Part shown: positions 1-64,000 of the stretch, one piece after another
Position numbering within the stretch: the stretch's first letter is position 1
Layout of the letters: each line of letters starts with the position of its first letter
Program-made: the position numbers and the translations under genes
IMG/VR virus record: IMGVR_UViG_3300009177_000003
Strand: one strand, 5' to 3'
Origin: an uncultured virus (IMG/VR IMGVR_UViG_3300009177_000003)
Taxonomy: Duplodnaviria; Heunggongvirae; Uroviricota; Caudoviricetes
DNA length: 64,000 bases
The notes under the pieces: generated by a model
Told to the model about the DNA's origin: nothing
The model's input: only the letters and a program-made list of their open reading frames with translations
Databases searched by the model: none

Positions 1-108
1 CCCACGCCCGAAATGCAGCGGCTGGTGCTCTGCCTTGAGCGGTTGGCCGAGCACTACGCCTCGGAGATCGACGAGGATCTGGCGAAGGGGCGACTGCTGG
101 CGGCGTAG
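1..108 (+). CDS. 3' end of a gene running in from before the window
   Basis: Frame 1 is open from base 1 (PTPEMQRLVLCLERLAEHYASEIDEDLAKGRLLAA) to TAG at 106-108, with high-GC3 codons. Confidence 0.6.
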   Translation, partial: PTPEMQRLVLCLERLAEHYASEIDEDLAKGRLLAA

Positions 109-149
109 CGCGCGCGGATTCAAAGTTGCTCATTCTTTTTGCCAGACAT

Positions 150-590
150 GCACAGATGATCTGTGCTTCGATTCGCCCTGCCTCTACGGGTCCCCTACTC
201 GTAGGGGCGCGGTACCGGAAACAAACTTGCCCCCGGCAGTCTGTCGGGGCTTCCTTTGGATCGCGACTCGCTCGGTCTGTTCTAAACCGCACACTTGGCA
301 GGTCGATTGATCTCGAATAAATCCGACGACGTCCATGGGTTGTAACGCCGCCAAGAACTCTGGGAGTGAGGCGGAACGCGGTTTCATCCCGGGATAGAGA
401 GCCAGGAGGGGGTCGGCGGCGCGTTTCACGCTGATAGCGCTGCCGGCCCCTCTTCGTACAAGCCATTGGGTCCCGGCGCAGGTTTTTGGCCAAATGTTGC
501 GCTTTCTCTCTTTACACGCATTTAGAATGACCCCATCCTCACCCAACAATCGCGGGGTTTACGCCCGTGATGTTGGGCGCCACGGGCGAC
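150..590 (+). ncRNA. Candidate structured non-coding RNA or structured leader
   Basis: About 57% GC by hand count (121-540), lower than the flanking genes; at least six hairpins, with G-T pairs favouring the + strand; no convincing CDS. Confidence 0.35.
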
Positions 591-619
591 ATTCCATGTA
601 ACCCACTGATATTCCGGGA

Positions 620-940
620 CTAATCGGCTTCGTCATCCTTACGCTCGATGATGTCGATCCGCGAGGAGAGCATCGCGACCTGCCGTTGTAGCGCCACCAG
701 GGCGTTGGCCAGATCGCCGTGCATGTCCATCGCGGTGCGCGCTGTCTTCTCACTCGCGCCGGCGATCTTCTGATTCTGGGCGAGCAACTGGAGCAGGAAC
801 TCGTCCTGCTCGAAGCCCTCGGTCACCTTGTCCTGCAGCCGGTCGAGCCGCTTCATGATTTCGGTGTGGCCGCCGGCGATCTCGCCGCGGAGGTCGGCGC
901 CGAGCTTGGCGATGGCGGTCAGGATCGGGTCTTCGCTCAT
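620..940 (-). CDS. Small coiled-coil hypothetical protein
   Basis: 106-aa ORF with heptad pattern, AAGGAA RBS, overlapping the upstream stop. Confidence 0.75.
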   Translation of the reverse strand: MSEDPILTAIAKLGADLRGEIAGGHTEIMKRLDRLQDKVTEGFEQDEFLLQLLAQNQKIAGASEKTARTAMDMHGDLANALVALQRQVAMLSSRIDIIERKDDEAD

Positions 941-1155
941 GGTGATTCCTTCCGCGGCGGGTTGCCGAGCAGCAGCTCGATCTGGGTGGCGTGGCCGTCG
1001 ATCGCGCGCAACCAGTCGGCCAGCGGCTCGTCGATGGACTGGCGTCCGGAGGCCATCTGCCTGACGCGCGCCTTGCTCCGCTGGGCCCGGTCAGCGCAGT
1101 CGCCAAGCGACCAGCCGAGCCGGAGCAGGATGGCGCGCATCTCGTCAGGGCCCAT
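937..1155 (-). CDS. Small HTH DNA-binding protein
   Basis: LGWSLGDCADRAQRSKARVRQMASG resembles an XRE-like HTH. Confidence 0.6.
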   Translation of the reverse strand: MGPDEMRAILLRLGWSLGDCADRAQRSKARVRQMASGRQSIDEPLADWLRAIDGHATQIELLLGNPPRKESP

Positions 1156-1342
1156 CGAGGTCTTCCATGTCGACGAGCTCGGTCTTTACCCACTCGTCGC
1201 CGGTGCCGCGGCAGGCAGAGCAGCGATGGAACCGGGCAACCGGCTCGTGACCGGACCAGTAGACCTCTTCGAAGCAGCCGTCGCCGCCGCAGTATTCACA
1301 GGTGATCGAGCGGAGATCCTCGAGCTCGGCCGCGTCGCTCAT
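1145..1342 (-). CDS. Small zinc-finger protein (CxxCxGxG x2)
   Basis: CEYCGGDG and CSACRGTG; start reassigned to ATG 1342, coupled to the upstream stop. Confidence 0.65.
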   Translation of the reverse strand: MSDAAELEDLRSITCEYCGGDGCFEEVYWSGHEPVARFHRCSACRGTGDEWVKTELVDMEDLDGP

Positions 1343-1551
1343 ATGCTGATGGACGGGCACGGGATGCCGAACCCGTAGCCGACGTCGATCTCGCCAGTCG
1401 TGCGATCCAGGATGCCGGCGCCGAACACGCAGCTGTTGTGGCGGGCGTGCCAGAGCGCGGTCTCCAGGTTGTCGGTGGCGACGATCGTGACAGCGGCGTT
1501 GAGGCTGACGCACTCGGCGGTGGCGATCGGCGAAACCACGTAGCGGGGCAT
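1339..1551 (-). CDS. Hypothetical protein
   Basis: MPRYVVSP...; AAGGAG RBS, TGATG coupling. Confidence 0.6.
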   Translation of the reverse strand: MPRYVVSPIATAECVSLNAAVTIVATDNLETALWHARHNSCVFGAGILDRTTGEIDVGYGFGIPCPSISI

Positions 1552-1820
1552 CACTGGTCTCCTTTGGCCATCGGCGTGGTGAAGTTGAGGAAGCTGTTTG
1601 GGTCGCGAGCCATCGCTTCGGCGCGGCGGCGCCTGTATTCCTGGCGCGCTTCCTCCCGCGTTGGGAACACATCGGCCAGCGCTACCTCCATCGGGCGCTG
1701 CGCCCATTTGCTGCGCTGGCCTCTCCCGTAGACGCGGGCGCGGTCGTCGGTCGCTCGGTCGAACATAACGGACGTCGTGCCACATGGTGCGATACGCCAG
1801 ACGATGTCGCCGCTCTTCAT
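1551..1820 (-). CDS. Hypothetical protein
   Basis: 89-aa ORF with GAGGAGG RBS in a coupled operon. Confidence 0.65.
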   Translation of the reverse strand: MKSGDIVWRIAPCGTTSVMFDRATDDRARVYGRGQRSKWAQRPMEVALADVFPTREEARQEYRRRRAEAMARDPNSFLNFTTPMAKGDQ

Positions 1821-1821
1821 C

Positions 1822-2055
1822 TTAGCCCTCCTCTTCGGACGCGAGCTCGATCATCTCCTGACCGATCGACTGCGCCAGCATGGAGTGCCGCGTCGCCAGG
1901 GTCTGATTGCCGGCCTTGCTCCACAGCTGCGCGGCGAGCGAGTGCTCGGTCGCGGCCGTGCTCAGCCTCTCGTCGATGTAGCTTGATGTCGCCGCCGCGC
2001 TTACCGCCAGGGCCAGATTGAGAACGTCGCGGCTGCTGAATTCCAGGGAAATCAC
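1822..2055 (-). CDS. Hypothetical protein
   Basis: 77-aa ORF, GAGGA RBS, first gene after the promoter at 2107-2135. Confidence 0.6.
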   Translation of the reverse strand: MISLEFSSRDVLNLALAVSAAATSSYIDERLSTAATEHSLAAQLWSKAGNQTLATRHSMLAQSIGQEMIELASEEEG

Positions 2056-2106
2056 GGGAGTTATCCTCGTATCGGTGGGCGTCGGACCATCGTCCTGACC
2101 AGTCTG

Positions 2107-2135
2107 GTATAAACAACTATACTCTTCGCGTCAAG
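2107..2135 (-). promoter_or_regulatory. Sigma70-type promoter (operator half-site degenerate)
   Basis: CTTGAC-N17-TTATAC on the - strand. Confidence 0.7.
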
Positions 2136-3141
2136 TAGTTTCTTTCCGCTCCTGCTGCATTGCGTAGAAACTGCGAGCCAGCGGCGCGTCCGGATTGACG
2201 AGGTTCACCAGCGCGTCTCTGACCCACACGGTGCCGCCGCCGTGCATCTCGTGCCGATGGCGCAGGTGGCCGCGGCGGAGATGCGGGAGGGGGCTCGCGT
2301 GGTGCCCATCACCGGGCTCGCTGCGCCTCCGCCCGCGATTCTCGATCGCGGTCACATACGGTCCGCTGTTGACCCGCCAGTGCGCCGGGATCGCCGGCTT
2401 GCCGCCACGCACCCGGTGCTTGTTCAGCTTCTCCGGTGCCGCGATACGGTCGACCGTCACGCCGTCGGTGGCGAGCAGCAGCAGGCAGGCAGCGACCGGG
2501 TCGAACAGGTTGCAGATGACCTGCGTGTCGGTCGCGTCGCTCTTGAGCTCTTCGTTCAGCACGCCGCGGAAGATGACGCCGTCATACGTGCAGCCTGGGT
2601 TCTCCGGCTTCTTGACGATTGCGGCGAGCGCCGCATCGCACAGCATCATCATACGCTGATCGAACACCATGATCGGCTCCGCCTCGGCGACCAGGAAGCT
2701 GTTCGGCGGATACCGGCCGCCTGAAAGTTTGTGCCAGTCGATCGAGGCGTCGACGAGATACGCGGCACCGACGACCTTCTGGGCGTTCAGGACCGGATCC
2801 TGCCACGTATGGAACAGCACATAGGGCTCGCGGAACGGATGGCCGATGTGTCCCGTGGCGAGGAGCTCGACGGCTCGGTCGGCTTCCTGGCGCAGCACCT
2901 TCGAGCTCATGTGCCCGAGATCGAACAGCCGACCGGCGTTGACCACCTCCCGGAATGTGCTCGGCATCGCGCTGAAGAATTTGGGCTCGCGTGATACCGA
3001 GCCGTCCGGCGACGTCGGGATCATGAAGGCTTCGCCGATCATGGCGTTGCGGACGCTCTCGAGCGTTGGATGCACCCACGGCCGTATGCCGCGCATCACC
3101 GCGGCGCTCTCGGCCTCGGTCATCCGATGGAGATCGCTCAT
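2131..3141 (-). CDS. Phage hypothetical protein with C-terminal HxRRGH motif
   Basis: 336 aa from MSDLHRM; contains HHASPLPHLRRGHLRH; AAGGA RBS. Confidence 0.75.
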   Translation of the reverse strand: MSDLHRMTEAESAAVMRGIRPWVHPTLESVRNAMIGEAFMIPTSPDGSVSREPKFFSAMPSTFREVVNAGRLFDLGHMSSKVLRQEADRAVELLATGHIGHPFREPYVLFHTWQDPVLNAQKVVGAAYLVDASIDWHKLSGGRYPPNSFLVAEAEPIMVFDQRMMMLCDAALAAIVKKPENPGCTYDGVIFRGVLNEELKSDATDTQVICNLFDPVAACLLLLATDGVTVDRIAAPEKLNKHRVRGGKPAIPAHWRVNSGPYVTAIENRGRRRSEPGDGHHASPLPHLRRGHLRHRHEMHGGGTVWVRDALVNLVNPDAPLARSFYAMQQERKETT

Positions 3142-3539
3142 GCGGCGTCCTTTCCGCGGATCCGATAGCCGGCGGCGAAAGCCTGCTCGGCGAAGGAGCC
3201 GGCGCAGCGCTGCGTGCAGAACGGCCAATAGGCCACCTGATACTTCTCGCCGTCCCAGGTGCTGACCTCGCTCAGCCGGCGCTCGCGCGTGCCGGCGCGC
3301 TGTTCCGGGGTCTTCCAGTTCCAGGCCGCCTCGTCCTTGAAACCGTCATCCCAGAGGATCGGCTTGTCGTCGGGACGAACGAGCACGTCGACATAGCGTT
3401 TGCTGATGACCTGCAGGTTGCCCTGGTAGCGCCAGCCCCGGACCGGCAGGTAGGTGTCCGCCTCGGTCGGTGCGCGATGGATCTGCGTGGCGTAGGGCAG
3501 GGGCTTTCCGCAGCAGGCGCAACGGGGACGGGCGGTCAT
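3138..3539 (-). CDS. Hypothetical zinc-binding protein
   Basis: CACCG ... FCTQRC; start coupled to the upstream stop. Confidence 0.65.
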   Translation of the reverse strand: MTARPRCACCGKPLPYATQIHRAPTEADTYLPVRGWRYQGNLQVISKRYVDVLVRPDDKPILWDDGFKDEAAWNWKTPEQRAGTRERRLSEVSTWDGEKYQVAYWPFCTQRCAGSFAEQAFAAGYRIRGKDAA

Positions 3540-3787
3540 GGGGCCGCCTCGACCAGCCCGAGCCGGCGCTCGATCCGCTCCAGTCGTTGCGTGGTGTCGC
3601 TCGACCACGCTTCCATCGCGCCCATCCGGATCTCGAGACCGGCGACGCGGCCGGTCAGTCCGACCAGATGGCCGCTTATGGTCTCGAACCCGCGCGCCAT
3701 GTCCTTCGACAGCTGGTCGAGTTTCACGTCCAGCGCGCGCAGGTGGCGCAGGGTGATGTCCTCTGGTCCGTCGCTATGCTCGCTCAT
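3536..3787 (-). CDS. Small coiled-coil protein
   Basis: Heptads, ends RLERIERRLGLVE. Confidence 0.7.
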   Translation of the reverse strand: MSEHSDGPEDITLRHLRALDVKLDQLSKDMARGFETISGHLVGLTGRVAGLEIRMGAMEAWSSDTTQRLERIERRLGLVEAAP

Positions 3788-4065
3788 GCGATGTCCTCGA
3801 TGCCGCCGACCTTGATGGCCAGCCGCTGCAGCAGGAAATGCGTCCGGGCTGCGGTGAGCTCGAGCTTGCTCTGGCGCTCGACGAAAGCATCGAGGCGCTG
3901 CTCGAAGATCCCCTGCCGGCGTTCGAGGCTGGCCATGCGGTCCTCGAGACCGCTGAATCGCTCGGTGAGCGCGAGCATGTTGCGGCGGATATCGGCGGTG
4001 TCGGCTTGCACGGCGTCGAGGCGACGGCCGATGAATTCCCAGGATACGGTCGCGGTTTCGCTCAT
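3784..4065 (-). CDS. Small coiled-coil protein
   Basis: MSETATVSWEF..., heptads, GAGGAG RBS. Confidence 0.7.
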   Translation of the reverse strand: MSETATVSWEFIGRRLDAVQADTADIRRNMLALTERFSGLEDRMASLERRQGIFEQRLDAFVERQSKLELTAARTHFLLQRLAIKVGGIEDIA

Positions 4066-4487
4066 GCGCTCTGCTCCTCTGCCATCTCGGCCCTTATCTC
4101 CGCCATCTCGGCGGCGAACCGGGCCGCCTCCTCGGCAGCCATCCGCTCGGCGCCGCCGAACATTAACACCTTGACGCCGGCCAGCGGCTGCATCCGGCCA
4201 GCCCACTTGCCGACCAGGGCGTTCTCCCTGGTGGAGTAGGCGCCGGCGCCGATCCACGCGTCGGCCAGCTGGCCCTCGGCCAGAGGGGACGAGACCTCCC
4301 GGCAGTAGCCGGGGACGCCGGCCTTGCGCCAGATCACGAAGCCCTTGGGCTTGCCCTTGTTCTTGCCGCTGGCCCTGACGGGCAGGGAGGCGATCGCCTC
4401 GGCGCCGAACAGCTTGGTGGCCCACTCGAGGCCGAACTCGGTCTCCAGCCCGGCCCATTTGGTCACCAGCAATGCGAACTTGGCCAT
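4062..4487 (-). CDS. Hypothetical protein
   Basis: MAKFALL..., TAAGGAG RBS, directly after the promoter at 4511-4539. Confidence 0.75.
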   Translation of the reverse strand: MAKFALLVTKWAGLETEFGLEWATKLFGAEAIASLPVRASGKNKGKPKGFVIWRKAGVPGYCREVSSPLAEGQLADAWIGAGAYSTRENALVGKWAGRMQPLAGVKVLMFGGAERMAAEEAARFAAEMAEIRAEMAEEQSA

Positions 4488-4510
4488 CTCAAATCTCCTT
4501 ACAGGCGGCA

Positions 4511-4539
4511 ATATAAGCCGCCTGACGCAGTCAGTCAAG
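4511..4539 (-). promoter_or_regulatory. Promoter with TGAC-N7-GTCA operator
   Basis: CTTGAC-N17-TTATAT; palindrome at 4523-4537. Confidence 0.8.
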
Positions 4540-4543
4540 CTAA

Positions 4544-4726
4544 TTATGGTTTGGCGTCAAGATTATTCCGAGCGAGCGCCTCGCGGATCGCGTCGGTGTG
4601 GTAGGTCAGGACGTGGTCGATCGCGTCGGCTGCCGCGGTGAAGCCGGATGCGGTGCAGTCGGCCATCAACAGGTGCAGCTTCTCCTCGATCTCGGCGAGC
4701 CGCACGGTAGCCTGCTCCCCGGTCAC
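4544..4726 (-). CDS. Hypothetical protein
   Basis: Short helical ORF; probable GTG start coupled to the upstream stop. Confidence 0.5.
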   Translation of the reverse strand: MTGEQATVRLAEIEEKLHLLMADCTASGFTAAADAIDHVLTYHTDAIREALARNNLDAKP

Positions 4727-4890
4727 GGGTGCACCCATCGGGCGGAGCAGTTGAGCTCCTCAGGGTCCACCATGAACCCGCCGTGATGGCAGGAAACAGC
4801 CAGCATCCCGCCGGTCAGCCAAAACGTGCATGACGTGACGTAGATCAGGACGAGGGCACCGGCGATCGCGAGCTTGATGGTGGTGGTCAT
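4723..4890 (-). CDS. Small membrane protein (55 aa, not in the ORF track)
   Basis: MTTTIKLAIAGALVLIYVTSCTFWLTGGMLAVSC...; hydrophobic N-terminus, ATGA coupling. Confidence 0.5.
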   Translation of the reverse strand: MTTTIKLAIAGALVLIYVTSCTFWLTGGMLAVSCHHGGFMVDPEELNCSARWVHP

Positions 4891-5165
4891 CTCCGCGGCC
4901 GCCTCTGCACCGCCACGAGCTGCTCGCGCGTGCGCTGCACAAACGCCTCGGGATAGGGCTCGTCCGGCATCGCCAGCCCCGATCGCTCGATCACCCGGTC
5001 GACCTGCTCGTCGATGCCAGAGAACAACGCCGGCAGGTCTTGATCCTTCCAGCCATCCGGCGACAGTAGGCCGCTGTTCGCAGCCCAGGCGCCGAGCGCC
5101 TCGAGCACCGCGGTGCGCGCGTCATCGCGCAGCCATTCGCGGCAGAGATACGGTCGATCTATCAT
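4887..5165 (-). CDS. Hypothetical protein
   Basis: 92-aa ORF with GGAGG RBS. Confidence 0.6.
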   Translation of the reverse strand: MIDRPYLCREWLRDDARTAVLEALGAWAANSGLLSPDGWKDQDLPALFSGIDEQVDRVIERSGLAMPDEPYPEAFVQRTREQLVAVQRRPRR

Positions 5166-5168
5166 GGT

Positions 5169-5339
5169 TCAGTCCTCCTCAATCGGTTCGTCGGCCCAGT
5201 ACTGGCTGTCGGTCAGGACGTCCGGCCGATAGCGCGCCAGCTTCTCCTTCCGGCAGCGATCGCAGACGCGGCACAGCGGGATGCCGCGCGCGTCGCTCTC
5301 CCACCAGGAGCTCTGGCCGGAGCCGCAGGGGCAGGTCAC
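5169..5339 (-). CDS. Small zinc-binding protein (CPCGSG...CxxC)
   Basis: GTG start coupled to the upstream stop; CPCGSG and CRVCDRC. Confidence 0.65.
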   Translation of the reverse strand: MTCPCGSGQSSWWESDARGIPLCRVCDRCRKEKLARYRPDVLTDSQYWADEPIEED

Positions 5340-5677
5340 GCCATCCTCGCGTCGATCTGGTCGGCCAGGGTGAGCGCCCCAGCCAGGATCGCGTTGGTCT
5401 TCTCGTTGTCGCTGTAGTCGCAGATCACCTCGGTGCCGTTGCCGTTGCCGTAAACGAGGTTGACGTGGCCCACCTTGCTCGCGGTGCTCCGGAACAGCAG
5501 GGTCTCCTCGTCGGTGGCGAACATCGCGGCGAAGACCTCGGCGCCCTTGGTGGACCCGGAAACGACCCACTCCTCGCCGTCGTGCACGCTGATCTTGTAG
5601 CCGGCGGCCAGCGCGTCCTTGATGATCTGCCGCACGATCCGCTTCTCGGTGGCGATCCGCTTCTCGACATTGTCCAT
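5336..5677 (-). CDS. Phage hypothetical protein
   Basis: 113-aa ORF, GAGGAG RBS, LVYGN...VICDYS. Confidence 0.75.
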   Translation of the reverse strand: MDNVEKRIATEKRIVRQIIKDALAAGYKISVHDGEEWVVSGSTKGAEVFAAMFATDEETLLFRSTASKVGHVNLVYGNGNGTEVICDYSDNEKTNAILAGALTLADQIDARMA

Positions 5678-5693
5678 CGGAATCTCCTCGGGG

Positions 5694-6212
5694 TTAGGCA
5701 GCGGCTTTCGCCGCCGCCTTTCTGACTGTGCCGGCCTTGGTCAGGGTCGCCTGATAGGCCAGCGCCTCGGCCTGCTTGGCCGCCTTGAACTCGGCGCCCC
5801 AGCCCTTCCGGACCATGGTGCCGGGATACTGGCCCATGCCGTATTGGCCATACTTCGCGTGCTCGGTGGTGATCATCAGCATTGTCTTGCTGTAGGGAAC
5901 CATCACGCCATCCAGGCTTGACCCGGTCTGGACGGTCTCGGTGATCTCGGTGATTGGCGCGAAGTAGATCACGCCCTTGAAGAAATCATCCATCTGGACG
6001 AGGTCGCCGACCTTCAGGGTCTCGACCGGCACCTTGAGGCTCTCGGCGTAGTACTTCGCGGCTGCTGCGCCCTTGGCGGTGTAGCAGACCTTTGTGCCGT
6101 GGCACTTGAAGCACTTGGTGCCGTAGCTCTGGCAGTAGCTGTAGTTGCCGGAACCGCCGCACCGCGAGCAGCTCTGCATCTCGAAGCCCAATTTGGAAAC
6201 CATCCCAGTCAT
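5694..6212 (-). CDS. Protein with N-terminal DnaJ-type zinc finger
   Basis: CSRCGGSG...CFKCHG; start placed downstream of the promoter and GGAG RBS. Confidence 0.75.
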   Translation of the reverse strand: MTGMVSKLGFEMQSCSRCGGSGNYSYCQSYGTKCFKCHGTKVCYTAKGAAAAKYYAESLKVPVETLKVGDLVQMDDFFKGVIYFAPITEITETVQTGSSLDGVMVPYSKTMLMITTEHAKYGQYGMGQYPGTMVRKGWGAEFKAAKQAEALAYQATLTKAGTVRKAAAKAAA

Positions 6213-6239
6213 CACACTTACTCCGCTCTTACGCACGAC

Positions 6240-6268
6240 ATATAATACGGTTGACTGAATGCGTCAAG
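6240..6268 (-). promoter_or_regulatory. Promoter with TTGAC-N7-GTCAA operator
   Basis: CTTGAC-N17-TTATAT; perfect palindrome at 6251-6267. Confidence 0.85.
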
Positions 6269-6451
6269 CTATTTAATGGGCTGGGCTGACTCTTTTTCGA
6301 GCTCCCGGCGGGCGATGTCGGCGAGCCTCTGCTCGTGTTCCGCCCATGCCTGATTCAGCGTTTTCGTGGTCAGCGCGCGGCGTTGAATGTCCTGTCGCTC
6401 GAAAGACCAGATGTCGTGCGAATTGCGGCGTTCGGCGGCGAAGTTGGTCAT
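6269..6451 (-). CDS. Hypothetical protein
   Basis: MTNFAAERR..., TGATG coupling. Confidence 0.55.
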   Translation of the reverse strand: MTNFAAERRNSHDIWSFERQDIQRRALTTKTLNQAWAEHEQRLADIARRELEKESAQPIK

Positions 6452-6540
6452 CACGCCATCTCCAGAGCCGAGGCTTTCCACTCGGCTTGCATCAGCAGGA
6501 AAATGCCGACCGCGGCGATCGCGGCAGCGAGGAGGAACAT
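6451..6540 (-). CDS. 29-aa membrane peptide
   Basis: MFLLAAAIAAVGIFLLMQAEWKASALEMA; AAAGGAG RBS. Confidence 0.5.
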   Translation of the reverse strand: MFLLAAAIAAVGIFLLMQAEWKASALEMA

Positions 6541-6553
6541 CACACGGCTCCTT

Positions 6554-6793
6554 TCATCCGATGTAGAGGGTGGAGCCGATGACGGCCCCGAACTGGCCGG
6601 AGTAGATCTCCGCCTCCTCCGGGGTGGCGCTGGCGGGCAGGCCCTTGATCAGTTCCATGGCACCGGCCTTGCTGATCCTGACCCACTGCTCAGAGGTGCC
6701 GAACCGGACTTGCGCCAGCACCTCGCTGGCCTCCCGAACCGCCCGCTTGAACGCGGGCACGGTCATGATGCTGATCTCGGTCTCGGCCAACAT
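6554..6793 (-). CDS. Hypothetical protein
   Basis: MLAETEISIM..., GGAG RBS, TGATG coupling. Confidence 0.65.
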   Translation of the reverse strand: MLAETEISIMTVPAFKRAVREASEVLAQVRFGTSEQWVRISKAGAMELIKGLPASATPEEAEIYSGQFGAVIGSTLYIG

Positions 6794-7050
6794 CACACGG
6801 CTCCCTTCAGGGGGTAATAGGTGCAGGACCCGGTGAAGCCCGAGGGCCTGTAACCGAACTCGACCCCAGCCTTGACCAGCTCGTAATAGGTCGCGCCCCC
6901 ATATCCGGGGAACTTGCTGCCACTCTTCACCAGCGACCACAGGAACTTCTCGCCGTTCCAGCCGGAGGTCAGGGCATACTTGAACTCGCCGCCGGCCTTC
7001 AGGATCTCCAGCGCCCTGGCGGCCCGGGGGGAGAGCTTCATGGTGGTCAT
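6793..7050 (-). CDS. Hypothetical protein
   Basis: MTTMKLSPR..., GGAG RBS after the promoter at 7079-7107. Confidence 0.7.
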   Translation of the reverse strand: MTTMKLSPRAARALEILKAGGEFKYALTSGWNGEKFLWSLVKSGSKFPGYGGATYYELVKAGVEFGYRPSGFTGSCTYYPLKGAV

Positions 7051-7078
7051 GGGAAATACTCCGTCCTTACAAAGCGGA

Positions 7079-7107
7079 GTATAAGTTACCTGACCTATTG
7101 CGTCAAG
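7079..7107 (-). promoter_or_regulatory. Promoter with TGAC-N7-GTCA operator
   Basis: CTTGAC-N17-TTATAC; palindrome at 7091-7105. Confidence 0.8.
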
Positions 7108-7111
7108 ACAT

Positions 7112-7672
7112 TTAATCGGCGTCAGGCGACTTTTCTGCCGGCTTCCCGTCCGGATATTTGCGCCAGCCGACCGGGCGCCCGCGCGGTGCCGGTGGAGGCT
7201 GCGGCCGATCGTCGTCGGCATAGCGCCAGCCAGGGGACCGCTTCACCGCCCGCTCCGACACCGCCGCCTTGGTGATGCCGAGCGCGCGAGCCGCCTCGGC
7301 CGCGGACGGAAACCTGCCATGCGGTGTGATGATCTCGCGCGCGTTGAACGGCGGCGGCTTCTCGGTGACCGGGCGCTTGCGCACCTGCCACACTCGACCG
7401 TCAACAGCCTTCGCCTGCACCGCCAGGATGGACGCCGCACGCTCGGGGTCGACCCGGAACCAGTCGGACCCCTTGACCCGCGCATTGCGCAGCTTGGCCA
7501 TCACAGCGCTCTGCAGCGCGCCGCGTTCCTGCGGCGGCACGATCCAGCCGGCAACCAGCTCGATCGGCAGGGGACAATGCGGACGCATTTCAGCTACAAC
7601 CGCGGCCGGATCCGGCGAGATACCGAAGAAGACGAAGCGGGCGCACGAGGCGATAAAGTTCACAGGTTCCAT
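7112..7672 (-). CDS. Degenerate T5orf172/GIY-YIG-like domain plus NUMOD1-like HTH
   Basis: FFGIS..., RVKGSDWF (RGEWF-like); C-terminal TPHGRFPSAAEAARALGI...GWRYAD. Confidence 0.6.
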   Translation of the reverse strand: MEPVNFIASCARFVFFGISPDPAAVVAEMRPHCPLPIELVAGWIVPPQERGALQSAVMAKLRNARVKGSDWFRVDPERAASILAVQAKAVDGRVWQVRKRPVTEKPPPFNAREIITPHGRFPSAAEAARALGITKAAVSERAVKRSPGWRYADDDRPQPPPAPRGRPVGWRKYPDGKPAEKSPDAD

Positions 7673-7681
7673 GGTGTGGCC

Positions 7682-7710
7682 ATGTATGGCGGTTGACGGG
7701 ATATGTCAAG
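7682..7710 (-). promoter_or_regulatory. Promoter with TTGAC-N7-GTCAA operator
   Basis: CTTGAC-N17-ATACAT; perfect palindrome at 7693-7709; the ATG lies about 10 nt from the -10 box. Confidence 0.75.
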
Positions 7711-7747
7711 CTATTTAACCCGGACCAGGGGTAAGCTGCCGCTACCG

Positions 7748-7894
7748 ATGAAGCTCGACCACGAGCTGCGATGCACGGCGTGCCGCGGCGATGCGACGGC
7801 CGGCTACGTCGCGGAACACAGCCCGCTGGTGCGGCCAGAGGAGCGGCTCTGCCTGCGCTGCTACGGCGTGAGGCGGCAGGCGGTGAAGCGATGA
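7748..7894 (+). CDS. Small CxxC...CxxC protein
   Basis: MKLDHELRCTAC...CLRC; ATGA overlap with the next gene. Confidence 0.5.
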   Translation: MKLDHELRCTACRGDATAGYVAEHSPLVRPEERLCLRCYGVRRQAVKR

Positions 7895-8154
7895 CCGACG
7901 ACGCCATGGTCGGCCTGGACGAGGCGCTGGACCGGGCGGAGCGCGTGCTGCGCGGCGAGGACATTACCAACGAGGCCGCGGCTGCAGCGATCGCGGCAGG
8001 CACCATCCCAGCCTACTACGGCCCTGACGCGACGGCGGAGAGCGTCAGCAAGGTCTGGCTCGTGATGTGGGACCGGATGAAGGGCAGCCGGCCCGGCGAC
8101 GAGTGGTTCTACCTGTCCAATGCCATTGGCTGGGCCGCGCGCGCCACCGCCTGA
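7891..8154 (+). CDS. Hypothetical protein
   Basis: MTDDAMVG..., coupled start. Confidence 0.6.
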   Translation: MTDDAMVGLDEALDRAERVLRGEDITNEAAAAAIAAGTIPAYYGPDATAESVSKVWLVMWDRMKGSRPGDEWFYLSNAIGWAARATA

Positions 8155-8347
8155 CGGCACTCTGGTGCGTGTCGTCGGCCCGAACTTCGTGGCCGGTCTG
8201 ATCGTCGACAACGATCGTGTGGTCTATGCGGCGCCGATCCTGCGGCGGCTGCTCTGGCAGGACGCCGACGAGCTGCGGGAGATCTTCCAGCGCCGCGGGT
8301 GGAAAGCAACGATCGTGCGGGAGCGCCGGTTTTTCCCCCGCCTTTAG
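8120..8347 (+). CDS. Hypothetical protein
   Basis: 75-aa ORF, FVAGLIV...AAPILR. Confidence 0.6.
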   Translation: MPLAGPRAPPPDGTLVRVVGPNFVAGLIVDNDRVVYAAPILRRLLWQDADELREIFQRRGWKATIVRERRFFPRL

Positions 8348-8365
8348 AAGCACAAAGGGAAATAC

Positions 8366-8830
8366 ATGCCGTCTGATCTCGGCGGGCGTCCCGCGCATGA
8401 GGTAACGCCCGAGCGCCAGAACACCGTGCAGGTGATGCACGCCAATGGCATCTCGCACCGCATCATCGCCAAGGCCGTCGGCATCGACGTGAAGACGTTG
8501 CGCAAGTGGTATCGCACCGAGCTTCGCGACGCCCACGAGGAGGTCGAGGCGATGATGGGTGCCGCGCTGATCTCGGCCGCGAACAAGGGCGCCTGGGGGG
8601 CCGCGAAATACTGGCTGACCGTCAACGGCGCCGCGCGCTGGCGCGTGCCTGAGCGGCACCTCATCGGCGGCGATCCCGACTCGCCACCCGTCCGCGTCGA
8701 TGTCGACCAGATGACCGAGGCCGAGATTGCAGAAGAGCTCGACGCTATCCGAGAACGACGCCGAATTGCGGCTGGAGCGCGCGCTCTGGCAGAAGCACTG
8801 CCGAAGCGATCTAACGGCGTGGGCCACTGA
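8366..8830 (+). CDS. terS: Terminase small subunit
   Basis: GGRP start, HTH (IAKAVGIDVKTLRKWYRTEL), AAKYWL; upstream of TerL. Confidence 0.8.
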   Translation: MPSDLGGRPAHEVTPERQNTVQVMHANGISHRIIAKAVGIDVKTLRKWYRTELRDAHEEVEAMMGAALISAANKGAWGAAKYWLTVNGAARWRVPERHLIGGDPDSPPVRVDVDQMTEAEIAEELDAIRERRRIAAGARALAEALPKRSNGVGH

Positions 8831-10172
8831 GGCGCTGCGGGCCTACGGAGAAACGCCCGCCCGGCATCACGCCTTCCTGCTGCGCGAGCTCGAGACCGTC
8901 GCCCGCGGCGAGGTCGACCGGCTGATGATCTTCATGCCGCCCGGCAGCGCCAAGACCAGATACGCTTCGATCGTGTTCCCCGCCTGGATGATGGCGCAGC
9001 GCGTGGGGGTCGACATGATCGGCGCCTCGCACACCGGCGACTACGCCGAGGACCTGTCGCTGCAGCTCATCCGGCTGATCCAGGAGAACAGCGACACGCT
9101 CGGCTACAAACTGCTCAACGACAGCCGCAAGCTCTGGCGCACCGACAAACGCGGCCAATACCGGGCGGCGGGCGCCAACGGGGCCATCACCGGACGCCGC
9201 GCCGATCTCGTGCTGATCGACGACCCGATCAAAGGCCGCGAGGACGCCGACAGCGAGATCATGCGCGACAAGGTGTGGGGGTGGTATCGCGCCGAGGTCG
9301 TCACCCGGCTCAAGCCACGCGCCCGCATAGTGCTCATACAGACTCGCTGGCACCAAGACGACCTCGCCGGCCGGATCCTGAACAGCAGCCGCGCATCCGA
9401 ATGGCACGTCATCGAGCTGCCTGCCTTCGCCGGTGAGAATGACCCGATCGGCCGCGCACCCGGCGAGGCGCTCTGGCCGGAGTGGGAAGACAGGGTCGCA
9501 CTCGAACGCAAACGCGACGAGGTCGGCCCGCGTGAATGGTCAGCCCTGTTCCAGCAGCGCCCAACGCCGCTCGAAGGCGCGCTGTTCAGGCCCGCCCAGA
9601 TCCAGGTGCTCGATGCGCCGCCGGTCTGCGTCGCCACCGTGCGCGCCTGGGACCTCGCCGCCACCTCGGCAGCCCTCGGCGGCAACCCTGATTGGACGCG
9701 CGGCCTGAAACTCGGGAGGACGCAGAATGGTGGCTACGTCATCCTCGATCTTGTCTCGATGCGCGGCGGGCCCGACGAAGTGCTCGCGGCCGTAGTCAAC
9801 ACCGCCAAGCTCGACGGCAAGACGGTCAAGATCCGACTACCGGAGGATCCCGGCCAAGCCGGCAAGCAGCAGACGCTGTATTATGGCCGCCACCTCGCCG
9901 GTTACATGGTGACCAACGATCGCGAGACCGGCGACAAGGTGACGCGGGCCAGCCCAGTCGCCAGTCAGGTCAACATCGGCAACGTCGCCATGGTGCGCGC
10001 CTCCTGGAACCTGGAGCTGCGCGACGAGCTCATCGACTTCCCGAACGGGCTGCACGACGACATCGTCGATGCGCTCTCCGGTGCCTTCGGTGTGGTCGGC
10101 CTGGGCCTGCAGGGCATCCGCATTTCGCCCGAGGCCATGAGCCGCTTCGCCACCCGCGTGGTGCACCGATGA
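8727..10172 (+). CDS. terL: Terminase large subunit (start uncertain)
   Basis: MPPGSAKT Walker A, LIDDP Walker B, QTRWH, RAWDLA and HDDIVDA nuclease motifs. Confidence 0.95.
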   Translation: MQKSSTLSENDAELRLERALWQKHCRSDLTAWATEALRAYGETPARHHAFLLRELETVARGEVDRLMIFMPPGSAKTRYASIVFPAWMMAQRVGVDMIGASHTGDYAEDLSLQLIRLIQENSDTLGYKLLNDSRKLWRTDKRGQYRAAGANGAITGRRADLVLIDDPIKGREDADSEIMRDKVWGWYRAEVVTRLKPRARIVLIQTRWHQDDLAGRILNSSRASEWHVIELPAFAGENDPIGRAPGEALWPEWEDRVALERKRDEVGPREWSALFQQRPTPLEGALFRPAQIQVLDAPPVCVATVRAWDLAATSAALGGNPDWTRGLKLGRTQNGGYVILDLVSMRGGPDEVLAAVVNTAKLDGKTVKIRLPEDPGQAGKQQTLYYGRHLAGYMVTNDRETGDKVTRASPVASQVNIGNVAMVRASWNLELRDELIDFPNGLHDDIVDALSGAFGVVGLGLQGIRISPEAMSRFATRVVHR

Positions 10173-13021
10173 TCCGCCTGCTGCCGCGCCTGCGCCGGCC
10201 GACTGAGCCGCCGCGGCAGCGCGTCGAGCCGACCGTGACATGGCCACAGCGTGCGCCGATGAGGGTGTCGATCTCCGCGCTCGCCGCCAGCCTCAGCAAG
10301 CCGGCGCCGCCTGAGCCCAAGATCAACCCGTTCCAAATGCCTCGCTATCCCAAGGGCGTCCTGCCGAACGGCCGCACCGAGCTGGCGATGGACGAGAACA
10401 CGACGCAGATCGTCGCCTCGGCCTGGGACTTCGGGGCAGCCCTTCACGGGCTTTGGGCCGAAGGCATAGGGTTTATGGGATATCCCTACCTCGCGGAGCT
10501 CAGCCAACGCGCCGAGTATCGCCGCGCCTCCGAGGTCATCGCCGAGGAGATGACCCGCAAGTGGATCAAGCTGCGGGCGACCGGCGACGACGACAAGGCC
10601 GACAAGATCAGGGTGCTGGGCGATCGGCTCGAGCAGTTCCATGTGCGGGACGTGTTCCGCGAGGTGCTGGAATTCGACGGCTTCTTCGGACTCGGCTTCG
10701 TCTACCTGGACTTTGGCGACACCGACACCGACGAGCTCCGCACGCCGCTGGTAGCCTCGCCGGAGAAGATCGGCCATCACCGCCTCAAGGCAATCCGCGC
10801 CGTCGATCCGACCTGGACCGCGCCGAATCGCTACGACGCCCGCGACCCGACCTCGCCCACGTTCTACCGGCCGCAGTCGTGGTTCATGATGGGGCGGGAG
10901 ATCCACACGACCCGGCTGCTGTCCGTGGTCTCGCGTCCGCTGCCCGACATCCTGAAGCCCGCCTACAATTTCGGCGGCTTGTCGCTGTCGCAGCTCATGA
11001 AGCCCTACGTCGACAACTGGCTGCGCACCCGCCAGAGCGTCTCCGACCTGATCAACGCGTTCACCGTGTTCAACCTCTCGACGAACCTCGAGGGGCTGCT
11101 GACCGGCGCCGGCGGTGAGGCGGAGAACCAGCGCCTGGAGATCATGACCAACATCCGCAGCAACCGCGGGATGCTGGTGACCGACAAGGCCACCGAGGAG
11201 CTCAAGAACATCAGCGCGCCGTTGGGCACGCTCGACAAGCTGCAGGCGCAGAGCCAGGAGCAGATCTGCTCGGTGATCGCCGTGCCGCTCGTGAAGTATC
11301 TCGGCGTGACGCCATCGGGCCTGAACGCCAGCGCGGACGGCGAGATCCGCGTGTTCTACGACGGAATCAAAGCGAGGCAGGAGAAGGTGTGCACCGACAA
11401 GGTCCGCACCATCTTGCAGATCCTGCAGCTCGACGAGTGGAGCGAGGTCGATCCGGAGATCGACTTCGAATGGGTGCCGCTCTGGGAGCTGGACGAGGCG
11501 TCCGCGGCGACCGTGCGCAAGACCAACGCCGACACCGACGCCGTGCTGGTCGAGGTCGGCGCGATCGACCCGGACGAGGTGCGCCAGCGCATCGCCGCCG
11601 AGCCGGAAAGCCCCTATGCCGGGCTCGACCTCTCCAAGCCAGCCCCGGGCCCGCCCGCAGCCGCCGGCATGGAAGGCGAGATGCCGCCGGAGGGCGGCCA
11701 GGACATCGATCCGGCGACCTCGCACGCCATCTTCACCGCGCTGCGCGACCACGGTGTGGCGGATCCGACGGCCGAGGCGCTGCTCGAAGCGCTGCAGCTT
11801 GGCGGTGCCGGCGAGGACGTAGAGCAGGCGCTGCTCGCCGCCCTGCGCAGCGGGGACGATGCGGGCGTAGGCAAGGCTCTGATCGCTGCGTTGGGCGGGA
11901 CCGACAGCGTCTTCCTCGAGGCGCTCAAGGCGAACGACGACCAGCCCTTCCAGAAGACGCTGATGGGCGCGTTCGCGCAGGACGCTGCCGAGTTCAAGGA
12001 GTCCGACCATCCGCGCGGCCAGCCGGGCAATGCCGGGCAGTTCGGTCCGGGCGGCGGCGGCAAGGGAGCTGGCAAGAAGAAGGCCGGCGGAGAGGGGAAA
12101 GAGCAGGCCGGGCAGAAGGGCGCCGAGGGCGCCCCAGCCGCGGGCGAGGCAGCGAAGAAGTCGCCGGCTTCGAGCCTGATGCCGAACCCGAAGAGGTATT
12201 CCGAGGCGGAAGCTCGCGAGCTCGGCGCCAAGATCGCGGCCTCGGTCGGCGCCACGCAGGCGGTCAGCGAAGCCCGCCGCAAAGTCCTGGCCATGAACGG
12301 GGCGCAGAGTATCGATCCGGTCGAGAAGGACGGCCATATCGACGCCGCCGGCGAGTTCACACCCGAGCGGGCTGCGCTGCATGACAAGCTGCTGAACGAC
12401 ATCTTCACGCCCGAGGCTATCGAGCGGGCGCTGCCCAGGAAGGGGGAAAAGCCGGTGGTCGTCGTGCTCGGCGGCCGCGGCGGATCCGGCAAGTCGTGGC
12501 TGACCGACACAGAGAAGGGCGGACCGGTCGACAAATCGAAGTTCATCCTGATCGACGCCGACCACTTCAAGGGCGAGCTGCCGGAATATCAGGGCTGGAA
12601 CGCCGCCCAGCTGCACGAGGAAAGCGACCTCCTGGTCAGGCGGGCGGAAGATCGGGCGCGGAACCTCGGGCTGAACATCGTGCACGACGCCACCCTGAAG
12701 TCGGCCAAGAGCATCAACGAGCGGGTCGATCGCTACGCCAAGGACGGTTACGACATCCACGGCCACTACATGCACCTGTCGCCGGAGATGGCGACCGAGC
12801 GGGCGACCAAGCGGTTCGCCAGAGGCCAGGAGAAGACCGGCAAGGGCCGGTTCGTGCCGCCCGAGATCATCCTGGGCAACACCGACAACGAAAAGAACTT
12901 CGATGCGCTGATTCCGCTGTTCAAGGAATGGAGCGTGTTTGACAATAGCGGCGACGCCCCCAGATTTGTGGATGGCAGCAGGGACTATGGCGGTGCCAAA
13001 GGACAAGGACGCAAAGACTGA
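10169..13021 (+). CDS. Portal protein (DUF1073-type) fused to a C-terminal zeta-toxin-like P-loop kinase
   Basis: ATGA overlap with terL; portal motifs FMGYPYLAELSQ, YNFGGLSLSQL, GVTPSGLNAS; then GGRGGSGKS, IDADHFK, LHEES, VHDATL. Confidence 0.9.
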   Translation: MIRLLPRLRRPTEPPRQRVEPTVTWPQRAPMRVSISALAASLSKPAPPEPKINPFQMPRYPKGVLPNGRTELAMDENTTQIVASAWDFGAALHGLWAEGIGFMGYPYLAELSQRAEYRRASEVIAEEMTRKWIKLRATGDDDKADKIRVLGDRLEQFHVRDVFREVLEFDGFFGLGFVYLDFGDTDTDELRTPLVASPEKIGHHRLKAIRAVDPTWTAPNRYDARDPTSPTFYRPQSWFMMGREIHTTRLLSVVSRPLPDILKPAYNFGGLSLSQLMKPYVDNWLRTRQSVSDLINAFTVFNLSTNLEGLLTGAGGEAENQRLEIMTNIRSNRGMLVTDKATEELKNISAPLGTLDKLQAQSQEQICSVIAVPLVKYLGVTPSGLNASADGEIRVFYDGIKARQEKVCTDKVRTILQILQLDEWSEVDPEIDFEWVPLWELDEASAATVRKTNADTDAVLVEVGAIDPDEVRQRIAAEPESPYAGLDLSKPAPGPPAAAGMEGEMPPEGGQDIDPATSHAIFTALRDHGVADPTAEALLEALQLGGAGEDVEQALLAALRSGDDAGVGKALIAALGGTDSVFLEALKANDDQPFQKTLMGAFAQDAAEFKESDHPRGQPGNAGQFGPGGGGKGAGKKKAGGEGKEQAGQKGAEGAPAAGEAAKKSPASSLMPNPKRYSEAEARELGAKIAASVGATQAVSEARRKVLAMNGAQSIDPVEKDGHIDAAGEFTPERAALHDKLLNDIFTPEAIERALPRKGEKPVVVVLGGRGGSGKSWLTDTEKGGPVDKSKFILIDADHFKGELPEYQGWNAAQLHEESDLLVRRAEDRARNLGLNIVHDATLKSAKSINERVDRYAKDGYDIHGHYMHLSPEMATERATKRFARGQEKTGKGRFVPPEIILGNTDNEKNFDALIPLFKEWSVFDNSGDAPRFVDGSRDYGGAKGQGRKD

Positions 13022-13211
13022 GAAGCCCGCCACCGAGGGCGACGGGCAGGTGATGGGCTATCCGGCGGAATACTGGGAGAACGATGTGCCAGACCTGGGC
13101 ATCGATCCAGCAAAGCGCTATCGCGCGGCGGACCGCGAGAAGATGGATAGGCAGCTCGACGCCGATCGCAAGGTGATCGAAGACATCCGCCGCAGGCGCG
13201 GGGAAAGCTAG
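12987..13211 (+). CDS. Small charged protein, candidate antitoxin/immunity protein
   Basis: 74 aa from MAVPKDK, overlapping the 3' end of the zeta-like domain. Confidence 0.5.
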   Translation: MAVPKDKDAKTEKPATEGDGQVMGYPAEYWENDVPDLGIDPAKRYRAADREKMDRQLDADRKVIEDIRRRRGES

Positions 13212-13447
13212 CGGAGCATCGCCTTAGCGTCGGCGACGGTGTAGCCGGCGAGATCCTCGATAGTCTCGATGGCGTGCTCGGCCATCCCCTTCAGCAGCGC
13301 GAAATTGGCGTTGATCACGGCACGCTCGCCGTGGATCGCTGCCAGCTCGGGATCCGGGGTGGGCCCTCGATCCGCGCAGCTGCACATCGTCTCGAGGGTG
13401 AGCAGCAGCTTCTTGAACACGAAGGCCGACGGGACATTGCTGGCCAT
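13208..13447 (-). CDS. Hypothetical protein
   Basis: MASNVPSAF..., GAGGGGG RBS. Confidence 0.6.
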   Translation of the reverse strand: MASNVPSAFVFKKLLLTLETMCSCADRGPTPDPELAAIHGERAVINANFALLKGMAEHAIETIEDLAGYTVADAKAMLR

Positions 13448-13449
13448 GT

Positions 13450-13632
13450 CTACCCCCTCAGGGCCTTGGCCGCCTCGATAGCGTCGTCCGCCATCTTGGC
13501 TATGACCGGGTTCTTGTTGGCACCGTAGTGCGCCACGGCCGCGATCTTCTCGAGCGCGTCCATGAGGTTGGTGATGGTCATCCCCATGATGGCGACGAGC
13601 GCCACGTCGTGGGGCTTCGGGTTCGTGTTCAT
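13450..13632 (-). CDS. Hypothetical protein
   Basis: MNTNPKPHD..., ATGA coupling. Confidence 0.6.
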   Translation of the reverse strand: MNTNPKPHDVALVAIMGMTITNLMDALEKIAAVAHYGANKNPVIAKMADDAIEAAKALRG

Positions 13633-13826
13633 GACGCACCTGCTTTCTCGACATAGGCGACCATGGCAGCGCCGACGGTCTCCTCGGGCTCTCCGGCCAG
13701 GATCATCGGTCCGGCCATCTTGAACAGGCCGCCGATCTTCAGGACGCTGATCTGCATTCCGGAGCAATACCTGCCGTAGATCTTGGTGATCGCGGCATCG
13801 AGCTTCTTCGGGGACAATTTGGTCAT
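13629..13826 (-). CDS. Hypothetical protein
   Basis: 65 aa, AAAGGAG RBS. Confidence 0.7.
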   Translation of the reverse strand: MTKLSPKKLDAAITKIYGRYCSGMQISVLKIGGLFKMAGPMILAGEPEETVGAAMVAYVEKAGAS

Positions 13827-13838
13827 CGTCGGTCTCCT

Positions 13839-14024
13839 TTATTCTGGCATCATCACGTAGAACACTGGGCCAAGCCGCGGTTGAATAACCTCGCCGCCGA
13901 CCTTCTCCGCAGCGCGCGCAGCCTGCGTCTTGTTCGCGAAGGTCTTGGCGAAAACGCCGGTGGGGGTGGATTTCGCGAGAACCACGACCCCGCTGTTGAG
14001 TTTCGAAGTCAGAATGGCGGTCAT
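13839..14024 (-). CDS. Hypothetical protein
   Basis: 61 aa, AAAGGAG RBS. Confidence 0.7.
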   Translation of the reverse strand: MTAILTSKLNSGVVVLAKSTPTGVFAKTFANKTQAARAAEKVGGEVIQPRLGPVFYVMMPE

Positions 14025-14097
14025 AACTGGTCGCTCCTTTCGGGAGGTTGGTCAGTCCTGGTTGTCAGGGGCGCCGGGAACTCTCCCGGCAAGGTTT

Positions 14098-14126
14098 ATA
14101 TAGCGCGCCTGACCGTAGCAGTCAAG
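14098..14126 (-). promoter_or_regulatory. Promoter with TGAC-N7-GTCA operator
   Basis: Exact CTTGAC-N17-CTATAT; palindrome at 14110-14124. Confidence 0.85.
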
Positions 14127-14140
14127 CTATTTAGAGCCAA

Positions 14141-14263
14141 TCAATCGCAGTCCCAGTGCGTGAGCAGGCCGAATTCGTAGTGGGTCGCGCAGTGCTTACC
14201 GGGTGGCGGTTCGCAGGCTGCGAGCAGCAGCGCGGTGGCCAGGATGGCCAGGATCGTCTTCAT
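14141..14263 (-). CDS. 40-aa lipoprotein (not in the ORF track)
   Basis: MKTILAILATALLLAACEPPPGKHCATHYEFGLLTHWDCD; LAAC lipobox; AAGGAG RBS. Confidence 0.7.
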   Translation of the reverse strand: MKTILAILATALLLAACEPPPGKHCATHYEFGLLTHWDCD

Positions 14264-14289
14264 CGGTGGTTACTCCTTGGAGGTTGGGG

Positions 14290-15183
14290 TTAAGCGGCGA
14301 GCGCCAGTGGCGCCCAGTCATTGGCCGGCTTGGCGAAGGGAATCGCCTCGACGGCGTGGATCGACATCGCGGCGACTGCCGGGGCGATGATCTTCTCGGC
14401 GTTCTCGACGAACACCGACCAGAGCTCGTAGTCGCCCTCGTCCTCGAGCAGCCACGCGAACGCTTCGGTCAGGAAGTTCGCGGCGACCGCCCTGTTCTTG
14501 GTGATCGGCCGTCCCTGACCGACCTGGGCCCGGATCCGGGCTGCGTCGGTGGTCACCATGGTGCCGGGAGAGGCCTCGCTGATCACCGCGAGGAGTGCCG
14601 CCAGCTTCTTCTTCGCGGCAGCGATCCCGAGCAGGTGCAGCCGCTTCGGCTTGATCTCGCCGCCCAGCAGGTTCGCCAGCTCCGCGACGGAGAAGGCCGA
14701 CTGATTGGACGGGACGGAGACGGTGAAATCCTCGGTCCCCAGGATGGCTGCCGCGGCCCGGTAGGCCTCGTAGGGCGGCAGCTCGCCCTTCTGCACCGGC
14801 ACCAGCGCGTCGTGTCCGGCGCCGATCACGAGCTCGACCAGCCCCTTCCACTCGGCGAGCAGCTTCAGGCTCTCGGCCTGATTGCCGATCACGTCGGGCA
14901 TCACGATGTGCATCCTGGTTCCGGGCGCCTCGTGCACCAGCTTGGTGATGGTCGCCGCGACCTTGGGCCAGTTCATCGGCTCGCCGTGGGTGCAGGCGGT
15001 AAACGCGCCGCTGTCGACGAACACCTCGCCGCCCCGGCTCGCATACTCGATCATCATGTCCCACGCGGCACCGCCGACGGTGAGCTCGGCCAGGGAAACG
15101 CCGATCGCCGATCCGGCGACGATGTAGCCCCGCATGATGTTGGGCGCACTCGCGCCCGACCGATAAGAGGTCGTCACTAACAT
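14290..15183 (-). CDS. TGT (tRNA-guanine transglycosylase)-fold protein, DpdA-like
   Basis: VFVDSGAF, MPDVIG, VPVQKG, LHLLG, TTD in the order expected for TGT-fold enzymes. Confidence 0.55.
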   Translation of the reverse strand: MLVTTSYRSGASAPNIMRGYIVAGSAIGVSLAELTVGGAAWDMMIEYASRGGEVFVDSGAFTACTHGEPMNWPKVAATITKLVHEAPGTRMHIVMPDVIGNQAESLKLLAEWKGLVELVIGAGHDALVPVQKGELPPYEAYRAAAAILGTEDFTVSVPSNQSAFSVAELANLLGGEIKPKRLHLLGIAAAKKKLAALLAVISEASPGTMVTTDAARIRAQVGQGRPITKNRAVAANFLTEAFAWLLEDEGDYELWSVFVENAEKIIAPAVAAMSIHAVEAIPFAKPANDWAPLALAA

Positions 15184-15233
15184 CGGAAGTCTCTCGGGAA
15201 AGTGGAAGCCGGGAACCGTGCCCGGCGAGTCCT

Positions 15234-15262
15234 ATGTAATACGCCTGACTGTAAGCGTCAAG
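15234..15262 (-). promoter_or_regulatory. Promoter with TGAC-N7-GTCA operator
   Basis: CTTGAC-N17-TTACAT; palindrome at 15246-15260. Confidence 0.8.
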
Positions 15263-15285
15263 CTAATTAAATAGCGGCGGGCGAT

Positions 15286-15600
15286 TTAGTTCCGGAAGTA
15301 GGCCATGCCGTAAGGCGTGCAGCCGGCCAGAGGGTCGGGGTCGAAGATGTTGCCCCGCTTGCCCTTGGCGGGGGCCTTCCAGCCGGCGGACTTCAGCAGG
15401 TCGCCGGTGGTCTGATCGATGAAGCCGTAGGCGCTCCGCGAGCTGCCCTGGGCGAGCACGATTCTGGCGTATTTGGTCGCCGGCTCGATGGTGATCGTCG
15501 GCGGGGTGCCGACGTTGGCGGCCTTCTGCCAATGAGCGTGGACGAAGCCCTGCAGCTTGGTCTGGAAAGCGGACAGGTCGGCGGTGGTGACTTTGTTCAC
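15286..15600 (-). CDS. Conserved phage early protein
   Basis: FIDQTTGDLLKSAGWKAPAKGKRGNI, a motif recurrent in small phage proteins. Confidence 0.75.
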   Translation of the reverse strand: MNKVTTADLSAFQTKLQGFVHAHWQKAANVGTPPTITIEPATKYARIVLAQGSSRSAYGFIDQTTGDLLKSAGWKAPAKGKRGNIFDPDPLAGCTPYGMAYFRN

Positions 15601-15613
15601 GGTCTGAATCCTT

Positions 15614-15871
15614 TCAGGTTGCCATACCGCAGAGGTATTCGTTGGCGCGCTTGCCGAGGTCGTTGGCCTTCGCGGCCTCTGCGGCCTCTGCGTTGGCTTT
15701 CATCGCGGCCAGGATGAAGTGCTCCTTCACTCCGGTCGCCGCGGAGATCGCGTCCGAGCTCATGCGCATGGCGATCAGTTTGTTCAGCGCGGTGCTCTCG
15801 TCGGCCGGGGTCGCCTTGCGGCCGAGGAACAGGCCTTCCGTCAGCACTTTCAGCGCTTCAGCGTAGGTCAT
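15614..15871 (-). CDS. Hypothetical protein
   Basis: MTYAEAL..., GGAG RBS after the promoter. Confidence 0.65.
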   Translation of the reverse strand: MTYAEALKVLTEGLFLGRKATPADESTALNKLIAMRMSSDAISAATGVKEHFILAAMKANAEAAEAAKANDLGKRANEYLCGMAT

Positions 15872-15896
15872 CGTCAGACTCCGTTCTTGCAGGCAG

Positions 15897-15926
15897 AGAA
15901 TATCCGGCTTGACCATATGCGTCAAG
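15897..15926 (-). promoter_or_regulatory. Promoter with TTGAC-N7-GTCAA operator
   Basis: CTTGAC followed by TATTCT; perfect palindrome at 15909-15925. Confidence 0.75.
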
Positions 15927-15949
15927 CTATTTAACGGCGGACAGGGGAT

Positions 15950-16540
15950 TTATTTGCCGCCAGCGCAGCAGTGGGTCTTGTGCGCCGCGGCCATGATCTC
16001 GCGCTCCATGTCGAAGCCGCGGGTCTTCTCCTGGTCATAGGTCAGGGTCTTCACGTAGGCGTCGCCGTAATCGCTCACGACGATCTCGACCACCTCGACC
16101 GGGTATCCCTTGGCGGCCAGCCTGTCGCGCGCTCTGGTCAGCAGCGCGGGGCTGATCGTCCGATTGCAGAAAATGAAGTCCGCGCCGAAGTGCACCAGCT
16201 TCGCATCCGGATCCGGCATCCAATTCCGCACCGGGCCGTAGACGCCGCCGCTGCCGGCCGTGCCCTCGTCGCTGGCGGTCATCGCCGTGCCATCCGGTGA
16301 CAGCCAGGAATCGCGGCCGAACTTCAGGTCGATCATGCCGTCGAAGCCGCCGCCCTGGAATTGCTTGGCAACCGGCTCGACCGCGGCGGAGCAGGGACCG
16401 TCGGTCCACCTCACGTCGATCGACGCGCCGCCGGCGTATTTGTCGGACTTGACCGAGAACTTGACGCCGGGGAAGGCCTTCTTGAGCGCGCCCCGCACCA
16501 GCTTGGCGGTCTCGGTGACGGAAACGTAAGTCGACTTCAC
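15950..16540 (-). CDS. LPD29-like (large polyvalent protein-associated domain) protein
   Basis: ETAKLVRGALKKAFPGVKFSVKS...GASIDVRWTDGP...FDGMID. Confidence 0.75.
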   Translation of the reverse strand: MKSTYVSVTETAKLVRGALKKAFPGVKFSVKSDKYAGGASIDVRWTDGPCSAAVEPVAKQFQGGGFDGMIDLKFGRDSWLSPDGTAMTASDEGTAGSGGVYGPVRNWMPDPDAKLVHFGADFIFCNRTISPALLTRARDRLAAKGYPVEVVEIVVSDYGDAYVKTLTYDQEKTRGFDMEREIMAAAHKTHCCAGGK

Positions 16541-16887
16541 GGGATGAATCCTTTCAGGTTGCCGTAGCGGCCCAGATAAGCGCCGGCCCGGCTGGTCGGG
16601 TTGTTCGGAAACTCGTGCGCGATGTGCGCGTCCTCCGCGTCCTGCTCATCGGCGAACAGCGGCATATCGGCGGGCACCTCGAACACCTGATATTTCCTGT
16701 GAGCGGTCTCCCGGCAGATCACGACCTTGCCGTTCCACTCCCAGACCGCCACGACCGGGCTGTAGGCGTAGGGGCTCGGAATCGGATCAGTCTGGAACCG
16801 CGCCAGCCATGCGATTGGCTCCTCGCTCGCTTCCGCGATCCACTGCGCGTGGCCGGCGTACGACCGAATGGTCTTGATGCACTTCAT
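16537..16887 (-). CDS. Hypothetical protein
   Basis: 116 aa, AAGGAGG RBS. Confidence 0.7.
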   Translation of the reverse strand: MKCIKTIRSYAGHAQWIAEASEEPIAWLARFQTDPIPSPYAYSPVVAVWEWNGKVVICRETAHRKYQVFEVPADMPLFADEQDAEDAHIAHEFPNNPTSRAGAYLGRYGNLKGFIP

Positions 16888-16900
16888 CGAATGTCCTCCT

Positions 16901-17161
16901 TCACAGTCCGTGCTCTGGGCCCATGCCCAGCTTCTTGCAGGCCTCGTAAGCGGCGCTTGTCTCGGCCTCGACCTTCCTCTGGCCCATCGGGGTCACGAAC
17001 ACCGAGCCGAGGTAGCGGTCTTCTTGCGCGAGCCTGAAGTTGTAGGCTGCCAGCGCCTTCTTCTGTGCCGCGGTCAACTTCACCTTCGGGGCGAAGGTGG
17101 ACTCGGCTTTCTCGGCAGCCTTCAATGTCGCTGCCAGCTTCTTCCACTGCTCGTTGGTCAT
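16901..17161 (-). CDS. Hypothetical protein
   Basis: 86 aa, GGAGG RBS. Confidence 0.7.
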   Translation of the reverse strand: MTNEQWKKLAATLKAAEKAESTFAPKVKLTAAQKKALAAYNFRLAQEDRYLGSVFVTPMGQRKVEAETSAAYEACKKLGMGPEHGL

Positions 17162-17164
17162 CGC

Positions 17165-17311
17165 TCAGCCTCCCATCCACGCGTTCAACCAAGAGGTCGC
17201 CCACAGCCGGGCGAACGCAGTCCCGACGACGTAGGGGTTGGCGCTCAGGGGAGCCCCGGCCAGGAAAGCGGCCTTGCCGCCCTTCATCGCGGCGAACCTC
17301 ATTGCAATCAT
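17165..17311 (-). CDS. 48-aa Rmf/CrpP-like small protein (not in the ORF track)
   Basis: GKAAFLAGAPLSANPY...LWATSWLNAW fits G-x2-A-x3-G...NPY...W; AGGAGG RBS. Confidence 0.55.
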   Translation of the reverse strand: MIAMRFAAMKGGKAAFLAGAPLSANPYVVGTAFARLWATSWLNAWMGG

Positions 17312-17360
17312 CGGAACCTCCTGGGGAAAGCCGAGGAGCCACTCTCACCCGGCACTCTCT

Positions 17361-17389
17361 ATATAATCCACATGACGAATATCGTCAAG
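17361..17389 (-). promoter_or_regulatory. Promoter with TGAC-N7-GTCA operator
   Basis: CTTGAC-N17-TTATAT; palindrome at 17373-17387. Confidence 0.8.
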
Positions 17390-17417
17390 CGGATTATGCG
17401 GTGATTCGCAGAAAAGT

Positions 17418-17660
17418 TCAGGCGCCCACCGCCGCGTAGTAGCCGGGAGCCTTGACGCTCCCGTATCCGAACTTCGCCTCGCTGCCGGTGAAGAACATGA
17501 TCGCGAACCTGATCCTGGCCACTTCGGCCGTGGTCAGCGTCTTCGGCAGCTTGGCATCGATCGGCATCTTCCAGTTCGGCTTCGGCGCGACGAGGGCGAA
17601 TGCCGCCTCGAGCTCCTCCTGGGTGTAGCCGCCCATCAGGGTGTTGGGGTCGAAGGCCAT
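17418..17660 (-). CDS. Hypothetical protein
   Basis: MAFDPNT..., AAAGGAG RBS, NWKMPI...APGYY. Confidence 0.7.
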   Translation of the reverse strand: MAFDPNTLMGGYTQEELEAAFALVAPKPNWKMPIDAKLPKTLTTAEVARIRFAIMFFTGSEAKFGYGSVKAPGYYAAVGA

Positions 17661-17683
17661 AGCTTTGTCTCCTTTCGAGAGGG

Positions 17684-17914
17684 TCATAGAAGAGGGAGGC
17701 CGGCGACGGCCTCCGCCTCGGTATCGGCCTGCCGGATGATCTCCGGCCCGCCCGTCACCGGGTCAGTGAGGTGGGCGTCCGCGACCAGCCAGCACACGGC
17801 ATCGAACCGAGTGTGGATCGCCCAGACGGCATACCGCCGGTATTCGCCGAACAGCCGCTTCTTGGAAGCGGCCTTGCCGGCCAGGGCGGGGACGTTGGAG
17901 AGGGGAGCAGCCAT
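17684..17914 (-). CDS. Hypothetical protein
   Basis: 76 aa, AGGAGG RBS. Confidence 0.7.
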   Translation of the reverse strand: MAAPLSNVPALAGKAASKKRLFGEYRRYAVWAIHTRFDAVCWLVADAHLTDPVTGGPEIIRQADTEAEAVAGLPLL

Positions 17915-17992
17915 AGAGGCCTCCTAGAGAGGGGTTTCGGTCATCTTGTCTGGGCTGCCGCGCCCGGAACCTCAGTCCTGCCGACACACTCT

Positions 17993-18021
17993 ATATATAA
18001 CACCATACGGGGCACGTCAAG
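17993..18021 (-). promoter_or_regulatory. Promoter (operator half-site degenerate), back to back with the MuF start
   Basis: CTTGAC-N17-ATATAT. Confidence 0.75.
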
Positions 18022-18029
18022 CGAATTAA

Positions 18030-18845
18030 ATGGCTGCGGCGAGAAAAATTCGCACTGGCGGCAAGCCGAAGACGCTCGCAGCGGTGCGGCCGAATGTTGG
18101 GCTCGAGGCGGCATACCGCCGGGCGCTCGACACGCTGGTCGGCGAGATGCACGCCTCGCTCGTCCGCTTCCTGAGCGCGCAGTATCGGCGCCGGCCTCCG
18201 GTGATGGCGCAGGACAGTCCGGCCTCCGACATGGCGGCGGCGATGCGGATCCTGCGGCGGCGGTGGGAATCGCGCTTCGACGAGGCCTCCGACCGGCTGG
18301 CGACCCACTATTCGCGGGCGATCGCGCGGCGCTCCGACGCGAACCTTCGCTCGATCCTCAAGCGGGCAGGGATCGCGGTAGAGTTCAAGATGACGCCCGC
18401 GATGACCGACGTCATGCACGCCACGATCGGCGAGCAGGTCAGCCTGATCCGTTCGATCGCGAGCGAGCACCTGACGCAGGTCGAAGGCCTCGTGATGCGC
18501 AGCGTGCAACAAGGGGGCGATCTGGCGACTCTGACGCGGCAGCTGCAGCATCGGTATGCGGTGACGCGCCATCGCGCAGCGCTGATAGCCCGCGATCAGA
18601 ACTCGAAGGCGGTTGCGGCGATGACGCGAGCTCGTCAGGAGGAGCTCGGCATAACCGAGGCGGTCTGGCTGCACAGTCGTGGCGGACGCGAGCCGCGGCC
18701 AACGCACCTCGCGAACGACGGAGAGAAGTTCGTTGTGAGCGAGGGGTGGTTCGATCCTGACCCCAAGGTGCGGCAGCGGATCTGGCCTGGGCAGCTGATC
18801 AACTGCCGCTGTGTGAGCAAGCCGATAGTGCCGGGATTCACATGA
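18030..18845 (+). CDS. Head morphogenesis protein (MuF / SPP1 gp7 family)
   Basis: RAALIARDQ, WLHS..R.PRPTH, PGQLINCRC. Confidence 0.9.
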   Translation: MAAARKIRTGGKPKTLAAVRPNVGLEAAYRRALDTLVGEMHASLVRFLSAQYRRRPPVMAQDSPASDMAAAMRILRRRWESRFDEASDRLATHYSRAIARRSDANLRSILKRAGIAVEFKMTPAMTDVMHATIGEQVSLIRSIASEHLTQVEGLVMRSVQQGGDLATLTRQLQHRYAVTRHRAALIARDQNSKAVAAMTRARQEELGITEAVWLHSRGGREPRPTHLANDGEKFVVSEGWFDPDPKVRQRIWPGQLINCRCVSKPIVPGFT

Positions 18846-18977
18846 AGAGCTGACGCTGGGGCTGACGGGTTTTCCTCCCCCTCGGAAACCCGGCGTTTGG
18901 CCAAGACGGAACGCGCACACTCGCCCCGATACCAGCGCGCGTTCCGTCGAGGGCTACCGAGCCAACGGAGATGCGCC

Positions 18978-19160
18978 ATGCAGGAAGTCGCGATCGTCTA
19001 TTTCGTGATTGCATGGCTGGCGTGCTGGCTGGTCGATCTGGTCATCATCGTGGCGCGAGGCCCGGTGCTGATCGACCCGATCATCAAGCTGATCATCGTG
19101 CTGATCTGCCTGATCATCGTGCTGCTCAGATTGGCGAAGCACGGCTGGCTGCTGGCATAG
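18978..19160 (+). CDS. Small two-helix membrane protein
   Basis: Two hydrophobic segments; GGAG RBS. Confidence 0.65.
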   Translation: MQEVAIVYFVIAWLACWLVDLVIIVARGPVLIDPIIKLIIVLICLIIVLLRLAKHGWLLA

Positions 19161-19171
19161 GAGAACGACCG

Positions 19172-19333
19172 ATGCTGCTCGTCCTCATCATCATCGTCGT
19201 CCTGCTGCTGTTCGGCGGCGGCGGCTACTACTACGGCAACTCCGCAGGATGGGGGATGCCGCATTATGGTGGCGGTCTCGTCGGACTGATCCTGATCATC
19301 GTGTTGATCCTGTTCCTGTTCGGACGAATATGA
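19172..19333 (+). CDS. DUF3309-like small membrane protein
   Basis: LIIIVVLLLFGGGGYYYG...GGGLVGLILIIVLILFLFGRI; AGGAG RBS. Confidence 0.7.
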   Translation: MLLVLIIIVVLLLFGGGGYYYGNSAGWGMPHYGGGLVGLILIIVLILFLFGRI

Positions 19334-19407
19334 TCCGCCGCCTCACCGGCAGCCCGTTATTCTGGATCGGCGTGCTGCTCGGTTCCTGGATTGTTCTGTC
19401 GAACTGA
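19330..19407 (+). CDS. 25-aa hydrophobic peptide
   Basis: MIRRLTGSPLFWIGVLLGSWIVLSN; ATGA coupling. Confidence 0.4.
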   Translation: MIRRLTGSPLFWIGVLLGSWIVLSN

Positions 19408-19481
19408 CGGCCTGAACCCGGCCGGGTAAGGCCAGACGGTGGTCCTCCGTCCTTACGGGGCCAGGGCGGAGGCATCACCCC

Positions 19482-19934
19482 ATGATTGGTTCGGCGTGGT
19501 CTGACGGCGAGATCAGCCGGCTGGAGAAGATGTGGCTGGCGAAGACTGCCGACGGCAAAGATGAGTTCTCGACGGCAGCAATGGGCCGTGCGTTGGGACG
19601 CTCCAGCAGCTCGATCGTCGGCAAGGCACATCGGATAGGTCTCCCGGGCCGGCCGAACCCGAGCAAGCCACGCGGCGACAAGCCACCGAAGCCAGCGCCG
19701 CAGCCTCGAAAGAGGGTGGCGAGAGCGCCAAAGGTAACGCTCGAGCTCGTGCAGTCACCACCAGAGCCCCCGCCACCACCACCGCGCCGCAGCTCTGCCT
19801 GCTGCTGGCCGCTCGGTCAGCCCGGCACCGAGGCGTTCCGCTTCTGCGAAGGCGCGAGCGAGCCGGGAAAACCCTACTGCCCCGATCACGCAAAGCTGGC
19901 CTACGACCGACGTCCGGTGCGTCAGTTGGCCTGA
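19482..19934 (+). CDS. gcrA: GcrA-family cell-cycle regulator
   Basis: WSD..I..L.KMW, IVGKAHRIGL, CCWPLGQPG..FRFC, PYCPDH..LAY. Confidence 0.9.
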   Translation: MIGSAWSDGEISRLEKMWLAKTADGKDEFSTAAMGRALGRSSSSIVGKAHRIGLPGRPNPSKPRGDKPPKPAPQPRKRVARAPKVTLELVQSPPEPPPPPPRRSSACCWPLGQPGTEAFRFCEGASEPGKPYCPDHAKLAYDRRPVRQLA

Positions 19935-19944
19935 GAGGCACGCC

Positions 19945-21906
19945 ATGCCGCTCGATGATCTGCATCGCGTGCTCGGCGATCTGCTGGGCTACGAGCACTG
20001 GTGGCAGGCCACCTCTCCCGCCAGAGATCAGGCGATCAATGCGGCCGGGCTGGCGATGCGCAAGCCGGATGGGCGCGTGCTGTTCGTGCGCCACGGCCAG
20101 CGCGGCACCTGGGAATTCCCTGGCGGCATGATCGAGCCGGGCGAGGCGCCAGAACAGGCAGCGCAGCGCGAAGCGATCGAGGAAGCCGGCGCACCTGAAG
20201 GCTTGGCACTTACGCCAGCCGCGGAGATCGACAGCAACGGCGTGCACTACACGCTGCTCATTGCCGGGGTGCCGGAAGACTTCGTGCCGTCGCTGGCTGA
20301 CGGCGAGCTCGTCGACTGGCTTTGGGCATCGCCAGAGTCCCCACCAGACCCGTTGCACCCCGGCCTCCCCGAGGCGCTCGGCTGTCTCGCGCAGGATCGA
20401 CAGACCATCGCCCAGGACGCGGAGCTCGCTTTCGACCGCAGCGTCCGGACCTATGACCAGAACGGCCACCTCAACGTCGCGCTCGCACCGATCAGCAAGG
20501 CGACCGTCAACGAATACTACGGCCACGAGATCCCCGACGCAGACAAGCTCGGGCTCGACCCCGAGCGTCGCTATCGCCTCTACCGCGATCCCGAAGAGCT
20601 CGCGAAGGCGGCCAGCACGTTCGACGGCAAGCCGATCCTACTCAAGCACCAGCCGGTCAGCGCCGACGCGCACCCGCGCGACCTGACCGTCGGATCGATC
20701 GGCAGCGGCGCCCGCTTCGAGCATCCATATCTGCTCGCTCCGCTGTCGTTCTGGGACCGGGACGCCATCCAAGGCATCGAGCGCGAGGATCGCAAGCAAC
20801 TCTCTGCCGCATATCGCTACCGCGCCGACATGACGCCCGGCACGGCCGACGGACAGCGCTACGACGGCGTCATGCGTGACATCGCCGGCAACCACCTTGC
20901 CTTGGTCCCAGAGGGAAGGGCCGGAGCGGATGTCGTTGTGGGTGACAGCAAACCGAAGGAGACACACATGCCCGCAGCCAAGCCCGCGGCGGCCAAGGTG
21001 CAGATGTCGCGTCAGGCGTTGTTCCTGAGTGGTGTCTGCACAGCCTACGCGCTGCCGAAACTGGCCACCGACCAGAAGATGCCGGACCTGCGCCCGCTGT
21101 TGAAGGGCGTGACCCACAAGACGTGGAAAGACAAGCGCACAGCGTTCGAGGCCGAGTTCGGCAAGACGCTGAAGCCGCGTCTCGCGCAGGACGCTTCGAT
21201 GGAAGACTTCCATAGCTTCCTCGACGGCTTCAGCAACGGCGGAGAGGGCGCCGCGCCAGCGTCCGCGGAAGAGCTGGCCGACGATCCGTTGAAGCCGAAG
21301 ACCGCCGACGCCGAGCCGTTCGCCGGCGAAGAGACGCCCGACGAAGAGCTGCTCGAGGCGGATACGCCAGCGGGCAAGCTGATGAAGTTCCTGCAATCGG
21401 TCCTCACTCCCGAAGAGCTCGCCCAGGCCAAAGCGATCGCCCAGGGCAATGGCGAGGAAGCCTCGCCGGCGCCGCCCGACAACGGAGAGCAGCCGCCGAG
21501 TGAAGACCAAGGCAACCCGGAGATCGATGACATGCAGCGTCGCCGCGAAGGTGAGCAGAACGAGAAGCCGCCAATCACCAAGCCGGCGATGGACGCAGCA
21601 ATCGCCGCGGCGGTGAAAGCCGAGCGTGAGCGCTCGCTTGCTGTGCGGGATGCCGAGGAAGCCGTCCGGCCGTGGATCGGCAAGCTGGCGATCGCCCAGG
21701 ACAGCGCCGAGGCGATCTACAAGCTGGCGCTCGACAGCCTCGGCATCGACATCACCGACGTCCATCCATCGGCTTACAAGACGATTCTGCTGCGTGAGCC
21801 GAAGCCCGGCGAGCGACAGAGGACCGAGGTCGTCGCGATGGATGCAGCGCAGAGCAAGGAGTTTGCCGAGCGCTATCCCGGCGCGCTGTCGCTGAAGCGC
21901 GCCTAA
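19945..21906 (+). CDS. NUDIX hydrolase fused to DUF2213-type prohead protease/scaffold
   Basis: NUDIX box [23 protein letters not shown]; then [29 protein letters not shown]; acidic scaffold tail. Confidence 0.9.
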
Positions 21907-21931
21907 ACCCGCAGCAAAGGAGGGCAGAACA

Positions 21932-22873
21932 ATGCCATTCCCGTCAGTTGTGAATGTGCAGCCGGCGCCCGCAGTCGCGGGTGATTTTGCCAGCGCAAAT
22001 CCAAGGTGGAACGTGTTGGCCGGCCCCGGCGCACTCGTGTGCGGCGCCGCCGGTGTCACCATCGGCCGCTTCGCATGGGTCGATCTGGCCGACGCGCGCA
22101 CGGTGTCGAACCAGGGCAACGGCGCCGTGCCGGACGGCTTCGTGCACCGCGAAGGTCAGGCACTCATTACCGCCTACCTCGCCGAGGCCTCCAACGTCGT
22201 GCCGGCGGGCTTCGAGATCACGCTGATGTCCGGCGGCGATTTCTGGGTGACGAACGACGGCGCAGCTCAGGCGTTGCGCGGGCAGAAGGCCTTCGCGGCG
22301 TTTGCTGACGGTCGTGTCAGCTTCGCGGCCGCGGGCACAACGGCGGGCGCGGCAGCGTCGTCCACGGGCTCGATCGCAGCGGCCACCGCTTCGGTCACCG
22401 GCTCGATCGGCGGGCCGAACGGCAACACGCTCAACGTCACTGCCGTCTCGTCGGGCACCCTGGTGCCGGGCGGCGCGATCAGCGGCACCGGCATTGCGGC
22501 CGGAACCAAGATCGTCGCGCAGCTGAGCGGCACGCCGGGCGGCATCGGCAGCTACTCGGTGAACATCCCGAACCAGCTGGTGACGAGCACCACGGTCAGC
22601 GAGACCTACGGGGTGCTGACCGTGACTGCGGTCGGCACGGGCGCGCTCGGTGTCGGCGATCCGATCTCCGGATCGGGCGTCACGGCAGGCTCGCGCATCA
22701 CCGCGCAGCTGACCGGCGGCGCGGGCGGAGTCGGCACCTATGCGGTCGATCCGTCGCAGACCGCGGCGAGCACCACGATCACCGTCGCCGGCGGCATCGA
22801 AACCAAGTGGGTGTGTGAGTCCCCAGGGATGCCGGGCGAGCTGGTGAAGATCACCAGCCACATCCGCGGCTGA
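21932..22873 (+). CDS. Head decoration/cement protein
   Basis: Between protease and capsid; [27 protein letters not shown]. Confidence 0.75.
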
Positions 22874-22899
22874 GCCCGGGCGAAGGGAGAAAAGCATCA

Positions 22900-23997
22900 A
22901 TGTCATACGTCGATCCTAACTTCGCCCGCGACTATGCGCGTCTGCAGCGGTCGCACGGCATCCACCTCCACGGCGCACAGGCCTACATCGAAGAGGCGTG
23001 GAAGAACGGCGATGACGGATTCAAGCTCGCGATGGACGCCCAGCCAGGGCTGGTCTCCACGAGCTCGGCCGGCATTCCCGCGTTCCTGACGACGATCGTC
23101 GACCCGTCGGTCTTCAAGGTTCTCACCACGCCGAACAAAGCCGCCGAGATCTTCGGCGAGGCCAAGAAAGGTTCATGGCTCGACGAGACCGCCATGTTCC
23201 CCATGGTCGAGCGGACCGGTGAAGTGTCGTCCTACGGCGACTACAACAACAACGGCCACGCCGGCGCCAACGTCAGCTTTCCGCAGAGGCAGGCTTATCT
23301 TTTTCAAACCGTGGTCGAATACGGCGAGCGCGAGATGGAGCGCATGGGCCTCGCGCGCGTGTCCTGGGCGGCGACGCTGCAGGAAGCGGCCGTGCTCGTG
23401 CTCGACAAGTTCCTCAACCTCACATACTTCCGTGGTGTTCAGGGCCTGCAGAACTACGGGCTGCAGAACGACCCGGGGCTACTCCCGTCGGCGACGGCGA
23501 GCGTCAAGGCAGCGGGCGGCACCGCGTGGGTATTGCCGACCGGCGTGGTGAACGGCACCGCCAACGAGATCTACGCCGACATCCAGACGCTCGTGGCGCT
23601 GTTGGTCGCGCAGTCGAACGGGCTGGTCGAAGAGACCGACGAGATGACCCTGGCGATGGCGCCGCTCACCCATGTCGGGCTGAGCGCCACCAACCAGTTC
23701 GGCATCAACGTCGGCGACCTGCTGAAGAAGAACTTCCCGAATCTGACGGTGAAGACGGCGGTGCAGTACGGCGCGGTCACCGCCACCAACCCGCAGGGGC
23801 TCGCTTCGGGCGGTATGATCCAGCTCATCGCCACAAAGATCGAAGGGCAGGACACGGGTTATTGCTCGTTCAATGAAAAATTGCGCACGCATCCGGTGGT
23901 GCGCGATCTGTCGAGCTTCAAGCAGAAGCAGACCTCGGGCACCTGGGGCGCGATCATCCGGCAGCCTTATGCCATTTCCTCGATGATCGGTGCCTGA
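22900..23997 (+). CDS. Major capsid protein (DUF2184-type)
   Basis: 365 aa; GEVSSYGDY, QNYGLQNDP, SGTWGAII; position in the head module. Confidence 0.9.
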   Translation: MSYVDPNFARDYARLQRSHGIHLHGAQAYIEEAWKNGDDGFKLAMDAQPGLVSTSSAGIPAFLTTIVDPSVFKVLTTPNKAAEIFGEAKKGSWLDETAMFPMVERTGEVSSYGDYNNNGHAGANVSFPQRQAYLFQTVVEYGEREMERMGLARVSWAATLQEAAVLVLDKFLNLTYFRGVQGLQNYGLQNDPGLLPSATASVKAAGGTAWVLPTGVVNGTANEIYADIQTLVALLVAQSNGLVEETDEMTLAMAPLTHVGLSATNQFGINVGDLLKKNFPNLTVKTAVQYGAVTATNPQGLASGGMIQLIATKIEGQDTGYCSFNEKLRTHPVVRDLSSFKQKQTSGTWGAIIRQPYAISSMIGA

Positions 23998-23999
23998 CC

Positions 24000-24470
24000 A
24001 TGGCGGGCACTGTTGTCGTCGCCTGCAAGCATCCGAACGGCATGATCCTTCGCCTCTTCGATATGGTGAAGGTGATGTACGACGTGCAGGGCGGCGGAAA
24101 GCGCGAGGTCGAGGAAGCGCGCGAGCGTCCGGGCAGCAAGCACGTTGTCATCAACGGCCCGGCCACACCGTTCGGTGGTCGACCGAAGGGGCCGATCGAG
24201 GGCGGCTATGTGCTGACCTTCGGCGTCGATGCAGAGTTCTTCGCCGAGTGGATGAAGCAGCACAAGGACACCGACTACGTCAAAAACCAGATCATCAAGG
24301 GCTACAACAAAGAGGCTGACGCGGTCGTTGAGTCACGCAAGCTCGAGTCGGTAAAGACGGGCCTCGAGCCGATCGATCCGAATCGCCCTCCGGCCGAGTT
24401 CGCGCGCCGTCGTCAGGTCGGTGATGGCGCGTCCTATTCGGCGATCACGCCTGATACCGGCGCGCTCTGA
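24000..24470 (+). CDS. Head-associated hypothetical protein
   Basis: VACKHPNG...TGLEPIDP, immediately after the capsid gene. Confidence 0.7.
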   Translation: MAGTVVVACKHPNGMILRLFDMVKVMYDVQGGGKREVEEARERPGSKHVVINGPATPFGGRPKGPIEGGYVLTFGVDAEFFAEWMKQHKDTDYVKNQIIKGYNKEADAVVESRKLESVKTGLEPIDPNRPPAEFARRRQVGDGASYSAITPDTGAL

Positions 24471-24958
24471 TGTCGGAGACGATCCCACCGCCGGCCGGTG
24501 TCGTCGTCTTCGACTATGCCGGCTGGAAAGCGCGCTTTCCGGAGTTCGCGCCGGGGCCGGACGCGTCGCTGGCGCAGCTCTACTTCAACGACGCGGGCAT
24601 TTTCCTCGACAACACGGCCGCCTCGCAGGTGGCGGACCTGACGCAGCGCGAGCAGCTTCTGTGGCTGCTCACCGCGCACATCGCCAAGCTGAGCGGCTGG
24701 CCGGCAGCAGCCACGGGAGGTTCGGGGCTGGTCGGCCCGATCACCTCGGCGACTGAGGGCTCGGTATCGGTCAGCGTCGCGCAGCTCGCCGGAGCGAACG
24801 CCACGGCACTGCAGGCGTGGCTGTCGCAGACGCAATACGGCGCGATGTTCTACGCAATGACGACCGCCTATCGAATGGCGCGGTATTACCCGGGACGGCA
24901 GCCCTATCTCGGGGTGGGGCCGAGGTTCATCGGTCGCGGAAGCTGGTACGGCTGGTAG
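24470..24958 (+). CDS. Head-tail connector (DUF4054-type)
   Basis: FPEF, LLTAHIA, SATEGSVSVS, QTQYG. Confidence 0.85.
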   Translation: MSETIPPPAGVVVFDYAGWKARFPEFAPGPDASLAQLYFNDAGIFLDNTAASQVADLTQREQLLWLLTAHIAKLSGWPAAATGGSGLVGPITSATEGSVSVSVAQLAGANATALQAWLSQTQYGAMFYAMTTAYRMARYYPGRQPYLGVGPRFIGRGSWYGW

Positions 24959-25420
24959 ATGCCGGTCAGCGTCAGGGGCGGCGACAAGTTCGAGGCGCGT
25001 CTCAAGCAGATCGCCGAACGCCTGGGAGCCAACCCAACGGTGAGCGTGGGCTTTCCCGAGGGCAGCACCTACCCCGACGGCACCTCGCTGCCGCTGGTCG
25101 CAGCGATCAATGAGTTCGGCGCCCCCTCACGCGGGCAGCCGCCGCGGCCGTTCATGCGGAACACGGTCGCGGCGCACGGCAGGGAGTGGCCGAAGGCAGC
25201 GGCGAACCTGCTGAAAGCCAATGACTACGACGCGCACAAGACGCTGGCGCTCGTGGGCGAGGGCATCAAAGGGCAGTTGCAGGAAACCATCCATAGCGGC
25301 GTCCCGCCCCCTCTCGCGCCATCGACGGCACTTCGCAAAGGCTCCGCGCAGACGCTGATCGATACCGGCTTCATGTGGCAGCACATCGCTGTCTGGGTCG
25401 ACGATGGAGATAGCGGATGA
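24959..25420 (+). CDS. Neck/virion morphogenesis protein
   Basis: NEFG...PPRPFMR...LAPST..RKG...LIDTG. Confidence 0.8.
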   Translation: MPVSVRGGDKFEARLKQIAERLGANPTVSVGFPEGSTYPDGTSLPLVAAINEFGAPSRGQPPRPFMRNTVAAHGREWPKAAANLLKANDYDAHKTLALVGEGIKGQLQETIHSGVPPPLAPSTALRKGSAQTLIDTGFMWQHIAVWVDDGDSG

Positions 25421-25971
25421 GCAACGTCAACGTTGACCGGATCGGCCTGCTTGCCTCGGGCGACACCCTGATATTCCCGTTGCGGGAACAGCTCGCAGTC
25501 GTCCGCGACGAGATCACCGAGCTGCAGGACAGCGACGCCGGACACTTCGGCATCGCAGCCTTCTATTTCGGATCTCTCAGCGGAGCGATGCAGACGGACG
25601 GCGCGTGGCATACGGTCACCACCTCCGGCGGCGGCATGACAGGCGATCAGTCGGTCGCATCGGCCAGCAACAGCGGACTGACGCTTGCCGTCGATTGTCT
25701 GGTGCAGGTCAAGGTGTGGGTCGAGTGTCAGGCGGCCGGCTCGGGCGCCGAGCGCGTTGCGATCCAGCTCGACGAGACCGCCTACATCACGACCAACGGC
25801 GTCCGCGTCCGCGGTCAGATCCAACTGCTGCCGAACCAGACCACGATGTTCGCAGCCTATGACGGCTGGCTGTCGGCGGGCGCGATCCTGAACGTGGTCA
25901 GCGCGAGCACGATCGACAACACGATCCAGCCGACCAGCTACGTCACCGTCATCCTCACGCCGGTCAGCTGA
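25417..25971 (+). CDS. Hypothetical beta-rich structural protein
   Basis: 184 aa, coupled within the neck cluster. Confidence 0.65.
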   Translation: MSNVNVDRIGLLASGDTLIFPLREQLAVVRDEITELQDSDAGHFGIAAFYFGSLSGAMQTDGAWHTVTTSGGGMTGDQSVASASNSGLTLAVDCLVQVKVWVECQAAGSGAERVAIQLDETAYITTNGVRVRGQIQLLPNQTTMFAAYDGWLSAGAILNVVSASTIDNTIQPTSYVTVILTPVS

Positions 25972-25972
25972 G

Positions 25973-26362
25973 ATGAACCTGTTCGGCATCGCCCATAGCG
26001 CCGTCGCGGTCATCAACCCCCACCGCTACGCGACGATCAAGCGCAGCAACGGCTACACCGTCGATGCGACCGGGCGACAGGTGCCCGCCTACATCACCGT
26101 GCCGAACGTGCTGGTGCAGGTGCAGGCGCTGTCGAACGACGAGCTGCACATGCTCGAAGGACTGAACCTCCAGGGCAACAAATGCGCCGTCTACCTCTAC
26201 GGCGATTTCGCCGGACTGGTGCGCAAGACCGGCCAGGGCGGCGACCTGTTCATCCTCGACGGTGCGACGTGGCTCGCGACGATCGTGCTCGAGAACTGGG
26301 GCGCGCCTGACTGCCCCGACGGCTGGGTGAAGCTCGCGCTGACGCAGCAGACCGACCGATGA
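25973..26362 (+). CDS. Head closure/adaptor protein
   Basis: VQVQAL...LNLQG...GGDL...ENW. Confidence 0.75.
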   Translation: MNLFGIAHSAVAVINPHRYATIKRSNGYTVDATGRQVPAYITVPNVLVQVQALSNDELHMLEGLNLQGNKCAVYLYGDFAGLVRKTGQGGDLFILDGATWLATIVLENWGAPDCPDGWVKLALTQQTDR

Positions 26363-26625
26363 GCCATCGGGTGACGATTGCCATGTTGCGCACGTTGCAG
26401 CGCATGGCGGTGCAGGGCGTTCCGGTCCATGAGGCAGCGCGCCGGACCGGCGAGAAGAACGACTTCGTCAAATACTGGGCACGCACGCAGCGCATCCGGT
26501 TCATGCCGATGCAGAATCGTGGGCTGCCGGCGTGGTTGATCCCGGAAGCGTCGCGGCAGGCCGAGGCCGCGCTGCGGGCATCGTTGCAGCGCGTCAGAGA
26601 CATCATGGAAGGACGCACGCTATGA
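26359..26625 (+). CDS. Small HTH-like protein
   Basis: GVPVHEAARRTGEKNDFVKYW; coupled on both sides. Confidence 0.5.
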   Translation: MSHRVTIAMLRTLQRMAVQGVPVHEAARRTGEKNDFVKYWARTQRIRFMPMQNRGLPAWLIPEASRQAEAALRASLQRVRDIMEGRTL

Positions 26626-28040
26626 AGTACCGGCGGTCGCACCACCACGGGCATCGCGCTGCCGCCGGGGTCGCGGTGCCCACGATGGACGACTTCACGG
26701 CGCTTGCCGCGCGCGTCACGGCGTTGGAGCAGGGCAGCGTCACGCCGCCGGAGCCGGAGCCGATTCCGCCGCCGACCAACGGCACGCAGTGCAAGCGCAT
26801 CGCGGCGCTGATCGAGAAATTCGGGATTAACACCTTCTCGTCGATGGACAGCGGCAACAGGTGGGGTTCGTGGCCCGCCGACTACCGGCCCGAGAGCGTG
26901 ATCGCTGCGCTGGATTGGATGCTGCAGGACAGCGGGTTCGCGTTCGGTCTCCGCGAGTATCACTACGCTGGCCGCGAGAGCTGGCAGCGGCCGTGGTTCC
27001 AGCAGATCAAATCCGCCTACCCGAACATGCGCAACATGATGTGTCCGGGCGCCAATGCCTCCGTCGCAGACGTGCCCTCGATGCTGGCGATGCAACAGGA
27101 CCCGTCAACCGGTGTGGTGTGGGCAGAAGGAATCAATGAAGCCAACACTGATTTCGGCTCCGGACAGGTTCCATACGAAACCACCTACGACATCCAGGAA
27201 GCGGTGTGGGCTGACGGCATCCGAGGCGCGCTGCTCGGTCCGAGCATCGTCGCCGGCACGCCGCACCCTGAGGGCTGGATCCTCGGCTATTGCGAGAGCC
27301 AAGCGAACCTCGACGAACTGAACGGCATGATGGACATCGGCAACGGGCACTATTACCCGCCCGGCTCCCCCGATGTCCCCAACACCGGCTATTCGGTCAA
27401 TGAATACGTGGGCGGCCTGTGGGGCGCTTATGCAAAGCACCCGATCGCGCTCCCCGAGTTCCATCCCACGTTATACAATTCGCAGGGGAACAACCCCGGC
27501 AAGCCCGGCTGGTCAGGCAAGCGCGATGCCTACTACACCACAACGACCTTGTTCCGGTGCGCGCAGAACGGCACGCACTCGGTGTGGTGGTACGCAATGT
27601 TCGATTACGGCAGCACCTATCGTTGCGGGCTTTTTCCGATCAACGGCTATGCCGATCCGCGCGAAGACGCTTATGCGCTGCGGGCGCTGTGCTGGCTCTG
27701 TGCCGATCGCGGGGATAACCGCCGCACCTTCGACCCCGGCAAGTTCGACTACACGGTGAGCGGTGGCGACAGCGCGTGCTCCACCGACCTCTATCAAGGC
27801 TCGGACGGCGTGATCTACATCGCGCTCTGGCGCTCTCTCCCCGAGCCCGGCGGCGCGGCGATCCCGCTCGCGTTCGACTTCCCTTCCAAGCCGGGCAAGA
27901 TCGAGGAGTTCGACATCACCAAGCTGGCCGCCGACAAGGTGGCGAGCGGCTACGTGCCGGTGCAGGTCAACACGTCGAAGGACGGTAAGCTGACCAGTCA
28001 GCTCGACGGCTCAGCGCGGATCATCCGCATCACTCCATGA
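26622..28040 (+). CDS. Glycoside hydrolase-like protein (clan A type) with N-terminal coiled coil and Pro linker
   Basis: WAEGINE (acid/base), GNGHYY, LPEF (nucleophile), WWYAMFD. Confidence 0.6.
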   Translation: MKYRRSHHHGHRAAAGVAVPTMDDFTALAARVTALEQGSVTPPEPEPIPPPTNGTQCKRIAALIEKFGINTFSSMDSGNRWGSWPADYRPESVIAALDWMLQDSGFAFGLREYHYAGRESWQRPWFQQIKSAYPNMRNMMCPGANASVADVPSMLAMQQDPSTGVVWAEGINEANTDFGSGQVPYETTYDIQEAVWADGIRGALLGPSIVAGTPHPEGWILGYCESQANLDELNGMMDIGNGHYYPPGSPDVPNTGYSVNEYVGGLWGAYAKHPIALPEFHPTLYNSQGNNPGKPGWSGKRDAYYTTTTLFRCAQNGTHSVWWYAMFDYGSTYRCGLFPINGYADPREDAYALRALCWLCADRGDNRRTFDPGKFDYTVSGGDSACSTDLYQGSDGVIYIALWRSLPEPGGAAIPLAFDFPSKPGKIEEFDITKLAADKVASGYVPVQVNTSKDGKLTSQLDGSARIIRITP

Positions 28041-28777
28041 TCGGACCATCGGTCACCGAGGGCGACGTCTATCAGTCGCTCAAGGGCTTCCTCGCCACCA
28101 TCCTGCCCCCGGGCATTCCGATCTTGCGGACGCAGATCAACCGCGTGGCCTCGCCAGCCGGCGACTTCGTGATGATGACGCCGCTGCTGCGCACGCGGCT
28201 GGCGACGAACATCGACGCGACGATCGACATCGCGATGACCGGGCAGATCGACGGCCCGACGCTGACCGTCGATAGCATCACCGGAGGCGCGCTCGCGATC
28301 GGCTCGATGCTGTTCGGCACCGCCACTCAGCCGCTCGCGGCCAATACCAGGGTCACCGCCTTCGACACCGGGACCGGAGGCGCCGGAACCTACACCGTCT
28401 CGCCGGAGCAGACCTTCGCCCCCGACCATCTCTACGCCGGCGTCACCACGTCGATTGCGCCGACGCAGCTCACCGTGCAGATCGACATATACGGCGAGCA
28501 CTCGGCCGATTACGCGCAGATCATCACCACGCTGCTGCGCGACGAATTCGGCACGCACTATTTCGACGGGCTCGGCCTGCCGATCCAGACGCTCTACGCC
28601 AATGATGCGCGGCAGATGGTCTTCCTCGACGCCGAGACCCAGTTCGAGCATCGCTGGATCGTCGAGGCGGTGCTGCAGGCCAACATCGAGGTCGATTCCC
28701 CGATGCAGTTCGCCGACGAGGTGGTGGTCACCATCCCGCCGGGCGTCGATCTGCCGTTCCTGATCGAATTGCCCTAA
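28037..28777 (+). CDS. Tail terminator/neck protein
   Basis: QINRV, VQIDIYG, QFEHRW; directly before the sheath gene. Confidence 0.75.
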   Translation: MIGPSVTEGDVYQSLKGFLATILPPGIPILRTQINRVASPAGDFVMMTPLLRTRLATNIDATIDIAMTGQIDGPTLTVDSITGGALAIGSMLFGTATQPLAANTRVTAFDTGTGGAGTYTVSPEQTFAPDHLYAGVTTSIAPTQLTVQIDIYGEHSADYAQIITTLLRDEFGTHYFDGLGLPIQTLYANDARQMVFLDAETQFEHRWIVEAVLQANIEVDSPMQFADEVVVTIPPGVDLPFLIELP

Positions 28778-28801
28778 CCCCTCACTGTCCGGAGCTATGC
28801 C

Positions 28802-30529
28802 ATGACAGGCCCCGCGATTCCCGCGAGTGCGATTGTCGCTGTCACGCCGTCCGTCATCTCGGCCGGCGGCACCGCGCTCGATCTGGTCGGCTTGCTGCTG
28901 ACCCAGAACAGTCGCGTGCCGATTGGCGACGTGCTGCGGTTCACCACGCAGGCAGATGTCGCCGGCTATTTCGGCGCCACCAGCCAGGAAGCCCAGCTCG
29001 CAACCAACTATTTCCTGGGGTTCGACAACAGCAACGTCAAACCGGCCTCGATGCTGTTCACCCAGTACAACACCGTCGCGGTCGGTGCATGGCTGCGCGG
29101 CGCCTCGATCTCCGGCATGACCATCGCGCAGCTGCAGGCCACCCCGCCAGGGACGATGGCAGTCCGGTTGGACGGCAACGTGGTGACCTCCAACACGATC
29201 AATCTCGCGACCGCGACCAGCTTCTCGCAAGCGGCGGCAATCATGTCGACCGCGCTGGGCCAGCCGGCCGCCGGCGGTGCGACGTTCACCGCCAGTATCT
29301 CCGGCTTCACAATGACGGTGACCGCCGTCTCGGCCGGCACGCTCGCGGTCGGTCAGGTGCTGACCGGCGGCGGCACCACGCCGGGCACGGTGATTGCCGC
29401 CTACGGGACCGGCATCGGCGGCGTCGGGACCTACATCCTCAACAACAGCCAAACGATCGCCTCGACCTCGCTCAGCACCAGCACGCCGACGGTGACCTAT
29501 GACGCGATCACCGCGAGCTTCGTCGTCACCTCTTCGACCACCGGGGCCAATTCCTCGATCGACTATGCGACCGGCACGATCGCCAACGTATTCCATCTGA
29601 CCCAGGCGAGCGGCGCACAACTGAGCCAGGGCGCGATCCCGGCGACCGCGCTCGGGGTGATGTCGAACGTGGTGGCGACGACGCAGGACTGGGTGTCGTT
29701 CGCGACCGCCTTCGATCCCGATGGTGGCAGCGGCAATGCGCAGAAGCTGGCGCTGGCGCAATGGTGCAACGGCCAGGGCAACCGCTACGTCTATGTCGCC
29801 TGGGATACCGATATCGGCGCGACGCAGCAGAACAATTCGACCTGCCTTGGTCAGTTGATCGAGGCGGCAAACCTGTCGGGCACGGTCGCGCTCTACTCGC
29901 CGACGCAGGGCGCGGCGCTCGCCTCGTTCTTCATGGGCGCGATCGCCAGCATCGACTTCACCGAGCTGAACGGCCGCACGACGCTCGCCTTCCGCTCGCA
30001 GACCGGCTTGGTCGCAGACATCACCAACGCGACGATCGCCTCGACGTTGGAGGGCAACGGCTACAACTACTACGGGGTGTGGTCTACCGCGAACGACCGC
30101 TTCACCTTCGCCTACTCCGGCTCGATCGGTGGCCCGTTCGCCTGGATCGACTCCTACATCGATCAGGTCTGGATGAACAATCAGTTCCAGCTCGCGCTTA
30201 TGGTGCTGCTGACCAGCCGCAAGTCGATCCCCTACAACATGCAAGGCTATGGGCAGATCAAGGCGGCCTGCCAGGACGTGATCAATCAGGCCGTGGACTT
30301 TGGCGCGGTGCGGGCCGGGGTGACGCTCTCGATGCAGCAGGCGGCCTCGGTGAATGCCGACGCCGGCGTGAGGATCGACGATATCCTCGGTCAGCGCGGC
30401 TGGTATTTCCAGGTGCGCGATGCCTTGCCGCAGGTGCGTGCCGCGCGCGGCTCACCGCCATGCACGTTCTGGTACATGGACGGGCAATCGGTTCAGCGGA
30501 TCAACCTCGCCTCGGTGATGATCCAGTAG
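28802..30529 (+). CDS. Tail sheath protein (DUF3383-type)
   Basis: IPASAIV.V.PSVI, NGRTTLAF, IPYN, WYMDGQSVQ. Confidence 0.9.
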   Translation: MTGPAIPASAIVAVTPSVISAGGTALDLVGLLLTQNSRVPIGDVLRFTTQADVAGYFGATSQEAQLATNYFLGFDNSNVKPASMLFTQYNTVAVGAWLRGASISGMTIAQLQATPPGTMAVRLDGNVVTSNTINLATATSFSQAAAIMSTALGQPAAGGATFTASISGFTMTVTAVSAGTLAVGQVLTGGGTTPGTVIAAYGTGIGGVGTYILNNSQTIASTSLSTSTPTVTYDAITASFVVTSSTTGANSSIDYATGTIANVFHLTQASGAQLSQGAIPATALGVMSNVVATTQDWVSFATAFDPDGGSGNAQKLALAQWCNGQGNRYVYVAWDTDIGATQQNNSTCLGQLIEAANLSGTVALYSPTQGAALASFFMGAIASIDFTELNGRTTLAFRSQTGLVADITNATIASTLEGNGYNYYGVWSTANDRFTFAYSGSIGGPFAWIDSYIDQVWMNNQFQLALMVLLTSRKSIPYNMQGYGQIKAACQDVINQAVDFGAVRAGVTLSMQQAASVNADAGVRIDDILGQRGWYFQVRDALPQVRAARGSPPCTFWYMDGQSVQRINLASVMIQ

Positions 30530-30542
30530 AAGGAGGCGTGTC

Positions 30543-30974
30543 ATGGCAACACTTACCGCAGCCAACAGCGTCCTCACGCTGGCGATCCTCAACCTGTTCC
30601 CGGTGCCGCAGACGATGCAGGGCTATGCGGCGGATTCGGCTTTCACCGCCGATCAATTCGCGCCGGTCGAGACGGTGATGGGCGTCGATGGCTACCTCTC
30701 GGCCGGTTGGGTGCCCGTCGAGAAGAAGATGACCATCAGCATTCAGGCCGACTCACCATCGGCGGCGATGTTCGATGCGTGGTATTCGGCGCAGGAGGCC
30801 GCGCGCGAGACCTACATCGCCAACGGCGGCCTGATCCTGCCGGCGATCAACCGGGAATTCACGCTGATCCGCGGCTTCCTCTCGACCTACACGCCGTTCC
30901 CCGAGGGCAGGAAGATATTGCAGGCGCGCACCTTCGGCATCACCTGGGCGTCCATTCTGCCGGTGCCGATCTGA
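30543..30974 (+). CDS. Tail tube protein (DUF3277-type)
   Basis: 143 aa after the sheath; QGYAAD, MGVDG.LSAG. Confidence 0.85.
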   Translation: MATLTAANSVLTLAILNLFPVPQTMQGYAADSAFTADQFAPVETVMGVDGYLSAGWVPVEKKMTISIQADSPSAAMFDAWYSAQEAARETYIANGGLILPAINREFTLIRGFLSTYTPFPEGRKILQARTFGITWASILPVPI

Positions 30975-31429
30975 TGGCGCGACGCACGCGCGAGGTGGTG
31001 ATCGGCCAGGACGGCGGACGCGACGCCGGCAAGCGCTTCCTGCTCACCGAGATGCCGGCCTCGCGCGCCGAACGGTGGGCGATGCGTGCGCTGTCGGCGA
31101 TGATCCGCGCCGACGTGGACATCCCCGAGAACCTCGCTTCCGCCGGCATGGCCGGGCTCGCGGCGGTCTCGCTCAAGGCGTTGTCGGCGATTCCGCAGGA
31201 CGAGGCCGATCTGCTGATGGCTGAGATGATGGCCTGCGTCGCCTATATCCCCGATCCGTCGGCGCCCATGGTGACGCGCTCGCCGCCGTGGGACGACGAT
31301 ATCGAGGAAGTGGCGACACGGCTCGAACTGCGCCGACAGGTCGTCGAGCTGCACACGGGTTTTTCCTTGGCCGCCGACCCATCGACTTCGGGATCGACGG
31401 CGGAGACACCGCTGGCCCGAGCTTCATAG
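30974..31429 (+). CDS. Tail assembly chaperone (short form)
   Basis: GRDAGKRFLLTEMPA...DIEEVAT; TGATG coupling. Confidence 0.8.
   Translation: MARRTREVVIGQDGGRDAGKRFLLTEMPASRAERWAMRALSAMIRADVDIPENLASAGMAGLAAVSLKALSAIPQDEADLLMAEMMACVAYIPDPSAPMVTRSPPWDDDIEEVATRLELRRQVVELHTGFSLAADPSTSGSTAETPLARAS
31357..31363 (+). promoter_or_regulatory. Programmed -1 frameshift site G GGT TTT
   Basis: In-frame XXXYYYZ heptamer; the -1 frame stays open to 31593, just before the tape measure. Confidence 0.8.
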
Positions 31430-31593
31430 ACTACGCGAACGTGCCGCGGACGGTCGCCGCGGTGATCTCGGTGAAGCTGGCGACGCTGCATGAACTCGAC
31501 ACCGTGTACGGCATCGAGGACCTGTACGACCTGCTCGAAGTGATGTCGGTGGACGCGCACAACCGCAAGCTCGCGATGCGACGGGAGGACTGA
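31363..31593 (+). CDS. C-terminal extension of the tail chaperone (-1 frame)
   Basis: ...LATLHELDTVYGIEDLYDLLEV...; its stop overlaps the tape measure ATG. Confidence 0.75.
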   Translation, partial: FLGRRPIDFGIDGGDTAGPSFIDYANVPRTVAAVISVKLATLHELDTVYGIEDLYDLLEVMSVDAHNRKLAMRRED

Positions 31594-33470
31594 TGCCGAC
31601 AGTCGTCGACTCCCTCGTCATCCAACTCGGCTTCGATGCGCGCGCGCTCAATCAGGCGGCGCGGCAGGCGACGGCTGGGCTGCAGGCGATCAAGAAAAGC
31701 GCGGGCGAGACCGGCGACACGCTGAAGAAAACCGAGGACCAGGGGCGGCGCACCGCCCAGCAGATGTCCTCGCAGGGCAACGTCGCGGCCGAGTACTTCA
31801 ACAAGATCCGCAATCAGGCGCTGTCGCTGATGGCGGTGCTGATCGGCGGCAAGGGCATCGGCGAGACGATCCAGGGCGTCGTCACCAACCTCGCCTCGCT
31901 CGGCCGACAGGCGACGATGCTGGGCTCGTCGGTGCCGCAGCTCGCGGCCTACCGCAACATGATCGCCGAGATGGGCGGCAGCGCCGACGAGGCAGGCGCC
32001 TCGTTGCAGCGGATGCAGAACGCGATCGACGATCTGAAGACCATCGGCTCGTCGCCCATGGATCCGTTCTTCGCCGCGATCGGCGGGGTGCCGAGCGATG
32101 CGAACGATGCGCTGATCCGGTTCGCCCGGTTCGCCGAGCAACATCGCAATCAGCCTGCGGAGGTCCGCAGGGTCGGCCGGCTGGGCGGCTACAGCCCGGC
32201 CGAGGTCATCGAGGCGATGAAGGGCGAGGCGCAGGTCCGGCGTGATCTGGCCGACGCGCAGAAGCGCGCCACGGGCTCGACGAAGGAAGGCACCGAACAG
32301 ATGCAGGCGGTGCAGACCGCCTGGGTCAAGCTGACGAACGCGGCGCAGAATCTTGCCAACATCCTGATCGTGCGGTTCGGCCCGGCCTTCACCGCCATCC
32401 TCGATGCGGTGACCAAGTTCATCGAGGATCATCCCTACATCGCCACCGCGATCGGCGTTGCGGGCGCCGGAGGCACTGTGGCGCTCGGGATATTCGGCTT
32501 TCTCAAATCGTTCCTGGGCGGAGCGGCGTTGACCGCCTCTGCCGCTGCGCTGACCGGCTCGTCCGTTGCGCTGGACGCCTCCGCTGCGGCGCTGATGGGC
32601 GCGGCCGGTGCGTTGGGTGCGGGAGGATTGGCGGGCGCCGCCGGCGGCGTTGCCGGGCGCGCCGGGCGGTTCGCGACGAGCACAGGCGCTGGGGCTGCCG
32701 CGTCGCGCCTGGGCACGGCGCTGCGATGGGCCGGTCCTATCGGCGCGTTCGTCGCCGGCATGTGGCCGGGCTCGACGGCCTCGGACGACACGACGCAAGA
32801 GCCGAACATGGGTGGCGTGCGCGGCGGCGATCCGAAAACGCTCGGCATGACGGATGAGCAGTACGACATCTACCGGGCGACCCTTGGGAAGCGTGAGTCG
32901 GGCGGGCGCTACGGCATCGTCAATCGCTACGGATACGCCGGGAAGTATCAGTTCGGCGGGCCGGAGATCAGAGAGACCGCCCTGGCGCTCGGCGAAACCC
33001 CACCGACCCGCGAGCAGTTCCTTGCCAATCCCGAGATGCAGGAACGCTACATGCTGCAATACACGCTCGCCCATCACCAGCAGCTGATGCGCGATCCGGT
33101 ATATGCGGCGATGACGCCCGAGCAGCGGGCTGGCGCATTGGCGACGGCACATCTCAAGGGCGTGGGCGGTGCCCTGCGGCAACTGCACGGCGGCAGTGCT
33201 GGCGTAGATGCGAACAACACCAGCGGAGCCTCGTACAACCAGATGATGCTCGACGCCTATCGGCGGCACGCCGCAATGGCGGCACAGGCGCAGGACGGCA
33301 CCGCCGGACGCCAGCAGGTCTCCAACGACAACAGCCGCAGCCAGACCGTGAACGTGCATGGCCCGATCACCGTGCAGACCGCAGCGACGGACGCCCGTGG
33401 CCTCGCACGCGGGCTGCGTAGCGAGTTCGCCGGAGGGCTAGTGGGCGCAGCCAACACCGGCCTTGCCTGA
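31593..33470 (+). CDS. Tape measure protein with C-terminal lysozyme-like domain
   Basis: Ala/Gly-rich helical 625 aa; ESGGRYGIVNRYGYAGKYQF. Confidence 0.85.
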   Translation: MPTVVDSLVIQLGFDARALNQAARQATAGLQAIKKSAGETGDTLKKTEDQGRRTAQQMSSQGNVAAEYFNKIRNQALSLMAVLIGGKGIGETIQGVVTNLASLGRQATMLGSSVPQLAAYRNMIAEMGGSADEAGASLQRMQNAIDDLKTIGSSPMDPFFAAIGGVPSDANDALIRFARFAEQHRNQPAEVRRVGRLGGYSPAEVIEAMKGEAQVRRDLADAQKRATGSTKEGTEQMQAVQTAWVKLTNAAQNLANILIVRFGPAFTAILDAVTKFIEDHPYIATAIGVAGAGGTVALGIFGFLKSFLGGAALTASAAALTGSSVALDASAAALMGAAGALGAGGLAGAAGGVAGRAGRFATSTGAGAAASRLGTALRWAGPIGAFVAGMWPGSTASDDTTQEPNMGGVRGGDPKTLGMTDEQYDIYRATLGKRESGGRYGIVNRYGYAGKYQFGGPEIRETALALGETPPTREQFLANPEMQERYMLQYTLAHHQQLMRDPVYAAMTPEQRAGALATAHLKGVGGALRQLHGGSAGVDANNTSGASYNQMMLDAYRRHAAMAAQAQDGTAGRQQVSNDNSRSQTVNVHGPITVQTAATDARGLARGLRSEFAGGLVGAANTGLA

Positions 33471-34528
33471 TGGCGCTGACGCCGGTCACGCCGCCGACCT
33501 ACCCCAACGTGCCGCGCTCGCCCGGCGTGCCCCCGGTCATGCGGCAAGCGGGCGCCATCGAGAACACCGTCGTCGCCGTCGCCTCGGACGCGATCAACGT
33601 GGTCAAGCAGTTCCTCGGCCTCGGGCCGACCTGGGGCATCTTCTCGCCCAAGACCGGCCAGCCGGTGTTCGTCTCCGACAGCGTGATCGCGGTCGACTAC
33701 CGGCAGGAATGGAACGTCGCGCGCTATCCGATCGAGCTGGGCGGCTTCGTCGACTACAACAAGGTGAAGGAGCCGTTCGATATCCGCGTGACCTTCGCGT
33801 TCAGCGGCAACCAGGGCCTGCTCGGGAGCCTGATCCCGGGTGGCGCGCTGCTCTCGCTGATCCCTGGCTTCAGCGGCGCCGACAGCCGGCGGACCATGCT
33901 GCAGATGCTCGACGCGGCGATCGCCACCACCGACCTCGTGAGCGTCGTGACGCCCGAAGCGCAGTATCCGATGGTCAACATCGTGCACTACGACTATCGG
34001 CGCGAGGCGCGGAACGGTGCGGCACTGATCAAGGTCGATGTGTGGTGCCAGGAGATACGTCCCTCGGCTAAGCCGGCGTTCAGCAAGTCAGGCCAGCTCA
34101 CCGGCACTGATCCGATTGCCGGGCCGGGGACGGGCGGCGGAACTGGCCCATCGGCGACCCAGGGAACCGGTGGAACCGGATCAGGCGGCACAGGTGGAGG
34201 CGACGGCGGCAACGGCGGCGCCAATGCGCCCTCGCAACCGAGCGGTGCGTCGCCCGCCGATGGCGGCACGGTGCAGCCCCAGCAGGTTACCGGCCCCAAC
34301 GGCGCGACTGCCGCTACCAGCGGTGCGCCAGGAACGCAAAGCGGACAGTACGGCTCGGGTGCTACCATCCCTGTTTCAACGACGCCGGGAGCCTCGTCGC
34401 CATTCAGCGCAGCACCCCCGGGCACCGTGCCGCTGTACGATCAGGACGGCGCATTCACCGGGTCCTTCGTCAAACCAGGATCGCCAGTGCCGCCCGGCTA
34501 CTTTGCGCCGCCGCATGGGGCGAGATGA
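33470..34528 (+). CDS. Baseplate/tube initiator (Dit-like) protein with Gly/Pro-rich tail
   Basis: WGIF, YPIE.G.F.DYNKV..P, VVTPE. Confidence 0.75.
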   Translation: MALTPVTPPTYPNVPRSPGVPPVMRQAGAIENTVVAVASDAINVVKQFLGLGPTWGIFSPKTGQPVFVSDSVIAVDYRQEWNVARYPIELGGFVDYNKVKEPFDIRVTFAFSGNQGLLGSLIPGGALLSLIPGFSGADSRRTMLQMLDAAIATTDLVSVVTPEAQYPMVNIVHYDYRREARNGAALIKVDVWCQEIRPSAKPAFSKSGQLTGTDPIAGPGTGGGTGPSATQGTGGTGSGGTGGGDGGNGGANAPSQPSGASPADGGTVQPQQVTGPNGATAATSGAPGTQSGQYGSGATIPVSTTPGASSPFSAAPPGTVPLYDQDGAFTGSFVKPGSPVPPGYFAPPHGAR

Positions 34529-34840
34529 ATGCAGCTCATCCCGATCGCCGCTGTGCCGTCGCAGACGCTCACCGCATCGCTCGGCGGACAGCGTTGCCGA
34601 ATCAACATCTATCAGCGCGTACCCGGGCTGTTCTGCGATCTCTACGTGAACGACGCGCAGATTATTGGCGGTGTCATCTGCCAGCACACCAACCTGATCG
34701 TGCGCGACACCTATCTCGGCTTCATCGGCGACCTCGCCTTTCTCGACCAGCAGGGCGGCGATGATCCGGTGTGGACCGGTCTCGGTATCCGTTGGGTGCT
34801 CGGCTACATGGAGCCAGATCAGTTCCTGGTGCGCTTATGA
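34529..34840 (+). CDS. Small baseplate protein
   Basis: IP..AVPSQ...YLGFIGDL.F.DQQG..DP...GLG.RW. Confidence 0.75.
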   Translation: MQLIPIAAVPSQTLTASLGGQRCRINIYQRVPGLFCDLYVNDAQIIGGVICQHTNLIVRDTYLGFIGDLAFLDQQGGDDPVWTGLGIRWVLGYMEPDQFLVRL

Positions 34841-35838
34841 GCGGCGCGAACCAGGGGCCTACGACCGTCACCCAGGTCAAGGGCGGCACGATCACCACCA
34901 CCTCGTCGGGCACCGGCTCGGCCGATGCGCCAACGCAGCAGCAGACCTCCACGGCACGACCGGCCAACGCCTTCGTGCAGCGCGCCATCGATATCACCGT
35001 CAAGATCGGCCAGGGCGACTTCGGCGAGAAAGGCTTCGATCAAATCACGCTGCGAGGGCTGCGCGTCTCAACACACATCCAGAAGCTCGGCTTCCCCGAC
35101 TTCAACCGCGCACAGATCGCGATCTTCGGCATGAAGCTCGACCTGATGAACCGCCTGTCCACACTCGGCATTCCGAACGTCGCCGGCACGCGCAACAATC
35201 AGGTCGCGATCATGGCCTACGACGTTAAGACGGCGCCCAAGCTGGTCTTTGAGGGCCACATCATCGAGGCGTGGGCCGACTTCGCCGGGATGCCTGAGGT
35301 GGTGTTCAACATCCAGGCGCAGACCGGCGGCGACGCGCAGATGAAGCCGGTGCCTGCGTCGTCCTATCCGGGTGCGGCCGACGCCGTAGTGATCATGCAG
35401 TCGCTGGCGAAGCTGATGGGCCGCGAATTCGAGAACAACGGCGTGCCGGTCACGATGCTCGACAACCCGTACTTCCCAGGCACCGCGACCGCCCAGGCCG
35501 AGGCGTGCGCGCGGGCGGCGAATATCGGGTGGGTGCTCGACGACAAGAAGCTGGCGATCTTCCCGGTGTACGGCCAGCGCGCCAACGATGTGCCGGTGGT
35601 CTCGCGCAACACCGGCATGGTGGGCTATCCGAGCTACGCCGGGCCGCCATTCGTCGCGCTGCGCACGCTCTACAATCCGGCGATCGTTTTCAACGGCACG
35701 ATCAAGGTCGAGAGCGACGTCAAGAACGCCAACGGCGAGTGGCGAGTGCGATCCCTGGAGCATCATCTGGAGAGCGAAATGCCCAACGGTGCATGGTTCT
35801 CCGAGATCGTCGCGGACAAGCTGTTTGCCGCAACCTGA
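34837..35838 (+). CDS. Baseplate hub protein
   Basis: FENNGV, TGMVGYP, HLESE.PNGAWF; ATGA start. Confidence 0.8.
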   Translation: MSGANQGPTTVTQVKGGTITTTSSGTGSADAPTQQQTSTARPANAFVQRAIDITVKIGQGDFGEKGFDQITLRGLRVSTHIQKLGFPDFNRAQIAIFGMKLDLMNRLSTLGIPNVAGTRNNQVAIMAYDVKTAPKLVFEGHIIEAWADFAGMPEVVFNIQAQTGGDAQMKPVPASSYPGAADAVVIMQSLAKLMGREFENNGVPVTMLDNPYFPGTATAQAEACARAANIGWVLDDKKLAIFPVYGQRANDVPVVSRNTGMVGYPSYAGPPFVALRTLYNPAIVFNGTIKVESDVKNANGEWRVRSLEHHLESEMPNGAWFSEIVADKLFAAT

Positions 35839-36541
35839 CAACAGCGCGTGGTTCGGGCAGGCCAACCCGTTCTCGCGGAACTCGACCTTCAATCAGATCG
35901 AGTTCGTCGCGCGGCAGGTGCTCAACCGCGCCGCCACGACGACGCTCGTTAAGGTCGTGAAGGTGACCAATGCGGGCGAGCTGTCGCCGGTAGGCTACGT
36001 GGACGTGCAGCCGATGGTTAACCAGATCGACGGCCGCGGGCGCGCCACGCCGCACGGGGTGATCCACAACATCCCCTATCTGCGCGTGCAGGGCGGCGCC
36101 AACGCGGTGATCATCGACCCGCAGCCGGGCGACATCGGCATGGCGTCCTTCGCCTCGCACGACATCTCGACGGTCAAGCGCACGCGGCAGGTCAGCAATC
36201 CTGGCTCGCGCCGCCGCTTCGACTGGTCGGACGGCCTCTATCACGGCGGGATGCTCAACGGCGCGCCCTCGCAGGTCGTGCGCTTCGCCGCCGACGGCGT
36301 GCATATCGAGACGCCGAACAAGGTGGCGATCAACGCGGGCGGCGACGTGACCATCTTCACAAACGGCGACTTCACCGTGCAGTCGAACAACTTCGTCATC
36401 GACGGCACCGGCAACACGCTGGCGCAGGGCCTCATCGCGGCGACCGGAGCGGTGGTGGCGGGGCAAGGCACCCCGGATCAGGTGAACCTGCAAACGCATC
36501 ACCATCCGACCAACGGCGCGCCGCCGACACCGGGGAGCTGA
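35825..36541 (+). CDS. Baseplate spike (Gp138/GpV-like), TTG start uncertain
   Basis: VDVQPMV, PYLRVQGG..AVIIDP..GDIG, C-terminal THHH metal-binding tip. Confidence 0.85.
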   Translation: MPQPDNSAWFGQANPFSRNSTFNQIEFVARQVLNRAATTTLVKVVKVTNAGELSPVGYVDVQPMVNQIDGRGRATPHGVIHNIPYLRVQGGANAVIIDPQPGDIGMASFASHDISTVKRTRQVSNPGSRRRFDWSDGLYHGGMLNGAPSQVVRFAADGVHIETPNKVAINAGGDVTIFTNGDFTVQSNNFVIDGTGNTLAQGLIAATGAVVAGQGTPDQVNLQTHHHPTNGAPPTPGS

Positions 36542-36544
36542 CGC

Positions 36545-37978
36545 ATGAGCGGCACCACCTCCGTCCCGGCCCCGAGTTTCACCGACAAGGGCTTCGTCCC
36601 TCCGGCAGAGCCGGACATCCTCGCGGGCGTCCTGGCCGACATCAACGCGGCGTTCGGCGGCCGGCTCAATACCGCGCTCGAAACCCCGCAGGGCCAGCTC
36701 GCGTCCTCGCTCACCGCCATCGTGGGCGACAAGGATGCGCAGTTCGCCGCCCTGGCGAACGGTGTGGATCCTGCGTTCGCTTCCGGGCGGATGCAGGACG
36801 GCATCGCGCGCATCTACTTCCTCACGCGCCAGCCGGCCGAGCCGACGACGGTACAGGTGCGGTGCACCGGGCTGGCGAACACGCCGATCCCAACCGGTGC
36901 GCTGACGCAGGCGCAGGACGGCACGATCTACGCCTGCACCGAGGGCGGCACGATCGGCGCGGACGGCACCGTGGTGCTGCCCTTCGCCGCCACCGTGACG
37001 GGGCCCATCTCCTGCCCGGCCGGAACGCTCAATCAGATCTATCAGTCGGTGACTGGGCTCGATCTCGTCGTCAACGACGCCGACGGTGTGGCTGGGAATG
37101 ACGTAGAGAGCCGTGCCGCCTTCGAGGCGCGTCGTGCCGCCTCGGTGTCGATCAATGCGCAGGCCACGGTCAGCACGATCCAGGCGGTCGTGCTCAACGT
37201 GCCGGCCGTGCTCGACGCCTACACGACCGAGAACTACACGGCCAACCCGCTCGTCTCGGACGGCGTGACCATCCCGGCGCGCTCGATGTACTGCTGCGTT
37301 GCCGGTGGCGACCCGCAGGCGATCGCGCAGGCGATCTGGAGCAAGAAGCCGCCGGGCTGCGGCATGGCGGGCAACCACACCGAGACCGTGGTCGACTCCC
37401 GCTCGGGCTACAGCGCGCCGCTGCCGAGCTACCAGATCACCTTCCAGATCGCCGCGCCGCAGACCTTCGTCGTGCTGGTGACGCTCAAGAACAACCCCGG
37501 CATTCCCGGCTCGGTGCAGACCCTGGTGGCGAACGCTGTGCTTGCCGCGTTCAACGGCACCGACGGCGGGCAGCGTGCGCGGATCGGCAGCCAGATATTC
37601 GCCTCGCGGTTCTATGCGGGCGTTGCCAGCCTGGGGTCCTGGGCAGAGATCGTCAGCATCAAGCTCGGCAGCACCGGAGCACCCGCTGCCGCGTTCACCG
37701 CCGCGATCGCGGGGACGGTGATGACTGTCTCGGCGGTTGCCTCGGGGACGCTCGCGGTCGGCCAGACGGTGGTCGGCGCCGGGTTGCCCGACGGTGTACT
37801 GATCACTGCCGGCCTTACCGGAACGGGCGGTCCGGGCACATACAGCATCAACCTGCCGCAGACGATCGCCTCGGAGGCGATGAGCGCGGTGACCGCGACG
37901 CTCGATCTGATCGCTGTCGGGATTGCGCATGTGCCCGTGCTCGGCGCGCCCAACGTGCAGGTCTCGGTGGTGGCCTGA
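36545..37978 (+). CDS. Baseplate J-like protein
   Basis: TPQGQLA, GRMQDGIARIYF, ESRAAFE.RR. Confidence 0.85.
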   Translation: MSGTTSVPAPSFTDKGFVPPAEPDILAGVLADINAAFGGRLNTALETPQGQLASSLTAIVGDKDAQFAALANGVDPAFASGRMQDGIARIYFLTRQPAEPTTVQVRCTGLANTPIPTGALTQAQDGTIYACTEGGTIGADGTVVLPFAATVTGPISCPAGTLNQIYQSVTGLDLVVNDADGVAGNDVESRAAFEARRAASVSINAQATVSTIQAVVLNVPAVLDAYTTENYTANPLVSDGVTIPARSMYCCVAGGDPQAIAQAIWSKKPPGCGMAGNHTETVVDSRSGYSAPLPSYQITFQIAAPQTFVVLVTLKNNPGIPGSVQTLVANAVLAAFNGTDGGQRARIGSQIFASRFYAGVASLGSWAEIVSIKLGSTGAPAAAFTAAIAGTVMTVSAVASGTLAVGQTVVGAGLPDGVLITAGLTGTGGPGTYSINLPQTIASEAMSAVTATLDLIAVGIAHVPVLGAPNVQVSVVA

Positions 37979-38544
37979 TGGAGAACGTCGATCAGACTGT
38001 AATTTCGCAATATAATCAGGCGCCCACACTCACGCTGCTGATCGAAGCCTTCAACCAGTGGATCGATCCCGCCGCGGACATCGACGCCTTCTATGACCTG
38101 CTCTGGAACGTGGATACCGCGGTCGGCTACGGCCTCGACGTCTGGGCGCGCATCGTCGGGGTCGGTCGCGTGCTGGCGGTGGCTGGAACCAAGTATTTCG
38201 GCTTCGACGAGGCGACCAACGTCTCGGCGGATCCGTTCGGCCAATCGCCGTTCTATAGCGGACAGAAGCTGACCGACAACGTGATCCTCGACGATGAGGG
38301 CTTCCGCAAGCTGATCATGGCGAAGGCGGCGGCCAATATCAGCGACGGCTCGATCGCCGGGATCAACGCCGTTCTGCTGTTGCTCTTTCCTGGCCGGGGC
38401 AACTGCTACGTGACCGATGGGAGGGACATGACCATGACCTATCGGTTCCAATTCGCGCTGACGCCGCTGGAGGTCACCATCGCGCAGCAGTCGGGTATTC
38501 TGCCGAAGCCGGCCGGCGTGCAGGCGGCGGTGGTGCAAGCCTGA
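37978..38544 (+). CDS. Baseplate wedge protein (DUF2612-type)
   Basis: SQY, TAVGYGLDVW.RIVG, LPKPAGV. Confidence 0.85.
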   Translation: MENVDQTVISQYNQAPTLTLLIEAFNQWIDPAADIDAFYDLLWNVDTAVGYGLDVWARIVGVGRVLAVAGTKYFGFDEATNVSADPFGQSPFYSGQKLTDNVILDDEGFRKLIMAKAAANISDGSIAGINAVLLLLFPGRGNCYVTDGRDMTMTYRFQFALTPLEVTIAQQSGILPKPAGVQAAVVQA

Positions 38545-38545
38545 C

Positions 38546-39496
38546 ATGCAGATCACCGGCCTGCCATCCAAGTTCGGCGTCCCGTTCGCCAACGCTGCCG
38601 GCAGCAACTACATCCGGCCAATCCCGCAGGCGTCGCAGATCGGCATCCAGCCCGGCGCGGCTAGCCTCACCGATGGTTTCCCGCCGGTCACCTTCCTACC
38701 GGTCGCAGCCGGCGGCACGCCGCCGTTCGGCCAGGACTTCAACGGGCTGCTGAACCAGATCACCGCCTGGGTCCGCGCGCTGACAGCGGGCATGGTGGTG
38801 CCGTTCGATGCGGGGTTTCAGGCGGCGATCGGCGGCTATCCGTTCAAGGCGCGCGTGCTGAGCGGCGTCACGGCTGGGCTGATCTGGGAAAGCCAGATCG
38901 ACAACAACCTGAGCAATCCCGACACCGGCGGCGCGAACTGGTCGGTCCCGGTGTTCGTCGATCCGAGCACCGCCGGGCTGATCATCGGCGCCGGGCCGAA
39001 CGGATCGAATATCAGGCTGCAGGGCACCGGCGCCGCGCCGAACAAGACCATCCGCGCATCGGGCGGCAACTTCCAGATACTCAACAACGCCTACGCGGCC
39101 ATACTCGACATGACCGACGCCGGCATCGCGACGACCAACGGCATGCGTGCGGCGATCGGTGCGTTCGGCAGCGGCGATTCCATTCGGGTGCCCAACCTCT
39201 CTGATTTCGCCTGGAACCCTGCCAGTCCTGGCTATCAGCGTCTGCCCAACGGTTTCATCATCCAATGGGGACGCTTCGTCTCGGTCACCGGCAATGCCGA
39301 CGTGTTCAACTGGCCTACCGCATTCCCGACCGGGCCGCTGATGATCGTCGGTTGCGACGATGGTTCGCAGATCGCCAGCGCGGGTTTCAACTTCATCGGC
39401 GCTGCGCAGGTCCGCATGTGGTGCGGCTTCCAGAACAACGGCACGCCGATCTACACGACCGGCACCGGCATCCTGTGGATCGCGGTGGGGTACTGA
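38546..39496 (+). CDS. Tail fibre protein
   Basis: GFPPVTF.P..AGG.PP.GQDFNG; C-terminal GYQRLPNGFIIQWG...WIAVGY. Confidence 0.85.
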   Translation: MQITGLPSKFGVPFANAAGSNYIRPIPQASQIGIQPGAASLTDGFPPVTFLPVAAGGTPPFGQDFNGLLNQITAWVRALTAGMVVPFDAGFQAAIGGYPFKARVLSGVTAGLIWESQIDNNLSNPDTGGANWSVPVFVDPSTAGLIIGAGPNGSNIRLQGTGAAPNKTIRASGGNFQILNNAYAAILDMTDAGIATTNGMRAAIGAFGSGDSIRVPNLSDFAWNPASPGYQRLPNGFIIQWGRFVSVTGNADVFNWPTAFPTGPLMIVGCDDGSQIASAGFNFIGAAQVRMWCGFQNNGTPIYTTGTGILWIAVGY

Positions 39497-40020
39497 TGGG
39501 AAAGTTCGCCAGCTATGACGCTTCGGCCGAGGCGCCGTATCCGGTGAACGGCTGGTATGACACCGATGCCATCGACTACCCGTCGTTGCCCGAGGCGCTG
39601 GTCGCGATGACCGAGGCGCAATGGGACGCGCGGATGACCGGCCAGTGGGCCTATGATGGCACCTCGCTGGTGCCGATCCTGCCGCCACCGCCGACACTGG
39701 CCCAACAGGCGCAGCTGATGCTGATCAACCCGGTGACCGTGCAGAGCACCGCGGTTCCCGAGCTCGACGGCGACTACGCCAACAACGAAAGCGTGCGCGG
39801 GCAGATCACCTCGATCGCATCCTCGATCAACGCCGGGCTCGGCCTGCCCGGCGGCGGCTCGACGTTCAACTGGCCCTCTGCCGACGGCACGATGCGGATG
39901 TGGCCGGCACCGCAGTTCACCGGCTACGCGCAGGCGATGATGAACTTCGTCTATGCCTGCGCGCAGGTCATGCAGGGGCACAGCGACACGCTGCCCTCGA
40001 CCACGCTGACGATCCCCTGA
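39496..40020 (+). CDS. Tail fibre assembly-like protein
   Basis: MGKFASYD...GWYDTD; coupled to the fibre gene. Confidence 0.7.
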   Translation: MGKFASYDASAEAPYPVNGWYDTDAIDYPSLPEALVAMTEAQWDARMTGQWAYDGTSLVPILPPPPTLAQQAQLMLINPVTVQSTAVPELDGDYANNESVRGQITSIASSINAGLGLPGGGSTFNWPSADGTMRMWPAPQFTGYAQAMMNFVYACAQVMQGHSDTLPSTTLTIP

Positions 40021-40388
40021 TGGCGACGACGCTGCTGCTGGATCGCTCGGCCTGGGATTTGGTGGTCGATGCGGCCGGCAACATCGCGATGGCGACCGAG
40101 CCCTACGCGATCGAGCAGGATGTGGCGAGTGCGGTGCGGCTGTTCGATGGTGAGTTATTTTACGACACCACCAAGGGCATCCCGTATTTCGCGGAAGTGC
40201 TAGGCCACGCGCCGCCGCTGCCGCTGTTCAAATCGCTGATCGAGAGCGCCGCGCTGACCGTGCCGCTGGTCGCGACCGCGCGCTGCTACGTCACCTCGCT
40301 CGAGAACCGCAAGCTCGTGGGCCAGATCCAGGTGGCCACCACCGACGGCACCGCGCTTGCGATCAACACAACTCTGGGCACCCCATGA
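40020..40388 (+). CDS. Baseplate wedge/sheath initiator (gp25-like)
   Basis: TLLLD..WDL..DA.GNIA...QDVASA.RLF.GE.FYD...GIPY. Confidence 0.8.
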   Translation: MATTLLLDRSAWDLVVDAAGNIAMATEPYAIEQDVASAVRLFDGELFYDTTKGIPYFAEVLGHAPPLPLFKSLIESAALTVPLVATARCYVTSLENRKLVGQIQVATTDGTALAINTTLGTP

Positions 40389-41005
40389 CCTTGACCTATG
40401 ACCCCCGCATCTTCCTGTGCGAGACCGAAGCGGCCGCGCGTTCGATCATCCTAACGCCCGAAGCCGGGCTATCGACCGAGGACCGATGGGAACAGGAAAC
40501 CGCGTGGCTCAAGGAGCGGATGTCGTTTCCCGAAGGTCTGGTCATCGACTACGGCTGCGGCATCGGCCGGCTGTCGAAGGTGATCGGCGACAGTAACTCG
40601 GTGCTCGGCGTCGATCTCTCCTGGTCGATGCGATCGCAGGCCGAGATGTATGTCCAGAGTGGCATATTCGGCGCGGTCAGCCCGACGATGCTGAGCTGTC
40701 TGGTCGCCGCCGGATTGCAGGCGTCGGGCGCGCTGTCGGTGTGGTGCCTGCAACACTGCCTACACCCCAAGCAGGACATCACCCTGCTCCATGCGGCGTT
40801 GCGCAAGGGCGGCGTGCTCTACGTGGTCAATCGGAATAATCGCTGCATCCCGGCGCGGCAGGATGGCGCCTTCATCTGGGCCGACGATGAGCAGCACATC
40901 GACACTCTGCTGACCGGCGGCGGCTTCCGCGTCGTGCATCGCGAAGCCATGCCCGAGACGCTGTGCGCGGCGGGCGCCGACTTCACGGTTCTCGCCCGCA
41001 TCTGA
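40385..41005 (+). CDS. Class I SAM-dependent methyltransferase
   Basis: VIDYGCGIGRL, GVDLS..M, WCLQH. Confidence 0.85.
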   Translation: MTLTYDPRIFLCETEAAARSIILTPEAGLSTEDRWEQETAWLKERMSFPEGLVIDYGCGIGRLSKVIGDSNSVLGVDLSWSMRSQAEMYVQSGIFGAVSPTMLSCLVAAGLQASGALSVWCLQHCLHPKQDITLLHAALRKGGVLYVVNRNNRCIPARQDGAFIWADDEQHIDTLLTGGGFRVVHREAMPETLCAAGADFTVLARI

Positions 41006-41009
41006 TCAC

Positions 41010-42044
41010 ATGGGAAATGGTTGGGCTGGGCTCTGCCGCCTCGGAGGCGTCGGAGACGATCTGATTGCCTCCTCTGTCCTGCCGACGCTGGCGCAGCGGT
41101 ACAAGGTCGAGGTGCTGACCCGCGAGCCGCAGGGCGCGGTGTTCGAGAATAACCCGCACGTCGCGAAGCTCACCTATCTGCGCGAGGGCGATCTGCCCGG
41201 CGATCAGCTCGGCTGGCAAGGCTGGTTCGTCAAGCGCAGCCACGAATACGAGTTCTTCGTCAACCTCTCGCACAGCTGCGAGACGCTGACCGCGCTGGTC
41301 GAGGGGCAGACGGCCTTCCATTGGCCGGCCGCCGCCCGGCGCGCGCTGTGCGACCGGAACTACCTTGAGGTCGTCCACGACATCTGCGGCGTCGATCACG
41401 ACTTCCGCCCCGCCTTCTACCCGACGGCGGCCGAGACGGCGCAGGCGGCGGAGACCAAGGCGAAGGTCGGCGAGCGTGTCATCGGCTGGTGCCTCGCCGG
41501 CACGCGGATCGACAAGCTCTATCCGGGCGCCGCGCTGGCGATCGCCCGCATCATCAAGGAACTCGACATCCCGGTTGTCCTGTTCGGCGCACCTGGACGC
41601 GAGCTGGAGCTGGCGCGGCAGATCTTGGCGCATGTCGAGCGCGTCAACGGCAGCACGCGCGGGCTTCATGCGGCGATCACCTGCGAGGCGTCGAAGGATG
41701 GACCCGCTGCCGACTGGCCGATCCGCCGCTCGCTCGCCCAGGCGCTCGCCTGCGATCTGCTGATCGGACCTGACACCGGGCCGATGTGGGCGGTGGCGAT
41801 GGCACCTCTGCCGAAGATCGTCCTGCTCAGCCACGCCTCGCCGAAGAACATCACCGCGCATTGGCTCAACACCGTCACGCTGCACGCCGATCCGCAGCGT
41901 GTGCCGTGCTGGCCGTGCCACCGGCTGCAGGAACGGGCCGACACCTGCACCCCGAATGCGGCCAACAACGGCGCCGCCTGCATCTCGGACATCAGCGTCG
42001 ATCGGATCGTCGTTGAAGCGAGCAACCTGCTGAAAGGAGCCTGA
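41010..42044 (+). CDS. Glycosyltransferase family 9 (heptosyltransferase-like)
   Basis: RLGGVGDDL, ENNPHV, DLLIGPDTGP, CWPC. Confidence 0.8.
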   Translation: MGNGWAGLCRLGGVGDDLIASSVLPTLAQRYKVEVLTREPQGAVFENNPHVAKLTYLREGDLPGDQLGWQGWFVKRSHEYEFFVNLSHSCETLTALVEGQTAFHWPAAARRALCDRNYLEVVHDICGVDHDFRPAFYPTAAETAQAAETKAKVGERVIGWCLAGTRIDKLYPGAALAIARIIKELDIPVVLFGAPGRELELARQILAHVERVNGSTRGLHAAITCEASKDGPAADWPIRRSLAQALACDLLIGPDTGPMWAVAMAPLPKIVLLSHASPKNITAHWLNTVTLHADPQRVPCWPCHRLQERADTCTPNAANNGAACISDISVDRIVVEASNLLKGA

Positions 42045-42046
42045 CC

Positions 42047-42442
42047 ATGCCTGCGATTTCAGATTATGCCGAGAAAGCGATGCTCGACTGGGTGCTGCTC
42101 GGCGCGACGCCGACGCGGCCGGCGGTGATCGGCGTCGGCCTCAGCACCGCGACGCCTGCCGCCTCTGCCGGCTCGGAGATCGGCACCGGCTCGGGCTACG
42201 CGCGACAGACCTGCACGTTCGGTGCTGCGGCCTCGCCGGCCGGGTCAAGCACGAACATCAACGCCATGACGTTCGGACCGTTCAGCAGTGCCTGCACCAT
42301 CCAGGGCATGCAGGTGTGGGACACGTTGGCGGCGACCGTCGGCAACGAGCTGTGGTATGGCCTGCTCGCCACCCCGCGCACCTTGGGCGTCGGCGACAGT
42401 GTGGTGTTCAACGCCGCCTCGCTGGTCATCACGCTGACCTAA
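42047..42442 (+). CDS. Small virion structural protein (fibre-associated)
   Basis: SDYAE, LSTATP, E..G.GYARQ, GNELWYG.L..PRT...GD. Confidence 0.7.
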   Translation: MPAISDYAEKAMLDWVLLGATPTRPAVIGVGLSTATPAASAGSEIGTGSGYARQTCTFGAAASPAGSSTNINAMTFGPFSSACTIQGMQVWDTLAATVGNELWYGLLATPRTLGVGDSVVFNAASLVITLT

Positions 42443-42448
42443 AAGGCG

Positions 42449-43972
42449 ATGCCGTACACCTTCGCCGATCGCGTCTGGTTCAACACCACGACGCTCGGTA
42501 CTGGCACGCTCACTGTCGGGACGCCGCTCATCTCGTATCAGGTGCCGGCGACCGCCGGCATCCCGAGCGGATCAGCGGTCAACTATACCATCGTTGACGG
42601 CGTAGGCTGGGAGGTCGGCAAAGGCGTCCTCACGAGCGGCACGCCATGGACGCTCTCCCGCGATACGGTCGAGGCTTCATCGGCGGGAGGTGCGAAGCTG
42701 TCGCTGAGCGGCAATGCCTCGTGCTTCCTGACCGTGACCGCCGCGATGTTGGCCGGTCAGCCCATCTCGGTGATGGCGTTCGGCGCCAAGGGCGATGGCG
42801 TGCATGATGATACCGGGGCGATCAATGATGCGATCGCGGCGGCGGGCGTGGTGTATATACCGGGCGGCGGCCGGCAATTCCTGGTCAGCGGCACGCTAAC
42901 GCTTCCGTCCAATGGCGCAATCATCGGTACAGAGGGCAAGGCCACCATCGTCACCGCGGCGGCAAACTTTCCGCTGATCCGCATCACCGGGCTCGACACC
43001 ACCGTCAAGAACCTGAAGATCTTCAACGCCAACAAGACCGGCGGCGCCGATATCCTGATCGATGTCGGGCCGACGACACCGCTGCAGCGGATCATCATCG
43101 AGGATGTCGAGGCAACTTCATCGTGGGGCTGCATCGCGGATACCGGTTCGGGCACGAACTTCTATGTCTCGACGTTCGTGCGCCGCGTGCGTTCGCTTTC
43201 CTGCCGTGGGGCGGACGCCTTCCGTCTAACAAGGATCTTTGGCTACCTCGTGATGGAGGACTGCTACGCCGATTTCATCAGCGTGTCGTCGCCGCTCTCC
43301 GACTTCAATGGTTTCGCGATCGACAATGCCTTGATCGGGGGGGCGGGCGCCAATCCGCCGGGACGAGCCTTCCTCACGCGGTGCTTCTCGGTCGGAAACT
43401 ACAGCGGCACCACGATCACCGGGAATAACGCGTTTCACTTCAACAATACGGGCGAGGTATGGCTGACCGACTGTCGTGCGGACTCGGTCGGCGGCTATGG
43501 CTTTGTGTTCGCCAACGTCAATCAAGTCCACATCGACAACTGCGGCTGCACCTTGGTCAACGGACCCGGCTGGACGTTCGACACCGTCTTGTATTTAGAG
43601 GCGTCCAATCTGCGGGTGTATGGCAGGAACGCTGGCGGTATTCCCGGCGCGGCCAACGCTCCCGGCATCTCGCTCCTGACCAACTGCGGCATCATGTCGT
43701 TCGTCAATCCCGTGATCTACGGGGTATTCGGCGACGGCATCAACATCCCTGGACAGATCGGGCCGATCAACATCACAGGCGGTCGGGTCATCGGTTGCAC
43801 CGGGTGGGGGATCGAGACCTCGGGCAGCTACGCGCTGCTCGGCGTCGGCCTGCAGCTTTCGACGAACAGCGCGGGCAACTACAACATTCTCGGGCCGATC
43901 CATTACCTCCGTGACACGCAGATCAACAGCGGCGCGGTCGTGGACGTGGGACCCGGTCCCGTCAGCGGATAG
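42449..43972 (+). CDS. Tailspike 1 (pectate-lyase-like beta-helix)
   Basis: FGAKGDGVHDDTGAI followed by beta-helix repeats; N-terminal ADRV...TTTLGTG anchor. Confidence 0.8.
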   Translation: MPYTFADRVWFNTTTLGTGTLTVGTPLISYQVPATAGIPSGSAVNYTIVDGVGWEVGKGVLTSGTPWTLSRDTVEASSAGGAKLSLSGNASCFLTVTAAMLAGQPISVMAFGAKGDGVHDDTGAINDAIAAAGVVYIPGGGRQFLVSGTLTLPSNGAIIGTEGKATIVTAAANFPLIRITGLDTTVKNLKIFNANKTGGADILIDVGPTTPLQRIIIEDVEATSSWGCIADTGSGTNFYVSTFVRRVRSLSCRGADAFRLTRIFGYLVMEDCYADFISVSSPLSDFNGFAIDNALIGGAGANPPGRAFLTRCFSVGNYSGTTITGNNAFHFNNTGEVWLTDCRADSVGGYGFVFANVNQVHIDNCGCTLVNGPGWTFDTVLYLEASNLRVYGRNAGGIPGAANAPGISLLTNCGIMSFVNPVIYGVFGDGINIPGQIGPINITGGRVIGCTGWGIETSGSYALLGVGLQLSTNSAGNYNILGPIHYLRDTQINSGAVVDVGPGPVSG

Positions 43973-43981
43973 GCGACAGTC

Positions 43982-45703
43982 ATGGCTTATGCCTTTGCTG
44001 ACAGGGTCTGGTGCTACACGCCAACCGTCGGGACCGGCACGATCACGCTCGGCGCGGCGGTCCTCAGCTATCGCACGCCGAGTGCGGCCGGCCTCGCGGT
44101 CGGGACCGATGTCTCCTACACCCTGATCGACGGGGTCTCGTGGGAACTCGGCACCGGCACGTTGGGCGCCACGACGATCACCCGCGATTTCGTCGAGAGC
44201 TCCTCGATTGGTGGTGGAAAGATCAGCCTGACCGGCAGTGCGTCGGTGTTCCTCACCGTCGCTGCCGGCTCGATGAATGCTGTCGCTGGGATCGCCAACA
44301 TAGCCGCGCTCCGCGCCAACACGACCTTTATGACCAACGTCGTGCAGCTGATGGGCTACTACGCGCCAGGGGACGGCGGCGAAGGCCGGTTCACCCTGAT
44401 CGACGCCGATACCACGTCGGCAGACAATGGCGGGACGATCATCGTCGATGCCGCTGGGCGGCGCTGGTATCGTGATGTTGGCGACAAGAAAGAGTTCTCG
44501 GCGCGGTGGTTCGGCGCCAAAGGCGACGGCACGACCGATGACACCGCAGCGATCAACGCCACGCTCGCGGCAGGGCGCGTGGCGTTTCTGCCGGGCCGAC
44601 CGGCGCAGTTCCTGGTCAGCGGTACACTCAATGTGCCGGATGGGGGCGCCGTCATCGGGCCGGAGAGCAAAGCGACCGTTGTCACGGCGGCGGCGTCCTT
44701 CCCGACGTTCACCCTCAATGGCACCGACGTCAGCCTCAAGCGATTGACCCTGCAAAACGCCGCTAAGACGGGCGGGGTCGACATTCTGCTCAACTGCGGA
44801 GCGGGCCCCGGGTTTGGGCTGGATCGCATCTATTTAGAGGACATCGAGAGCTTTAGTCCTTGGGGGTGTCTGGACGACACTGGCTCCGGCAACACAGCCT
44901 ACGTCTCGCTATATGCGACTCGCGTGCGCTCACGTTCAACCAGGGGCGCGCCCGCTTTCAATATCCTGCGTGGTTTCGCCTTCTTGCAGTTCGTGGATTG
45001 CTTGGCTGATTTTTTGCAGCAGCCGGTGGGCCTGTCGGACCATCCGGGTTTCGTTATCGACAACGCGGTCATCGCGACCTCGGGGCCGGTCGGCGGCGCG
45101 CAATTTACCCGGTGCTTTGCGAACGGCAACTCGCGCGGCGCGGCCATCACGGCGAATTGGGGATTCTCCTTCAGGAACACGAGCTCGATCTGGATGACCG
45201 ATTGCATGTCCGACTCGGTGGACGGCTATGGCTTCGTGTTCTCGAACATCAACCACATTCAGATCGAAAACTGCCTTGCGGGACTATCCAACGGACCGGC
45301 ATTTACGTTCGATACGTGCCTGTACGTAGAGGGATCGAATATCCGGGTGTGGGGCCGATCCATCAACGGCATCTCTGGAGCGCCGATAGCGCATGGTCTC
45401 TCGCTGCTGTCGCATTGCGGGTATGTGTCGTTCTCGAATCTGACCGTTGACGGCGTGTATGGCGACGGCATCAATCTGCCGACGCAGGACGCGCCGATCA
45501 ATATCACCGGCGGGCGGGTGGCAAACAACACGGGATGGGGCGTCAATACGAGCGGCAATTTTGCGCTGCTCGTGACCGGGATGCAGTTCCAGGCGAACGC
45601 CCAGGGCAACTACAACCTGAACGGTCCGGTCCACTATCTGCGTGCGTGCCAGATCAACAGCGGTGCGGTGATCGACGCGGGTCCTGGCCCCGTCAGCGGG
45701 TAG
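43982..45703 (+). CDS. Tailspike 2 (paralog of tailspike 1)
   Basis: WFGAKGDGTTDDTAAI; similar N- and C-termini; extra GYYAPGDGGEG domain. Confidence 0.8.
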   Translation: MAYAFADRVWCYTPTVGTGTITLGAAVLSYRTPSAAGLAVGTDVSYTLIDGVSWELGTGTLGATTITRDFVESSSIGGGKISLTGSASVFLTVAAGSMNAVAGIANIAALRANTTFMTNVVQLMGYYAPGDGGEGRFTLIDADTTSADNGGTIIVDAAGRRWYRDVGDKKEFSARWFGAKGDGTTDDTAAINATLAAGRVAFLPGRPAQFLVSGTLNVPDGGAVIGPESKATVVTAAASFPTFTLNGTDVSLKRLTLQNAAKTGGVDILLNCGAGPGFGLDRIYLEDIESFSPWGCLDDTGSGNTAYVSLYATRVRSRSTRGAPAFNILRGFAFLQFVDCLADFLQQPVGLSDHPGFVIDNAVIATSGPVGGAQFTRCFANGNSRGAAITANWGFSFRNTSSIWMTDCMSDSVDGYGFVFSNINHIQIENCLAGLSNGPAFTFDTCLYVEGSNIRVWGRSINGISGAPIAHGLSLLSHCGYVSFSNLTVDGVYGDGINLPTQDAPINITGGRVANNTGWGVNTSGNFALLVTGMQFQANAQGNYNLNGPVHYLRACQINSGAVIDAGPGPVSG

Positions 45704-45709
45704 GTTCAC

Positions 45710-48700
45710 ATGGCCGGCCTCGTCCCGATTGCCGGCTTTCCGATCGCCTCTGGCGGCGACACGATCAGATCCCTTGACGGTCGTGGCACCCTCACCGCCA
45801 ACGGCATCCACAATCCCCTCGGCCGAGCGACACTCGTCGGTCAGGCGACGCTGTATGCTGCGTGGGGACCGCCGCCGCCCGCGCAGCAGCCGGTGCTGGG
45901 CTTTGCTCCGCTCGGCGCCGGACCGCTCGCTGCTATCGGCCTTCAGTTTGCCGACCAGCTAATCCTCCGGGGCGCGGGCACCCTCACCGCCAACGGCGTC
46001 GTCACGAAGTTCGGTAGCGCCACCCTGGCAGGCGTCGGCACTGTCAGAGGCTCCGGCACACATACGCCGCTGCTTGCCGCGACGATCAGCGGCGCGGGCA
46101 CGATCGCCGCGACCGCCCGGCAGAGGATGTCAGTCTCCGGCGCGCTTGCCGGGCTTGGCACGATCACCGGTGCAGGGTCGCACACGCCGAGGCTTTCGGC
46201 TGCGCTGGCAGGAACCAGCGCGCTCACTGTCACGAGCCGCCTGCTGCTGCCCACGAGCGCCACGCTCAGCGGATCGCACAGCCTCATTGCGAGCGCGGTG
46301 CTGCGGCTGGTCGCTGCCTGGGAGGCCGATGGCGCCGGCACGTTCGATGCCGATGCCTCGCATACCGCATTCGGCGCGGGCATCTTCGCCGGCCTCGGCG
46401 CGATCAATGCGACCGCGCGGCAGCGATGGGTGACCAACGCCGGCACATTCAGCGGCGCCGGCACGGTCAGCGGCAGCATCGGGCGGCGGACCTATGCTTC
46501 GGCGCAGCTCAACGGCCTCGGCGCTGTGGCACCTGACGCCGATCAGCGCTGGACTATCAGCGGCCGATGCGACGGTCTCGGCACGCTCAGCGCGGGTGCC
46601 ACCTCCACCGGCCTGACGACGGCCGATCTCGACGGCCTGGGCGCCGTCATCGCGACGCCGATCGCGCGGCTGCTGGCGAGTCGCACACTTCCGGGCCTTG
46701 GCGCCGTCATCGGCAATGTCACACATAACCCGCTGGCTGCCGGTGCATTGGCGGGTGCGGGCACGTTCACCGGCTCGGCGAACCGGCTGGTCCTGTCGGC
46801 CTCGGCGACGCTGCGCGGCACGCACAGCCTGACCGCCAACGCAACGCACACGCCGCTGCTGGCCGCGACGCTGGCGGGCCTTGGCACCGTGGGGTTAAGC
46901 GGCGGCGGCACGAGCGGGAACAGCGCGATCGAGCTGGACGGGCTGGGCACGTTCAGCGCAGCGGCGCAGGCGCCCCGGCGCGCGGCGAGCGCGGAACTCG
47001 ATGGTCTCGGCACGCTGACGCCCGATCAGTCGGTGCGGATGCGGCTGGCGGCAAGCGCGCCCCTCTCCGGTATCGGCACGATTGCCGCCGACGGGGCACG
47101 AGCGACGCAAAGCGGCACGACCACGCTCGCCGCGCTCGGCACCGTCACGGGTGCCGGGCAGATCGCCTTCGTCGCCAGTGCCACGCTGTCGGGCAGCCAT
47201 ACGCTGACCGCGAACGCCCAGGTCATCGCCAGCGCCGCAGCCTCGCTGGCCGGGCTTGGCACGCAGAGCGCCGCGGTCTCGCTCGGCACTCTGACGATGG
47301 CCGCGCAGCTCGCCGGCCTCGGCACCTTCTCCGGACAAGCGCAGGGCTTCTCGATCTGGTTCTCGTCGGCGACGTTGAACGGCATCGGAGCGGTGCTGCC
47401 GTTCGTGCGCGCCTCGACCGCGACGTACTACGACCAATCCGGCAATCTGATCGAGGTCGCGGCCAACGTGCCGCGCTTCGGCTACGATCAGGTGACGCAC
47501 GCGCCTCAGGGGATGCTGCTCGAGGCGGCCGGGACGAACTACAGTCGCAATCCGCGCATGGTGGGGTTGGTGCCGGGCACGATCGGCACGCTGCCGACCG
47601 GCTACGCCGCATGGTCGATGCTCGGGCTGAACCGTGATCTGAGCAGTCAGGTCATTAACGGCGAGACGTTCGGTGTCGCCCGCATGTACGGAACCATCGG
47701 TTCCGGCGGCATGATTCTCTACATCGACAACAGCACCGGCGCCACGCTGATGCCGGTGGTGCAAGGCGACACGGTGACGATCTCGGTGGATCTGGCGATC
47801 ATTGCCGGCGTCCATCCGACCGCGACATTCACCATGGAAGCGGCGACGCTGACCTCGGGCTCCGTGGCGCTCACCACCTATGCCGGACCGAATATCTTCA
47901 GCCAGTTGAGTTCGACGCCACAGCGGTTCTCCTGGACCTTCACCGTCAACGACGCGACGGCCGCACTGTTGCGCGTGTTCATGGGTGCTGCGCGCGGCAG
48001 CGCCGGGGGATTCGCAGCAGACTTCACGCTGGCCTGGGGCGGGCCGCAATTCGAGAAGAACGTCGCCCGCGCCACCACGCTGATCCTGCCACCGGTCGGT
48101 CAGGTGGCAGTCTCGACCCGCGCGCAAGAGCTGGCGCCGGTGCTGCTCGATGTTGTCGCCAGCGAACTCGATGGCATCGGCACGTTCGCCGGCAACTCGC
48201 GCGCGATCACCCATACGATCTCGGCGACGCTCGCCGGTATAGGCACGATTACCCCCACCGGCACGCGATTCACCTTCGCCGGCACGACGCAGATCAATGG
48301 CGTGGGGACGATTGCCGGGACGCTCACCAGCGCCTCGCAGATCGGCGGCGAGCTTGACGGGCTGGGCACGACCGCGACGTTCTCGCGCGCCTCGAATGCG
48401 ACGTATTTCGACCAGGACGGCAATTTCGTCGAGGTCGGTTCGAACGTCCCGCGGTTCACCTATAACCCGATCACCCTCGCGCCGCTCGGGATGCTGCTGG
48501 AAGGCGCGACGACCAACTACATCCGCAACCCACGCGCCGAGGGCGCGACTGTCGGCACGCCGCTTGCCTATCCGCAGTTCTGGAACAACGTCGGCGGGCA
48601 GAACGGCCTGACCATCACGCCGGTCGGCGCTGGTACCATTAATGGGATCCCCTACGTTGACATCCGTTGGCAGGGCACCAGCACCGGCAACTTCAACGTG

Positions 48701-51700
48701 CTGTCGTTCGACGCTGGCAATATCGCCGTGCCCGGCGTGGCCCAGGTCGGCGAGGTTTGGACCCAGAGCTTCTACTGCGCGATCGTCGGCGGTTCGCTGT
48801 CGCAGATCAATTCATACAGCATCAACACGCGGATGAACGGTGGCGCAGCGCTACCGTCCCTCATTTTCGTCCCAACAGCGACGCTGACACGCTACTCCCT
48901 GACGGGCGCCGTCACCTCCGGCACCTCGTCGATCTCTCCATGTGGCACTTTTACCTTCTCATCCGCTGCCGCGACCGTTGACATCACTCTGCGGATCGCG
49001 ATGCCGCAATTCGAGCGCGGACCGCTTGCCACTTCTCCGACACTGCCTTTGATCAATGCGCGTGTGGCCTCGACCCGCGCGCAGGAATTCGCCCCGGTGC
49101 TGCTCGCCGCCGTCAGCACCGAACTCGACGGGCTGGGCACACTGGTCGGCACCGCACGACAGCGGCAACAGGCGGCAGCGGAACTCGACGGTCTCGGCAC
49201 CTGCGTCGCCACCGCTGACAATCGCAAGTTCGCCTCGGCAACGCTCGCGGGCCTGGGCACCATCACGCCATCGGGCGCGCACACGCCGACGATCGCGGCG
49301 GCACTCGCTGGCATTGGCGCTGTCCTGGGCGACGGCGGCGGGCGCTATCCGATCACAGCCGAGATGGACGGCGCTGGCACGGTCGCGATCGACGCCGTGC
49401 ACTACGCCCCGCTCGGTGCCTCGCTGACCGGGCTTGGCACGATCAGCGCCGACGGCACCGCCAACCCGCTCGGCACTTTCGAGGGCGACGGTCTCGGTGC
49501 GGTCGCGACGTTCGTCCGCGAATCCTCGGCAACGTACTACGACCAGACCGGCATGTTGGTCACGGTCGGCGCAGGCGTGCCGCGTATCGGCTTCGACCGC
49601 GATACCCATGCGCCGCTCAACCTGATCATCGAGAACGGCGCCACCAACGTCATCCGCAACCCGCGCGCGGAGGCCGCGGTCGTTGGCTCACCGGGCACCT
49701 TGCCGACTAACTGGACCATCGCGCTGATCGCCGGCACCGCACGGAACGTCGTCGGTTTCGGCTATCAGGAGAACGGCCAGCCCTACGTCGATATCCGCGT
49801 CAGCGGCACCACATCGGCCACCGGCACGCCGACCTGGAACTTCGAGACCAACAGCGTCTGTCTCGCCGCGGATGGGCAGTTCTGGTCGTTCTCGCTCGAC
49901 ATCCAGCTGATCGCCGGCGCGATGCCGACAGCGAGCACGTCGATCTATCTCCAGCCGTTCAACGGCGCGACCGGGCTGACCGCGCTGCACAACCTCAACG
50001 CCGGCGCCAGCATCCGGACCGACCGGCTGACCCGCATCACGGTCAGCTACCAGATCCCCAGCCTGTCAGGCGCCACCTTCATCCGTGGCGGATTGCAGCC
50101 GGGACGCTCCGCGCCATCGGGGCAGGCCGAGGACTACACGCTGCGCATTTCGTGCCCACAGCTCGAACAGCTTCCGAAGCCGTCCACGCTCATCCTGCCA
50201 CCCATCGGCCAGCGCGTGGCCTCGATCCGCGCGCCGGAAAGCTACAGCCCGAACCTGCTGGCCGGCGTCGCCGCCACGCTCACCGGCACGCATACGCTGA
50301 CCGCGAACGCGCTGCACCGGCCGAACGGAAACGCGGTGCTGGCGGGCGCCGGCACGCTGACCGCCGATGCGTCGCAGATCAACCGGGTGGCCGAGCGCAA
50401 CAACCTCGACGGCCTGGGCGGCGTGCTGCCGTTCTCGCGCGCGAGCACAGCCACATACTTCGATAGCGACGGGATGCTGGTCGACAGTGCCGCGATCAAC
50501 GAACCGCGCTTCGGCTACGACCCCGACACGCTGGCTGGTCCCTACCTGCTGATCGAGCGCGCCTCGACCAATGGGCTGCCGAACCCGCGCGGCGAGAATG
50601 CGATCGTGGGCACCACCGGCACGATGCCGACGTATTGGACAACCACGCAGTCGGCGAGCGTGTCGATCCAACGGCAAATCGTCGAGACCGGAAGCCAGAA
50701 CGGCTTTTCGTACGTCGATATCCGCTTCTTCGGCACCGCCGCCGCGACCAACACCAACATGAATATCTATCCGGTCGCGGCGACCAACGCGCCCGCGGCG
50801 GCGGCCGGACAGCAGTGGGCGACCTCGGCTTTTATCGCTCTGGTCGGCGGTAACCTCGATGGCATAACGCTCGTCCGGCTCTACATCCAAGGCCTGTCAT
50901 CGGCCAACGCGGTCCTCGACAACTTCTCGGCCACGGTCGGGTTCCCCGAGCAGGGAGCACTGCGCAACAATCGGATCCAGATGTCGCGGACGCTGCTCAA
51001 TGCGAGCACCGCCAAGATCTTCACCCTCTGGCAGATAACGGCGGGCGCGAACCAGACGATCGACTTCACGGTGCGGGTCGCGGGATGGCAGCTCGAGCCG
51101 GGTGACAGCGCGACCTCGCTGATACTGCCGCCAGCCGGCACGCTCGCTATCTCGAACCGCGCGGCTGACTTCGCGCCGACCCTGTTGCTCGCCGCTGCGG
51201 GCGAAGCGGACGGGCTTGGCACATTGATCGGCACCGCGCGGCAGCGGCAGTTGCTCGCCGCACAGCTCGCCGGCACGGGGACGCTCAACGCGACCTTGCG
51301 TCGTCTGGTGTTCGCCAGCGCGCGCCTCGATGGCGCCGGCACGCTCGCCGCTTCGCCGATCGCGCGTCTGCTGTGCTTCGTGCCGATGGCGGGAAGCAGC
51401 AGCTTCACGGCCGACGCGGCGCCGATCGTCCATCCGACCGCCGCCGAACTCGACGGCGACGGCGAACTCAGCGGCGATGTTTCGGTGTTCCGACCGACCG
51501 ACGCCGAGCTGGATGGCGACGGCGAGATCGACGCGGCGCTGGTCGCCAATCAGCGCGTCACAGCAGCACTCGCGGGCCTTGGCACGATCGCCGCCGATGC
51601 CGTCGGCAATCCCATCGGCAGCGCAACGCTGGCAGGTCTCGGCACTGTCGCCGCGGCCGCGGTGCAGCTCTGGACGATACAGGCGACGCTATCCGGCGCG

Positions 51701-54700
51701 GGCACGCTCGCGGCCGATTCACGGATCCTCCGACGTACCTCCGCGACTCTCGCCGGCTCTGGTGCGGTGACCTCAAGCGGCGTGGTGGTCGCGCGCGCCA
51801 GCGCCACTCTCGCCGGCCTGGGCTCGACCTCGCTCGCCGGCGGATTGCCGCAGAAGCCCGCCACGGCGTTGCTCGCTGGCACAGGGACGCTCTCCGCTGC
51901 GCCGTTCGTCATGCCGTTCGGTTCGGCGCAGATGGACGGGGCGGGCACCGCTGCTGGTGCCGTCGTGCTGCGCGATGTGGTGTCCGGAACGCTGGCAGGG
52001 ACAGGCACGCTCGCGGCCAACGGCGGTCGCGCGGTTGCGGCGTCGGCGGTGCTGGCGGGTGTCGGAACCTGCGCGGGTGATGCGACCGGGTTCAAGCCGG
52101 GCATCGCCACGCTGGCCGGCGTCGGCACGGTTGTCGGCGGATTGATCCTGCGCGGGCAGGTCAGCGCAACACTGGCGGGTCTCGGCGCGGTGCAGGGACA
52201 GGCGGCCGGCGTCTCGCGGTGGTTTGTCGCCGCACAGCTCGACGGCCTCGGCTCGCTCCTGGCTGTGCCGAGCCAGCGTGCGCTGGCGAGCACACAGCTC
52301 GACGGCGCGGGCACGGTGCTCGATGTCACTGCCGCGCTTCGCTTGCCGACCGCAGCGCAGCTTGACGGTGCTGGTGCGCTATCGGCGACGTTCGCCGCGA
52401 AGCTGCTCGCCTCCACGACGCTCGCCGGCCTTGGCGTCCTCGTCGCCGGCCCGGTCAAGACGACCTTCGCCACCGCTGCCCTGGCAGGCACCGGGGCGTT
52501 GTTCGCCTCCGGCGATCGGCAGGCCGGCTCGGTCGGGATCGCCCTCAATGGTCTGGGTGCCCTGGCCGCATCGGCGGCGCTGAGCGCCCTCGCAAGCGCC
52601 AGGATGGACGGCAGCGGAACGCTGCTCGCGGACGCTGCTGTGCTGCGCCGTGCGTCTGCATCGCTGGCGGGTATCGGCACACTCGCGGCGGCTGGCGGGC
52701 CACAGCGCCCGGCTACCGCAGCACTGGCCGGTCTCGGCACGCTCGCTGCTTCGGGGATCCATTACGCTCCGGGCGCCGCGACCTTGGCCGGCGCCGGGAC
52801 GCTCACCGCCCCTGCCCCGCTGTTGCGCGCCGCCGCCAGCGTGGTGCTCGCGGGCCAGGGCGGTTTCGTCGGCAACGGTATCCACACGGCGTTCGGTGCG
52901 GCAACGCTGGCCGGGGCCGGAGCCGTCGTCGCATTCACCCAGGGCACCCAGGCGGCCGAGGCGCTCCTGACGGGCCTCGGCGCCGTCATCGCCAACGCCA
53001 GCCACACCCCGAGCGCGTCGGCCGCTATGGCCGGAACCTCGTCGTTCACCGCGAACGCCGTGACCGTCCAGCCGATCGCCGCGACGCTCGCAGGCCTCGG
53101 CAGTCTTGCCGCGCAACCGACGCCGCAACGCACCGTCTCGGCGACGCTCGCAGGTCTTGGAACGATCACCGCCACGGCGCGCGTGCGGGCGAGTGCGAGA
53201 GCGACGCTGAACGGTGCTGGCACGTTCACCAGCAGCGCGCTGCATACGCCGGAAATGACGGCCGAGCTTGACGGGACCGGCTCGCTCACCGTCGCGGCGC
53301 AGCCGCTGCTCAGTCCGGCCGAAGCCGAGCTGGACGCGGACAGCACCTTCATCGCCGACACCGTTCAGCGGCAGACCGCCTCGGCCATACTCGCTGGCGA
53401 GGGCACGATCGCTGCGGCAACCGTCGGCGTCTCACGGTGGCTCGTCTCGGCGAAGTTGGACGGGCTTGGCACGATGGCGGCGAGCGTCATCGAGCGCGCC
53501 GTGGTCGCGGTCACGCTGACGGGTCGCGGCACCATTGCCGGCGACGGCACGCATACGCCGATCCTCCAGGCGACGTTGAACGGCACCGGCGCGGTCGTCG
53601 CAGGCGCCGTGCTCGGGCTGCCGACCAGTGCCGCGCTCGCGGGAGCGGGTTCGCTCACCGCCGATGCCAGCCACACACCGACCCTCGCGGCGCTCCTGCC
53701 CGGCACATCGTCGCTGACCGCAGCGGCCATCACGGCGCAGGCGGCTCAGGCGACGCTCGCGGGTGTCGGCACATTCGCAGCAGTACCGACGCCGCAGCGT
53801 GTTGTCTCTGCTGTGCTGAATGGCGCGGGCACGACAGTCGCCCCGACGACACGGCTGTTGCTGTACGCGAGCACCGTGCTCAGCGGATCGGGCGCGGTCC
53901 TCGGGGATGCACTCCATGCGTCCTTCCTCGACGCAACGCTCGCCGGCTCTGGCGCCATCGTCGCCACATCGCAGCCGATCATGCGCCCGACATCGGCCGT
54001 CCTCGCCGGGTCCGGCGCGATCAACGCCGCGCCGGTTCAGCGCCAGATCGCCGCCGCGACAATGGCGGGCGCAGGCGCCTTCATCGGACAGGCGCAGGGT
54101 TTCTCGATCTGGACCGGCTCGGTGCGGATGGACGGGCGGGGCGCGCTGACGGCCGCCGCCGTCGCCCGTCCGGTCGCTTCTGCCGAGCTCGACGGTCTCG
54201 GAGCATTCGTCGCCGACGCCGCGCATACCCCGACGGCACAGGCGATGCTTGCCGGTGACGGGACGTTCTTGGCCGCGCTGCGGACCATCCAGCCCATTGC
54301 CGCAAAGCTGACCGGGACCGGCGCTTTCGTCGCTGCGGCCAGTCACACGCCGCTGTTGCAGGCCACGTTGGCGGGCGCCGGTTCATGCACCGCATCGGCG
54401 AACGTCGTGCGCGCCGCCGCCGCTTCGCTCGCGGGGGTCGGCTCCCTGGCGGCGATTCCGATACCCCGTCGCACCGTCTCGGCGACCCTCGCCGGCGATG
54501 GCGAACTCGACGCGGACACACAGCAGATCTGGGCCTCGGCCGCAGCGCTCGCGGGCGCCGGCGCGATCACCGGGAACGTGCTGCACACACCGCGCTTGGC
54601 CGCCACGCTCGCAGGCACAGGCAAGCTGACCGTCACCTCGCGGGCGATCACACGACCGGCCTCCGCGCGGCTCAATGGCGCGGGCACGATTACCGCCTCG

Positions 54701-55708
54701 CTCAGACAGCGTCTGCGCGCCTCCGCGATATTGGCCGGGCTTGGCACACTCACGGCGCGGGCCAGCGGCGTATCGAGCTGGACCGTATCGGCAACACTGG
54801 CCGGACGCGGCGCGATCGCCGCAGCTGCCTCGGTCCGTGCCGTGGCGTCCGGCGCGATGGCGGGCACCGGCACACTCTCCGGCAACGTCAGCCACACCCC
54901 GCTGTTGCGCGCGGCACTCATCGGAGCGGGCACGCTCACGGGCAATCCGTCGCGGCAGACCGCAGCGGCAACATTGATCCACGGGGTCGGCGCGCTCGCC
55001 GCCAACCCGCTTGCGCTGCATCCCGGCGCTGCCGTCCTCGATGGACGTGGCGCGATCGTCGCTGTCGGAGGCCGCACGTCGCCGGCAATCGCCACGCTGG
55101 CCGGGCAAGGCGTCCTGTCGGTCCCGGGTTTCGTGCGGCAGGTGGTGCGCGCCCAGATCGACGGACGCGGCGCGGTGCTTGCCACCCCCTTCCGGCAGGT
55201 GCCGATGCTCACCTCGCTCGCCGGGCGAGGCACGCTCGCGACGATTGCCGGTCTCCAGATCCCTGTCGCTGCCACGCTCGCCGGTCGCGGCACGCTGGCG
55301 GCGGTCGTCTCTGGCCTGATCTTGGCGGCAGCGGCGCGGCTCAACGGAATCGGAGCGCTGGCACCGCCGACATTGCGCGCGGTGCTGCTGTCCTCGACGC
55401 AGCTCGACGGGCTCGGGCGTGTGCTGGGCGCGCCGTTCCATGCGGTTCCGGTCTCGGCCGAACTCGACGGAATCGGTCGCCTGCGCGGCAAGCTGCGCGA
55501 CGAGTTCGCGCAGGCCGACCTCGGCGCCGTGCTGCGGCCGATGGATCACGGGGTCGCGCTGCCGCCGTTCCTGCGCGGGCGTCGTCTCGGTGTGGCCGAG
55601 CATGGCGTCACCCTGCCGCCGTTCGAGCGGGGCGTGCGGCTCGCAGCCGATGAGGGCGGTGCCGGTCTTCCGCCACGGAAGGTCATCTGGGTGGAGCGCG
55701 TATCATGA
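45710..55708 (+). CDS. Giant repetitive fibre protein (3332 aa)
   Basis: Many A-x-L-x-G-x-G-T-L repeats plus four RASTATY-type modules. Confidence 0.85.
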   Translation: MAGLVPIAGFPIASGGDTIRSLDGRGTLTANGIHNPLGRATLVGQATLYAAWGPPPPAQQPVLGFAPLGAGPLAAIGLQFADQLILRGAGTLTANGVVTKFGSATLAGVGTVRGSGTHTPLLAATISGAGTIAATARQRMSVSGALAGLGTITGAGSHTPRLSAALAGTSALTVTSRLLLPTSATLSGSHSLIASAVLRLVAAWEADGAGTFDADASHTAFGAGIFAGLGAINATARQRWVTNAGTFSGAGTVSGSIGRRTYASAQLNGLGAVAPDADQRWTISGRCDGLGTLSAGATSTGLTTADLDGLGAVIATPIARLLASRTLPGLGAVIGNVTHNPLAAGALAGAGTFTGSANRLVLSASATLRGTHSLTANATHTPLLAATLAGLGTVGLSGGGTSGNSAIELDGLGTFSAAAQAPRRAASAELDGLGTLTPDQSVRMRLAASAPLSGIGTIAADGARATQSGTTTLAALGTVTGAGQIAFVASATLSGSHTLTANAQVIASAAASLAGLGTQSAAVSLGTLTMAAQLAGLGTFSGQAQGFSIWFSSATLNGIGAVLPFVRASTATYYDQSGNLIEVAANVPRFGYDQVTHAPQGMLLEAAGTNYSRNPRMVGLVPGTIGTLPTGYAAWSMLGLNRDLSSQVINGETFGVARMYGTIGSGGMILYIDNSTGATLMPVVQGDTVTISVDLAIIAGVHPTATFTMEAATLTSGSVALTTYAGPNIFSQLSSTPQRFSWTFTVNDATAALLRVFMGAARGSAGGFAADFTLAWGGPQFEKNVARATTLILPPVGQVAVSTRAQELAPVLLDVVASELDGIGTFAGNSRAITHTISATLAGIGTITPTGTRFTFAGTTQINGVGTIAGTLTSASQIGGELDGLGTTATFSRASNATYFDQDGNFVEVGSNVPRFTYNPITLAPLGMLLEGATTNYIRNPRAEGATVGTPLAYPQFWNNVGGQNGLTITPVGAGTINGIPYVDIRWQGTSTGNFNVLSFDAGNIAVPGVAQVGEVWTQSFYCAIVGGSLSQINSYSINTRMNGGAALPSLIFVPTATLTRYSLTGAVTSGTSSISPCGTFTFSSAAATVDITLRIAMPQFERGPLATSPTLPLINARVASTRAQEFAPVLLAAVSTELDGLGTLVGTARQRQQAAAELDGLGTCVATADNRKFASATLAGLGTITPSGAHTPTIAAALAGIGAVLGDGGGRYPITAEMDGAGTVAIDAVHYAPLGASLTGLGTISADGTANPLGTFEGDGLGAVATFVRESSATYYDQTGMLVTVGAGVPRIGFDRDTHAPLNLIIENGATNVIRNPRAEAAVVGSPGTLPTNWTIALIAGTARNVVGFGYQENGQPYVDIRVSGTTSATGTPTWNFETNSVCLAADGQFWSFSLDIQLIAGAMPTASTSIYLQPFNGATGLTALHNLNAGASIRTDRLTRITVSYQIPSLSGATFIRGGLQPGRSAPSGQAEDYTLRISCPQLEQLPKPSTLILPPIGQRVASIRAPESYSPNLLAGVAATLTGTHTLTANALHRPNGNAVLAGAGTLTADASQINRVAERNNLDGLGGVLPFSRASTATYFDSDGMLVDSAAINEPRFGYDPDTLAGPYLLIERASTNGLPNPRGENAIVGTTGTMPTYWTTTQSASVSIQRQIVETGSQNGFSYVDIRFFGTAAATNTNMNIYPVAATNAPAAAAGQQWATSAFIALVGGNLDGITLVRLYIQGLSSANAVLDNFSATVGFPEQGALRNNRIQMSRTLLNASTAKIFTLWQITAGANQTIDFTVRVAGWQLEPGDSATSLILPPAGTLAISNRAADFAPTLLLAAAGEADGLGTLIGTARQRQLLAAQLAGTGTLNATLRRLVFASARLDGAGTLAASPIARLLCFVPMAGSSSFTADAAPIVHPTAAELDGDGELSGDVSVFRPTDAELDGDGEIDAALVANQRVTAALAGLGTIAADAVGNPIGSATLAGLGTVAAAAVQLWTIQATLSGAGTLAADSRILRRTSATLAGSGAVTSSGVVVARASATLAGLGSTSLAGGLPQKPATALLAGTGTLSAAPFVMPFGSAQMDGAGTAAGAVVLRDVVSGTLAGTGTLAANGGRAVAASAVLAGVGTCAGDATGFKPGIATLAGVGTVVGGLILRGQVSATLAGLGAVQGQAAGVSRWFVAAQLDGLGSLLAVPSQRALASTQLDGAGTVLDVTAALRLPTAAQLDGAGALSATFAAKLLASTTLAGLGVLVAGPVKTTFATAALAGTGALFASGDRQAGSVGIALNGLGALAASAALSALASARMDGSGTLLADAAVLRRASASLAGIGTLAAAGGPQRPATAALAGLGTLAASGIHYAPGAATLAGAGTLTAPAPLLRAAASVVLAGQGGFVGNGIHTAFGAATLAGAGAVVAFTQGTQAAEALLTGLGAVIANASHTPSASAAMAGTSSFTANAVTVQPIAATLAGLGSLAAQPTPQRTVSATLAGLGTITATARVRASARATLNGAGTFTSSALHTPEMTAELDGTGSLTVAAQPLLSPAEAELDADSTFIADTVQRQTASAILAGEGTIAAATVGVSRWLVSAKLDGLGTMAASVIERAVVAVTLTGRGTIAGDGTHTPILQATLNGTGAVVAGAVLGLPTSAALAGAGSLTADASHTPTLAALLPGTSSLTAAAITAQAAQATLAGVGTFAAVPTPQRVVSAVLNGAGTTVAPTTRLLLYASTVLSGSGAVLGDALHASFLDATLAGSGAIVATSQPIMRPTSAVLAGSGAINAAPVQRQIAAATMAGAGAFIGQAQGFSIWTGSVRMDGRGALTAAAVARPVASAELDGLGAFVADAAHTPTAQAMLAGDGTFLAALRTIQPIAAKLTGTGAFVAAASHTPLLQATLAGAGSCTASANVVRAAAASLAGVGSLAAIPIPRRTVSATLAGDGELDADTQQIWASAAALAGAGAITGNVLHTPRLAATLAGTGKLTVTSRAITRPASARLNGAGTITASLRQRLRASAILAGLGTLTARASGVSSWTVSATLAGRGAIAAAASVRAVASGAMAGTGTLSGNVSHTPLLRAALIGAGTLTGNPSRQTAAATLIHGVGALAANPLALHPGAAVLDGRGAIVAVGGRTSPAIATLAGQGVLSVPGFVRQVVRAQIDGRGAVLATPFRQVPMLTSLAGRGTLATIAGLQIPVAATLAGRGTLAAVVSGLILAAAARLNGIGALAPPTLRAVLLSSTQLDGLGRVLGAPFHAVPVSAELDGIGRLRGKLRDEFAQADLGAVLRPMDHGVALPPFLRGRRLGVAEHGVTLPPFERGVRLAADEGGAGLPPRKVIWVERVS

Positions 55709-56079
55709 CGATTGCCAATCCCTACTCGTGGCCTCCGGTGCCTATGCCGGCGATGCGTGCCGGCGAAACCGATGGCCGGTACATCGACACGACACTCGAT
55801 CTCGGCGCCGCCGGCGATGCGATTCCAAGTGCGGGCGCGGTCGAAATCACAATCAGCCGGGTGGACGGCACGCCGACGGACGCGACCGATCTCACTCAGG
55901 CGGGCGACGCTTGGCAGAACACGCTCGATGCCACGGGCCTGATCTTCACCGTGGGTCTGATCGCGCCGGCCACTGCTGCCGGGCGCGGCTATTACCTGAC
56001 CATGCGGGTCAACAAGACCGTCGCCGGTCGCGTGTTCATCCGCGACGTCTCGCTCGCGGTCGCACCATTGCTCGGCTGA
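55705..56079 (+). CDS. Fibre adaptor-like protein
   Basis: 124 aa, beta-rich, ATGA-coupled to the giant gene. Confidence 0.6.
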   Translation: MTIANPYSWPPVPMPAMRAGETDGRYIDTTLDLGAAGDAIPSAGAVEITISRVDGTPTDATDLTQAGDAWQNTLDATGLIFTVGLIAPATAAGRGYYLTMRVNKTVAGRVFIRDVSLAVAPLLG

Positions 56080-56092
56080 CGGAGGTCGCTGC

Positions 56093-56602
56093 ATGTCGCC
56101 CGACACGTTCCTGAATCTCATCGACAACGGGCTCGAGTTCTTGGCCTCGCTCAACGGTCCGCAGCCGACCGATGCAGCGCGGCGACTGCTGCTTGCCATC
56201 GCGATGCAGGAAAGCGGACCGAAGCTCGACGCGCGGTATCAGAACAGCCCCTCGCCGATGCCGGGCCCGGCGAAATCTTTCTGGCAATTCGAGCAAGGTG
56301 GCGGCGTGACGGGCGTACTCAATCACAGCGCTTCGCGGGCGCTGGCGCGTGAGGCGTGCGCGACACTGGCCGTTGTGGCGGATCCGGCTGCGGTGTGGCG
56401 CGCGATGGAAGGCAACGACGAGCTTGCCTGCACCTTCGCGCGGTTGCTGGTCTGGACCGATCCGCAGCCGCTGCCGACGACCGAGGCCGCCGCATGGGAA
56501 TGCTATCTGCGCCTGTGGCGGCCAGGGAAGCCGCATCCCGAGACGTGGCCTGCGAACTGGCAGGCGGCGACGACGGCCGTGCTGAACACGCCCCTGGCAT
56601 GA
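56093..56602 (+). CDS. Putative endolysin (lysozyme-like fold)
   Basis: AIAMQESG, FWQFE, WRPGKPH; heads the lysis cluster. Confidence 0.7.
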   Translation: MSPDTFLNLIDNGLEFLASLNGPQPTDAARRLLLAIAMQESGPKLDARYQNSPSPMPGPAKSFWQFEQGGGVTGVLNHSASRALAREACATLAVVADPAAVWRAMEGNDELACTFARLLVWTDPQPLPTTEAAAWECYLRLWRPGKPHPETWPANWQAATTAVLNTPLA

Positions 56603-57228
56603 GCGACAAGCCGGAAGGGACGAAGCTGACGCCTGCGGGCGTATTCGAGCGGCTGCTGACCTACGCCGACAGGCCGTGGAAAGCAGCGGTGATGATCATC
56701 CTGCTGATCATCGGCGGGTTGGGGTGGTTGGTTTACGACCAGCGTGGATCGATCGCCGATGCCGTGCTGCATAAAGCGAATGAGCGCGCGGAACTCGATT
56801 CCGCGGCTTTCCTGCGGGACATCGACAAACTATTGCGCGACACCAGGGCCGACTACGGCCTGCTGCTTGAGGTCCACCTCGGGGACAATCTGATCGTCGA
56901 TCGGGTGGGGATCGATCGAGACGGCAGCCGATGGATTCCAAGCGCCGGCGCACAGCAGGCGTTGCAGCCTCAATCGTCGATGCCTCTGGTCGTGCAGTTC
57001 CTGTCCAACGAGTCGGTCTGCATGGATACGTCTTTAGCGATCAATGACGATATGCGGACCTTGGATGCCAAAGGATACAAGCGGGTCTGCATCGTCGCTG
57101 TGCCGCCGATCCTCGGAGTGTCAGTAGGTGCTTTGGTGCTCGCCTGGATGCAGGCGCTGACGCCCATTGCTGAGGGGCGGGCGAAGATCACCATGACCGC
57201 CGCCGCGATGAAATTCGCGTCGTGGTGA
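56599..57228 (+). CDS. Single-pass membrane protein with a GAF-like soluble domain (holin/antiholin candidate)
   Basis: TM AAVMIILLIIGGLGWLVY; CIVAVPP..GVSVGALVL. Confidence 0.5.
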   Translation: MSDKPEGTKLTPAGVFERLLTYADRPWKAAVMIILLIIGGLGWLVYDQRGSIADAVLHKANERAELDSAAFLRDIDKLLRDTRADYGLLLEVHLGDNLIVDRVGIDRDGSRWIPSAGAQQALQPQSSMPLVVQFLSNESVCMDTSLAINDDMRTLDAKGYKRVCIVAVPPILGVSVGALVLAWMQALTPIAEGRAKITMTAAAMKFASW

Positions 57229-57231
57229 TGA

Positions 57232-57657
57232 ATGGCGGAGGGCAATGGCGGCGGATGGAGCATAAACCGTAGGGACGGCATCTACGCGGCCCTGTTGGCG
57301 TTGAGCTTCGGTGGTGAACGGGTGCTGGATCGCGGCAGCGACGCCGATGTGCTGAAGGAAAAGGTCGGCTCGCTCGAGCACAACGTCGGTGAACTCCGGG
57401 ACCCAGGCGGTCCGGTGCTGCGGCAGGCGGTGCAGCAAATGAAGAACCATGAAGAGCGCATCCACGATCTGGAGCAGGCGCTGCGCAGCGGAGTGTCGCG
57501 CGAGGCGGTGGACGATCTCAAACAGCGGCTGGCTGATGCCAGGGAAGCCGACAAAGACCTGCGGCAACAACTCGACAATCTGCGCAACGCGATCGATAGC
57601 CTGCGCTCGGAGATCGCCCGCGCCACCACCTCGCGTCTGGTAGGACCGAACCGATGA
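57232..57657 (+). CDS. Membrane-anchored coiled-coil protein (i-spanin candidate)
   Basis: Short hydrophobic N-terminal segment then heptads; precedes a lipoprotein gene. Confidence 0.5.
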   Translation: MAEGNGGGWSINRRDGIYAALLALSFGGERVLDRGSDADVLKEKVGSLEHNVGELRDPGGPVLRQAVQQMKNHEERIHDLEQALRSGVSREAVDDLKQRLADAREADKDLRQQLDNLRNAIDSLRSEIARATTSRLVGPNR

Positions 57658-57914
57658 GATGGATCGTGCTGGCGGGCATTCTGGTCGCGTGCAGCGCACC
57701 CGATCCCCTGACGCCGCCGCCGACCGGAACCTGCACAGCGGATGCGAAGTTGCCGCAGCCGCCCGCGCCGAGCCAACGCAGCATCCCGGTGCTGGTGAAG
57801 TGGGCCAATACCGCAGCGACGACGGCAAATCGGGCGATCATCGAACGCGATGTGTGCCGCGGCTCGTACGAACGGCTGAACGCCTGGGCGCAGTCCGTCA
57901 GCAAATCAAAGTAG
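57654..57914 (+). CDS. Lipoprotein (o-spanin candidate)
   Basis: MRWIVLAGILVAC lipobox; Pro-rich, additional Cys. Confidence 0.65.
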   Translation: MRWIVLAGILVACSAPDPLTPPPTGTCTADAKLPQPPAPSQRSIPVLVKWANTAATTANRAIIERDVCRGSYERLNAWAQSVSKSK

Positions 57915-57924
57915 GGGACCATCA

Positions 57925-58332
57925 ATGGCCGACATCCCGCTCGACCCGAATCCCGCATTGCGTGCCGAACTCGAAGCGGCGAAGGCGGTACTCGAGCCCG
58001 AGCTGCGCGGGCTGCGCGATCTGTTCGTGGTGTCGATATCGGCGCCGCTGCAATCGTCAGTGAATGACCAGATCCTCGTGCGCCAGCGCCGGCTCGATCT
58101 GATCAATGAGGTGCTGAATGCGCTCGACAACGTGGTGCTCGACCGCACCGCGCTGGAAGCGGACGGCTATCCGGAGATGCCGGATGCGCCGCTGCCCGCT
58201 GATCAGTTCACCGAGCTGCAGGGCCAGGACACCGACCTGCAAGCCGCTATCGGCGTGTTCGAGGAAGCGCCGCCGCCCGCCACCACTCTGACGGTCAACC
58301 TGGGCGAACCGGTCCCGAAGCCCGCGCCGTGA
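57925..58332 (+). CDS. Hypothetical acidic protein
   Basis: 135 aa, AGGGG RBS. Confidence 0.7.
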   Translation: MADIPLDPNPALRAELEAAKAVLEPELRGLRDLFVVSISAPLQSSVNDQILVRQRRLDLINEVLNALDNVVLDRTALEADGYPEMPDAPLPADQFTELQGQDTDLQAAIGVFEEAPPPATTLTVNLGEPVPKPAP

Positions 58333-58361
58333 CGTGCCTACCCAACCCGAAAGGATGAGAC

Positions 58362-58691
58362 ATGGCCGACATCAACACCTCGCAGCAGTTCGACATCACG
58401 CTTGCGATCACCAACGCGAACGGCGATCCCGCGCCGGTCGATGGCGTGCCTGTATGGGCGTCCAGCGATGAGACAGTGATCTCTGTGACCGCAGCCGCCG
58501 ACGGCATGAGTGCCGTCGCTCCGGCGGTGGCTCCGGGCACCGCGCGCATCACGGTGACGGCGGATGCCGATACCGGGAGCGGGGTGACGACGATCACCGG
58601 CGTCAGCGAGGACATCACCGTCGTGGTCGATCCAGCGAATCAGGCCAGCGTGATCACGCTGACCTTGGGCGCCCCCGTTCCGAAGACCTGA
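58362..58691 (+). CDS. Ig-like domain protein
   Basis: PVWASSDETVISV...GTARITVTADAD (bacterial Ig-like group 2 pattern). Confidence 0.7.
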   Translation: MADINTSQQFDITLAITNANGDPAPVDGVPVWASSDETVISVTAAADGMSAVAPAVAPGTARITVTADADTGSGVTTITGVSEDITVVVDPANQASVITLTLGAPVPKT

Positions 58692-58733
58692 TCGCGGCCT
58701 CCCCAGACCGACCTTCTACCCAGGCCGCGATCT

Positions 58734-58766
58734 GGCCCCAGGCACTCCGGTGTCTGGGGCCTTTTT
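58734..58766 (+). terminator. Rho-independent terminator ending the late operon
   Basis: GGCCCCAGGCAC-TCCG-GTGTCTGGGGCC-TTTTT between convergent genes. Confidence 0.85.
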
Positions 58767-59236
58767 CATGTCCGCAGCGTCACCGAGGCGATGGCGCGCG
58801 GATGCCAGATGCAGCCGCCGGCTACGTCCCAGCCGTAGTACCACATGGCCTCAAGCCGCCGCTCCCAGACGTAGGGCGTGATGATCAGTCCGTCGTAGCG
58901 TTCCATCACCACAGGCCAGTTCAGCCACATCGACCCAAGGCGCGAGATGGGGCCGGCCCACTCCGGGACGACGCACCATTCGGCGCCGAAGGCATCGATG
59001 TCGGCTGGCGTGCTCAAGATCAGCACGTTGGCGCCCGGCGCCAGCTCGACATCGTGCGCGTGCGTCAGTCGGTCGGTGCCGAATTTCTCGGCGGCGCACC
59101 ACGCGGGCCAGTTGTCCTCGCAGGCGTCGTCCGACACCCACAGCCCAGCCGGCTTCATCAGGGCACGATTACCGGGAGGCAGCGTCCCCGGCCGCAGCTC
59201 CCCGAGCGGTTCGCTGGAATAGTGGACGAGCTTCAT
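58766..59236 (-). CDS. Phage hypothetical protein
   Basis: KPAGLWVS...YDGLII...YGWDV. Confidence 0.75.
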   Translation of the reverse strand: MKLVHYSSEPLGELRPGTLPPGNRALMKPAGLWVSDDACEDNWPAWCAAEKFGTDRLTHAHDVELAPGANVLILSTPADIDAFGAEWCVVPEWAGPISRLGSMWLNWPVVMERYDGLIITPYVWERRLEAMWYYGWDVAGGCIWHPRAIASVTLRT

Positions 59237-59499
59237 GCCCAGCCTTCCCGCTCCGGGTCCGGTGCCCGCCCGATCATGCCAGTGTAGCGCTGGACCATGA
59301 CCTCAACGTCGGCCAGGGGGACCGGGATCTCATGCAGCACTCGGCCGCTACCGAACATCGCGCGGGCACTGATCTCGAGCGCCCGTTCGCGTGAATAGCG
59401 TCCAGCCTCACTGATACGCTGCGTGTAGCCTATCTCGCCCGGCCCCCACCAAGCCGAGTGCTCGTGCGACCAGATCAGGTAGTCGCGTGCCTCGCTAAT
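59233..59499 (-). CDS. Phage hypothetical protein with apparent ATT start (not in the ORF track)
   Basis: (M)SEARDYLIWSHEHSAWWGPGEIGYT...AGRYS; GGAGG 8 nt before ATT; stop overlaps the next ATG. Confidence 0.6.
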   Translation of the reverse strand: MSEARDYLIWSHEHSAWWGPGEIGYTQRISEAGRYSRERALEISARAMFGSGRVLHEIPVPLADVEVMVQRYTGMIGRAPDPEREGWA

Positions 59500-59902
59500 C
59501 GCCGTTTCCTCCGTTCTGCCAGCCCTGCCCGCTCACTTCATCGAAAATGACTGCCTCATAGGCTCGGATAGCCGCTTGCACCGCTCCGTGCAGGAGCTTG
59601 GGCTCAATGCGCTCGACCGGGGTCCCCAACCTGGCGCCTAGGGTCTCCATGAGGGCCTGCTTGGCGGCCTCAATGGCTGCTTCATCGCAGCGATCATTCA
59701 TCATGTCCCCTCGCGCGTCAGGCTGCGCCCACTCCAGGTCTTCTCGCAGTGTCGCTGCCGAGGCGATGCCAGCGTATCTGACGAACACGTAGCTGGCATT
59801 GAAGGACGTGATCATCCCCTCCTCAACCTTGCGGCCGGGAAAGTCGCCGTGCTCCCGGTAGATCACTTTTCGGCCGATGTCCGTGGGTTTTGGCTCGATC
59901 AT
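59495..59902 (-). CDS. Hypothetical protein
   Basis: DIGRKVIY...EEGMITSFN..YVFVRY. Confidence 0.7.
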   Translation of the reverse strand: MIEPKPTDIGRKVIYREHGDFPGRKVEEGMITSFNASYVFVRYAGIASAATLREDLEWAQPDARGDMMNDRCDEAAIEAAKQALMETLGARLGTPVERIEPKLLHGAVQAAIRAYEAVIFDEVSGQGWQNGGNGD

Positions 59903-59954
59903 TTTCCTAATTCCTCCTAGCGCGATAAACGGCCTTATCGCGCCTGACCGACGA

Positions 59955-60212
59955 TCACGCCCATTTCCCGCCGGCAGGCTTGATGATTAGGTTCGGCTTA
60001 TCCTTCGAGAACTCTAGCGGCGTTCCTGGTGGATCAATCCGCTCGATGATGACCTGAAAGCCGCTGACGTTGAGCCGGGTGCCAACCTTCGGCAGCGGCT
60101 TGCCGCGTGGTCCCTTGGTTCGCCAGAGCAAGGTGAAGCGTGGCAGTTGGCCATCTACGCGACGGCAGATCAGTGCGTGCTTCTGGTCCAGATCGGGGAT
60201 GCTGTCGCTCAT
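59955..60212 (-). CDS. Hypothetical protein
   Basis: 85-aa ORF between palindromic sites. Confidence 0.6.
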   Translation of the reverse strand: MSDSIPDLDQKHALICRRVDGQLPRFTLLWRTKGPRGKPLPKVGTRLNVSGFQVIIERIDPPGTPLEFSKDKPNLIIKPAGGKWA

Positions 60213-60289
60213 GTTTCGCTTCCGGTGGACGGCGGCTCTCTCATTGATTTCCCTCCCTCTTTTGCCAGTCGGGCGCGGTAACTGAGCTG

Positions 60290-60571
60290 TTATCGCGCGT
60301 CGTCAGCGTCCTGTAGGCCCATGACAACGTATCCAGGCTCAATGCCAAGCTGGCCGCCCGTCAGGATGTAGCTGATCCGCTTCCGCACTTCCTTGAAGCT
60401 GTAGGAGCCGGGTTCCGTTGTCGAAAGCCCGGTTTTTCGTTCCGTGCACCGCAGCACGAGGATATCGCCACGCTGAAAGCCGCGATCATCCCGGCGAACC
60501 TCAAAGGGCTTCGCGCCGGACGCCACCGCCTCCCAGTAGGGCTGCCACGTTTTCAGGACGTGCTCGGTCAT
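60290..60571 (-). CDS. DUF3850 (ASCH/PUA-like) protein
   Basis: HVLKTW..YWEAV.SG.KPFEVR.DDRGFQ.GD...GYVVMG. Confidence 0.85.
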   Translation of the reverse strand: MTEHVLKTWQPYWEAVASGAKPFEVRRDDRGFQRGDILVLRCTERKTGLSTTEPGSYSFKEVRKRISYILTGGQLGIEPGYVVMGLQDADDAR

Positions 60572-60622
60572 CCGCCTGATTTCCCTTCCTCTTTTGCCGG
60601 CTCAGCGCGGGTAACTGAGCTG

Positions 60623-60904
60623 TTATCGCGCCCGGCCAACGTCTACGGAGGCGCCAAGCCAGTTGGCTGCCATTGCATAGAAAACGTGATCTGCGGCTGC
60701 CTCGCCCGGAGAATCGCCGCGCGGTCCCAGTTCAAACTGCTGCCCCGTTCCAGCCTGATCTATTTGCCTTTCCAGGGCGGCGATGGCCCGCAGCATATTG
60801 CTGGCGAGTCGTTCGTGAAACGCTAGAAGGTGCTCCGGCGGAAGCTGAGCGAGCCACAGGTCGTATTCAACGACCGGATCGTCGAGGTCGAGATCGCTCT
60901 GCAT
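60623..60904 (-). CDS. Hypothetical protein
   Basis: 93 aa, AGGAG RBS, stop inside a palindromic site. Confidence 0.6.
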   Translation of the reverse strand: MQSDLDLDDPVVEYDLWLAQLPPEHLLAFHERLASNMLRAIAALERQIDQAGTGQQFELGPRGDSPGEAAADHVFYAMAANWLGASVDVGRAR

Positions 60905-60942
60905 TGGGCGCTCCTAAATTCCACTAGGCGCGAGAAGCGGGA

Positions 60943-61179
60943 CTATGGCGCCCGGCTTAGGGCCTCCCTGATCTTGTCCATGGTCCCTGCGTTCGGCGCC
61001 GTGTTGAACATCATGTCGTCCACCACCTCCTGAAGCAGCGAGCGCAGCCGCCCGATCTCTTCATCAGACACCCGCAGCATCTCGCGGGCTGCACGCATCG
61101 CAGCTTCACGGTCTTGCTCGTAGGCGCTGTCGTCCGATTGCAACCAGTCAGCCGCCGCCTCAATGCGAGCATGGCTCAT
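60943..61179 (-). CDS. Hypothetical protein
   Basis: MSHARIEAA..., GGGAG RBS, stop inside a palindromic site. Confidence 0.65.
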   Translation of the reverse strand: MSHARIEAAADWLQSDDSAYEQDREAAMRAAREMLRVSDEEIGRLRSLLQEVVDDMMFNTAPNAGTMDKIREALSRAP

Positions 61180-61198
61180 GTTTCGCTCCCTAATTCCA

Positions 61199-61693
61199 CT
61201 AGGCGCGGTCGGCATAGCGCCATCCACTCATCGATCGCGAGGCGCGGTAGCGTGCTGTTGCAGGGTGTATCCCATAATGCCGGGCCGCTGATTTTATTGA
61301 CGGGAAGAGACCATCGGGCGTCTGGCACGCTTTGGCCTGCCTTGAGTCGGCGCCATTTTCCTTCGCGGAACCACAGAAGATATTGCCCAGCTCATAGGGG
61401 CCGCGGTCGTTGAATCGGCACATACGCCACTGTCCCAAACCCTTCCCGCGTTCCGCTCCTGGCCCTTTTCGAGCAAGGGCATCGTGCCACCAGTTGAACC
61501 ACGCCTCATAAGTCAGATTGAATTCGATGCCACGTCTGGCTGCCTGTTTTCTGTGTGCCTCACAGGCCATCCGGCTGAGCATGTGGCCCTTGCAACAGTC
61601 CCGACAAAAGGTCGCACGGCCGTCTGCCGAGAACATGGTGTAGTGAAAATCGGCGATGTCTTTGTTTTCCCCACACTTTTCGCAATGCTTCAT
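61199..61693 (-). CDS. HNH-like homing endonuclease with zinc finger and NUMOD1-like tail
   Basis: CEKC...CRDC; RRGIEFNLTYEAWFNWW; MCRFNDRGPYELGNIFC...EN; TPDGLFPSIKSAARHYG; lower GC. Confidence 0.75.
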   Translation of the reverse strand: MKHCEKCGENKDIADFHYTMFSADGRATFCRDCCKGHMLSRMACEAHRKQAARRGIEFNLTYEAWFNWWHDALARKGPGAERGKGLGQWRMCRFNDRGPYELGNIFCGSAKENGADSRQAKACQTPDGLFPSIKSAARHYGIHPATARYRASRSMSGWRYADRA

Positions 61694-61742
61694 GGGTGCC
61701 TCGGGTAAATTCCACTACTCCACATAATCGGGGTTATCGCGC

Positions 61743-61961
61743 CTAGGTGCCCTCCGGTGCGATTTCCGGCACGCTCCGCTCGATCTCGTCGGCGATGAAG
61801 CGCAACATCCGCGACAGCCCTGCGGTGACGGCCGGCGTCGCCTGAACCGAGAACCCACTCCCCGCAGGGCCGCCGATCACCACAACGATCACGCCCTCTG
61901 CCGCCGCCTGCTCGCGGACGAGCGTCGCGAGGTCGTCGTATTTTCCGGGTCCGGCTGGCAT
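61743..61961 (-). CDS. Hypothetical protein
   Basis: GPGKYDD...GSGFSVQ. Confidence 0.7.
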   Translation of the reverse strand: MPAGPGKYDDLATLVREQAAAEGVIVVVIGGPAGSGFSVQATPAVTAGLSRMLRFIADEIERSVPEIAPEGT

Positions 61962-61979
61962 AGCTTCTTTTGACCTCCG

Positions 61980-62174
61980 TCATCCACCCCCTCGAATCCG
62001 GCGAAGCAGCTGCGACAGGCGCCATGGCCGCATCGCCCTGGCCTCGGCCAGCTGCTGGCGCAGCGCCTCCGCGGGGCATTCCATCTCCTTTTCTTTCGGC
62101 AGCGAGGCGCACATCCCGCACGTCTCGACCCCCCACCACCGGGCGCCGCAGCGCGGACAGCGCCAGGGTTTCAT
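61980..62174 (-). CDS. Small zinc-ribbon protein
   Basis: WRCPRCG...CGMC. Confidence 0.55.
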   Translation of the reverse strand: MKPWRCPRCGARWWGVETCGMCASLPKEKEMECPAEALRQQLAEARAMRPWRLSQLLRRIRGGG

Positions 62175-62359
62175 TCGTCGCGTCCCATTTCCCGCAGCGC
62201 TTCCTCCCGCTCCTTCGGATCCATCCGCGCCAGGATCTTCTCGATCTCGCGCATCAGCATTTCACAGTACGTGTAGGGAAAGGCTTCCCACGCGGCCGCG
62301 AGATGGACCAACACCACGAGCGAGATCAGCCAAAGCCCGAGTTCGACGGTTAGGATCAT
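62171..62359 (-). CDS. Small membrane protein
   Basis: MILTVELGLWLISLVVLVHL...; ATGA coupling. Confidence 0.55.
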   Translation of the reverse strand: MILTVELGLWLISLVVLVHLAAAWEAFPYTYCEMLMREIEKILARMDPKEREEALREMGRDE

Positions 62360-62736
62360 GCCAACTTCAACATAAACAGCCCCGGCTGCCGATCTTGCAC
62401 CGGCTCGACTACCCGGACGCCGATGGCGCGAGCCTGCCGCACGCAATCCCGGGTCCCCTTCCCGCCCGGAAACGCCAGAACGACGTCGGGCTTCGCATCC
62501 AGCAGCATGTGCTTGTTACGTTCCGGCCCAGCACGATCCCCGCGGCTCCAGTCGGCCTTATAGGTCACGAGGGGCACCTTGCGCCGGCGCGCCCAGGCGG
62601 CGGCGAGACGGTCGGCCCCCGGAGCTCCGCCCTGCCCGAGGATCTCGATGCCGTAGTTGTTGTGCCAGAGGTCCAGCACATGCCAGAGCGTCTGCCGGTC
62701 GGCGTAATTCCTCCCGCCGCACACCACGACCATCAT
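62356..62736 (-). CDS. SLOG-family (DUF2493/YspA-like) protein
   Basis: VVVCGGRNY, GGAPGAD, ADW, AGPERN..ML, AFPGGKGT. Confidence 0.85.
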   Translation of the reverse strand: MMVVVCGGRNYADRQTLWHVLDLWHNNYGIEILGQGGAPGADRLAAAWARRRKVPLVTYKADWSRGDRAGPERNKHMLLDAKPDVVLAFPGGKGTRDCVRQARAIGVRVVEPVQDRQPGLFMLKLA

Positions 62737-62906
62737 GCGGCGTCCCTTTCGTGCGGCAGCCGGCGCCGCATTTCCTCCCGCTCCTCCGGATCCCCGATCC
62801 CGGCGATGAACGAGCAGGTCAGGCAACGTCCGTGCTCTGGCGGGCGGCCCAGCGCCATCGAATGGATCGACCAGCCGCAGTCGCAGCATATGAATGTCAC
62901 GCTCAT
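62733..62906 (-). CDS. Small zinc-binding protein (not in the ORF track)
   Basis: MSVTFICCDCG...RCLTC; coupled to the next gene. Confidence 0.55.
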   Translation of the reverse strand: MSVTFICCDCGWSIHSMALGRPPEHGRCLTCSFIAGIGDPEEREEMRRRLPHERDAA

Positions 62907-62916
62907 GCCCGCCCTT

Positions 62917-63132
62917 TCACCATCCTTGGGGTGGAACGGGATCGTGGATCACCATGCGCCGGCTATCCGGGTCGAGGCTGGCGAACCAGTAGGTCGCCTC
63001 GGCCTCAATGGCCTGGGTTGCGACTCGCGGCGGCAGGGCATCGCGCGCCACGAAACGGGCGACGCGCCCCTCCCTGTCGATGATCTCCCAGTGCCTATGA
63101 TCGGCGCGAGGCCGCATAACCTTGACGATCAT
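62917..63132 (-). CDS. Hypothetical protein
   Basis: MIVKVMRP..., GAGGAGG RBS. Confidence 0.65.
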   Translation of the reverse strand: MIVKVMRPRADHRHWEIIDREGRVARFVARDALPPRVATQAIEAEATYWFASLDPDSRRMVIHDPVPPQGW

Positions 63133-63205
63133 AGAGTCCTCCTCTCTTGCGCGAATCTTTGCGGTGTGTACCCGGCACGACAGTCGCCCATTTTCCGGAG
63201 GCCGC

Positions 63206-63598
63206 GTGTCGGAAGACGAGATCCCCCAGGACGAGCTGGCTGGGGACAAGCTGGCCAACTACACGATCAAGAACCTGCCCTTGCGGGCCCGGATGCGGGC
63301 CTCGAACGCAGCCAGGATGGCCGGCCGGCCGCTCGGCCAATGGATGGACTGGGCGATCGGCCTTGCGGCCGACCAGCAGGAGCGGAACGCGGTGCTGCCT
63401 GGGGGCGACAGTCGTGCCCTCGTGCCCCCGGGCTCCGAGGCGACGGCCCCGGCGCTGCCAGGGGCGACAGTCGCCCCTCCGGATCCGATGCTCTGTCTGG
63501 TGCACGCCGCCGTGGCGCTGAGCGGGGTCGGTGTGCGGAATACCAAGGTCGTGCGGCAGGCGCGTGACCTCGTCAGCCGAAAGCTGCTCGAGCTGTAG
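63206..63598 (+). CDS. Ribbon-helix-helix-like DNA-binding protein
   Basis: YTIKNLP...RASNAARMAGRPLGQWMDWAI; GGAGG RBS before GTG. Confidence 0.55.
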   Translation: MSEDEIPQDELAGDKLANYTIKNLPLRARMRASNAARMAGRPLGQWMDWAIGLAADQQERNAVLPGGDSRALVPPGSEATAPALPGATVAPPDPMLCLVHAAVALSGVGVRNTKVVRQARDLVSRKLLEL

Positions 63599-63621
63599 GC
63601 GACGCTGGCGTAGCGACGGCA

Positions 63622-64000
63622 TCAGCCAGCCTCCAGCATCCGGTCGATCTCCCCCGGCGTGGGGAGGATCGCCGCGTGCGCTTTTGTCCAGCCACCTTTG
63701 TCGAGCTCGCTCAGCGGCCGGTCGAGCTTGCCGGGGGCGCCGATCCAATCGGCGATCTTCTCGGCCATCTCGGCGCTGGTGATCTTGTCGGTCTCGTCCT
63801 CCGCGTCTTCGAGTGCGCCGATGTTAAACTCGGTGAAGTCGACGTGGTCGATGCCCGGTACCGTGATCGCGATGTCGTAGCCGTTCCACTGGAAGCGCTT
63901 CAGCCCGGAGAAATGCAGCTTGATTGCGCGGATCCCGCGTTTGGTCCGTCGCTGATGGGCACGCACCAAATGGAAAATCCGCCGTCTCTTGCCGTCAGCG
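63622..64000 (-). CDS. 3' part of a gene running in from beyond the window
   Basis: ...IFHLVRAHQRRTKRG..., frame open to the window end. Confidence 0.65.
   Translation of the reverse strand, partial: ADGKRRRIFHLVRAHQRRTKRGIRAIKLHFSGLKRFQWNGYDIAITVPGIDHVDFTEFNIGALEDAEDETDKITSAEMAEKIADWIGAPGKLDRPLSELDKGGWTKAHAAILPTPGEIDRMLEAG

Follow-up and report, generated by a model that had tools for sequence, protein, structure and literature searches.

The stretch of DNA analyzed (64,000 nucleotides from an uncultured virus; hereafter referred to as the window) contains, at 10169-13021 (+), one uninterrupted frame comprising a Phage_portal_3 core, a linker predicted to be disordered and a Zeta_toxin-family P-loop kinase. 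This portal-kinase gene starts at an ATG overlapping the large-terminase stop codon and is itself overlapped at its 3' end by a small ORF. The features of the locus and its context are as follows:

8727..10172, + strand: large terminase (context; Pfam Terminase_6N and Terminase_6C)
10169..13021, + strand: portal, linker, punctuation motif and zeta-like kinase, a single ORF of 950 aa
10484..11542, + strand: portal core, residues 106-458 (Phage_portal_3, PF06381)
11711..11932, + strand: Ala/Leu/Asp/Gly-rich helical repeat region, residues 515-588, after disordered residues 488-513
11975..12064, + strand: punctuation motif AQDAAEFKESDHPRGQPGNAGQFGPGGGGK, residues 603-632, the sole copy in the window
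12065..12169, + strand: Gly/Lys/Ala/Glu low-complexity spacer, residues 633-667 (from the sequence; pLDDT ~28)
12170..12988, + strand: Zeta_toxin-family P-loop kinase module, residues 668-940 (Pfam, profile comparison with the PDB, fold model)
12470-12496, + strand: Walker A motif GGRGGSGKS, containing K775
12560-12562, + strand: catalytic Asp D798, aligned to zeta D67
12686-12700, + strand: D840-A-T842-L-K844 (conserved-column alignment)
12987..13211, + strand: small partner ORF, 74 aa from ATG 12987, overlapping the portal ORF by 35 nt
18030..18845, + strand: MuF-like head morphogenesis protein, 271 aa (context; Phage_Mu_F, E 4.5e-14; phrog_324, E 4.7e-76)
19945..21906, + strand: NUDIX domain fused to a DUF2213 head maturation protease, 653 aa (profile matches)

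No stop codon or frameshift, which the preliminary description had named as evidence that would count against the fusion, separates the portal from the kinase. The same open frame is present on two IMG/VR contigs. A contig from another run, covering 11543-13300, differs from the window by nine substitutions (five synonymous, four amino-acid changes) and no indels, and a further contig, covering 11400-12178, does not differ from it. The portal-kinase fusion is not an assembly error. GC content at the third codon position, taken over the longer ORF 9692-13021 containing the portal-kinase gene in the same frame, is 0.82, a value typical of coding DNA (window GC content, 65%). The positions previously given for AQD (residues 603-605; 11975-11983), EFKESDHPRGQPGNAGQF (11990-12043), GGRGGSGKS (12470-12496), IDADHFK (12551-12571), LHEES (12611-12625) and VHDATL (12680-12697) are exact.

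The toxin-like domain rides on a real portal, as had been proposed: the fusion is intact and the core matches Phage_portal_3 (E 1.8e-78) and the portal family phrog_146 (E 2e-100). The nearest solved portals are those of Pseudomonas phages E217 and Pa193 (gp19; PDB 8fvh/9b41, E ~1e-39), which, unlike the portal of the window, have no zeta module. Pa193 gp19 resembles the portal-kinase in having a long C-terminal part, its 765-aa chain being modeled only at residues 94-528. In the full-length model, the portal core has pLDDT values mostly of 70-95, the helical repeat region forms five short helices (pLDDT ~54-70) and the punctuation motif is predicted to be disordered (pLDDT below ~50). A related portal (L101), with a core 87% identical to that of the window, has a similar Ala/Leu/Asp/Gly-rich repeat.

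The C-terminal domain had been described as zeta-like, and the profile and structure searches agree with this assignment in sequence, profile and fold. Residues 756-904 match Pfam Zeta_toxin (E 9e-24; 84.5 bits, cutoff 22.3), and the best profile matches in the PDB are zeta (7.5e-13), PezT (1.3e-12) and AvrRxo1 (3.6e-7). The AF2 model of the module (pLDDT 94.5, pTM 0.90) retrieved 3q8x, 1gvn, 4z8q and 2p5t as its best Foldseek matches. The module thus has the same Pfam family and fold as the UDP-GlcNAc kinases of the epsilon/zeta and PezA/PezT systems (PDB 1gvn, 3q8x, 2p5t), from which it differs in being the C-terminal module of a virion portal rather than a free toxin. Residues kept from zeta include the Lys of Walker A, the catalytic Asp (D798, for zeta D67) and R882, an Arg aligned to zeta R158; K775, D798, D840, T842, R882 and R894 are invariant in 34 modules and 21 portal-zeta proteins, with roles assigned from PMC6362051. 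The UNAG-binding GTXR motif of zeta and PezT reads A841-T-L-K844 in the module, which might suggest a degenerate, catalytically dead domain retained as a structural spacer. We find this scarcely credible, as every catalytic position is invariant among compared modules only 24-66% identical, the model is confident and the changes in the variant strain are mostly synonymous or conservative.

The phosphorylation of UDP-GlcNAc, cited in the preliminary description for zeta and PezT, is not established for this module, given the altered GTXR motif and the additional motifs common to the module and the NAD kinase AvrRxo1. An N-terminal "PER..LH" region, absent from zeta, is present here, and AvrRxo1-ORF1 (a type III effector kinase; PDB 4z8q-4z8v) combines a zeta-like fold with the W/TPER..LHE and H-x-E-S motifs of the module. 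AvrRxo1 nevertheless gives a weaker profile match than zeta and has VDKRLS where the module has DATLKS. NAD is named as the substrate of Xanthomonas AvrRxo1 in PMC6362051. The likeness is to a delivered effector rather than an addiction toxin, although AvrRxo1 is delivered into plant cells by type III secretion, not by a phage head.

In the small ORF, a basic helix comes after the core motif, GYPAEYWENDVPD. It could also begin upstream, at TTG 12939, or internally, at GTG/ATG 13050/13053, and the 52-aa form from ATG 13053 would retain the entire predicted interface. The small ORF belongs to a family of small proteins lacking annotation. A homolog in locus L021 (phmmer 6e-8) overlaps the stop codon of a module 58% identical to that of the window. 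Of 68 loci with the kinase module, 47 have a member of the small-ORF families next to it, with two hits just outside the zone (5299 ORFs), and none was found at the 78 portal loci without a zeta module; these linkage statistics come partly from HMMs seeded by ORFs picked for their position and concern related loci, with p-values that accordingly overstate independence. The family profile covers 110 representative clusters, nearly all of 46-90 aa and called as separate proteins. Copies lie on the opposite strand beside the module in five loci, indicating that the small ORF is an independent gene rather than a frame artifact. The small ORF of the window is only weakly similar to the larger families (~12 columns, hhalign probability 39%); the locus scan yielded no cluster-B match to it, and a two-sequence search with the HMMER filters off gave a marginal match (E 0.015, 3 bits).

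The small protein and the kinase module were modeled as a complex with a score of 0.90 in three runs (best of three controls, 0.01), a value that may be raised by memory of the epsilon-zeta, PezAT or AvrRxo1-ORF2 structures. Solved complexes scored this high in 116 of 157 cases and mismatched pairs in 2 of 215, counts that are only approximate because the analysis's own alignments were used. At least 94% of contacts agreed between runs, with a partner pLDDT of at least 76. The predicted interface includes the flanks of the P-loop (module residues 107 and 112), the region of the catalytic Asp (137-139), the DATLK stretch (180-186) and residues 153-158 and 237-245. The model supports binding of the small protein to the kinase, and the small gene probably encodes an inhibitor plugging the enzyme. 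The small overlapping partner gene noted earlier thus emerges as a conserved partner, predicted to lie over the kinase active site. As in epsilon/zeta, the predicted position of the small protein is over the nucleotide and substrate site; in contrast to epsilon and PezA, to which it has no detectable similarity, it is encoded downstream and lacks a DNA-binding domain.

The first descriptions of AvrRxo1-ORF2, itself small and encoded downstream, present it as an interactor or chaperone. This precedent, the low-complexity N-terminus and uncertain start codon of the small ORF, and its lack of any Pfam or PHROG match would fit a packaging chaperone or adaptor, or a mere conserved overlapping frame. 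We judge both unlikely: the predicted contacts on the P-loop, catalytic Asp and DATLK have the geometry of an inhibitor, and the separately called proteins and opposite-strand copies speak against a simple overlapping frame. AvrRxo1 was crystallized with ORF2 as a separate binding partner (PDB entry titles), and ORF2 does not resemble the small ORF in sequence.

The portal-kinase fusion recurs in many metagenomic phages, and no close relative was found in the deposited phage records of the collection searched. Among the matches listed, at least 37 further proteins have the PF06381+PF06414 architecture, and the module also occurs with HK97-type portals (PF04860; five), Mu portals (PF06074; two), MuF (nine) and the DUF2213 protease (four). 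The 67 non-redundant viral ORFs with the module include eight PF06381 portals, three Mu portals, one MuF and one S78 protease; solo proteins were also found. The nearest portal relatives include 72 closed portal ORFs, of which 52 stop no more than 40 aa past the core and 20 carry at least 100 aa. Judging from their domain matches, close portal relatives exchange cargo, with ADP-ribosyltransferase (L101, L123 and L155), Acb1 anti-CBASS (L157), InPase (L140) or ddrB-ParB (L138 and L152) domains in the kinase's place.

In L101, the ADP-ribosyltransferase lies behind the same punctuation motif. AQD, previously put forward as a putative cleavage site, is not a defined site of this kind; it forms the poorly conserved N-terminal edge of this motif of ~25 residues, and D605 is not invariant. 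The whole, AQD...EFKESDHPRGQPGNAGQFGPGGGG, is a widely reused motif found ahead of unrelated cargo domains in the head proteins of phages, with the consensus [FW]xE-xx-HPR-x(3-8)-GxF-GxGGG; E611, H614, R616, G623, F625 and G626 are invariant in the 21 portal-zeta proteins. Of 239 retrieved proteins, 119 contain the HPR type (up to five copies per protein by the strict pattern); of the 146 instances in all, 143 have Glu at position 3. The HPR type was found in 39 of 45 PF06381 portals (PRD type, 0) and all four DUF2213 carriers, the PRD type in four of five HK97 portals (HPR, 0), and neither in any of 11 MuF carriers. The motif variant, on this sequence comparison, tracks the type of head machinery, a correlation with small numbers outside PF06381 that may reflect shared ancestry. 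As the MuF-borne copies lack it, the module can be carried without the motif, which is probably a signal for processing or packaging, with putative cleavage. The T4 Alt and internal proteins are head-packaged enzymes trimmed after Glu (L/I-x-E) by the prohead protease and injected with the DNA; they are separate polypeptides with an N-terminal capsid targeting sequence and no portal fusion. We take the invariant [FW]-x-E of the punctuation motif to resemble the T4 site.

The kinase might instead stay tethered, acting in the capsid or portal vertex, for example as a polynucleotide kinase on DNA ends, or serving as a structural "plug". Polynucleotide kinases are the next-best matches (Pnkp1, 7e-5 by profile; C. 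thermocellum PNK, ~2e-4 by Foldseek), and the ~170-residue flexible tether could permit work while attached. This reading is nonetheless quite unlikely: zeta, PezT and AvrRxo1 are much stronger matches (about 1e-9 to 1e-13; 3.6e-7 for the AvrRxo1 profile), the occurrence of the module on MuF and proteases and in solo proteins fits cargo rather than a portal function, the predicted placement of a dedicated partner over the active site suggests an activity harmful in the cytoplasm, and the Acb1 and ADP-ribosyltransferases of sister portals act on host-cell molecules. An enzyme working only late in the producing cell, by weakening peptidoglycan for lysis or shutting down metabolism, with the small protein timing its activity and the fusion ensuring co-expression, would accord with the position of the gene in the late head operon and with the phosphorylation of UDP-GlcNAc by zeta toxins, the product of which inhibits MurA and other peptidoglycan-synthesis enzymes (PMC6362051). 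We consider it very unlikely, as it leaves unexplained the repeated fusion to capsid-interior proteins (three portal families, MuF and prohead proteases) and a preceding motif with variants that follow the lineage of the head.

According to Iyer et al. 2017 (PMC5512222), phages and conjugative elements encode polyvalent proteins, which combine a virion structural domain with exchangeable effector enzymes and are predicted to be packaged and injected; among the examples named there, MuF carries a zeta-like kinase, and portals carry PBECR, 2H and InPase domains. The passages of that paper covered by the analysis contain no portal-zeta fusion, HPR...GxF motif or cognate kinase partner. Toxin-plus-small-ORF pairs on MuF head proteins, cited in the preliminary description, are indeed in print: according to Jamet et al. 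2017 (PMC5576092), temperate phages have MuF polymorphic toxins with a head-protein carrier and a variable C-terminal toxin, and a small downstream ORF, proposed to confer immunity, accompanies 89.4% of 191 muf toxin genes. The words "zeta" and "kinase" are absent from the main text of that paper. Here, by contrast, the carrier is the portal itself, and the window's own MuF-like protein is short and has no cargo domain. A Pfam scan of 73 ORFs of the window matched no integrase family, and the search for tRNAs was negative.

With a kinase fused to the portal and a small inhibitor-like gene beside it, the pair looks like enzyme cargo packed in the head. We therefore lean, with some confidence, towards a virion-packaged effector kinase and its cognate inhibitor, a portal-borne variant of the polyvalent protein and MuF-toxin systems in which a structural head carrier would bear an exchangeable effector module. 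In this reading, the portal C-terminus, which faces the capsid interior, bears a small-molecule kinase of the zeta/AvrRxo1 type at the end of a long, disordered tether, and twelve copies per virion would place the enzyme inside the head. The tether motif may be read by the head machinery of the lineage, most likely the DUF2213 prohead protease, freeing the module to be packaged as a separate protein and to exit with the DNA. Early in the next infection, the kinase would phosphorylate a nucleotide-type metabolite, possibly a UDP-sugar or an NAD-like compound, in the service of host takeover or counter-defense. In the producing cell, the small downstream protein, predicted to span the P-loop, catalytic Asp and substrate cleft, would silence this presumably toxic activity.

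The protein encoded at 19945-21906, a candidate processing protease, matches NUDIX (E 2.8e-17), DUF2213 (E 7.5e-48) and the head maturation protease family phrog_2229 (E 7e-120); on these profile matches, it places a second enzyme on a head protein. An LPD29 gene also lies nearby in the window.

The portal-kinase gene of this phage (window 10169-13021, + strand) is a single ORF of 950 codons, the ATG of which overlaps the stop codon of the large terminase gene (8727-10172). Residues 106-458 matched the Pfam family Phage_portal_3 (PF06381; E 1.8e-78), and residues 756-904 matched Zeta_toxin (PF06414; E 9e-24, 84.5 bits against a cut-off of 22.3). The portal assignment was also obtained with PHROGs (phrog_146, E 2e-100), and the nearest solved portals were the gp19 proteins of Pseudomonas phages E217 and Pa193 (E about 1e-39). 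Judging from its profile, its portal fold and its place beside the terminase gene, the N-terminal part of the predicted protein is a phage portal. A small ORF of 74 codons (12987-13211, + strand) overlaps the 3' end of the portal-kinase gene by 35 nt. All six sequence landmarks quoted in the preliminary description were recovered at their exact coordinates, and the stop codon or frameshift that it had considered between portal and kinase was not found, the fusion being open in further contigs from IMG/VR and from metagenome runs. The frame was likewise open in two IMG/VR contigs, which differed from the window copy by one or two amino acids in the portal part. Among the metagenome contigs aligned over 11400-13300, one was identical across 11400-12178, and a second (11543-13300) had nine substitutions (five synonymous and four amino-acid changes) and no indels; the four metagenome runs compared for the locus are labelled rhizosphere. 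The PF06381-PF06414 architecture was also found in P0004, an 80%-identical variant, and in 36 other proteins among the matches listed, as well as in eight of 67 non-redundant viral ORFs. The best match in a genome collection was a portal-X-kinase protein from a contig of an uncultured Lichenihabitans MAG, with 61% identity in the module. A tblastn search with the module in 50,697 records of deposited phage genomes identified no close relative, the sole matches being three haloarchaeal virus records (28.6% identity), and thus pointed to no cultured phage that could serve as a model.

The proposal that the C-terminal domain is zeta-like was borne out by profile and structure searches (Pfam, PDB profile and Foldseek), which all agreed. 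The module modelled alone with 34 homologs gave a confident fold (AF2; pLDDT 94.5, pTM 0.90), for which the best ten Foldseek matches in the PDB were exclusively chains of zeta (3q8x, 1gvn), AvrRxo1 (4z8q and related entries) and PezT (2p5t), with E values of 1e-9 to 4e-8 and TM scores of 0.53-0.66; polynucleotide kinases and PFKFB came next, at about 1e-4. A profile of the 34 modules searched against the PDB matched zeta (7.5e-13), PezT (1.3e-12), AvrRxo1 (3.6e-7) and Pnkp1 (7e-5). A reading of the module as a polynucleotide kinase therefore ranks low, since it is outscored by zeta, PezT and AvrRxo1 in both types of search. The Walker A motif GxxGxGK[ST] (G768-GRGGSGK775-S776) was invariant in 34/34 modules and in 21/21 portal-kinase proteins. 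D798 (IDADHFK) aligned with D67 of zeta (VIDNDTFK), the counterpart of which in PezT is D66, and R882 aligned with R158 of zeta; according to the available part of the source, zeta D67 deprotonates the substrate (PMC6362051). Residues H816, E818, D840, T842, R894, N907 and E908 were also invariant in the 34 modules and the 21 full-length portal-kinase proteins. These modules are just 24-66% identical to the window copy, and the kinase is very likely to be active, because its catalytic residues are invariant across such divergent modules.

The substrate is a separate matter. The preliminary description had called the domain zeta-toxin-like and had pointed out that zeta/PezT kinases phosphorylate UDP-GlcNAc; the family assignment stands on Pfam membership, but UDP-GlcNAc specificity is unsupported for the window module, because the GTXR motif is altered. 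This motif (zeta G117-T121) binds UDP-GlcNAc in zeta and PezT, as stated in the part of PMC6362051 available. In the window module, the aligned residues are D840-A-T-L-K-S845, with G replaced by A and R by K, giving ATLK. The relatives of the module vary as D[AGSVC]T[LM][KRSA], some having DGTLR or DGTMR. Two motifs, '(T/W)PER..LH' at the N-terminus and 'H-x-E-S', are common to the window module and AvrRxo1 but are not shared by zeta, and AvrRxo1 is described in the same available text as a zeta-family member that phosphorylates NAD (PMC6362051). We give roughly equal weight to a UDP-sugar, a NAD-like nucleotide or something else as the substrate. The gene immediately upstream is that of the large terminase rather than an epsilon/PezA-type antitoxin gene; the putative partner is encoded downstream, and its sequence had no family match in Pfam or PHROGs.

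The full-length AlphaFold model was of low overall confidence (pTM 0.41) and was consulted solely to tell ordered from disordered regions.

Order and disorder along the portal-kinase chain (AlphaFold)
Residues 1-100: unstructured N-terminus
Residues about 101-487: portal core, confident
Residues 488-513: disordered stretch
Residues 515-588: five short Ala/Leu-rich helices
Residues 590-663: disordered segment holding the punctuation motif
Residues 667-940: C-terminal module, confident

The C-terminal barrel of portals faces the capsid interior, and the kinase-bearing extension of the window portal should therefore hang into the head. In the available part of PMC11456595, Pa193 gp19 is modelled at residues 94-528, ending in the C-terminal barrel; the chain deposited as 9b41 has 765 aa.

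Searches with residues 600-950 also retrieved proteins without a kinase, which matched about 30 residues at 72-88% identity. The element concerned, of the form [AG]xDAx[FW]xE[SAG][DK]HPR(GQPGNA|xxD)GxFGxGGG and hereafter referred to as the punctuation motif, recurs between unrelated domains, with up to five copies per protein under the strict pattern; the window contains a single copy. The preliminary description had singled out 'AQD' as a putative protease site, but this tripeptide proved to be a mere variable flank of the longer motif, in which D605 is not invariant. By contrast, E611, H614, R616, G623, F625 and G626 were invariant in the 21 portal-kinase proteins, matching the conservation of the catalytic residues. 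A regular-expression census identified 146 HPR-type instances in 119 of the 239 retrieved proteins; the H and R of HPR are fixed by the search pattern itself, and a Glu was present three residues ahead of the His in 143 of these 146 instances. The motif lay upstream of the P-loop of the family in 119 of 214 proteins, at a median of 132 residues, many of the others being fragments. The invariant [FW]-x-E of the window motif recalls the L/I-x-E sites of T4-type prohead proteases. A second form, Y-x-PDQPRD..G[KR][FW], was found on other carriers, that is, other head proteins bearing a cargo domain.

Motif type by carrier (counts are of loci or proteins)
PF06381 portals (45): HPR-type 39; Y-x-PDQPRD..G[KR][FW] type 0
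DUF2213-protease carriers (4): HPR-type 4; Y-x-PDQPRD..G[KR][FW] type 0
HK97-type portals, PF04860 (5): HPR-type 0; Y-x-PDQPRD..G[KR][FW] type 4
S78-protease carrier (1): HPR-type 0; Y-x-PDQPRD..G[KR][FW] type 1
MuF carriers (11): HPR-type 0; Y-x-PDQPRD..G[KR][FW] type 0
Mu portals, PF06074 (5): HPR-type 2; Y-x-PDQPRD..G[KR][FW] type 0

The motif variant thus tracks the carrier and not the cargo. Because the variant follows the carrier, we read this distribution as evidence, limited by small numbers and shared ancestry, that the motif would be recognised by lineage-specific head machinery.

The portal core was compared with the nearest 79 of 359 IMG/VR relatives. Among these loci, the kinase was present solely in the window's own phage (HMM threshold 1e-10). 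Fifty-two of the 72 closed portal ORFs ended no more than 40 residues past the core, and the remaining 20 carried at least 100 residues. Twelve of these extensions were scanned against Pfam, revealing an ADP-ribosyltransferase in L101, L123 and L155, a ddrB-like ParB domain in L138 and L152, InPase in L140 and the anti-CBASS family Acb1 (PF23474; E 8e-31) in L157:3508-4041; no Pfam family was found in the extensions of L119, L144, L146 and L176. The portal core of L101 was 87% identical to that of the window, and its cargo was preceded by the same helical repeat as in the window portal and by a WEETKHPRDDDGKF motif. Homologous portals therefore bear ADP-ribosyltransferase, Acb1, InPase, a ParB-like domain or nothing. 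Conversely, the same kinase is carried by three portal families, MuF and proteases, and among the matches listed it occurs on one polypeptide with domains such as NUDIX, ADP-ribosyltransferase, type IB topoisomerase, InPase or Acb1. Acb1 and the zeta module were found together in P0040, P0044, P0054 and P0067. The occurrence of Acb1 as portal cargo and alongside zeta points to portal-delivered anti-defence enzymes, and the sister cargo as a whole (Acb1, ADP-ribosyltransferases, ParB-like, NUDIX and InPase) suggests counter-defence or takeover rather than simple killing. Exchangeable cargo on window-type portals has the same architecture as the polyvalent proteins of Iyer et al., for which the available part of the source describes fusions of zeta-like kinases with MuF and of PBECR, 2H and InPase domains with portals, and predicts injection (PMC5512222).

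Two portals from this comparison displayed further features. The 407-aa extension of L146 (7216-8436) follows 'WIEGDHPRDDIGQF' and has a P-loop of another kind (AGGSGSGKSE) as well as the sequence 'DSTLSN'; this extension might represent a zeta-like kinase so divergent that it fell below the HMM threshold, and no small-partner match was found beside it. In L174:7057-8772, an intein apparently lies inside the portal core (Intein_splicing, E 5.5e-6, under the Pfam cut-off); PF14890 was also listed for two portal-zeta proteins, P0025 and P0041.

The small overlapping gene was, as had been proposed, a conserved partner of the kinase. ORFs starting between -150 and +120 nt of the kinase stop were collected from 68 non-redundant loci, a set from which ten duplicates, two copies of the window phage and one locus interrupted by an in-frame stop had been excluded before counting. 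Grouping by sequence similarity gave one cluster from 22 loci, of the 'ERPDLYDGYD' type, and another from 15 loci, of the 'KLGPIP..AFEND' / 'EHFDDD' type. The small ORF of the window formed a separate pair ('P..YWENDVPD') with that of L021, the locus with the closest distinct module (58% identical), in which the homologous ORF overlaps the stop (phmmer 6e-8, 32% identity); a word-based homolog search with the window ORF retrieved only itself. The cluster HMMs identified further members solely beside kinase modules, some on the opposite strand. With a match defined by E <=1e-3 and a start between -200 and +600 nt from the module end, 47 of the 68 kinase loci had a small-ORF match (42 on the same strand, five on the opposite strand only), versus 0 of 78 kinase-less portal loci (Fisher p = 4e-22, a value that overstates independence, given related loci and seeds picked by position); two matches lay just beyond the zone, among the 5299 ORFs searched. 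A profile of the window ORF and 12 relatives matched 110 representative clusters in 1.84 billion proteins, nearly all of 46-90 aa, and no meaningful Pfam or PHROGs match was obtained for 14 small-ORF representatives (IlvB_leader, 0.21; a PHROG of unknown function, 0.003). In hhalign comparisons with the clusters designated A and B, the window ORF gave probabilities of 2% for A and of 39% for B, the latter over 12 columns covering the motif only; the cluster-B HMM gave an E value of 0.015 against it in a two-sequence search. We treat the window ORF as the same kind of partner on the basis of position, motif and complex model, its homology to the large clusters being unproven.

One protein and one viral contig are of note with regard to the arrangement of these genes. 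P0263 (345 aa) joins, within a single ORF, a small-partner domain to a 'WDENLHPRDEDGKW' motif and to a domain bearing an HExxH signature; a partner gene can therefore adjoin the next motif-led cargo or be fused with it. In L025:447-1163, the catalytic Asp of the kinase module is separated from the GWNA motif by an in-frame stop, and the small ORF is kept; this stop is either a sequencing error or the mark of a decaying copy.

The complex model of the module and the small ORF scored 0.90 in three runs, the best of three controls reaching 0.01. This mark is attained by 116 of 157 solved complexes, against 2 of 215 mismatched pairs, counts that apply here only approximately, since our own alignments were supplied. 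Agreement between runs covered at least 94% of contacts, and the partner pLDDT was at least 76. On the kinase (module numbering; add 659 for the protein), the confident contacts included 107 and 112, flanking the P-loop, 137-139 (catalytic Asp), 153-158, 180-186 (D-A-T-L-K) and 237-245; on the partner, they involved residues 22-41 (VMGYPAEYWENDVPDLGIDP) and the following helix. The model supports binding of the partner to the kinase, and the predicted contacts have the geometry of an active-site plug. The prediction may have been helped by memory of epsilon-zeta, PezAT or AvrRxo1-ORF2 structures; no sequence similarity was detectable between the partner and these three systems.

Twelve copies of the portal at the vertex would place the kinase inside the head, where the head machinery could cut the motif or make some other use of it. 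The kinase might then exit with the DNA and act early in the next cell, and the small protein would shield the producing cell. Phage proteins entering with the DNA act ahead of any phage gene expression and, to our knowledge, very few have been studied so far. A broader joint reading is possible, although we consider it on balance doubtful: [FW]xE-xx-HPR-...-GxF-GxGGG and the HK97-type Y-x-PDQPRD-..-G[KR][FW] would be lineage-specific prohead-protease 'cut-and-load' signals, making portals, proteases and solo proteins plug-and-play loaders of injected enzymes; the zeta-like kinase would be one such cargo, a counter-defence enzyme acting on a NAD-like or signalling nucleotide and not a cell-wall poison; and the small 'IP..[FW]E[ND]D' proteins would constitute a new, dedicated family of active-site-plug antitoxins. 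MuF-borne effectors with small downstream ORFs have already been published, according to the part of PMC5576092 available. The portal-zeta combination, the lineage-specific punctuation motif and the small partner family were not found in the literature available, and the supplements of PMC5512222 and PMC5576092 may list such cases.

The locus provides a compact test case: its carrier is present in 12 copies, its motif is defined and may be a release or packaging signal, the active site of its enzyme can be recognised, and an inhibitor is predicted. Should the motif act in the proposed manner, it would explain how enzymes for counter-defence and takeover (ADP-ribosyltransferase, Acb1, NUDIX, InPase and zeta kinase) are gained and lost by head proteins across a whole class of phages known from metagenomes, and phage engineers would have a natural tag with which to load capsids with enzymes. 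The small partners would add an unannotated antitoxin family, and the identity of the substrate would tell whether phage zeta-like kinases target the cell wall or nucleotide metabolism and immune signalling.

The window is the genome of a contractile-tailed phage of about 65% GC, in which the small terminase, large terminase and portal-kinase genes are followed by a leftward block, MuF, NUDIX-DUF2213, the major capsid protein, the sheath and an E217/Pam3-like baseplate. No tRNA genes were found in the window, and integrase families were absent from the Pfam matches among the 73 window ORFs scanned. The leftward block (13450-17914, - strand) consists of about ten small genes and breaks the head operon between portal and MuF.

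Genes of the leftward block and of the head region following it
14290-15183, - strand: 297-aa protein, weak match to queuine tRNA-ribosyltransferase (phrog_887, E 5e-6)
15286-15600, - strand: DUF7717 protein
15950-16540, - strand: LPD29 (large polyvalent protein-associated) domain protein
18030-18845: short MuF
19945-21906, + strand: NUDIX fused to DUF2213 head maturation protease

The NUDIX domain at the N-terminus of the DUF2213 protease (19945-21906) is a second enzyme borne on a head protein of this phage, and the two domains are not separated by an HPR motif; in the relatives P0010, P0011 and P0017, NUDIX, motif, zeta kinase and protease are found in one polypeptide. Further downstream, a single ORF of 3332 aa (45710-55708, + strand) extends across the stretch of highest GC content (0.69-0.73). 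Its product is rich in Ala, Gly, Thr and Leu, contains many 'ATLAGLGT'-like repeats and has no Pfam family; residues about 1570-1820, at its centre, match phrog_5939 'tail protein' (E 7.6e-45), and the product is probably a giant fibre or tail protein of repetitive sequence.

Follow-up and report, generated by a model that had tools for sequence, protein, structure and literature searches.

Consecutive small genes on the - strand of this phage are separated by six copies of a conserved palindromic DNA element, and the locus raises the question of what such an element does at the boundary between two genes. The phage has a myovirus-like genome of roughly 78 kb, which encodes ERF, and the window (the whole stretch of DNA analysed, 64 kb) includes the 1.8 kb to which the element is restricted. 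An earlier note had placed sites at 59918-59945, 60271-60300, 60604-60633, 60926-60953, ~61199-61221 (partial) and 61717-61744; all of these coordinates were borne out, and the sequences quoted are present where stated. Its observations that the stop codons of genes 60290-60571, 60623-60904 and 60943-61179 (- strand) are the innermost bases of an arm, and that a purine-rich ribosome-binding site (RBS) follows each site on the - strand, also held.

The unit itself had been described as 11-bp arms around a 6- or 8-bp spacer. The architecture of inverted arms stands; however, the size does not. The composite element is ~48 nt and consists of a 13-bp inverted repeat (CTACGCGCGATAA / TTATCGCGCGTAG), with arms that end GATAA/TTATC around a variable spacer of 6-8 nt, and a conserved one-sided box (GTGGAATT, also written (GTAG)TGGAATT). 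In alignment A1, the consensus is CTACGCGCGATAA-N6-TTATCGCGCGTAG, which has the form of a lox-like core (~13-bp inverted repeats and a short asymmetric spacer), with the inner 9 bases of each arm preset by the search pattern and the outer 4 free. The box is a feature for which a reading of the element as a recombination site offers no explanation. In the form TAGTGGAATT it is conserved at elements A, D, E and F, on the side of the downstream gene, and B and C have a common 66-nt repeat in its place (repeat families D3 and D4).

The exact sequence TTATCGCGC occurs 5 times in the 64 kb, in each case within 59920-61742. When up to one mismatch is allowed, there are 21 occurrences against 23.6 expected. 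The six sites are real and not due to chance, and the signal is their clustering, not an overall excess.

Scanning viral contigs for the bare palindrome yielded 29 loci, 28 of them from other than this phage, and 18 of these 28 have the box as well, again 3 nt from the right arm. Twenty elements in other viral contigs (the 18 with a box and two borderline loci) went into covariance model R1, with zero sequence from the window. When run unfiltered over the whole window, it recovered A, F, D, E and B, in descending order of score, on the - strand, and only sites that had been listed previously; the best match outside them reached 11.1 bits (E 0.5). C was not reported because of the extra C in its right arm. 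The elements, with R1 scores and z-scores for RNA folding, are as follows.

Element A, 59904..59951, - strand: perfect palindrome GCGCGATAA-GGCCGT-TTATCGCGC (59920-59943), then box TAGGAGGAATT, RBS and ATG at 59902; R1 34.6 bits, E 4.5e-8; fold z = -2.27.
Element B, 60271..60300, - strand: palindrome CGCGCGATAA-CAGCTCAG-TTACCGCGCC without box, inside the 66-nt repeat (60245-60310) common to C; R1 13.1 bits; fold z = -1.35.
Element C, 60604..60633, - strand: palindrome GGCGCGATAA-CAGCTCAG-TTACCCGCGC without box, right arm longer by one C, spacer as in B; absent from R1 output; fold z = -2.31; 98 % identical to 5489-5540 of the relative L048.
Element D, 60912..60959, - strand: degenerate palindrome GGCGCCATAG-TCCCGC-TTCTCGCGCC, then box TAGTGGAATTT; R1 18.1 bits; fold z = -0.26.
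Element E, 61187..61221, - strand: decayed left arm and short spacer (GGCGCTATG-CCGAC), then CGCGCC and box TAGTGGAATT; R1 13.9 bits; fold z = -0.93.
Element F, 61703..61750, - strand: left flank and arm intact (GCACCTAG GCGCGATAA), spacer CCCCGA, right arm TTATGTGGA decayed, box GTAGTGGAATTT intact; R1 25.4 bits; fold z = +1.53, no RNA hairpin.

Element E, previously taken for a half-site at 61201, is a full site that has decayed. A generic Xer/dif core (~11-bp arms, inner ATAA/TTAT and a centre of 6-8 bp) is fully present in A, B and C and partly in D, E and F. All six copies are in direct orientation. Their spacers are unlike (GGCCGT in A, CAGCTCAG in B and C, TCCCGC in D, a short one in E and CCCCGA in F), and B and C are the only pair in the window with matching spacers able to pair.

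The genes between and beside the elements are listed here, with those that may be cassettes marked as candidates.

59495..59902, - strand: candidate cassette gene, 135 aa; phrog_18065 match at residues 8-59 only.
59955..60212, - strand: candidate cassette gene, 85 aa; no family found.
60290..60571, - strand: candidate cassette gene, 93 aa; DUF3850/ASCH-like (PF12961, E 2.9e-23).
60623..60904, - strand: candidate cassette gene, 93 aa; no family found; two unrelated genes at this place in L048.
60943..61179, - strand: candidate cassette gene, 78 aa; 100 % identity in L048 versus 89 % for a backbone gene.
61199..61693, - strand: candidate cassette gene, 164 aa; N-terminus a Zn-ribbon (Lar-like/HNH-like); final codons within element E, the stop codon being the TAG of its box.
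61743..61961, - strand: gene upstream of F, 72 aa; stop codon TAG within the left flank of F.

Gene 59495-59902 looks like two fused cassettes, and one contig of run X6 joins position 59714 to an element of the B/C type. An 11-codon mini-ORF (60209-60244) precedes gene 59955-60212, with the start overlapping in ATGA. The product of gene 61199-61693 is 32 % identical to that of 4326-4802 in L048, and a search for the 78-aa gene (60943-61179) in other contexts found it in this phage and L048 only.

Beyond the window, the composite element is also found in many phage contigs rich in GC and in genomes of Acetobacteraceae, and spacers across the family are 6, 7 or 8 nt long. The L034 and L013 arrays each have sites that share one spacer, GTGCGG. 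Half sites split within the spacer were also found, namely a left arm with spacer at L034 3823, and a spacer with right arm and box at L034 4220 and L013 4390. A search with the flanks only (ACCTAC-N23-25-GTAGTGGAATT) gave 8 loci, two real members and six chance matches, and zero new arm variants. Comparing 58700-62500 with a phage database by blastn returned nothing beyond an irrelevant 104-nt match to a Gordonia phage. The 24 sequencing runs listed with the phage are all represented by Logan contigs and come from rhizosphere or soil metagenomes, with no RNA run among them.

Two close relatives, L048 and L125, have other genes between the same elements, and tracts of identity start or stop inside elements. 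The backbone of L048 is 81-88 % identical to the window, versus 0 mismatches in the 271 nt from 61205 to 60935, which cover the right arm of E, the 78-aa gene and the left arm and spacer of D. This tract ends at 60935/60934, inside the right arm of D, and the junction in E lies at 61205/61206. On the other side of D, up to C, the gene is replaced by the two unrelated genes noted above, and C in L048 is shorter by 1 nt than in the window. L125 matches the window over 2,665 nt at 99.9 % identity, up to 61207 inside E (junction 61207/61208); upstream of this point its sequence is unrelated, and a full hybrid palindrome is found there. Additional one-sided pairs are L006/L034c and L023/L029. The expectation that breakpoints would fall at the sites is thus upheld at or inside elements for L048 and L125, but not for a deletion in L048 (window 60404 to 59534), both ends of which are within genes, nor for the L132 junction, which falls at the start of a gene where no element is present. 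Junction mapping is unable to tell a crossover in the spacer from short-homology recombination; with a right arm and box that are conserved in any case, junctions will tend to be placed near the edge of the spacer. No joint between any two sites was found in runs X5-X8, which gave short low-depth contigs only. One X8 contig has a single joint, 59068 to 59188, that is unrelated to the sites.

An enzyme family is pointed to by the bacterial copies. When about 185,000 species genomes were scanned with a strict pattern, 7 loci were found, five of them in genomes named Acidiphilium, Rhodopila or Acetobacteraceae, and on plasmid-like contigs of Acetobacteraceae, genes for Cre/Xer-like tyrosine recombinases follow immediately after the palindrome. 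In L044 (Acidiphilium rubrum), L040 and L041 the element is ~50 nt upstream of the ATG for a 360-aa protein (PF00589 and PF02899), and Acidiphilium sp. PA carries about 10 copies, 3 of them upstream of recombinase paralogues. The site is likewise carried by named plasmids of Roseomonas and of Komagataeibacter, in the latter between repA and the recombinase gene. When the search was started from the recombinase instead, homologues were found in 48 of 151 genomes of the family. Among 30 loci fetched, 10 have a GATAA-N6-7-TTATC palindrome within 330 nt of the estimated recombinase start (9,272 nt in total), versus 7 matches in the remaining 98,951 nt; R1 places the palindrome at 11-13 of the 30, and the strict motif at 10, a share small enough to speak against the recombinase-site reading. 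A strong R1 match was present in 8 of the 151 genomes, and all 8 belong to the 48 with the recombinase. The arms vary symmetrically with recombinase clade (CGCGATAA/TTATCGCG, CGTGATAA/TTATCACG and CCCGATAA/TTATCGGG), with GATAA/TTATC constant. The plasmid-linked recombinase is a simple two-domain protein, and Cre chains are its best relatives among solved structures. Most likely, a family of simple Cre/Xer-like tyrosine recombinases encoded on Acetobacteraceae plasmids binds the palindrome and uses it for crossover, and Acetobacteraceae are the probable host clade.

The cognate recombinase is encoded on the same replicon on part of the plasmid-like contigs. In the phage, the earlier statement that the window encodes no recombinase agrees with the scan of the window ORFs, and the suggestion to look elsewhere in the genome turned up no tyrosine recombinase in the rest of the roughly 78 kb (PF00589 unmatched in G001). 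The records of L048, L013 and L034, the last of them rated 100 % complete, likewise yielded none, which with this phage makes four of the six element-bearing phage records searched. Any catalysis would accordingly depend on an enzyme supplied in trans.

Short-homology recombination at a conserved regulatory element is a serious rival to recombinase sites. The element would then be a gene-expression signal (an operator, an SAS/ESAS-like translation motif or a PeSL-like cassette), and swapping a by-product of annealing by the phage's own ERF-type protein or of host recombination; we consider this possible but rather unlikely. The array in the phage suits it, as every element is oriented with the genes, the stop codon is in the left arm and the box stands 5-25 nt before the start codon. 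Orientation and position between stop and RBS thus fit an expression signal equally, and count against the recombinase-site reading, as do the unlike spacers in the window and the variation in spacer length. About 48 nt is enough homology for annealing-type recombination. ERF is encoded by this phage, ERF or RecT genes lie near elements in 5 of the loci examined, and no recombinase was found in four of the six phage records. ESAS plus SAS, as described in the available part of PMC3203893, have this architecture too: an inverted repeat with variable spacer and then an asymmetric box ahead of the start. PeSLs, in the text of PMC2839356 to hand, shuffle ORFans likewise and form mini-circles with no dedicated recombinase, the homology cited being under 50 bp. 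However, simple consensus scans found no sigma-70-like promoter in 58700-62500 or at any element, and neither a terminator nor a U tract at the elements. The element lies between convergent genes in L032/L043, and at several loci no gene follows on the same strand. A general signal would also be expected to be more widespread than 1.8 kb of roughly 78 kb, and a palindrome beside recombinase genes that varies by clade is left unexplained. Other candidates were dropped: REP/RAYT-like sequences, CRISPR repeats, CtrA, LexA or DnaA boxes, and sigma-54 and ECF promoters, for motif mismatch or for want of room for a promoter before the start codon. Reading the box as a -35 with a GCTA-type -10 gives a loose fit to some plasmid copies and no fit to those of the phage.

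The palindromes could also act as RNA hairpins in a polycistronic - strand transcript, as processing sites, 3' stabilisers or attenuators, an alternative raised previously that now appears improbable. RNase III sites between T7 early genes are the model for intergenic processing hairpins, and the sites here do lie between consecutive co-transcribed genes. A and C fold stably (-16.8 and -23.2 kcal/mol, z about -2.3), and the symmetric arm changes between recombinase clades would preserve pairing too. However, D, E and F fold no better than shuffles, yet keep the arm and box sequence, half sites exist with no partner arm, and plasmid copies are upstream of a single gene, not intergenic. Within the phage sample, the arms are conserved in sequence and do not covary, the opposite of what the earlier note had named as grounds for preferring RNA stems; conserved stems with variable loops are the reverse of usual protein-recognised RNA hairpins. 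There is no U tract, and an Rfam scan of 58500-63000 (E up to 1) gave zero matches. It is more improbable still that these are genuine dif-like sites for the host chromosomal XerC/XerD, as in pdif modules or IMEX elements. The generic dif of the available part of a preprint (10.64898/2026.09.14.751567), with 11-bp arms ending ATAA/TTAT and a 6-8 bp linker, fits the sites, and the recombinase family of the plasmid sites gives weak XerD/XerC profile matches. The equivalog scores are 41-49 bits, far under the cut-offs of 330-335 bits, and the spacers are GC-rich and variable. The arms are symmetric, with no distinct XerC and XerD halves. The canonical dif core (ATAATGTATATTAT, up to 1 mismatch), which served to look for the host dif, was not found in four of five element-bearing genomes, and the lone match in the fifth is not dif-like. 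The 8/11 match of site F to the Escherichia coli XerD arm is arithmetically correct, but it falls in the decayed right arm, which the alignment to R1 identifies as a degenerate copy of TTATCGCGC. The identification as XerC/XerD-dif lacks support.

Returning to recombinase sites, we give about an even chance to the elements being lox/dif-like sites that mark off exchangeable cassettes of accessory genes, with a recombinase acting in trans and catalysis inferred. At the level of sequence, the analysis establishes that the element forms a family, that this family is associated with recombinase genes and that cassettes have been replaced between close relatives, with the junctions falling inside elements; it also suggests that the phage genes between elements are swappable cassettes. 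Six copies in direct orientation bracket co-oriented accessory ORFs that have no detected sigma-70-type promoter. As the left arm supplies the upstream gene's stop codon, and the right arm and box remain attached to the RBS and start codon that follow them, what would behave as a cassette is the unit 'right arm, box, RBS, gene, left arm'. A resident plasmid or host recombinase may catalyse insertion and excision in trans, and spacer identity would decide which sites pair.

Cre/loxP of phage P1 has 13-bp inverted repeats around an 8-bp spacer. The likeness extends to the 13-bp inverted arms, the short asymmetric spacer, the recombinase gene adjoining the plasmid copies and the match of those recombinases to Cre chains; unlike loxP, the sites here have spacers of 6-8 nt that differ between copies, number six in a phage with no recombinase, carry an extra one-sided box and are known from sequence alone. 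pdif modules are flanked by inversely oriented sites, whereas those of the phage are in direct orientation. In the available text of PMC5790767 and PMC9947245, the pdif modules of Acinetobacter plasmids have XerC/D-like sites flanking accessory genes and, as here, short dif-like sites bracket modules that vary between related replicons, with the recombinase outside the module. The proposal of pdif-type shuffling units is partly supported, gene content differing between relatives, but the likeness is one of analogy only. Here, a phage is the replicon, each module is a single small ORF, and the symmetric arms are not specific to XerC/XerD.

Integron attC sites are 57-141 bp with R/L boxes. The phage site, in contrast, is a 32-bp perfect or near-perfect palindrome with sequence-conserved arms and without attC core motifs, and nothing here points to single-strand folding. 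Like integron arrays, the locus has co-oriented ORFs with no promoter detected, an imperfect palindrome overlapping the 3' end of each ORF and cassettes that differ between relatives, but there is no intI (no integrase in the window ORFs, in addition to the PF00589 result for G001), attI or Pc. Integron elements have been reported in phage genomes, according to the part of PMC9892861 available. PeSLs of T4-type phages, as far as PMC2839356 was available, resemble the elements in being composite motifs with a stem-loop that flank ORFans in a hyperplastic region, in the replacements or deletions between close relatives that end in motifs, and in having no dedicated recombinase. Unlike the phage elements, they have a strong sigma-70 promoter and a functional terminator, and they are not described there as linked to recombinase genes elsewhere. 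The SAS of Cluster K mycobacteriophages (PMC3203893, in the sections available) is a 13-bp motif, GGGATAGGAGCCC, at start codons, with 11-19 copies across the genome, and includes the RBS itself. It is likewise an asymmetric box just before start codons, a subset being preceded by imperfect inverted repeats with variable spacer (ESAS), but its sequence and host phylum are other and the phage has six copies within 1.8 kb, so that the likeness is architectural only.

It has long been asked how phages acquire and shed small accessory genes precisely at gene boundaries, and moron accretion, linker-mediated modular exchange and PeSL shuffling have been proposed as answers. Here, a boundary element can be tied to a specific enzyme family in the host mobilome, and the mechanism is therefore directly testable. 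More tentatively, and we regard this as doubtful, Acetobacteraceae phages may carry an integron-like platform that lacks an integrase, in which lox-like arrays would capture, lose and swap single accessory genes via Cre/Xer-like recombinases of host plasmids, with the spacer as the address for phage-plasmid exchange. If the expression signal proved correct instead, the elements would be a GC-rich alphaproteobacterial counterpart of PeSL or ESAS elements. If the elements are recombinase sites, virulent or plasmid-like phages would join the replicons that follow a cassette logic of the pdif or integron type, and a route by which phages and plasmids exchange genes, with the recombinase acting in trans, would come to light.

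All six palindromic sites reported in the earlier note between small genes of the - strand were confirmed in the sequence. They are designated A to F, and the gene between consecutive sites is referred to as a cassette.

59904–59951, - strand junction, site A
60271–60300, - strand junction, site B
60604–60633, - strand junction, site C
60912–60959, - strand junction, site D
61187–61221, - strand junction, site E
61703–61750, - strand junction, site F

In the orientation of the mRNA (- strand), the stop codon of the upstream gene lies inside or just before the left arm, which is followed by the spacer and the right arm. At A, D, E and F, the conserved box TAGTGGAATT(T) follows the right arm. 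This box is absent at B and C, which have a common 66-nt repeat instead. A purine-rich RBS and then an ATG close each junction. The 9-mer TTATCGCGC shows no overall enrichment in the 64-kb window (21 matches with ≤1 mismatch versus 23.6 expected), and its exact copies (n=5) are all found within 59920–61742.

The window contains most of the genome of a myovirus-like phage. Baseplate genes are also present, in addition to the following.

9692–13021, portal gene
22900–23997, major head protein gene
28802–30529, sheath gene
45710–55708, + strand, 3,332-aa ORF downstream of the tail-fibre genes, with local GC up to 0.73

The IMG/VR record of the same phage, G001 (42,815 bp, rated 55 % complete), matches the window at 99.98–99.99 % identity in two parts, with bases 1–9891 corresponding to 54110–64000 and bases 23937–42815 to 1–18881. 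As the window wraps round the ends of G001, the genome is circularly permuted and approximately 78 kb, of which G001 represents a 55 % fragment. The 14 kb of the genome outside the window was taken from G001, and contains no occurrence of the box or repeat motifs. A run of small - strand genes has the sites at its distal end, in a region with a GC content of 0.61 versus about 0.65 in the rest of the window. The statement that no recombinase is encoded in the window was borne out, as no integrase was found among the called ORFs using Pfam and PHROGs (PHROGs only for the structural region, 18.9–54.1 kb), and G001 has no match to PF00589. Tyrosine recombinases were likewise not found in the records of the phage loci L048, L013 and L034, the last of which is 100 % complete and has terminal repeats; ordinary phage integrases are present in the L026 and L027 records.

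Two close relatives, L048 and L125, were found via the backbone gene 58766–59236. L048, from IMG/VR, shares 89 % protein identity for this gene and 81–88 % identity with the window backbone, and is identical to the window at 271/271 positions from 61205 to 60935, the first mismatches being at 61206 and 60934. It covers the outer part of E's right arm, the box and RBS, a gene of 78 aa, and D's left arm and spacer. Past the box of D, the two sequences are unrelated, with a single 93-aa gene in the window and genes for a 59-aa zinc-ribbon protein and an 86-aa protein in L048, and similarity (98 %) returns with the left arm of C. Upstream of E, the genes of the two phages share only 32 % protein identity, yet have their last codons, which are element E, in common. 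L125 is a metagenome contig of 3.4 kb and matches the window at 99.9 % identity for 2,665 nt, as far as 61207, inside the right arm of E. Upstream, L125 carries a different gene and then a full palindrome, GGGCGTGATAA-TGCCCA-CTATCGCGCC, and approximately 1.7 kb of the window is therefore missing from it. When all element instances were compared, six pairs were alike on one side only. At three half sites (L034 3823, L034 4220 and L013 4390) the similarity ends in the spacer, and the spacer GTGCGG is common to sites within the L034 and L013 arrays.

A scan of IMG/VR with the pattern GCGCGATAA-N5-9-TTATCGCGC yielded 29 loci, one of them G001. In 18 of the other 28, GTGGAATT (≤2 mismatches) was found 3′ of the palindrome at the same 3-nt offset, and ACCTAC is often found 5′ of it. 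The consensus from 20 loci is ACCTAc-GCGCGATAA-N6-TTATCGCGC-GTAGTGGAATT, in which the search pattern set the nine inner bases of each arm, leaving the outer bases of the arms, and the box, free. A covariance model, R1, was built from these 20 loci, all from other viral contigs and including no window sequence. Run unfiltered over the whole window, R1 reported five - strand sites, A, F, D, E and B, with no other match below an E value of 0.5. A search with the flanks only recovered two real members together with six chance matches. Because these members have identical arms, the phage arms are conserved as sequence; RNA-stem-style covariation, which the earlier note had named as refuting its proposal, was not seen in the phage loci. 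At other loci, the stop codon of the upstream gene is often the TAA of GATAA or falls in the left flank. Some loci have no co-oriented gene downstream, and two convergent genes flank the element in L032. Site A, including its spacer and atypical box (window 59909–59945), was also seen with unrelated sequence on both sides on contigs from X5 and X8, two rhizosphere metagenomes, in a match of only 37 nt at a 90 % threshold, which indicates that these communities have other replicons with the same site.

A strict pattern scan covering one genome for each species found seven loci, three in Acidiphilium and one each in Rhodopila, an Acetobacteraceae MAG, an alphaproteobacterial MAG and a Polyangia MAG. 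The last is identical to the viral locus L032 over the stretch compared (element plus 60 nt on each side). An 8.8-kb RepA-bearing contig of A. rubrum encodes a 360-aa tyrosine recombinase (PF00589 with a SAM-like N-domain, PF02899) whose ATG is about 50 nt downstream of the element; genes for an unknown protein and a ScpA-like protein follow. The same arrangement of element and recombinase was found in L040 and L041. Acidiphilium sp. PA has about ten copies of the element on different contigs, three preceding recombinase paralogues, and one A. rubrum copy precedes a PAAR protein.

Of 151 genomes sampled in the family, 48 contain homologues of the recombinase (E up to 1e-30), and these include all eight in which R1 has a match at E up to 1e-6. 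GATAA-N6-7-TTATC (≤1 mismatch) was present within 330 nt of the estimated start at 10 of 30 fetched recombinase loci, and the other 98,951 nt of these loci contained seven matches, several just beyond the 330-nt interval. R1 detects 11–13 of the 30. The arms shift symmetrically with recombinase clade (CGCGATAA/TTATCGCG, CGTGATAA/TTATCACG and CCCGATAA/TTATCGGG) but keep GATAA/TTATC, and the gene side usually retains a G(G/C)AATT box. The site also precedes the recombinase gene on complete named plasmids, with repA on its other side in Komagataeibacter saccharivorans p92689, and a Roseomonas mucosa plasmid also has it. The association and co-variation make it very probable that the palindrome on plasmids belongs to this recombinase as its own site, used for recombination or autoregulation. 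The best solved relatives of the enzyme are Cre chains, and its XerD and XerC profile scores are far under the cut-offs.

Further features were observed at the bacterial loci. In L042, L044, L040 and L041, the element is preceded at about 40–90 nt by a second palindrome, (A)TAGAAC-N4-GTTCTA(T), which may serve the recombinase operon as operator or promoter; L044 has divergent HTH genes upstream. The recombinase is the first of a conserved three-gene unit, followed by a protein of about 235–250 aa without a family and the ScpA-like protein, in Acidiphilium and Roseomonas plasmids (L044 350–3008; L169 2923–5470). Some copies (L083 1501–2014, on an A. rubrum contig, L084, L087 and L089) have a degenerate left arm, and the right arm, box and subsequent GGGGGCTATCG are perfectly conserved. 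These copies are upstream of non-recombinase genes, one encoding a PAAR-motif protein.

In the phage array, an 11-codon mini-ORF (MREPPSTGSET; 60209–60244, - strand) begins 7 nt past GGGAGGG downstream of B, and its TGA overlaps the ATG of gene 59955–60212 (ATGA). It may encode a translationally coupled leader peptide; no mini-ORF is found at the corresponding position past C. The 135-aa gene 59495–59902 looks like two fused cassettes, with only residues 8–59 matching a PHROG of 63 positions. A contig from metagenome run X6 joins window position 59714 (around 59705–59722 in this gene) to a B/C-type element, which suggests a population variant where an element still parts the two halves. An open frame of about 88 codons (59236–59495, - strand) fills the gap between this gene and 58766–59236, and its end overlaps the next gene as ATGA. 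No ATG, GTG or TTG is found close to its 5′ end, and the sole plausible start is an ATT preceded by GGAGGAAAC.

The prediction that gene-content breakpoints fall at the sites holds for the E and D junctions with L048 and the E junction with L125, but not throughout. L048 also lacks about 870 bp (window 59534–60404), with ends inside genes rather than at elements, and this deletion has fused its DUF3850 gene (L048 5547–6017) to unrelated sequence past codon ~56. The locus L132 parts from the window exactly at a gene start without an element, so mosaicism at gene boundaries also arises element-free. These observations count against recombinase sites. The main rival explanation, to which we give a clearly lower probability than to such sites, is that a conserved expression or regulatory element serves, through its copies, as a linker for short-homology recombination. 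As the right arm and box are conserved anyway, a pair identical downstream appears identical up to the spacer wherever the crossover occurred. Only the D junction constrains it, to the right of the spacer identity and the left of right-arm position 3, and spacer crossover and short-homology recombination are consequently inseparable here. Against an expression element, a simple consensus scan found no sigma-70-like promoter in 58700–62500 and no terminator-like site at any element; the only terminator-like hairpin (58734–58761) is where the array meets convergent + strand genes. The alternative of RNA hairpins, raised in the earlier note, agrees with the folding of A and C (z about -2.3) and, moderately, B, but D (z = -0.26), E (z = -0.93) and F (z = +1.53) fold no better than shuffles and still keep the arm and box sequence. 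The array has no match in Rfam.

The core architecture resembles that of lox (13 + 6–8 + 13), and fits a generic definition of dif, 11-bp arms with a 6–8-bp linker (preprint 10.64898/2026.09.14.751567). Membership of the XerC/XerD-dif family, as originally proposed, was not supported, as the arms are symmetric, the canonical dif core is missing from the element-bearing genomes searched and the enzyme is no XerC/XerD equivalog. Three systems come closest in how they work. In pdif modules and integron cassettes, sites likewise bracket promoterless accessory genes. In the PeSL cassettes of T4-type phages, conserved composite motifs flank ORFans and bring about replacement and mini-circle formation with no dedicated recombinase (PMC2839356). 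The third, the ESAS/SAS repeats of Cluster K mycobacteriophages, has the same layout, an inverted repeat and then an asymmetric box before start codons, and is of unknown function (PMC3203893). Literature searches on pdif, phage cassettes and tyrosine recombinases, on Acetobacteraceae phage repeats and on Acidiphilium plasmid recombinases gave no description of the element, which is no proof of absence.

The phage encodes an ERF-type annealing protein, a MarR-like HTH protein and a ParB_N-like protein. With a ParB_N-like gene and no integrase found, it may live as a plasmid-prophage. The proposal of recombinase-linked cassettes is partly supported, by the association of element and recombinase and by the cassette differences between relatives; its XerC/D specifics are not. 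We put at about even the chance that the sites are lox/dif-like sites of a plasmid-borne Cre/Xer-like recombinase family and delimit exchangeable phage gene cassettes, on which the plasmid-borne enzyme would act in trans.
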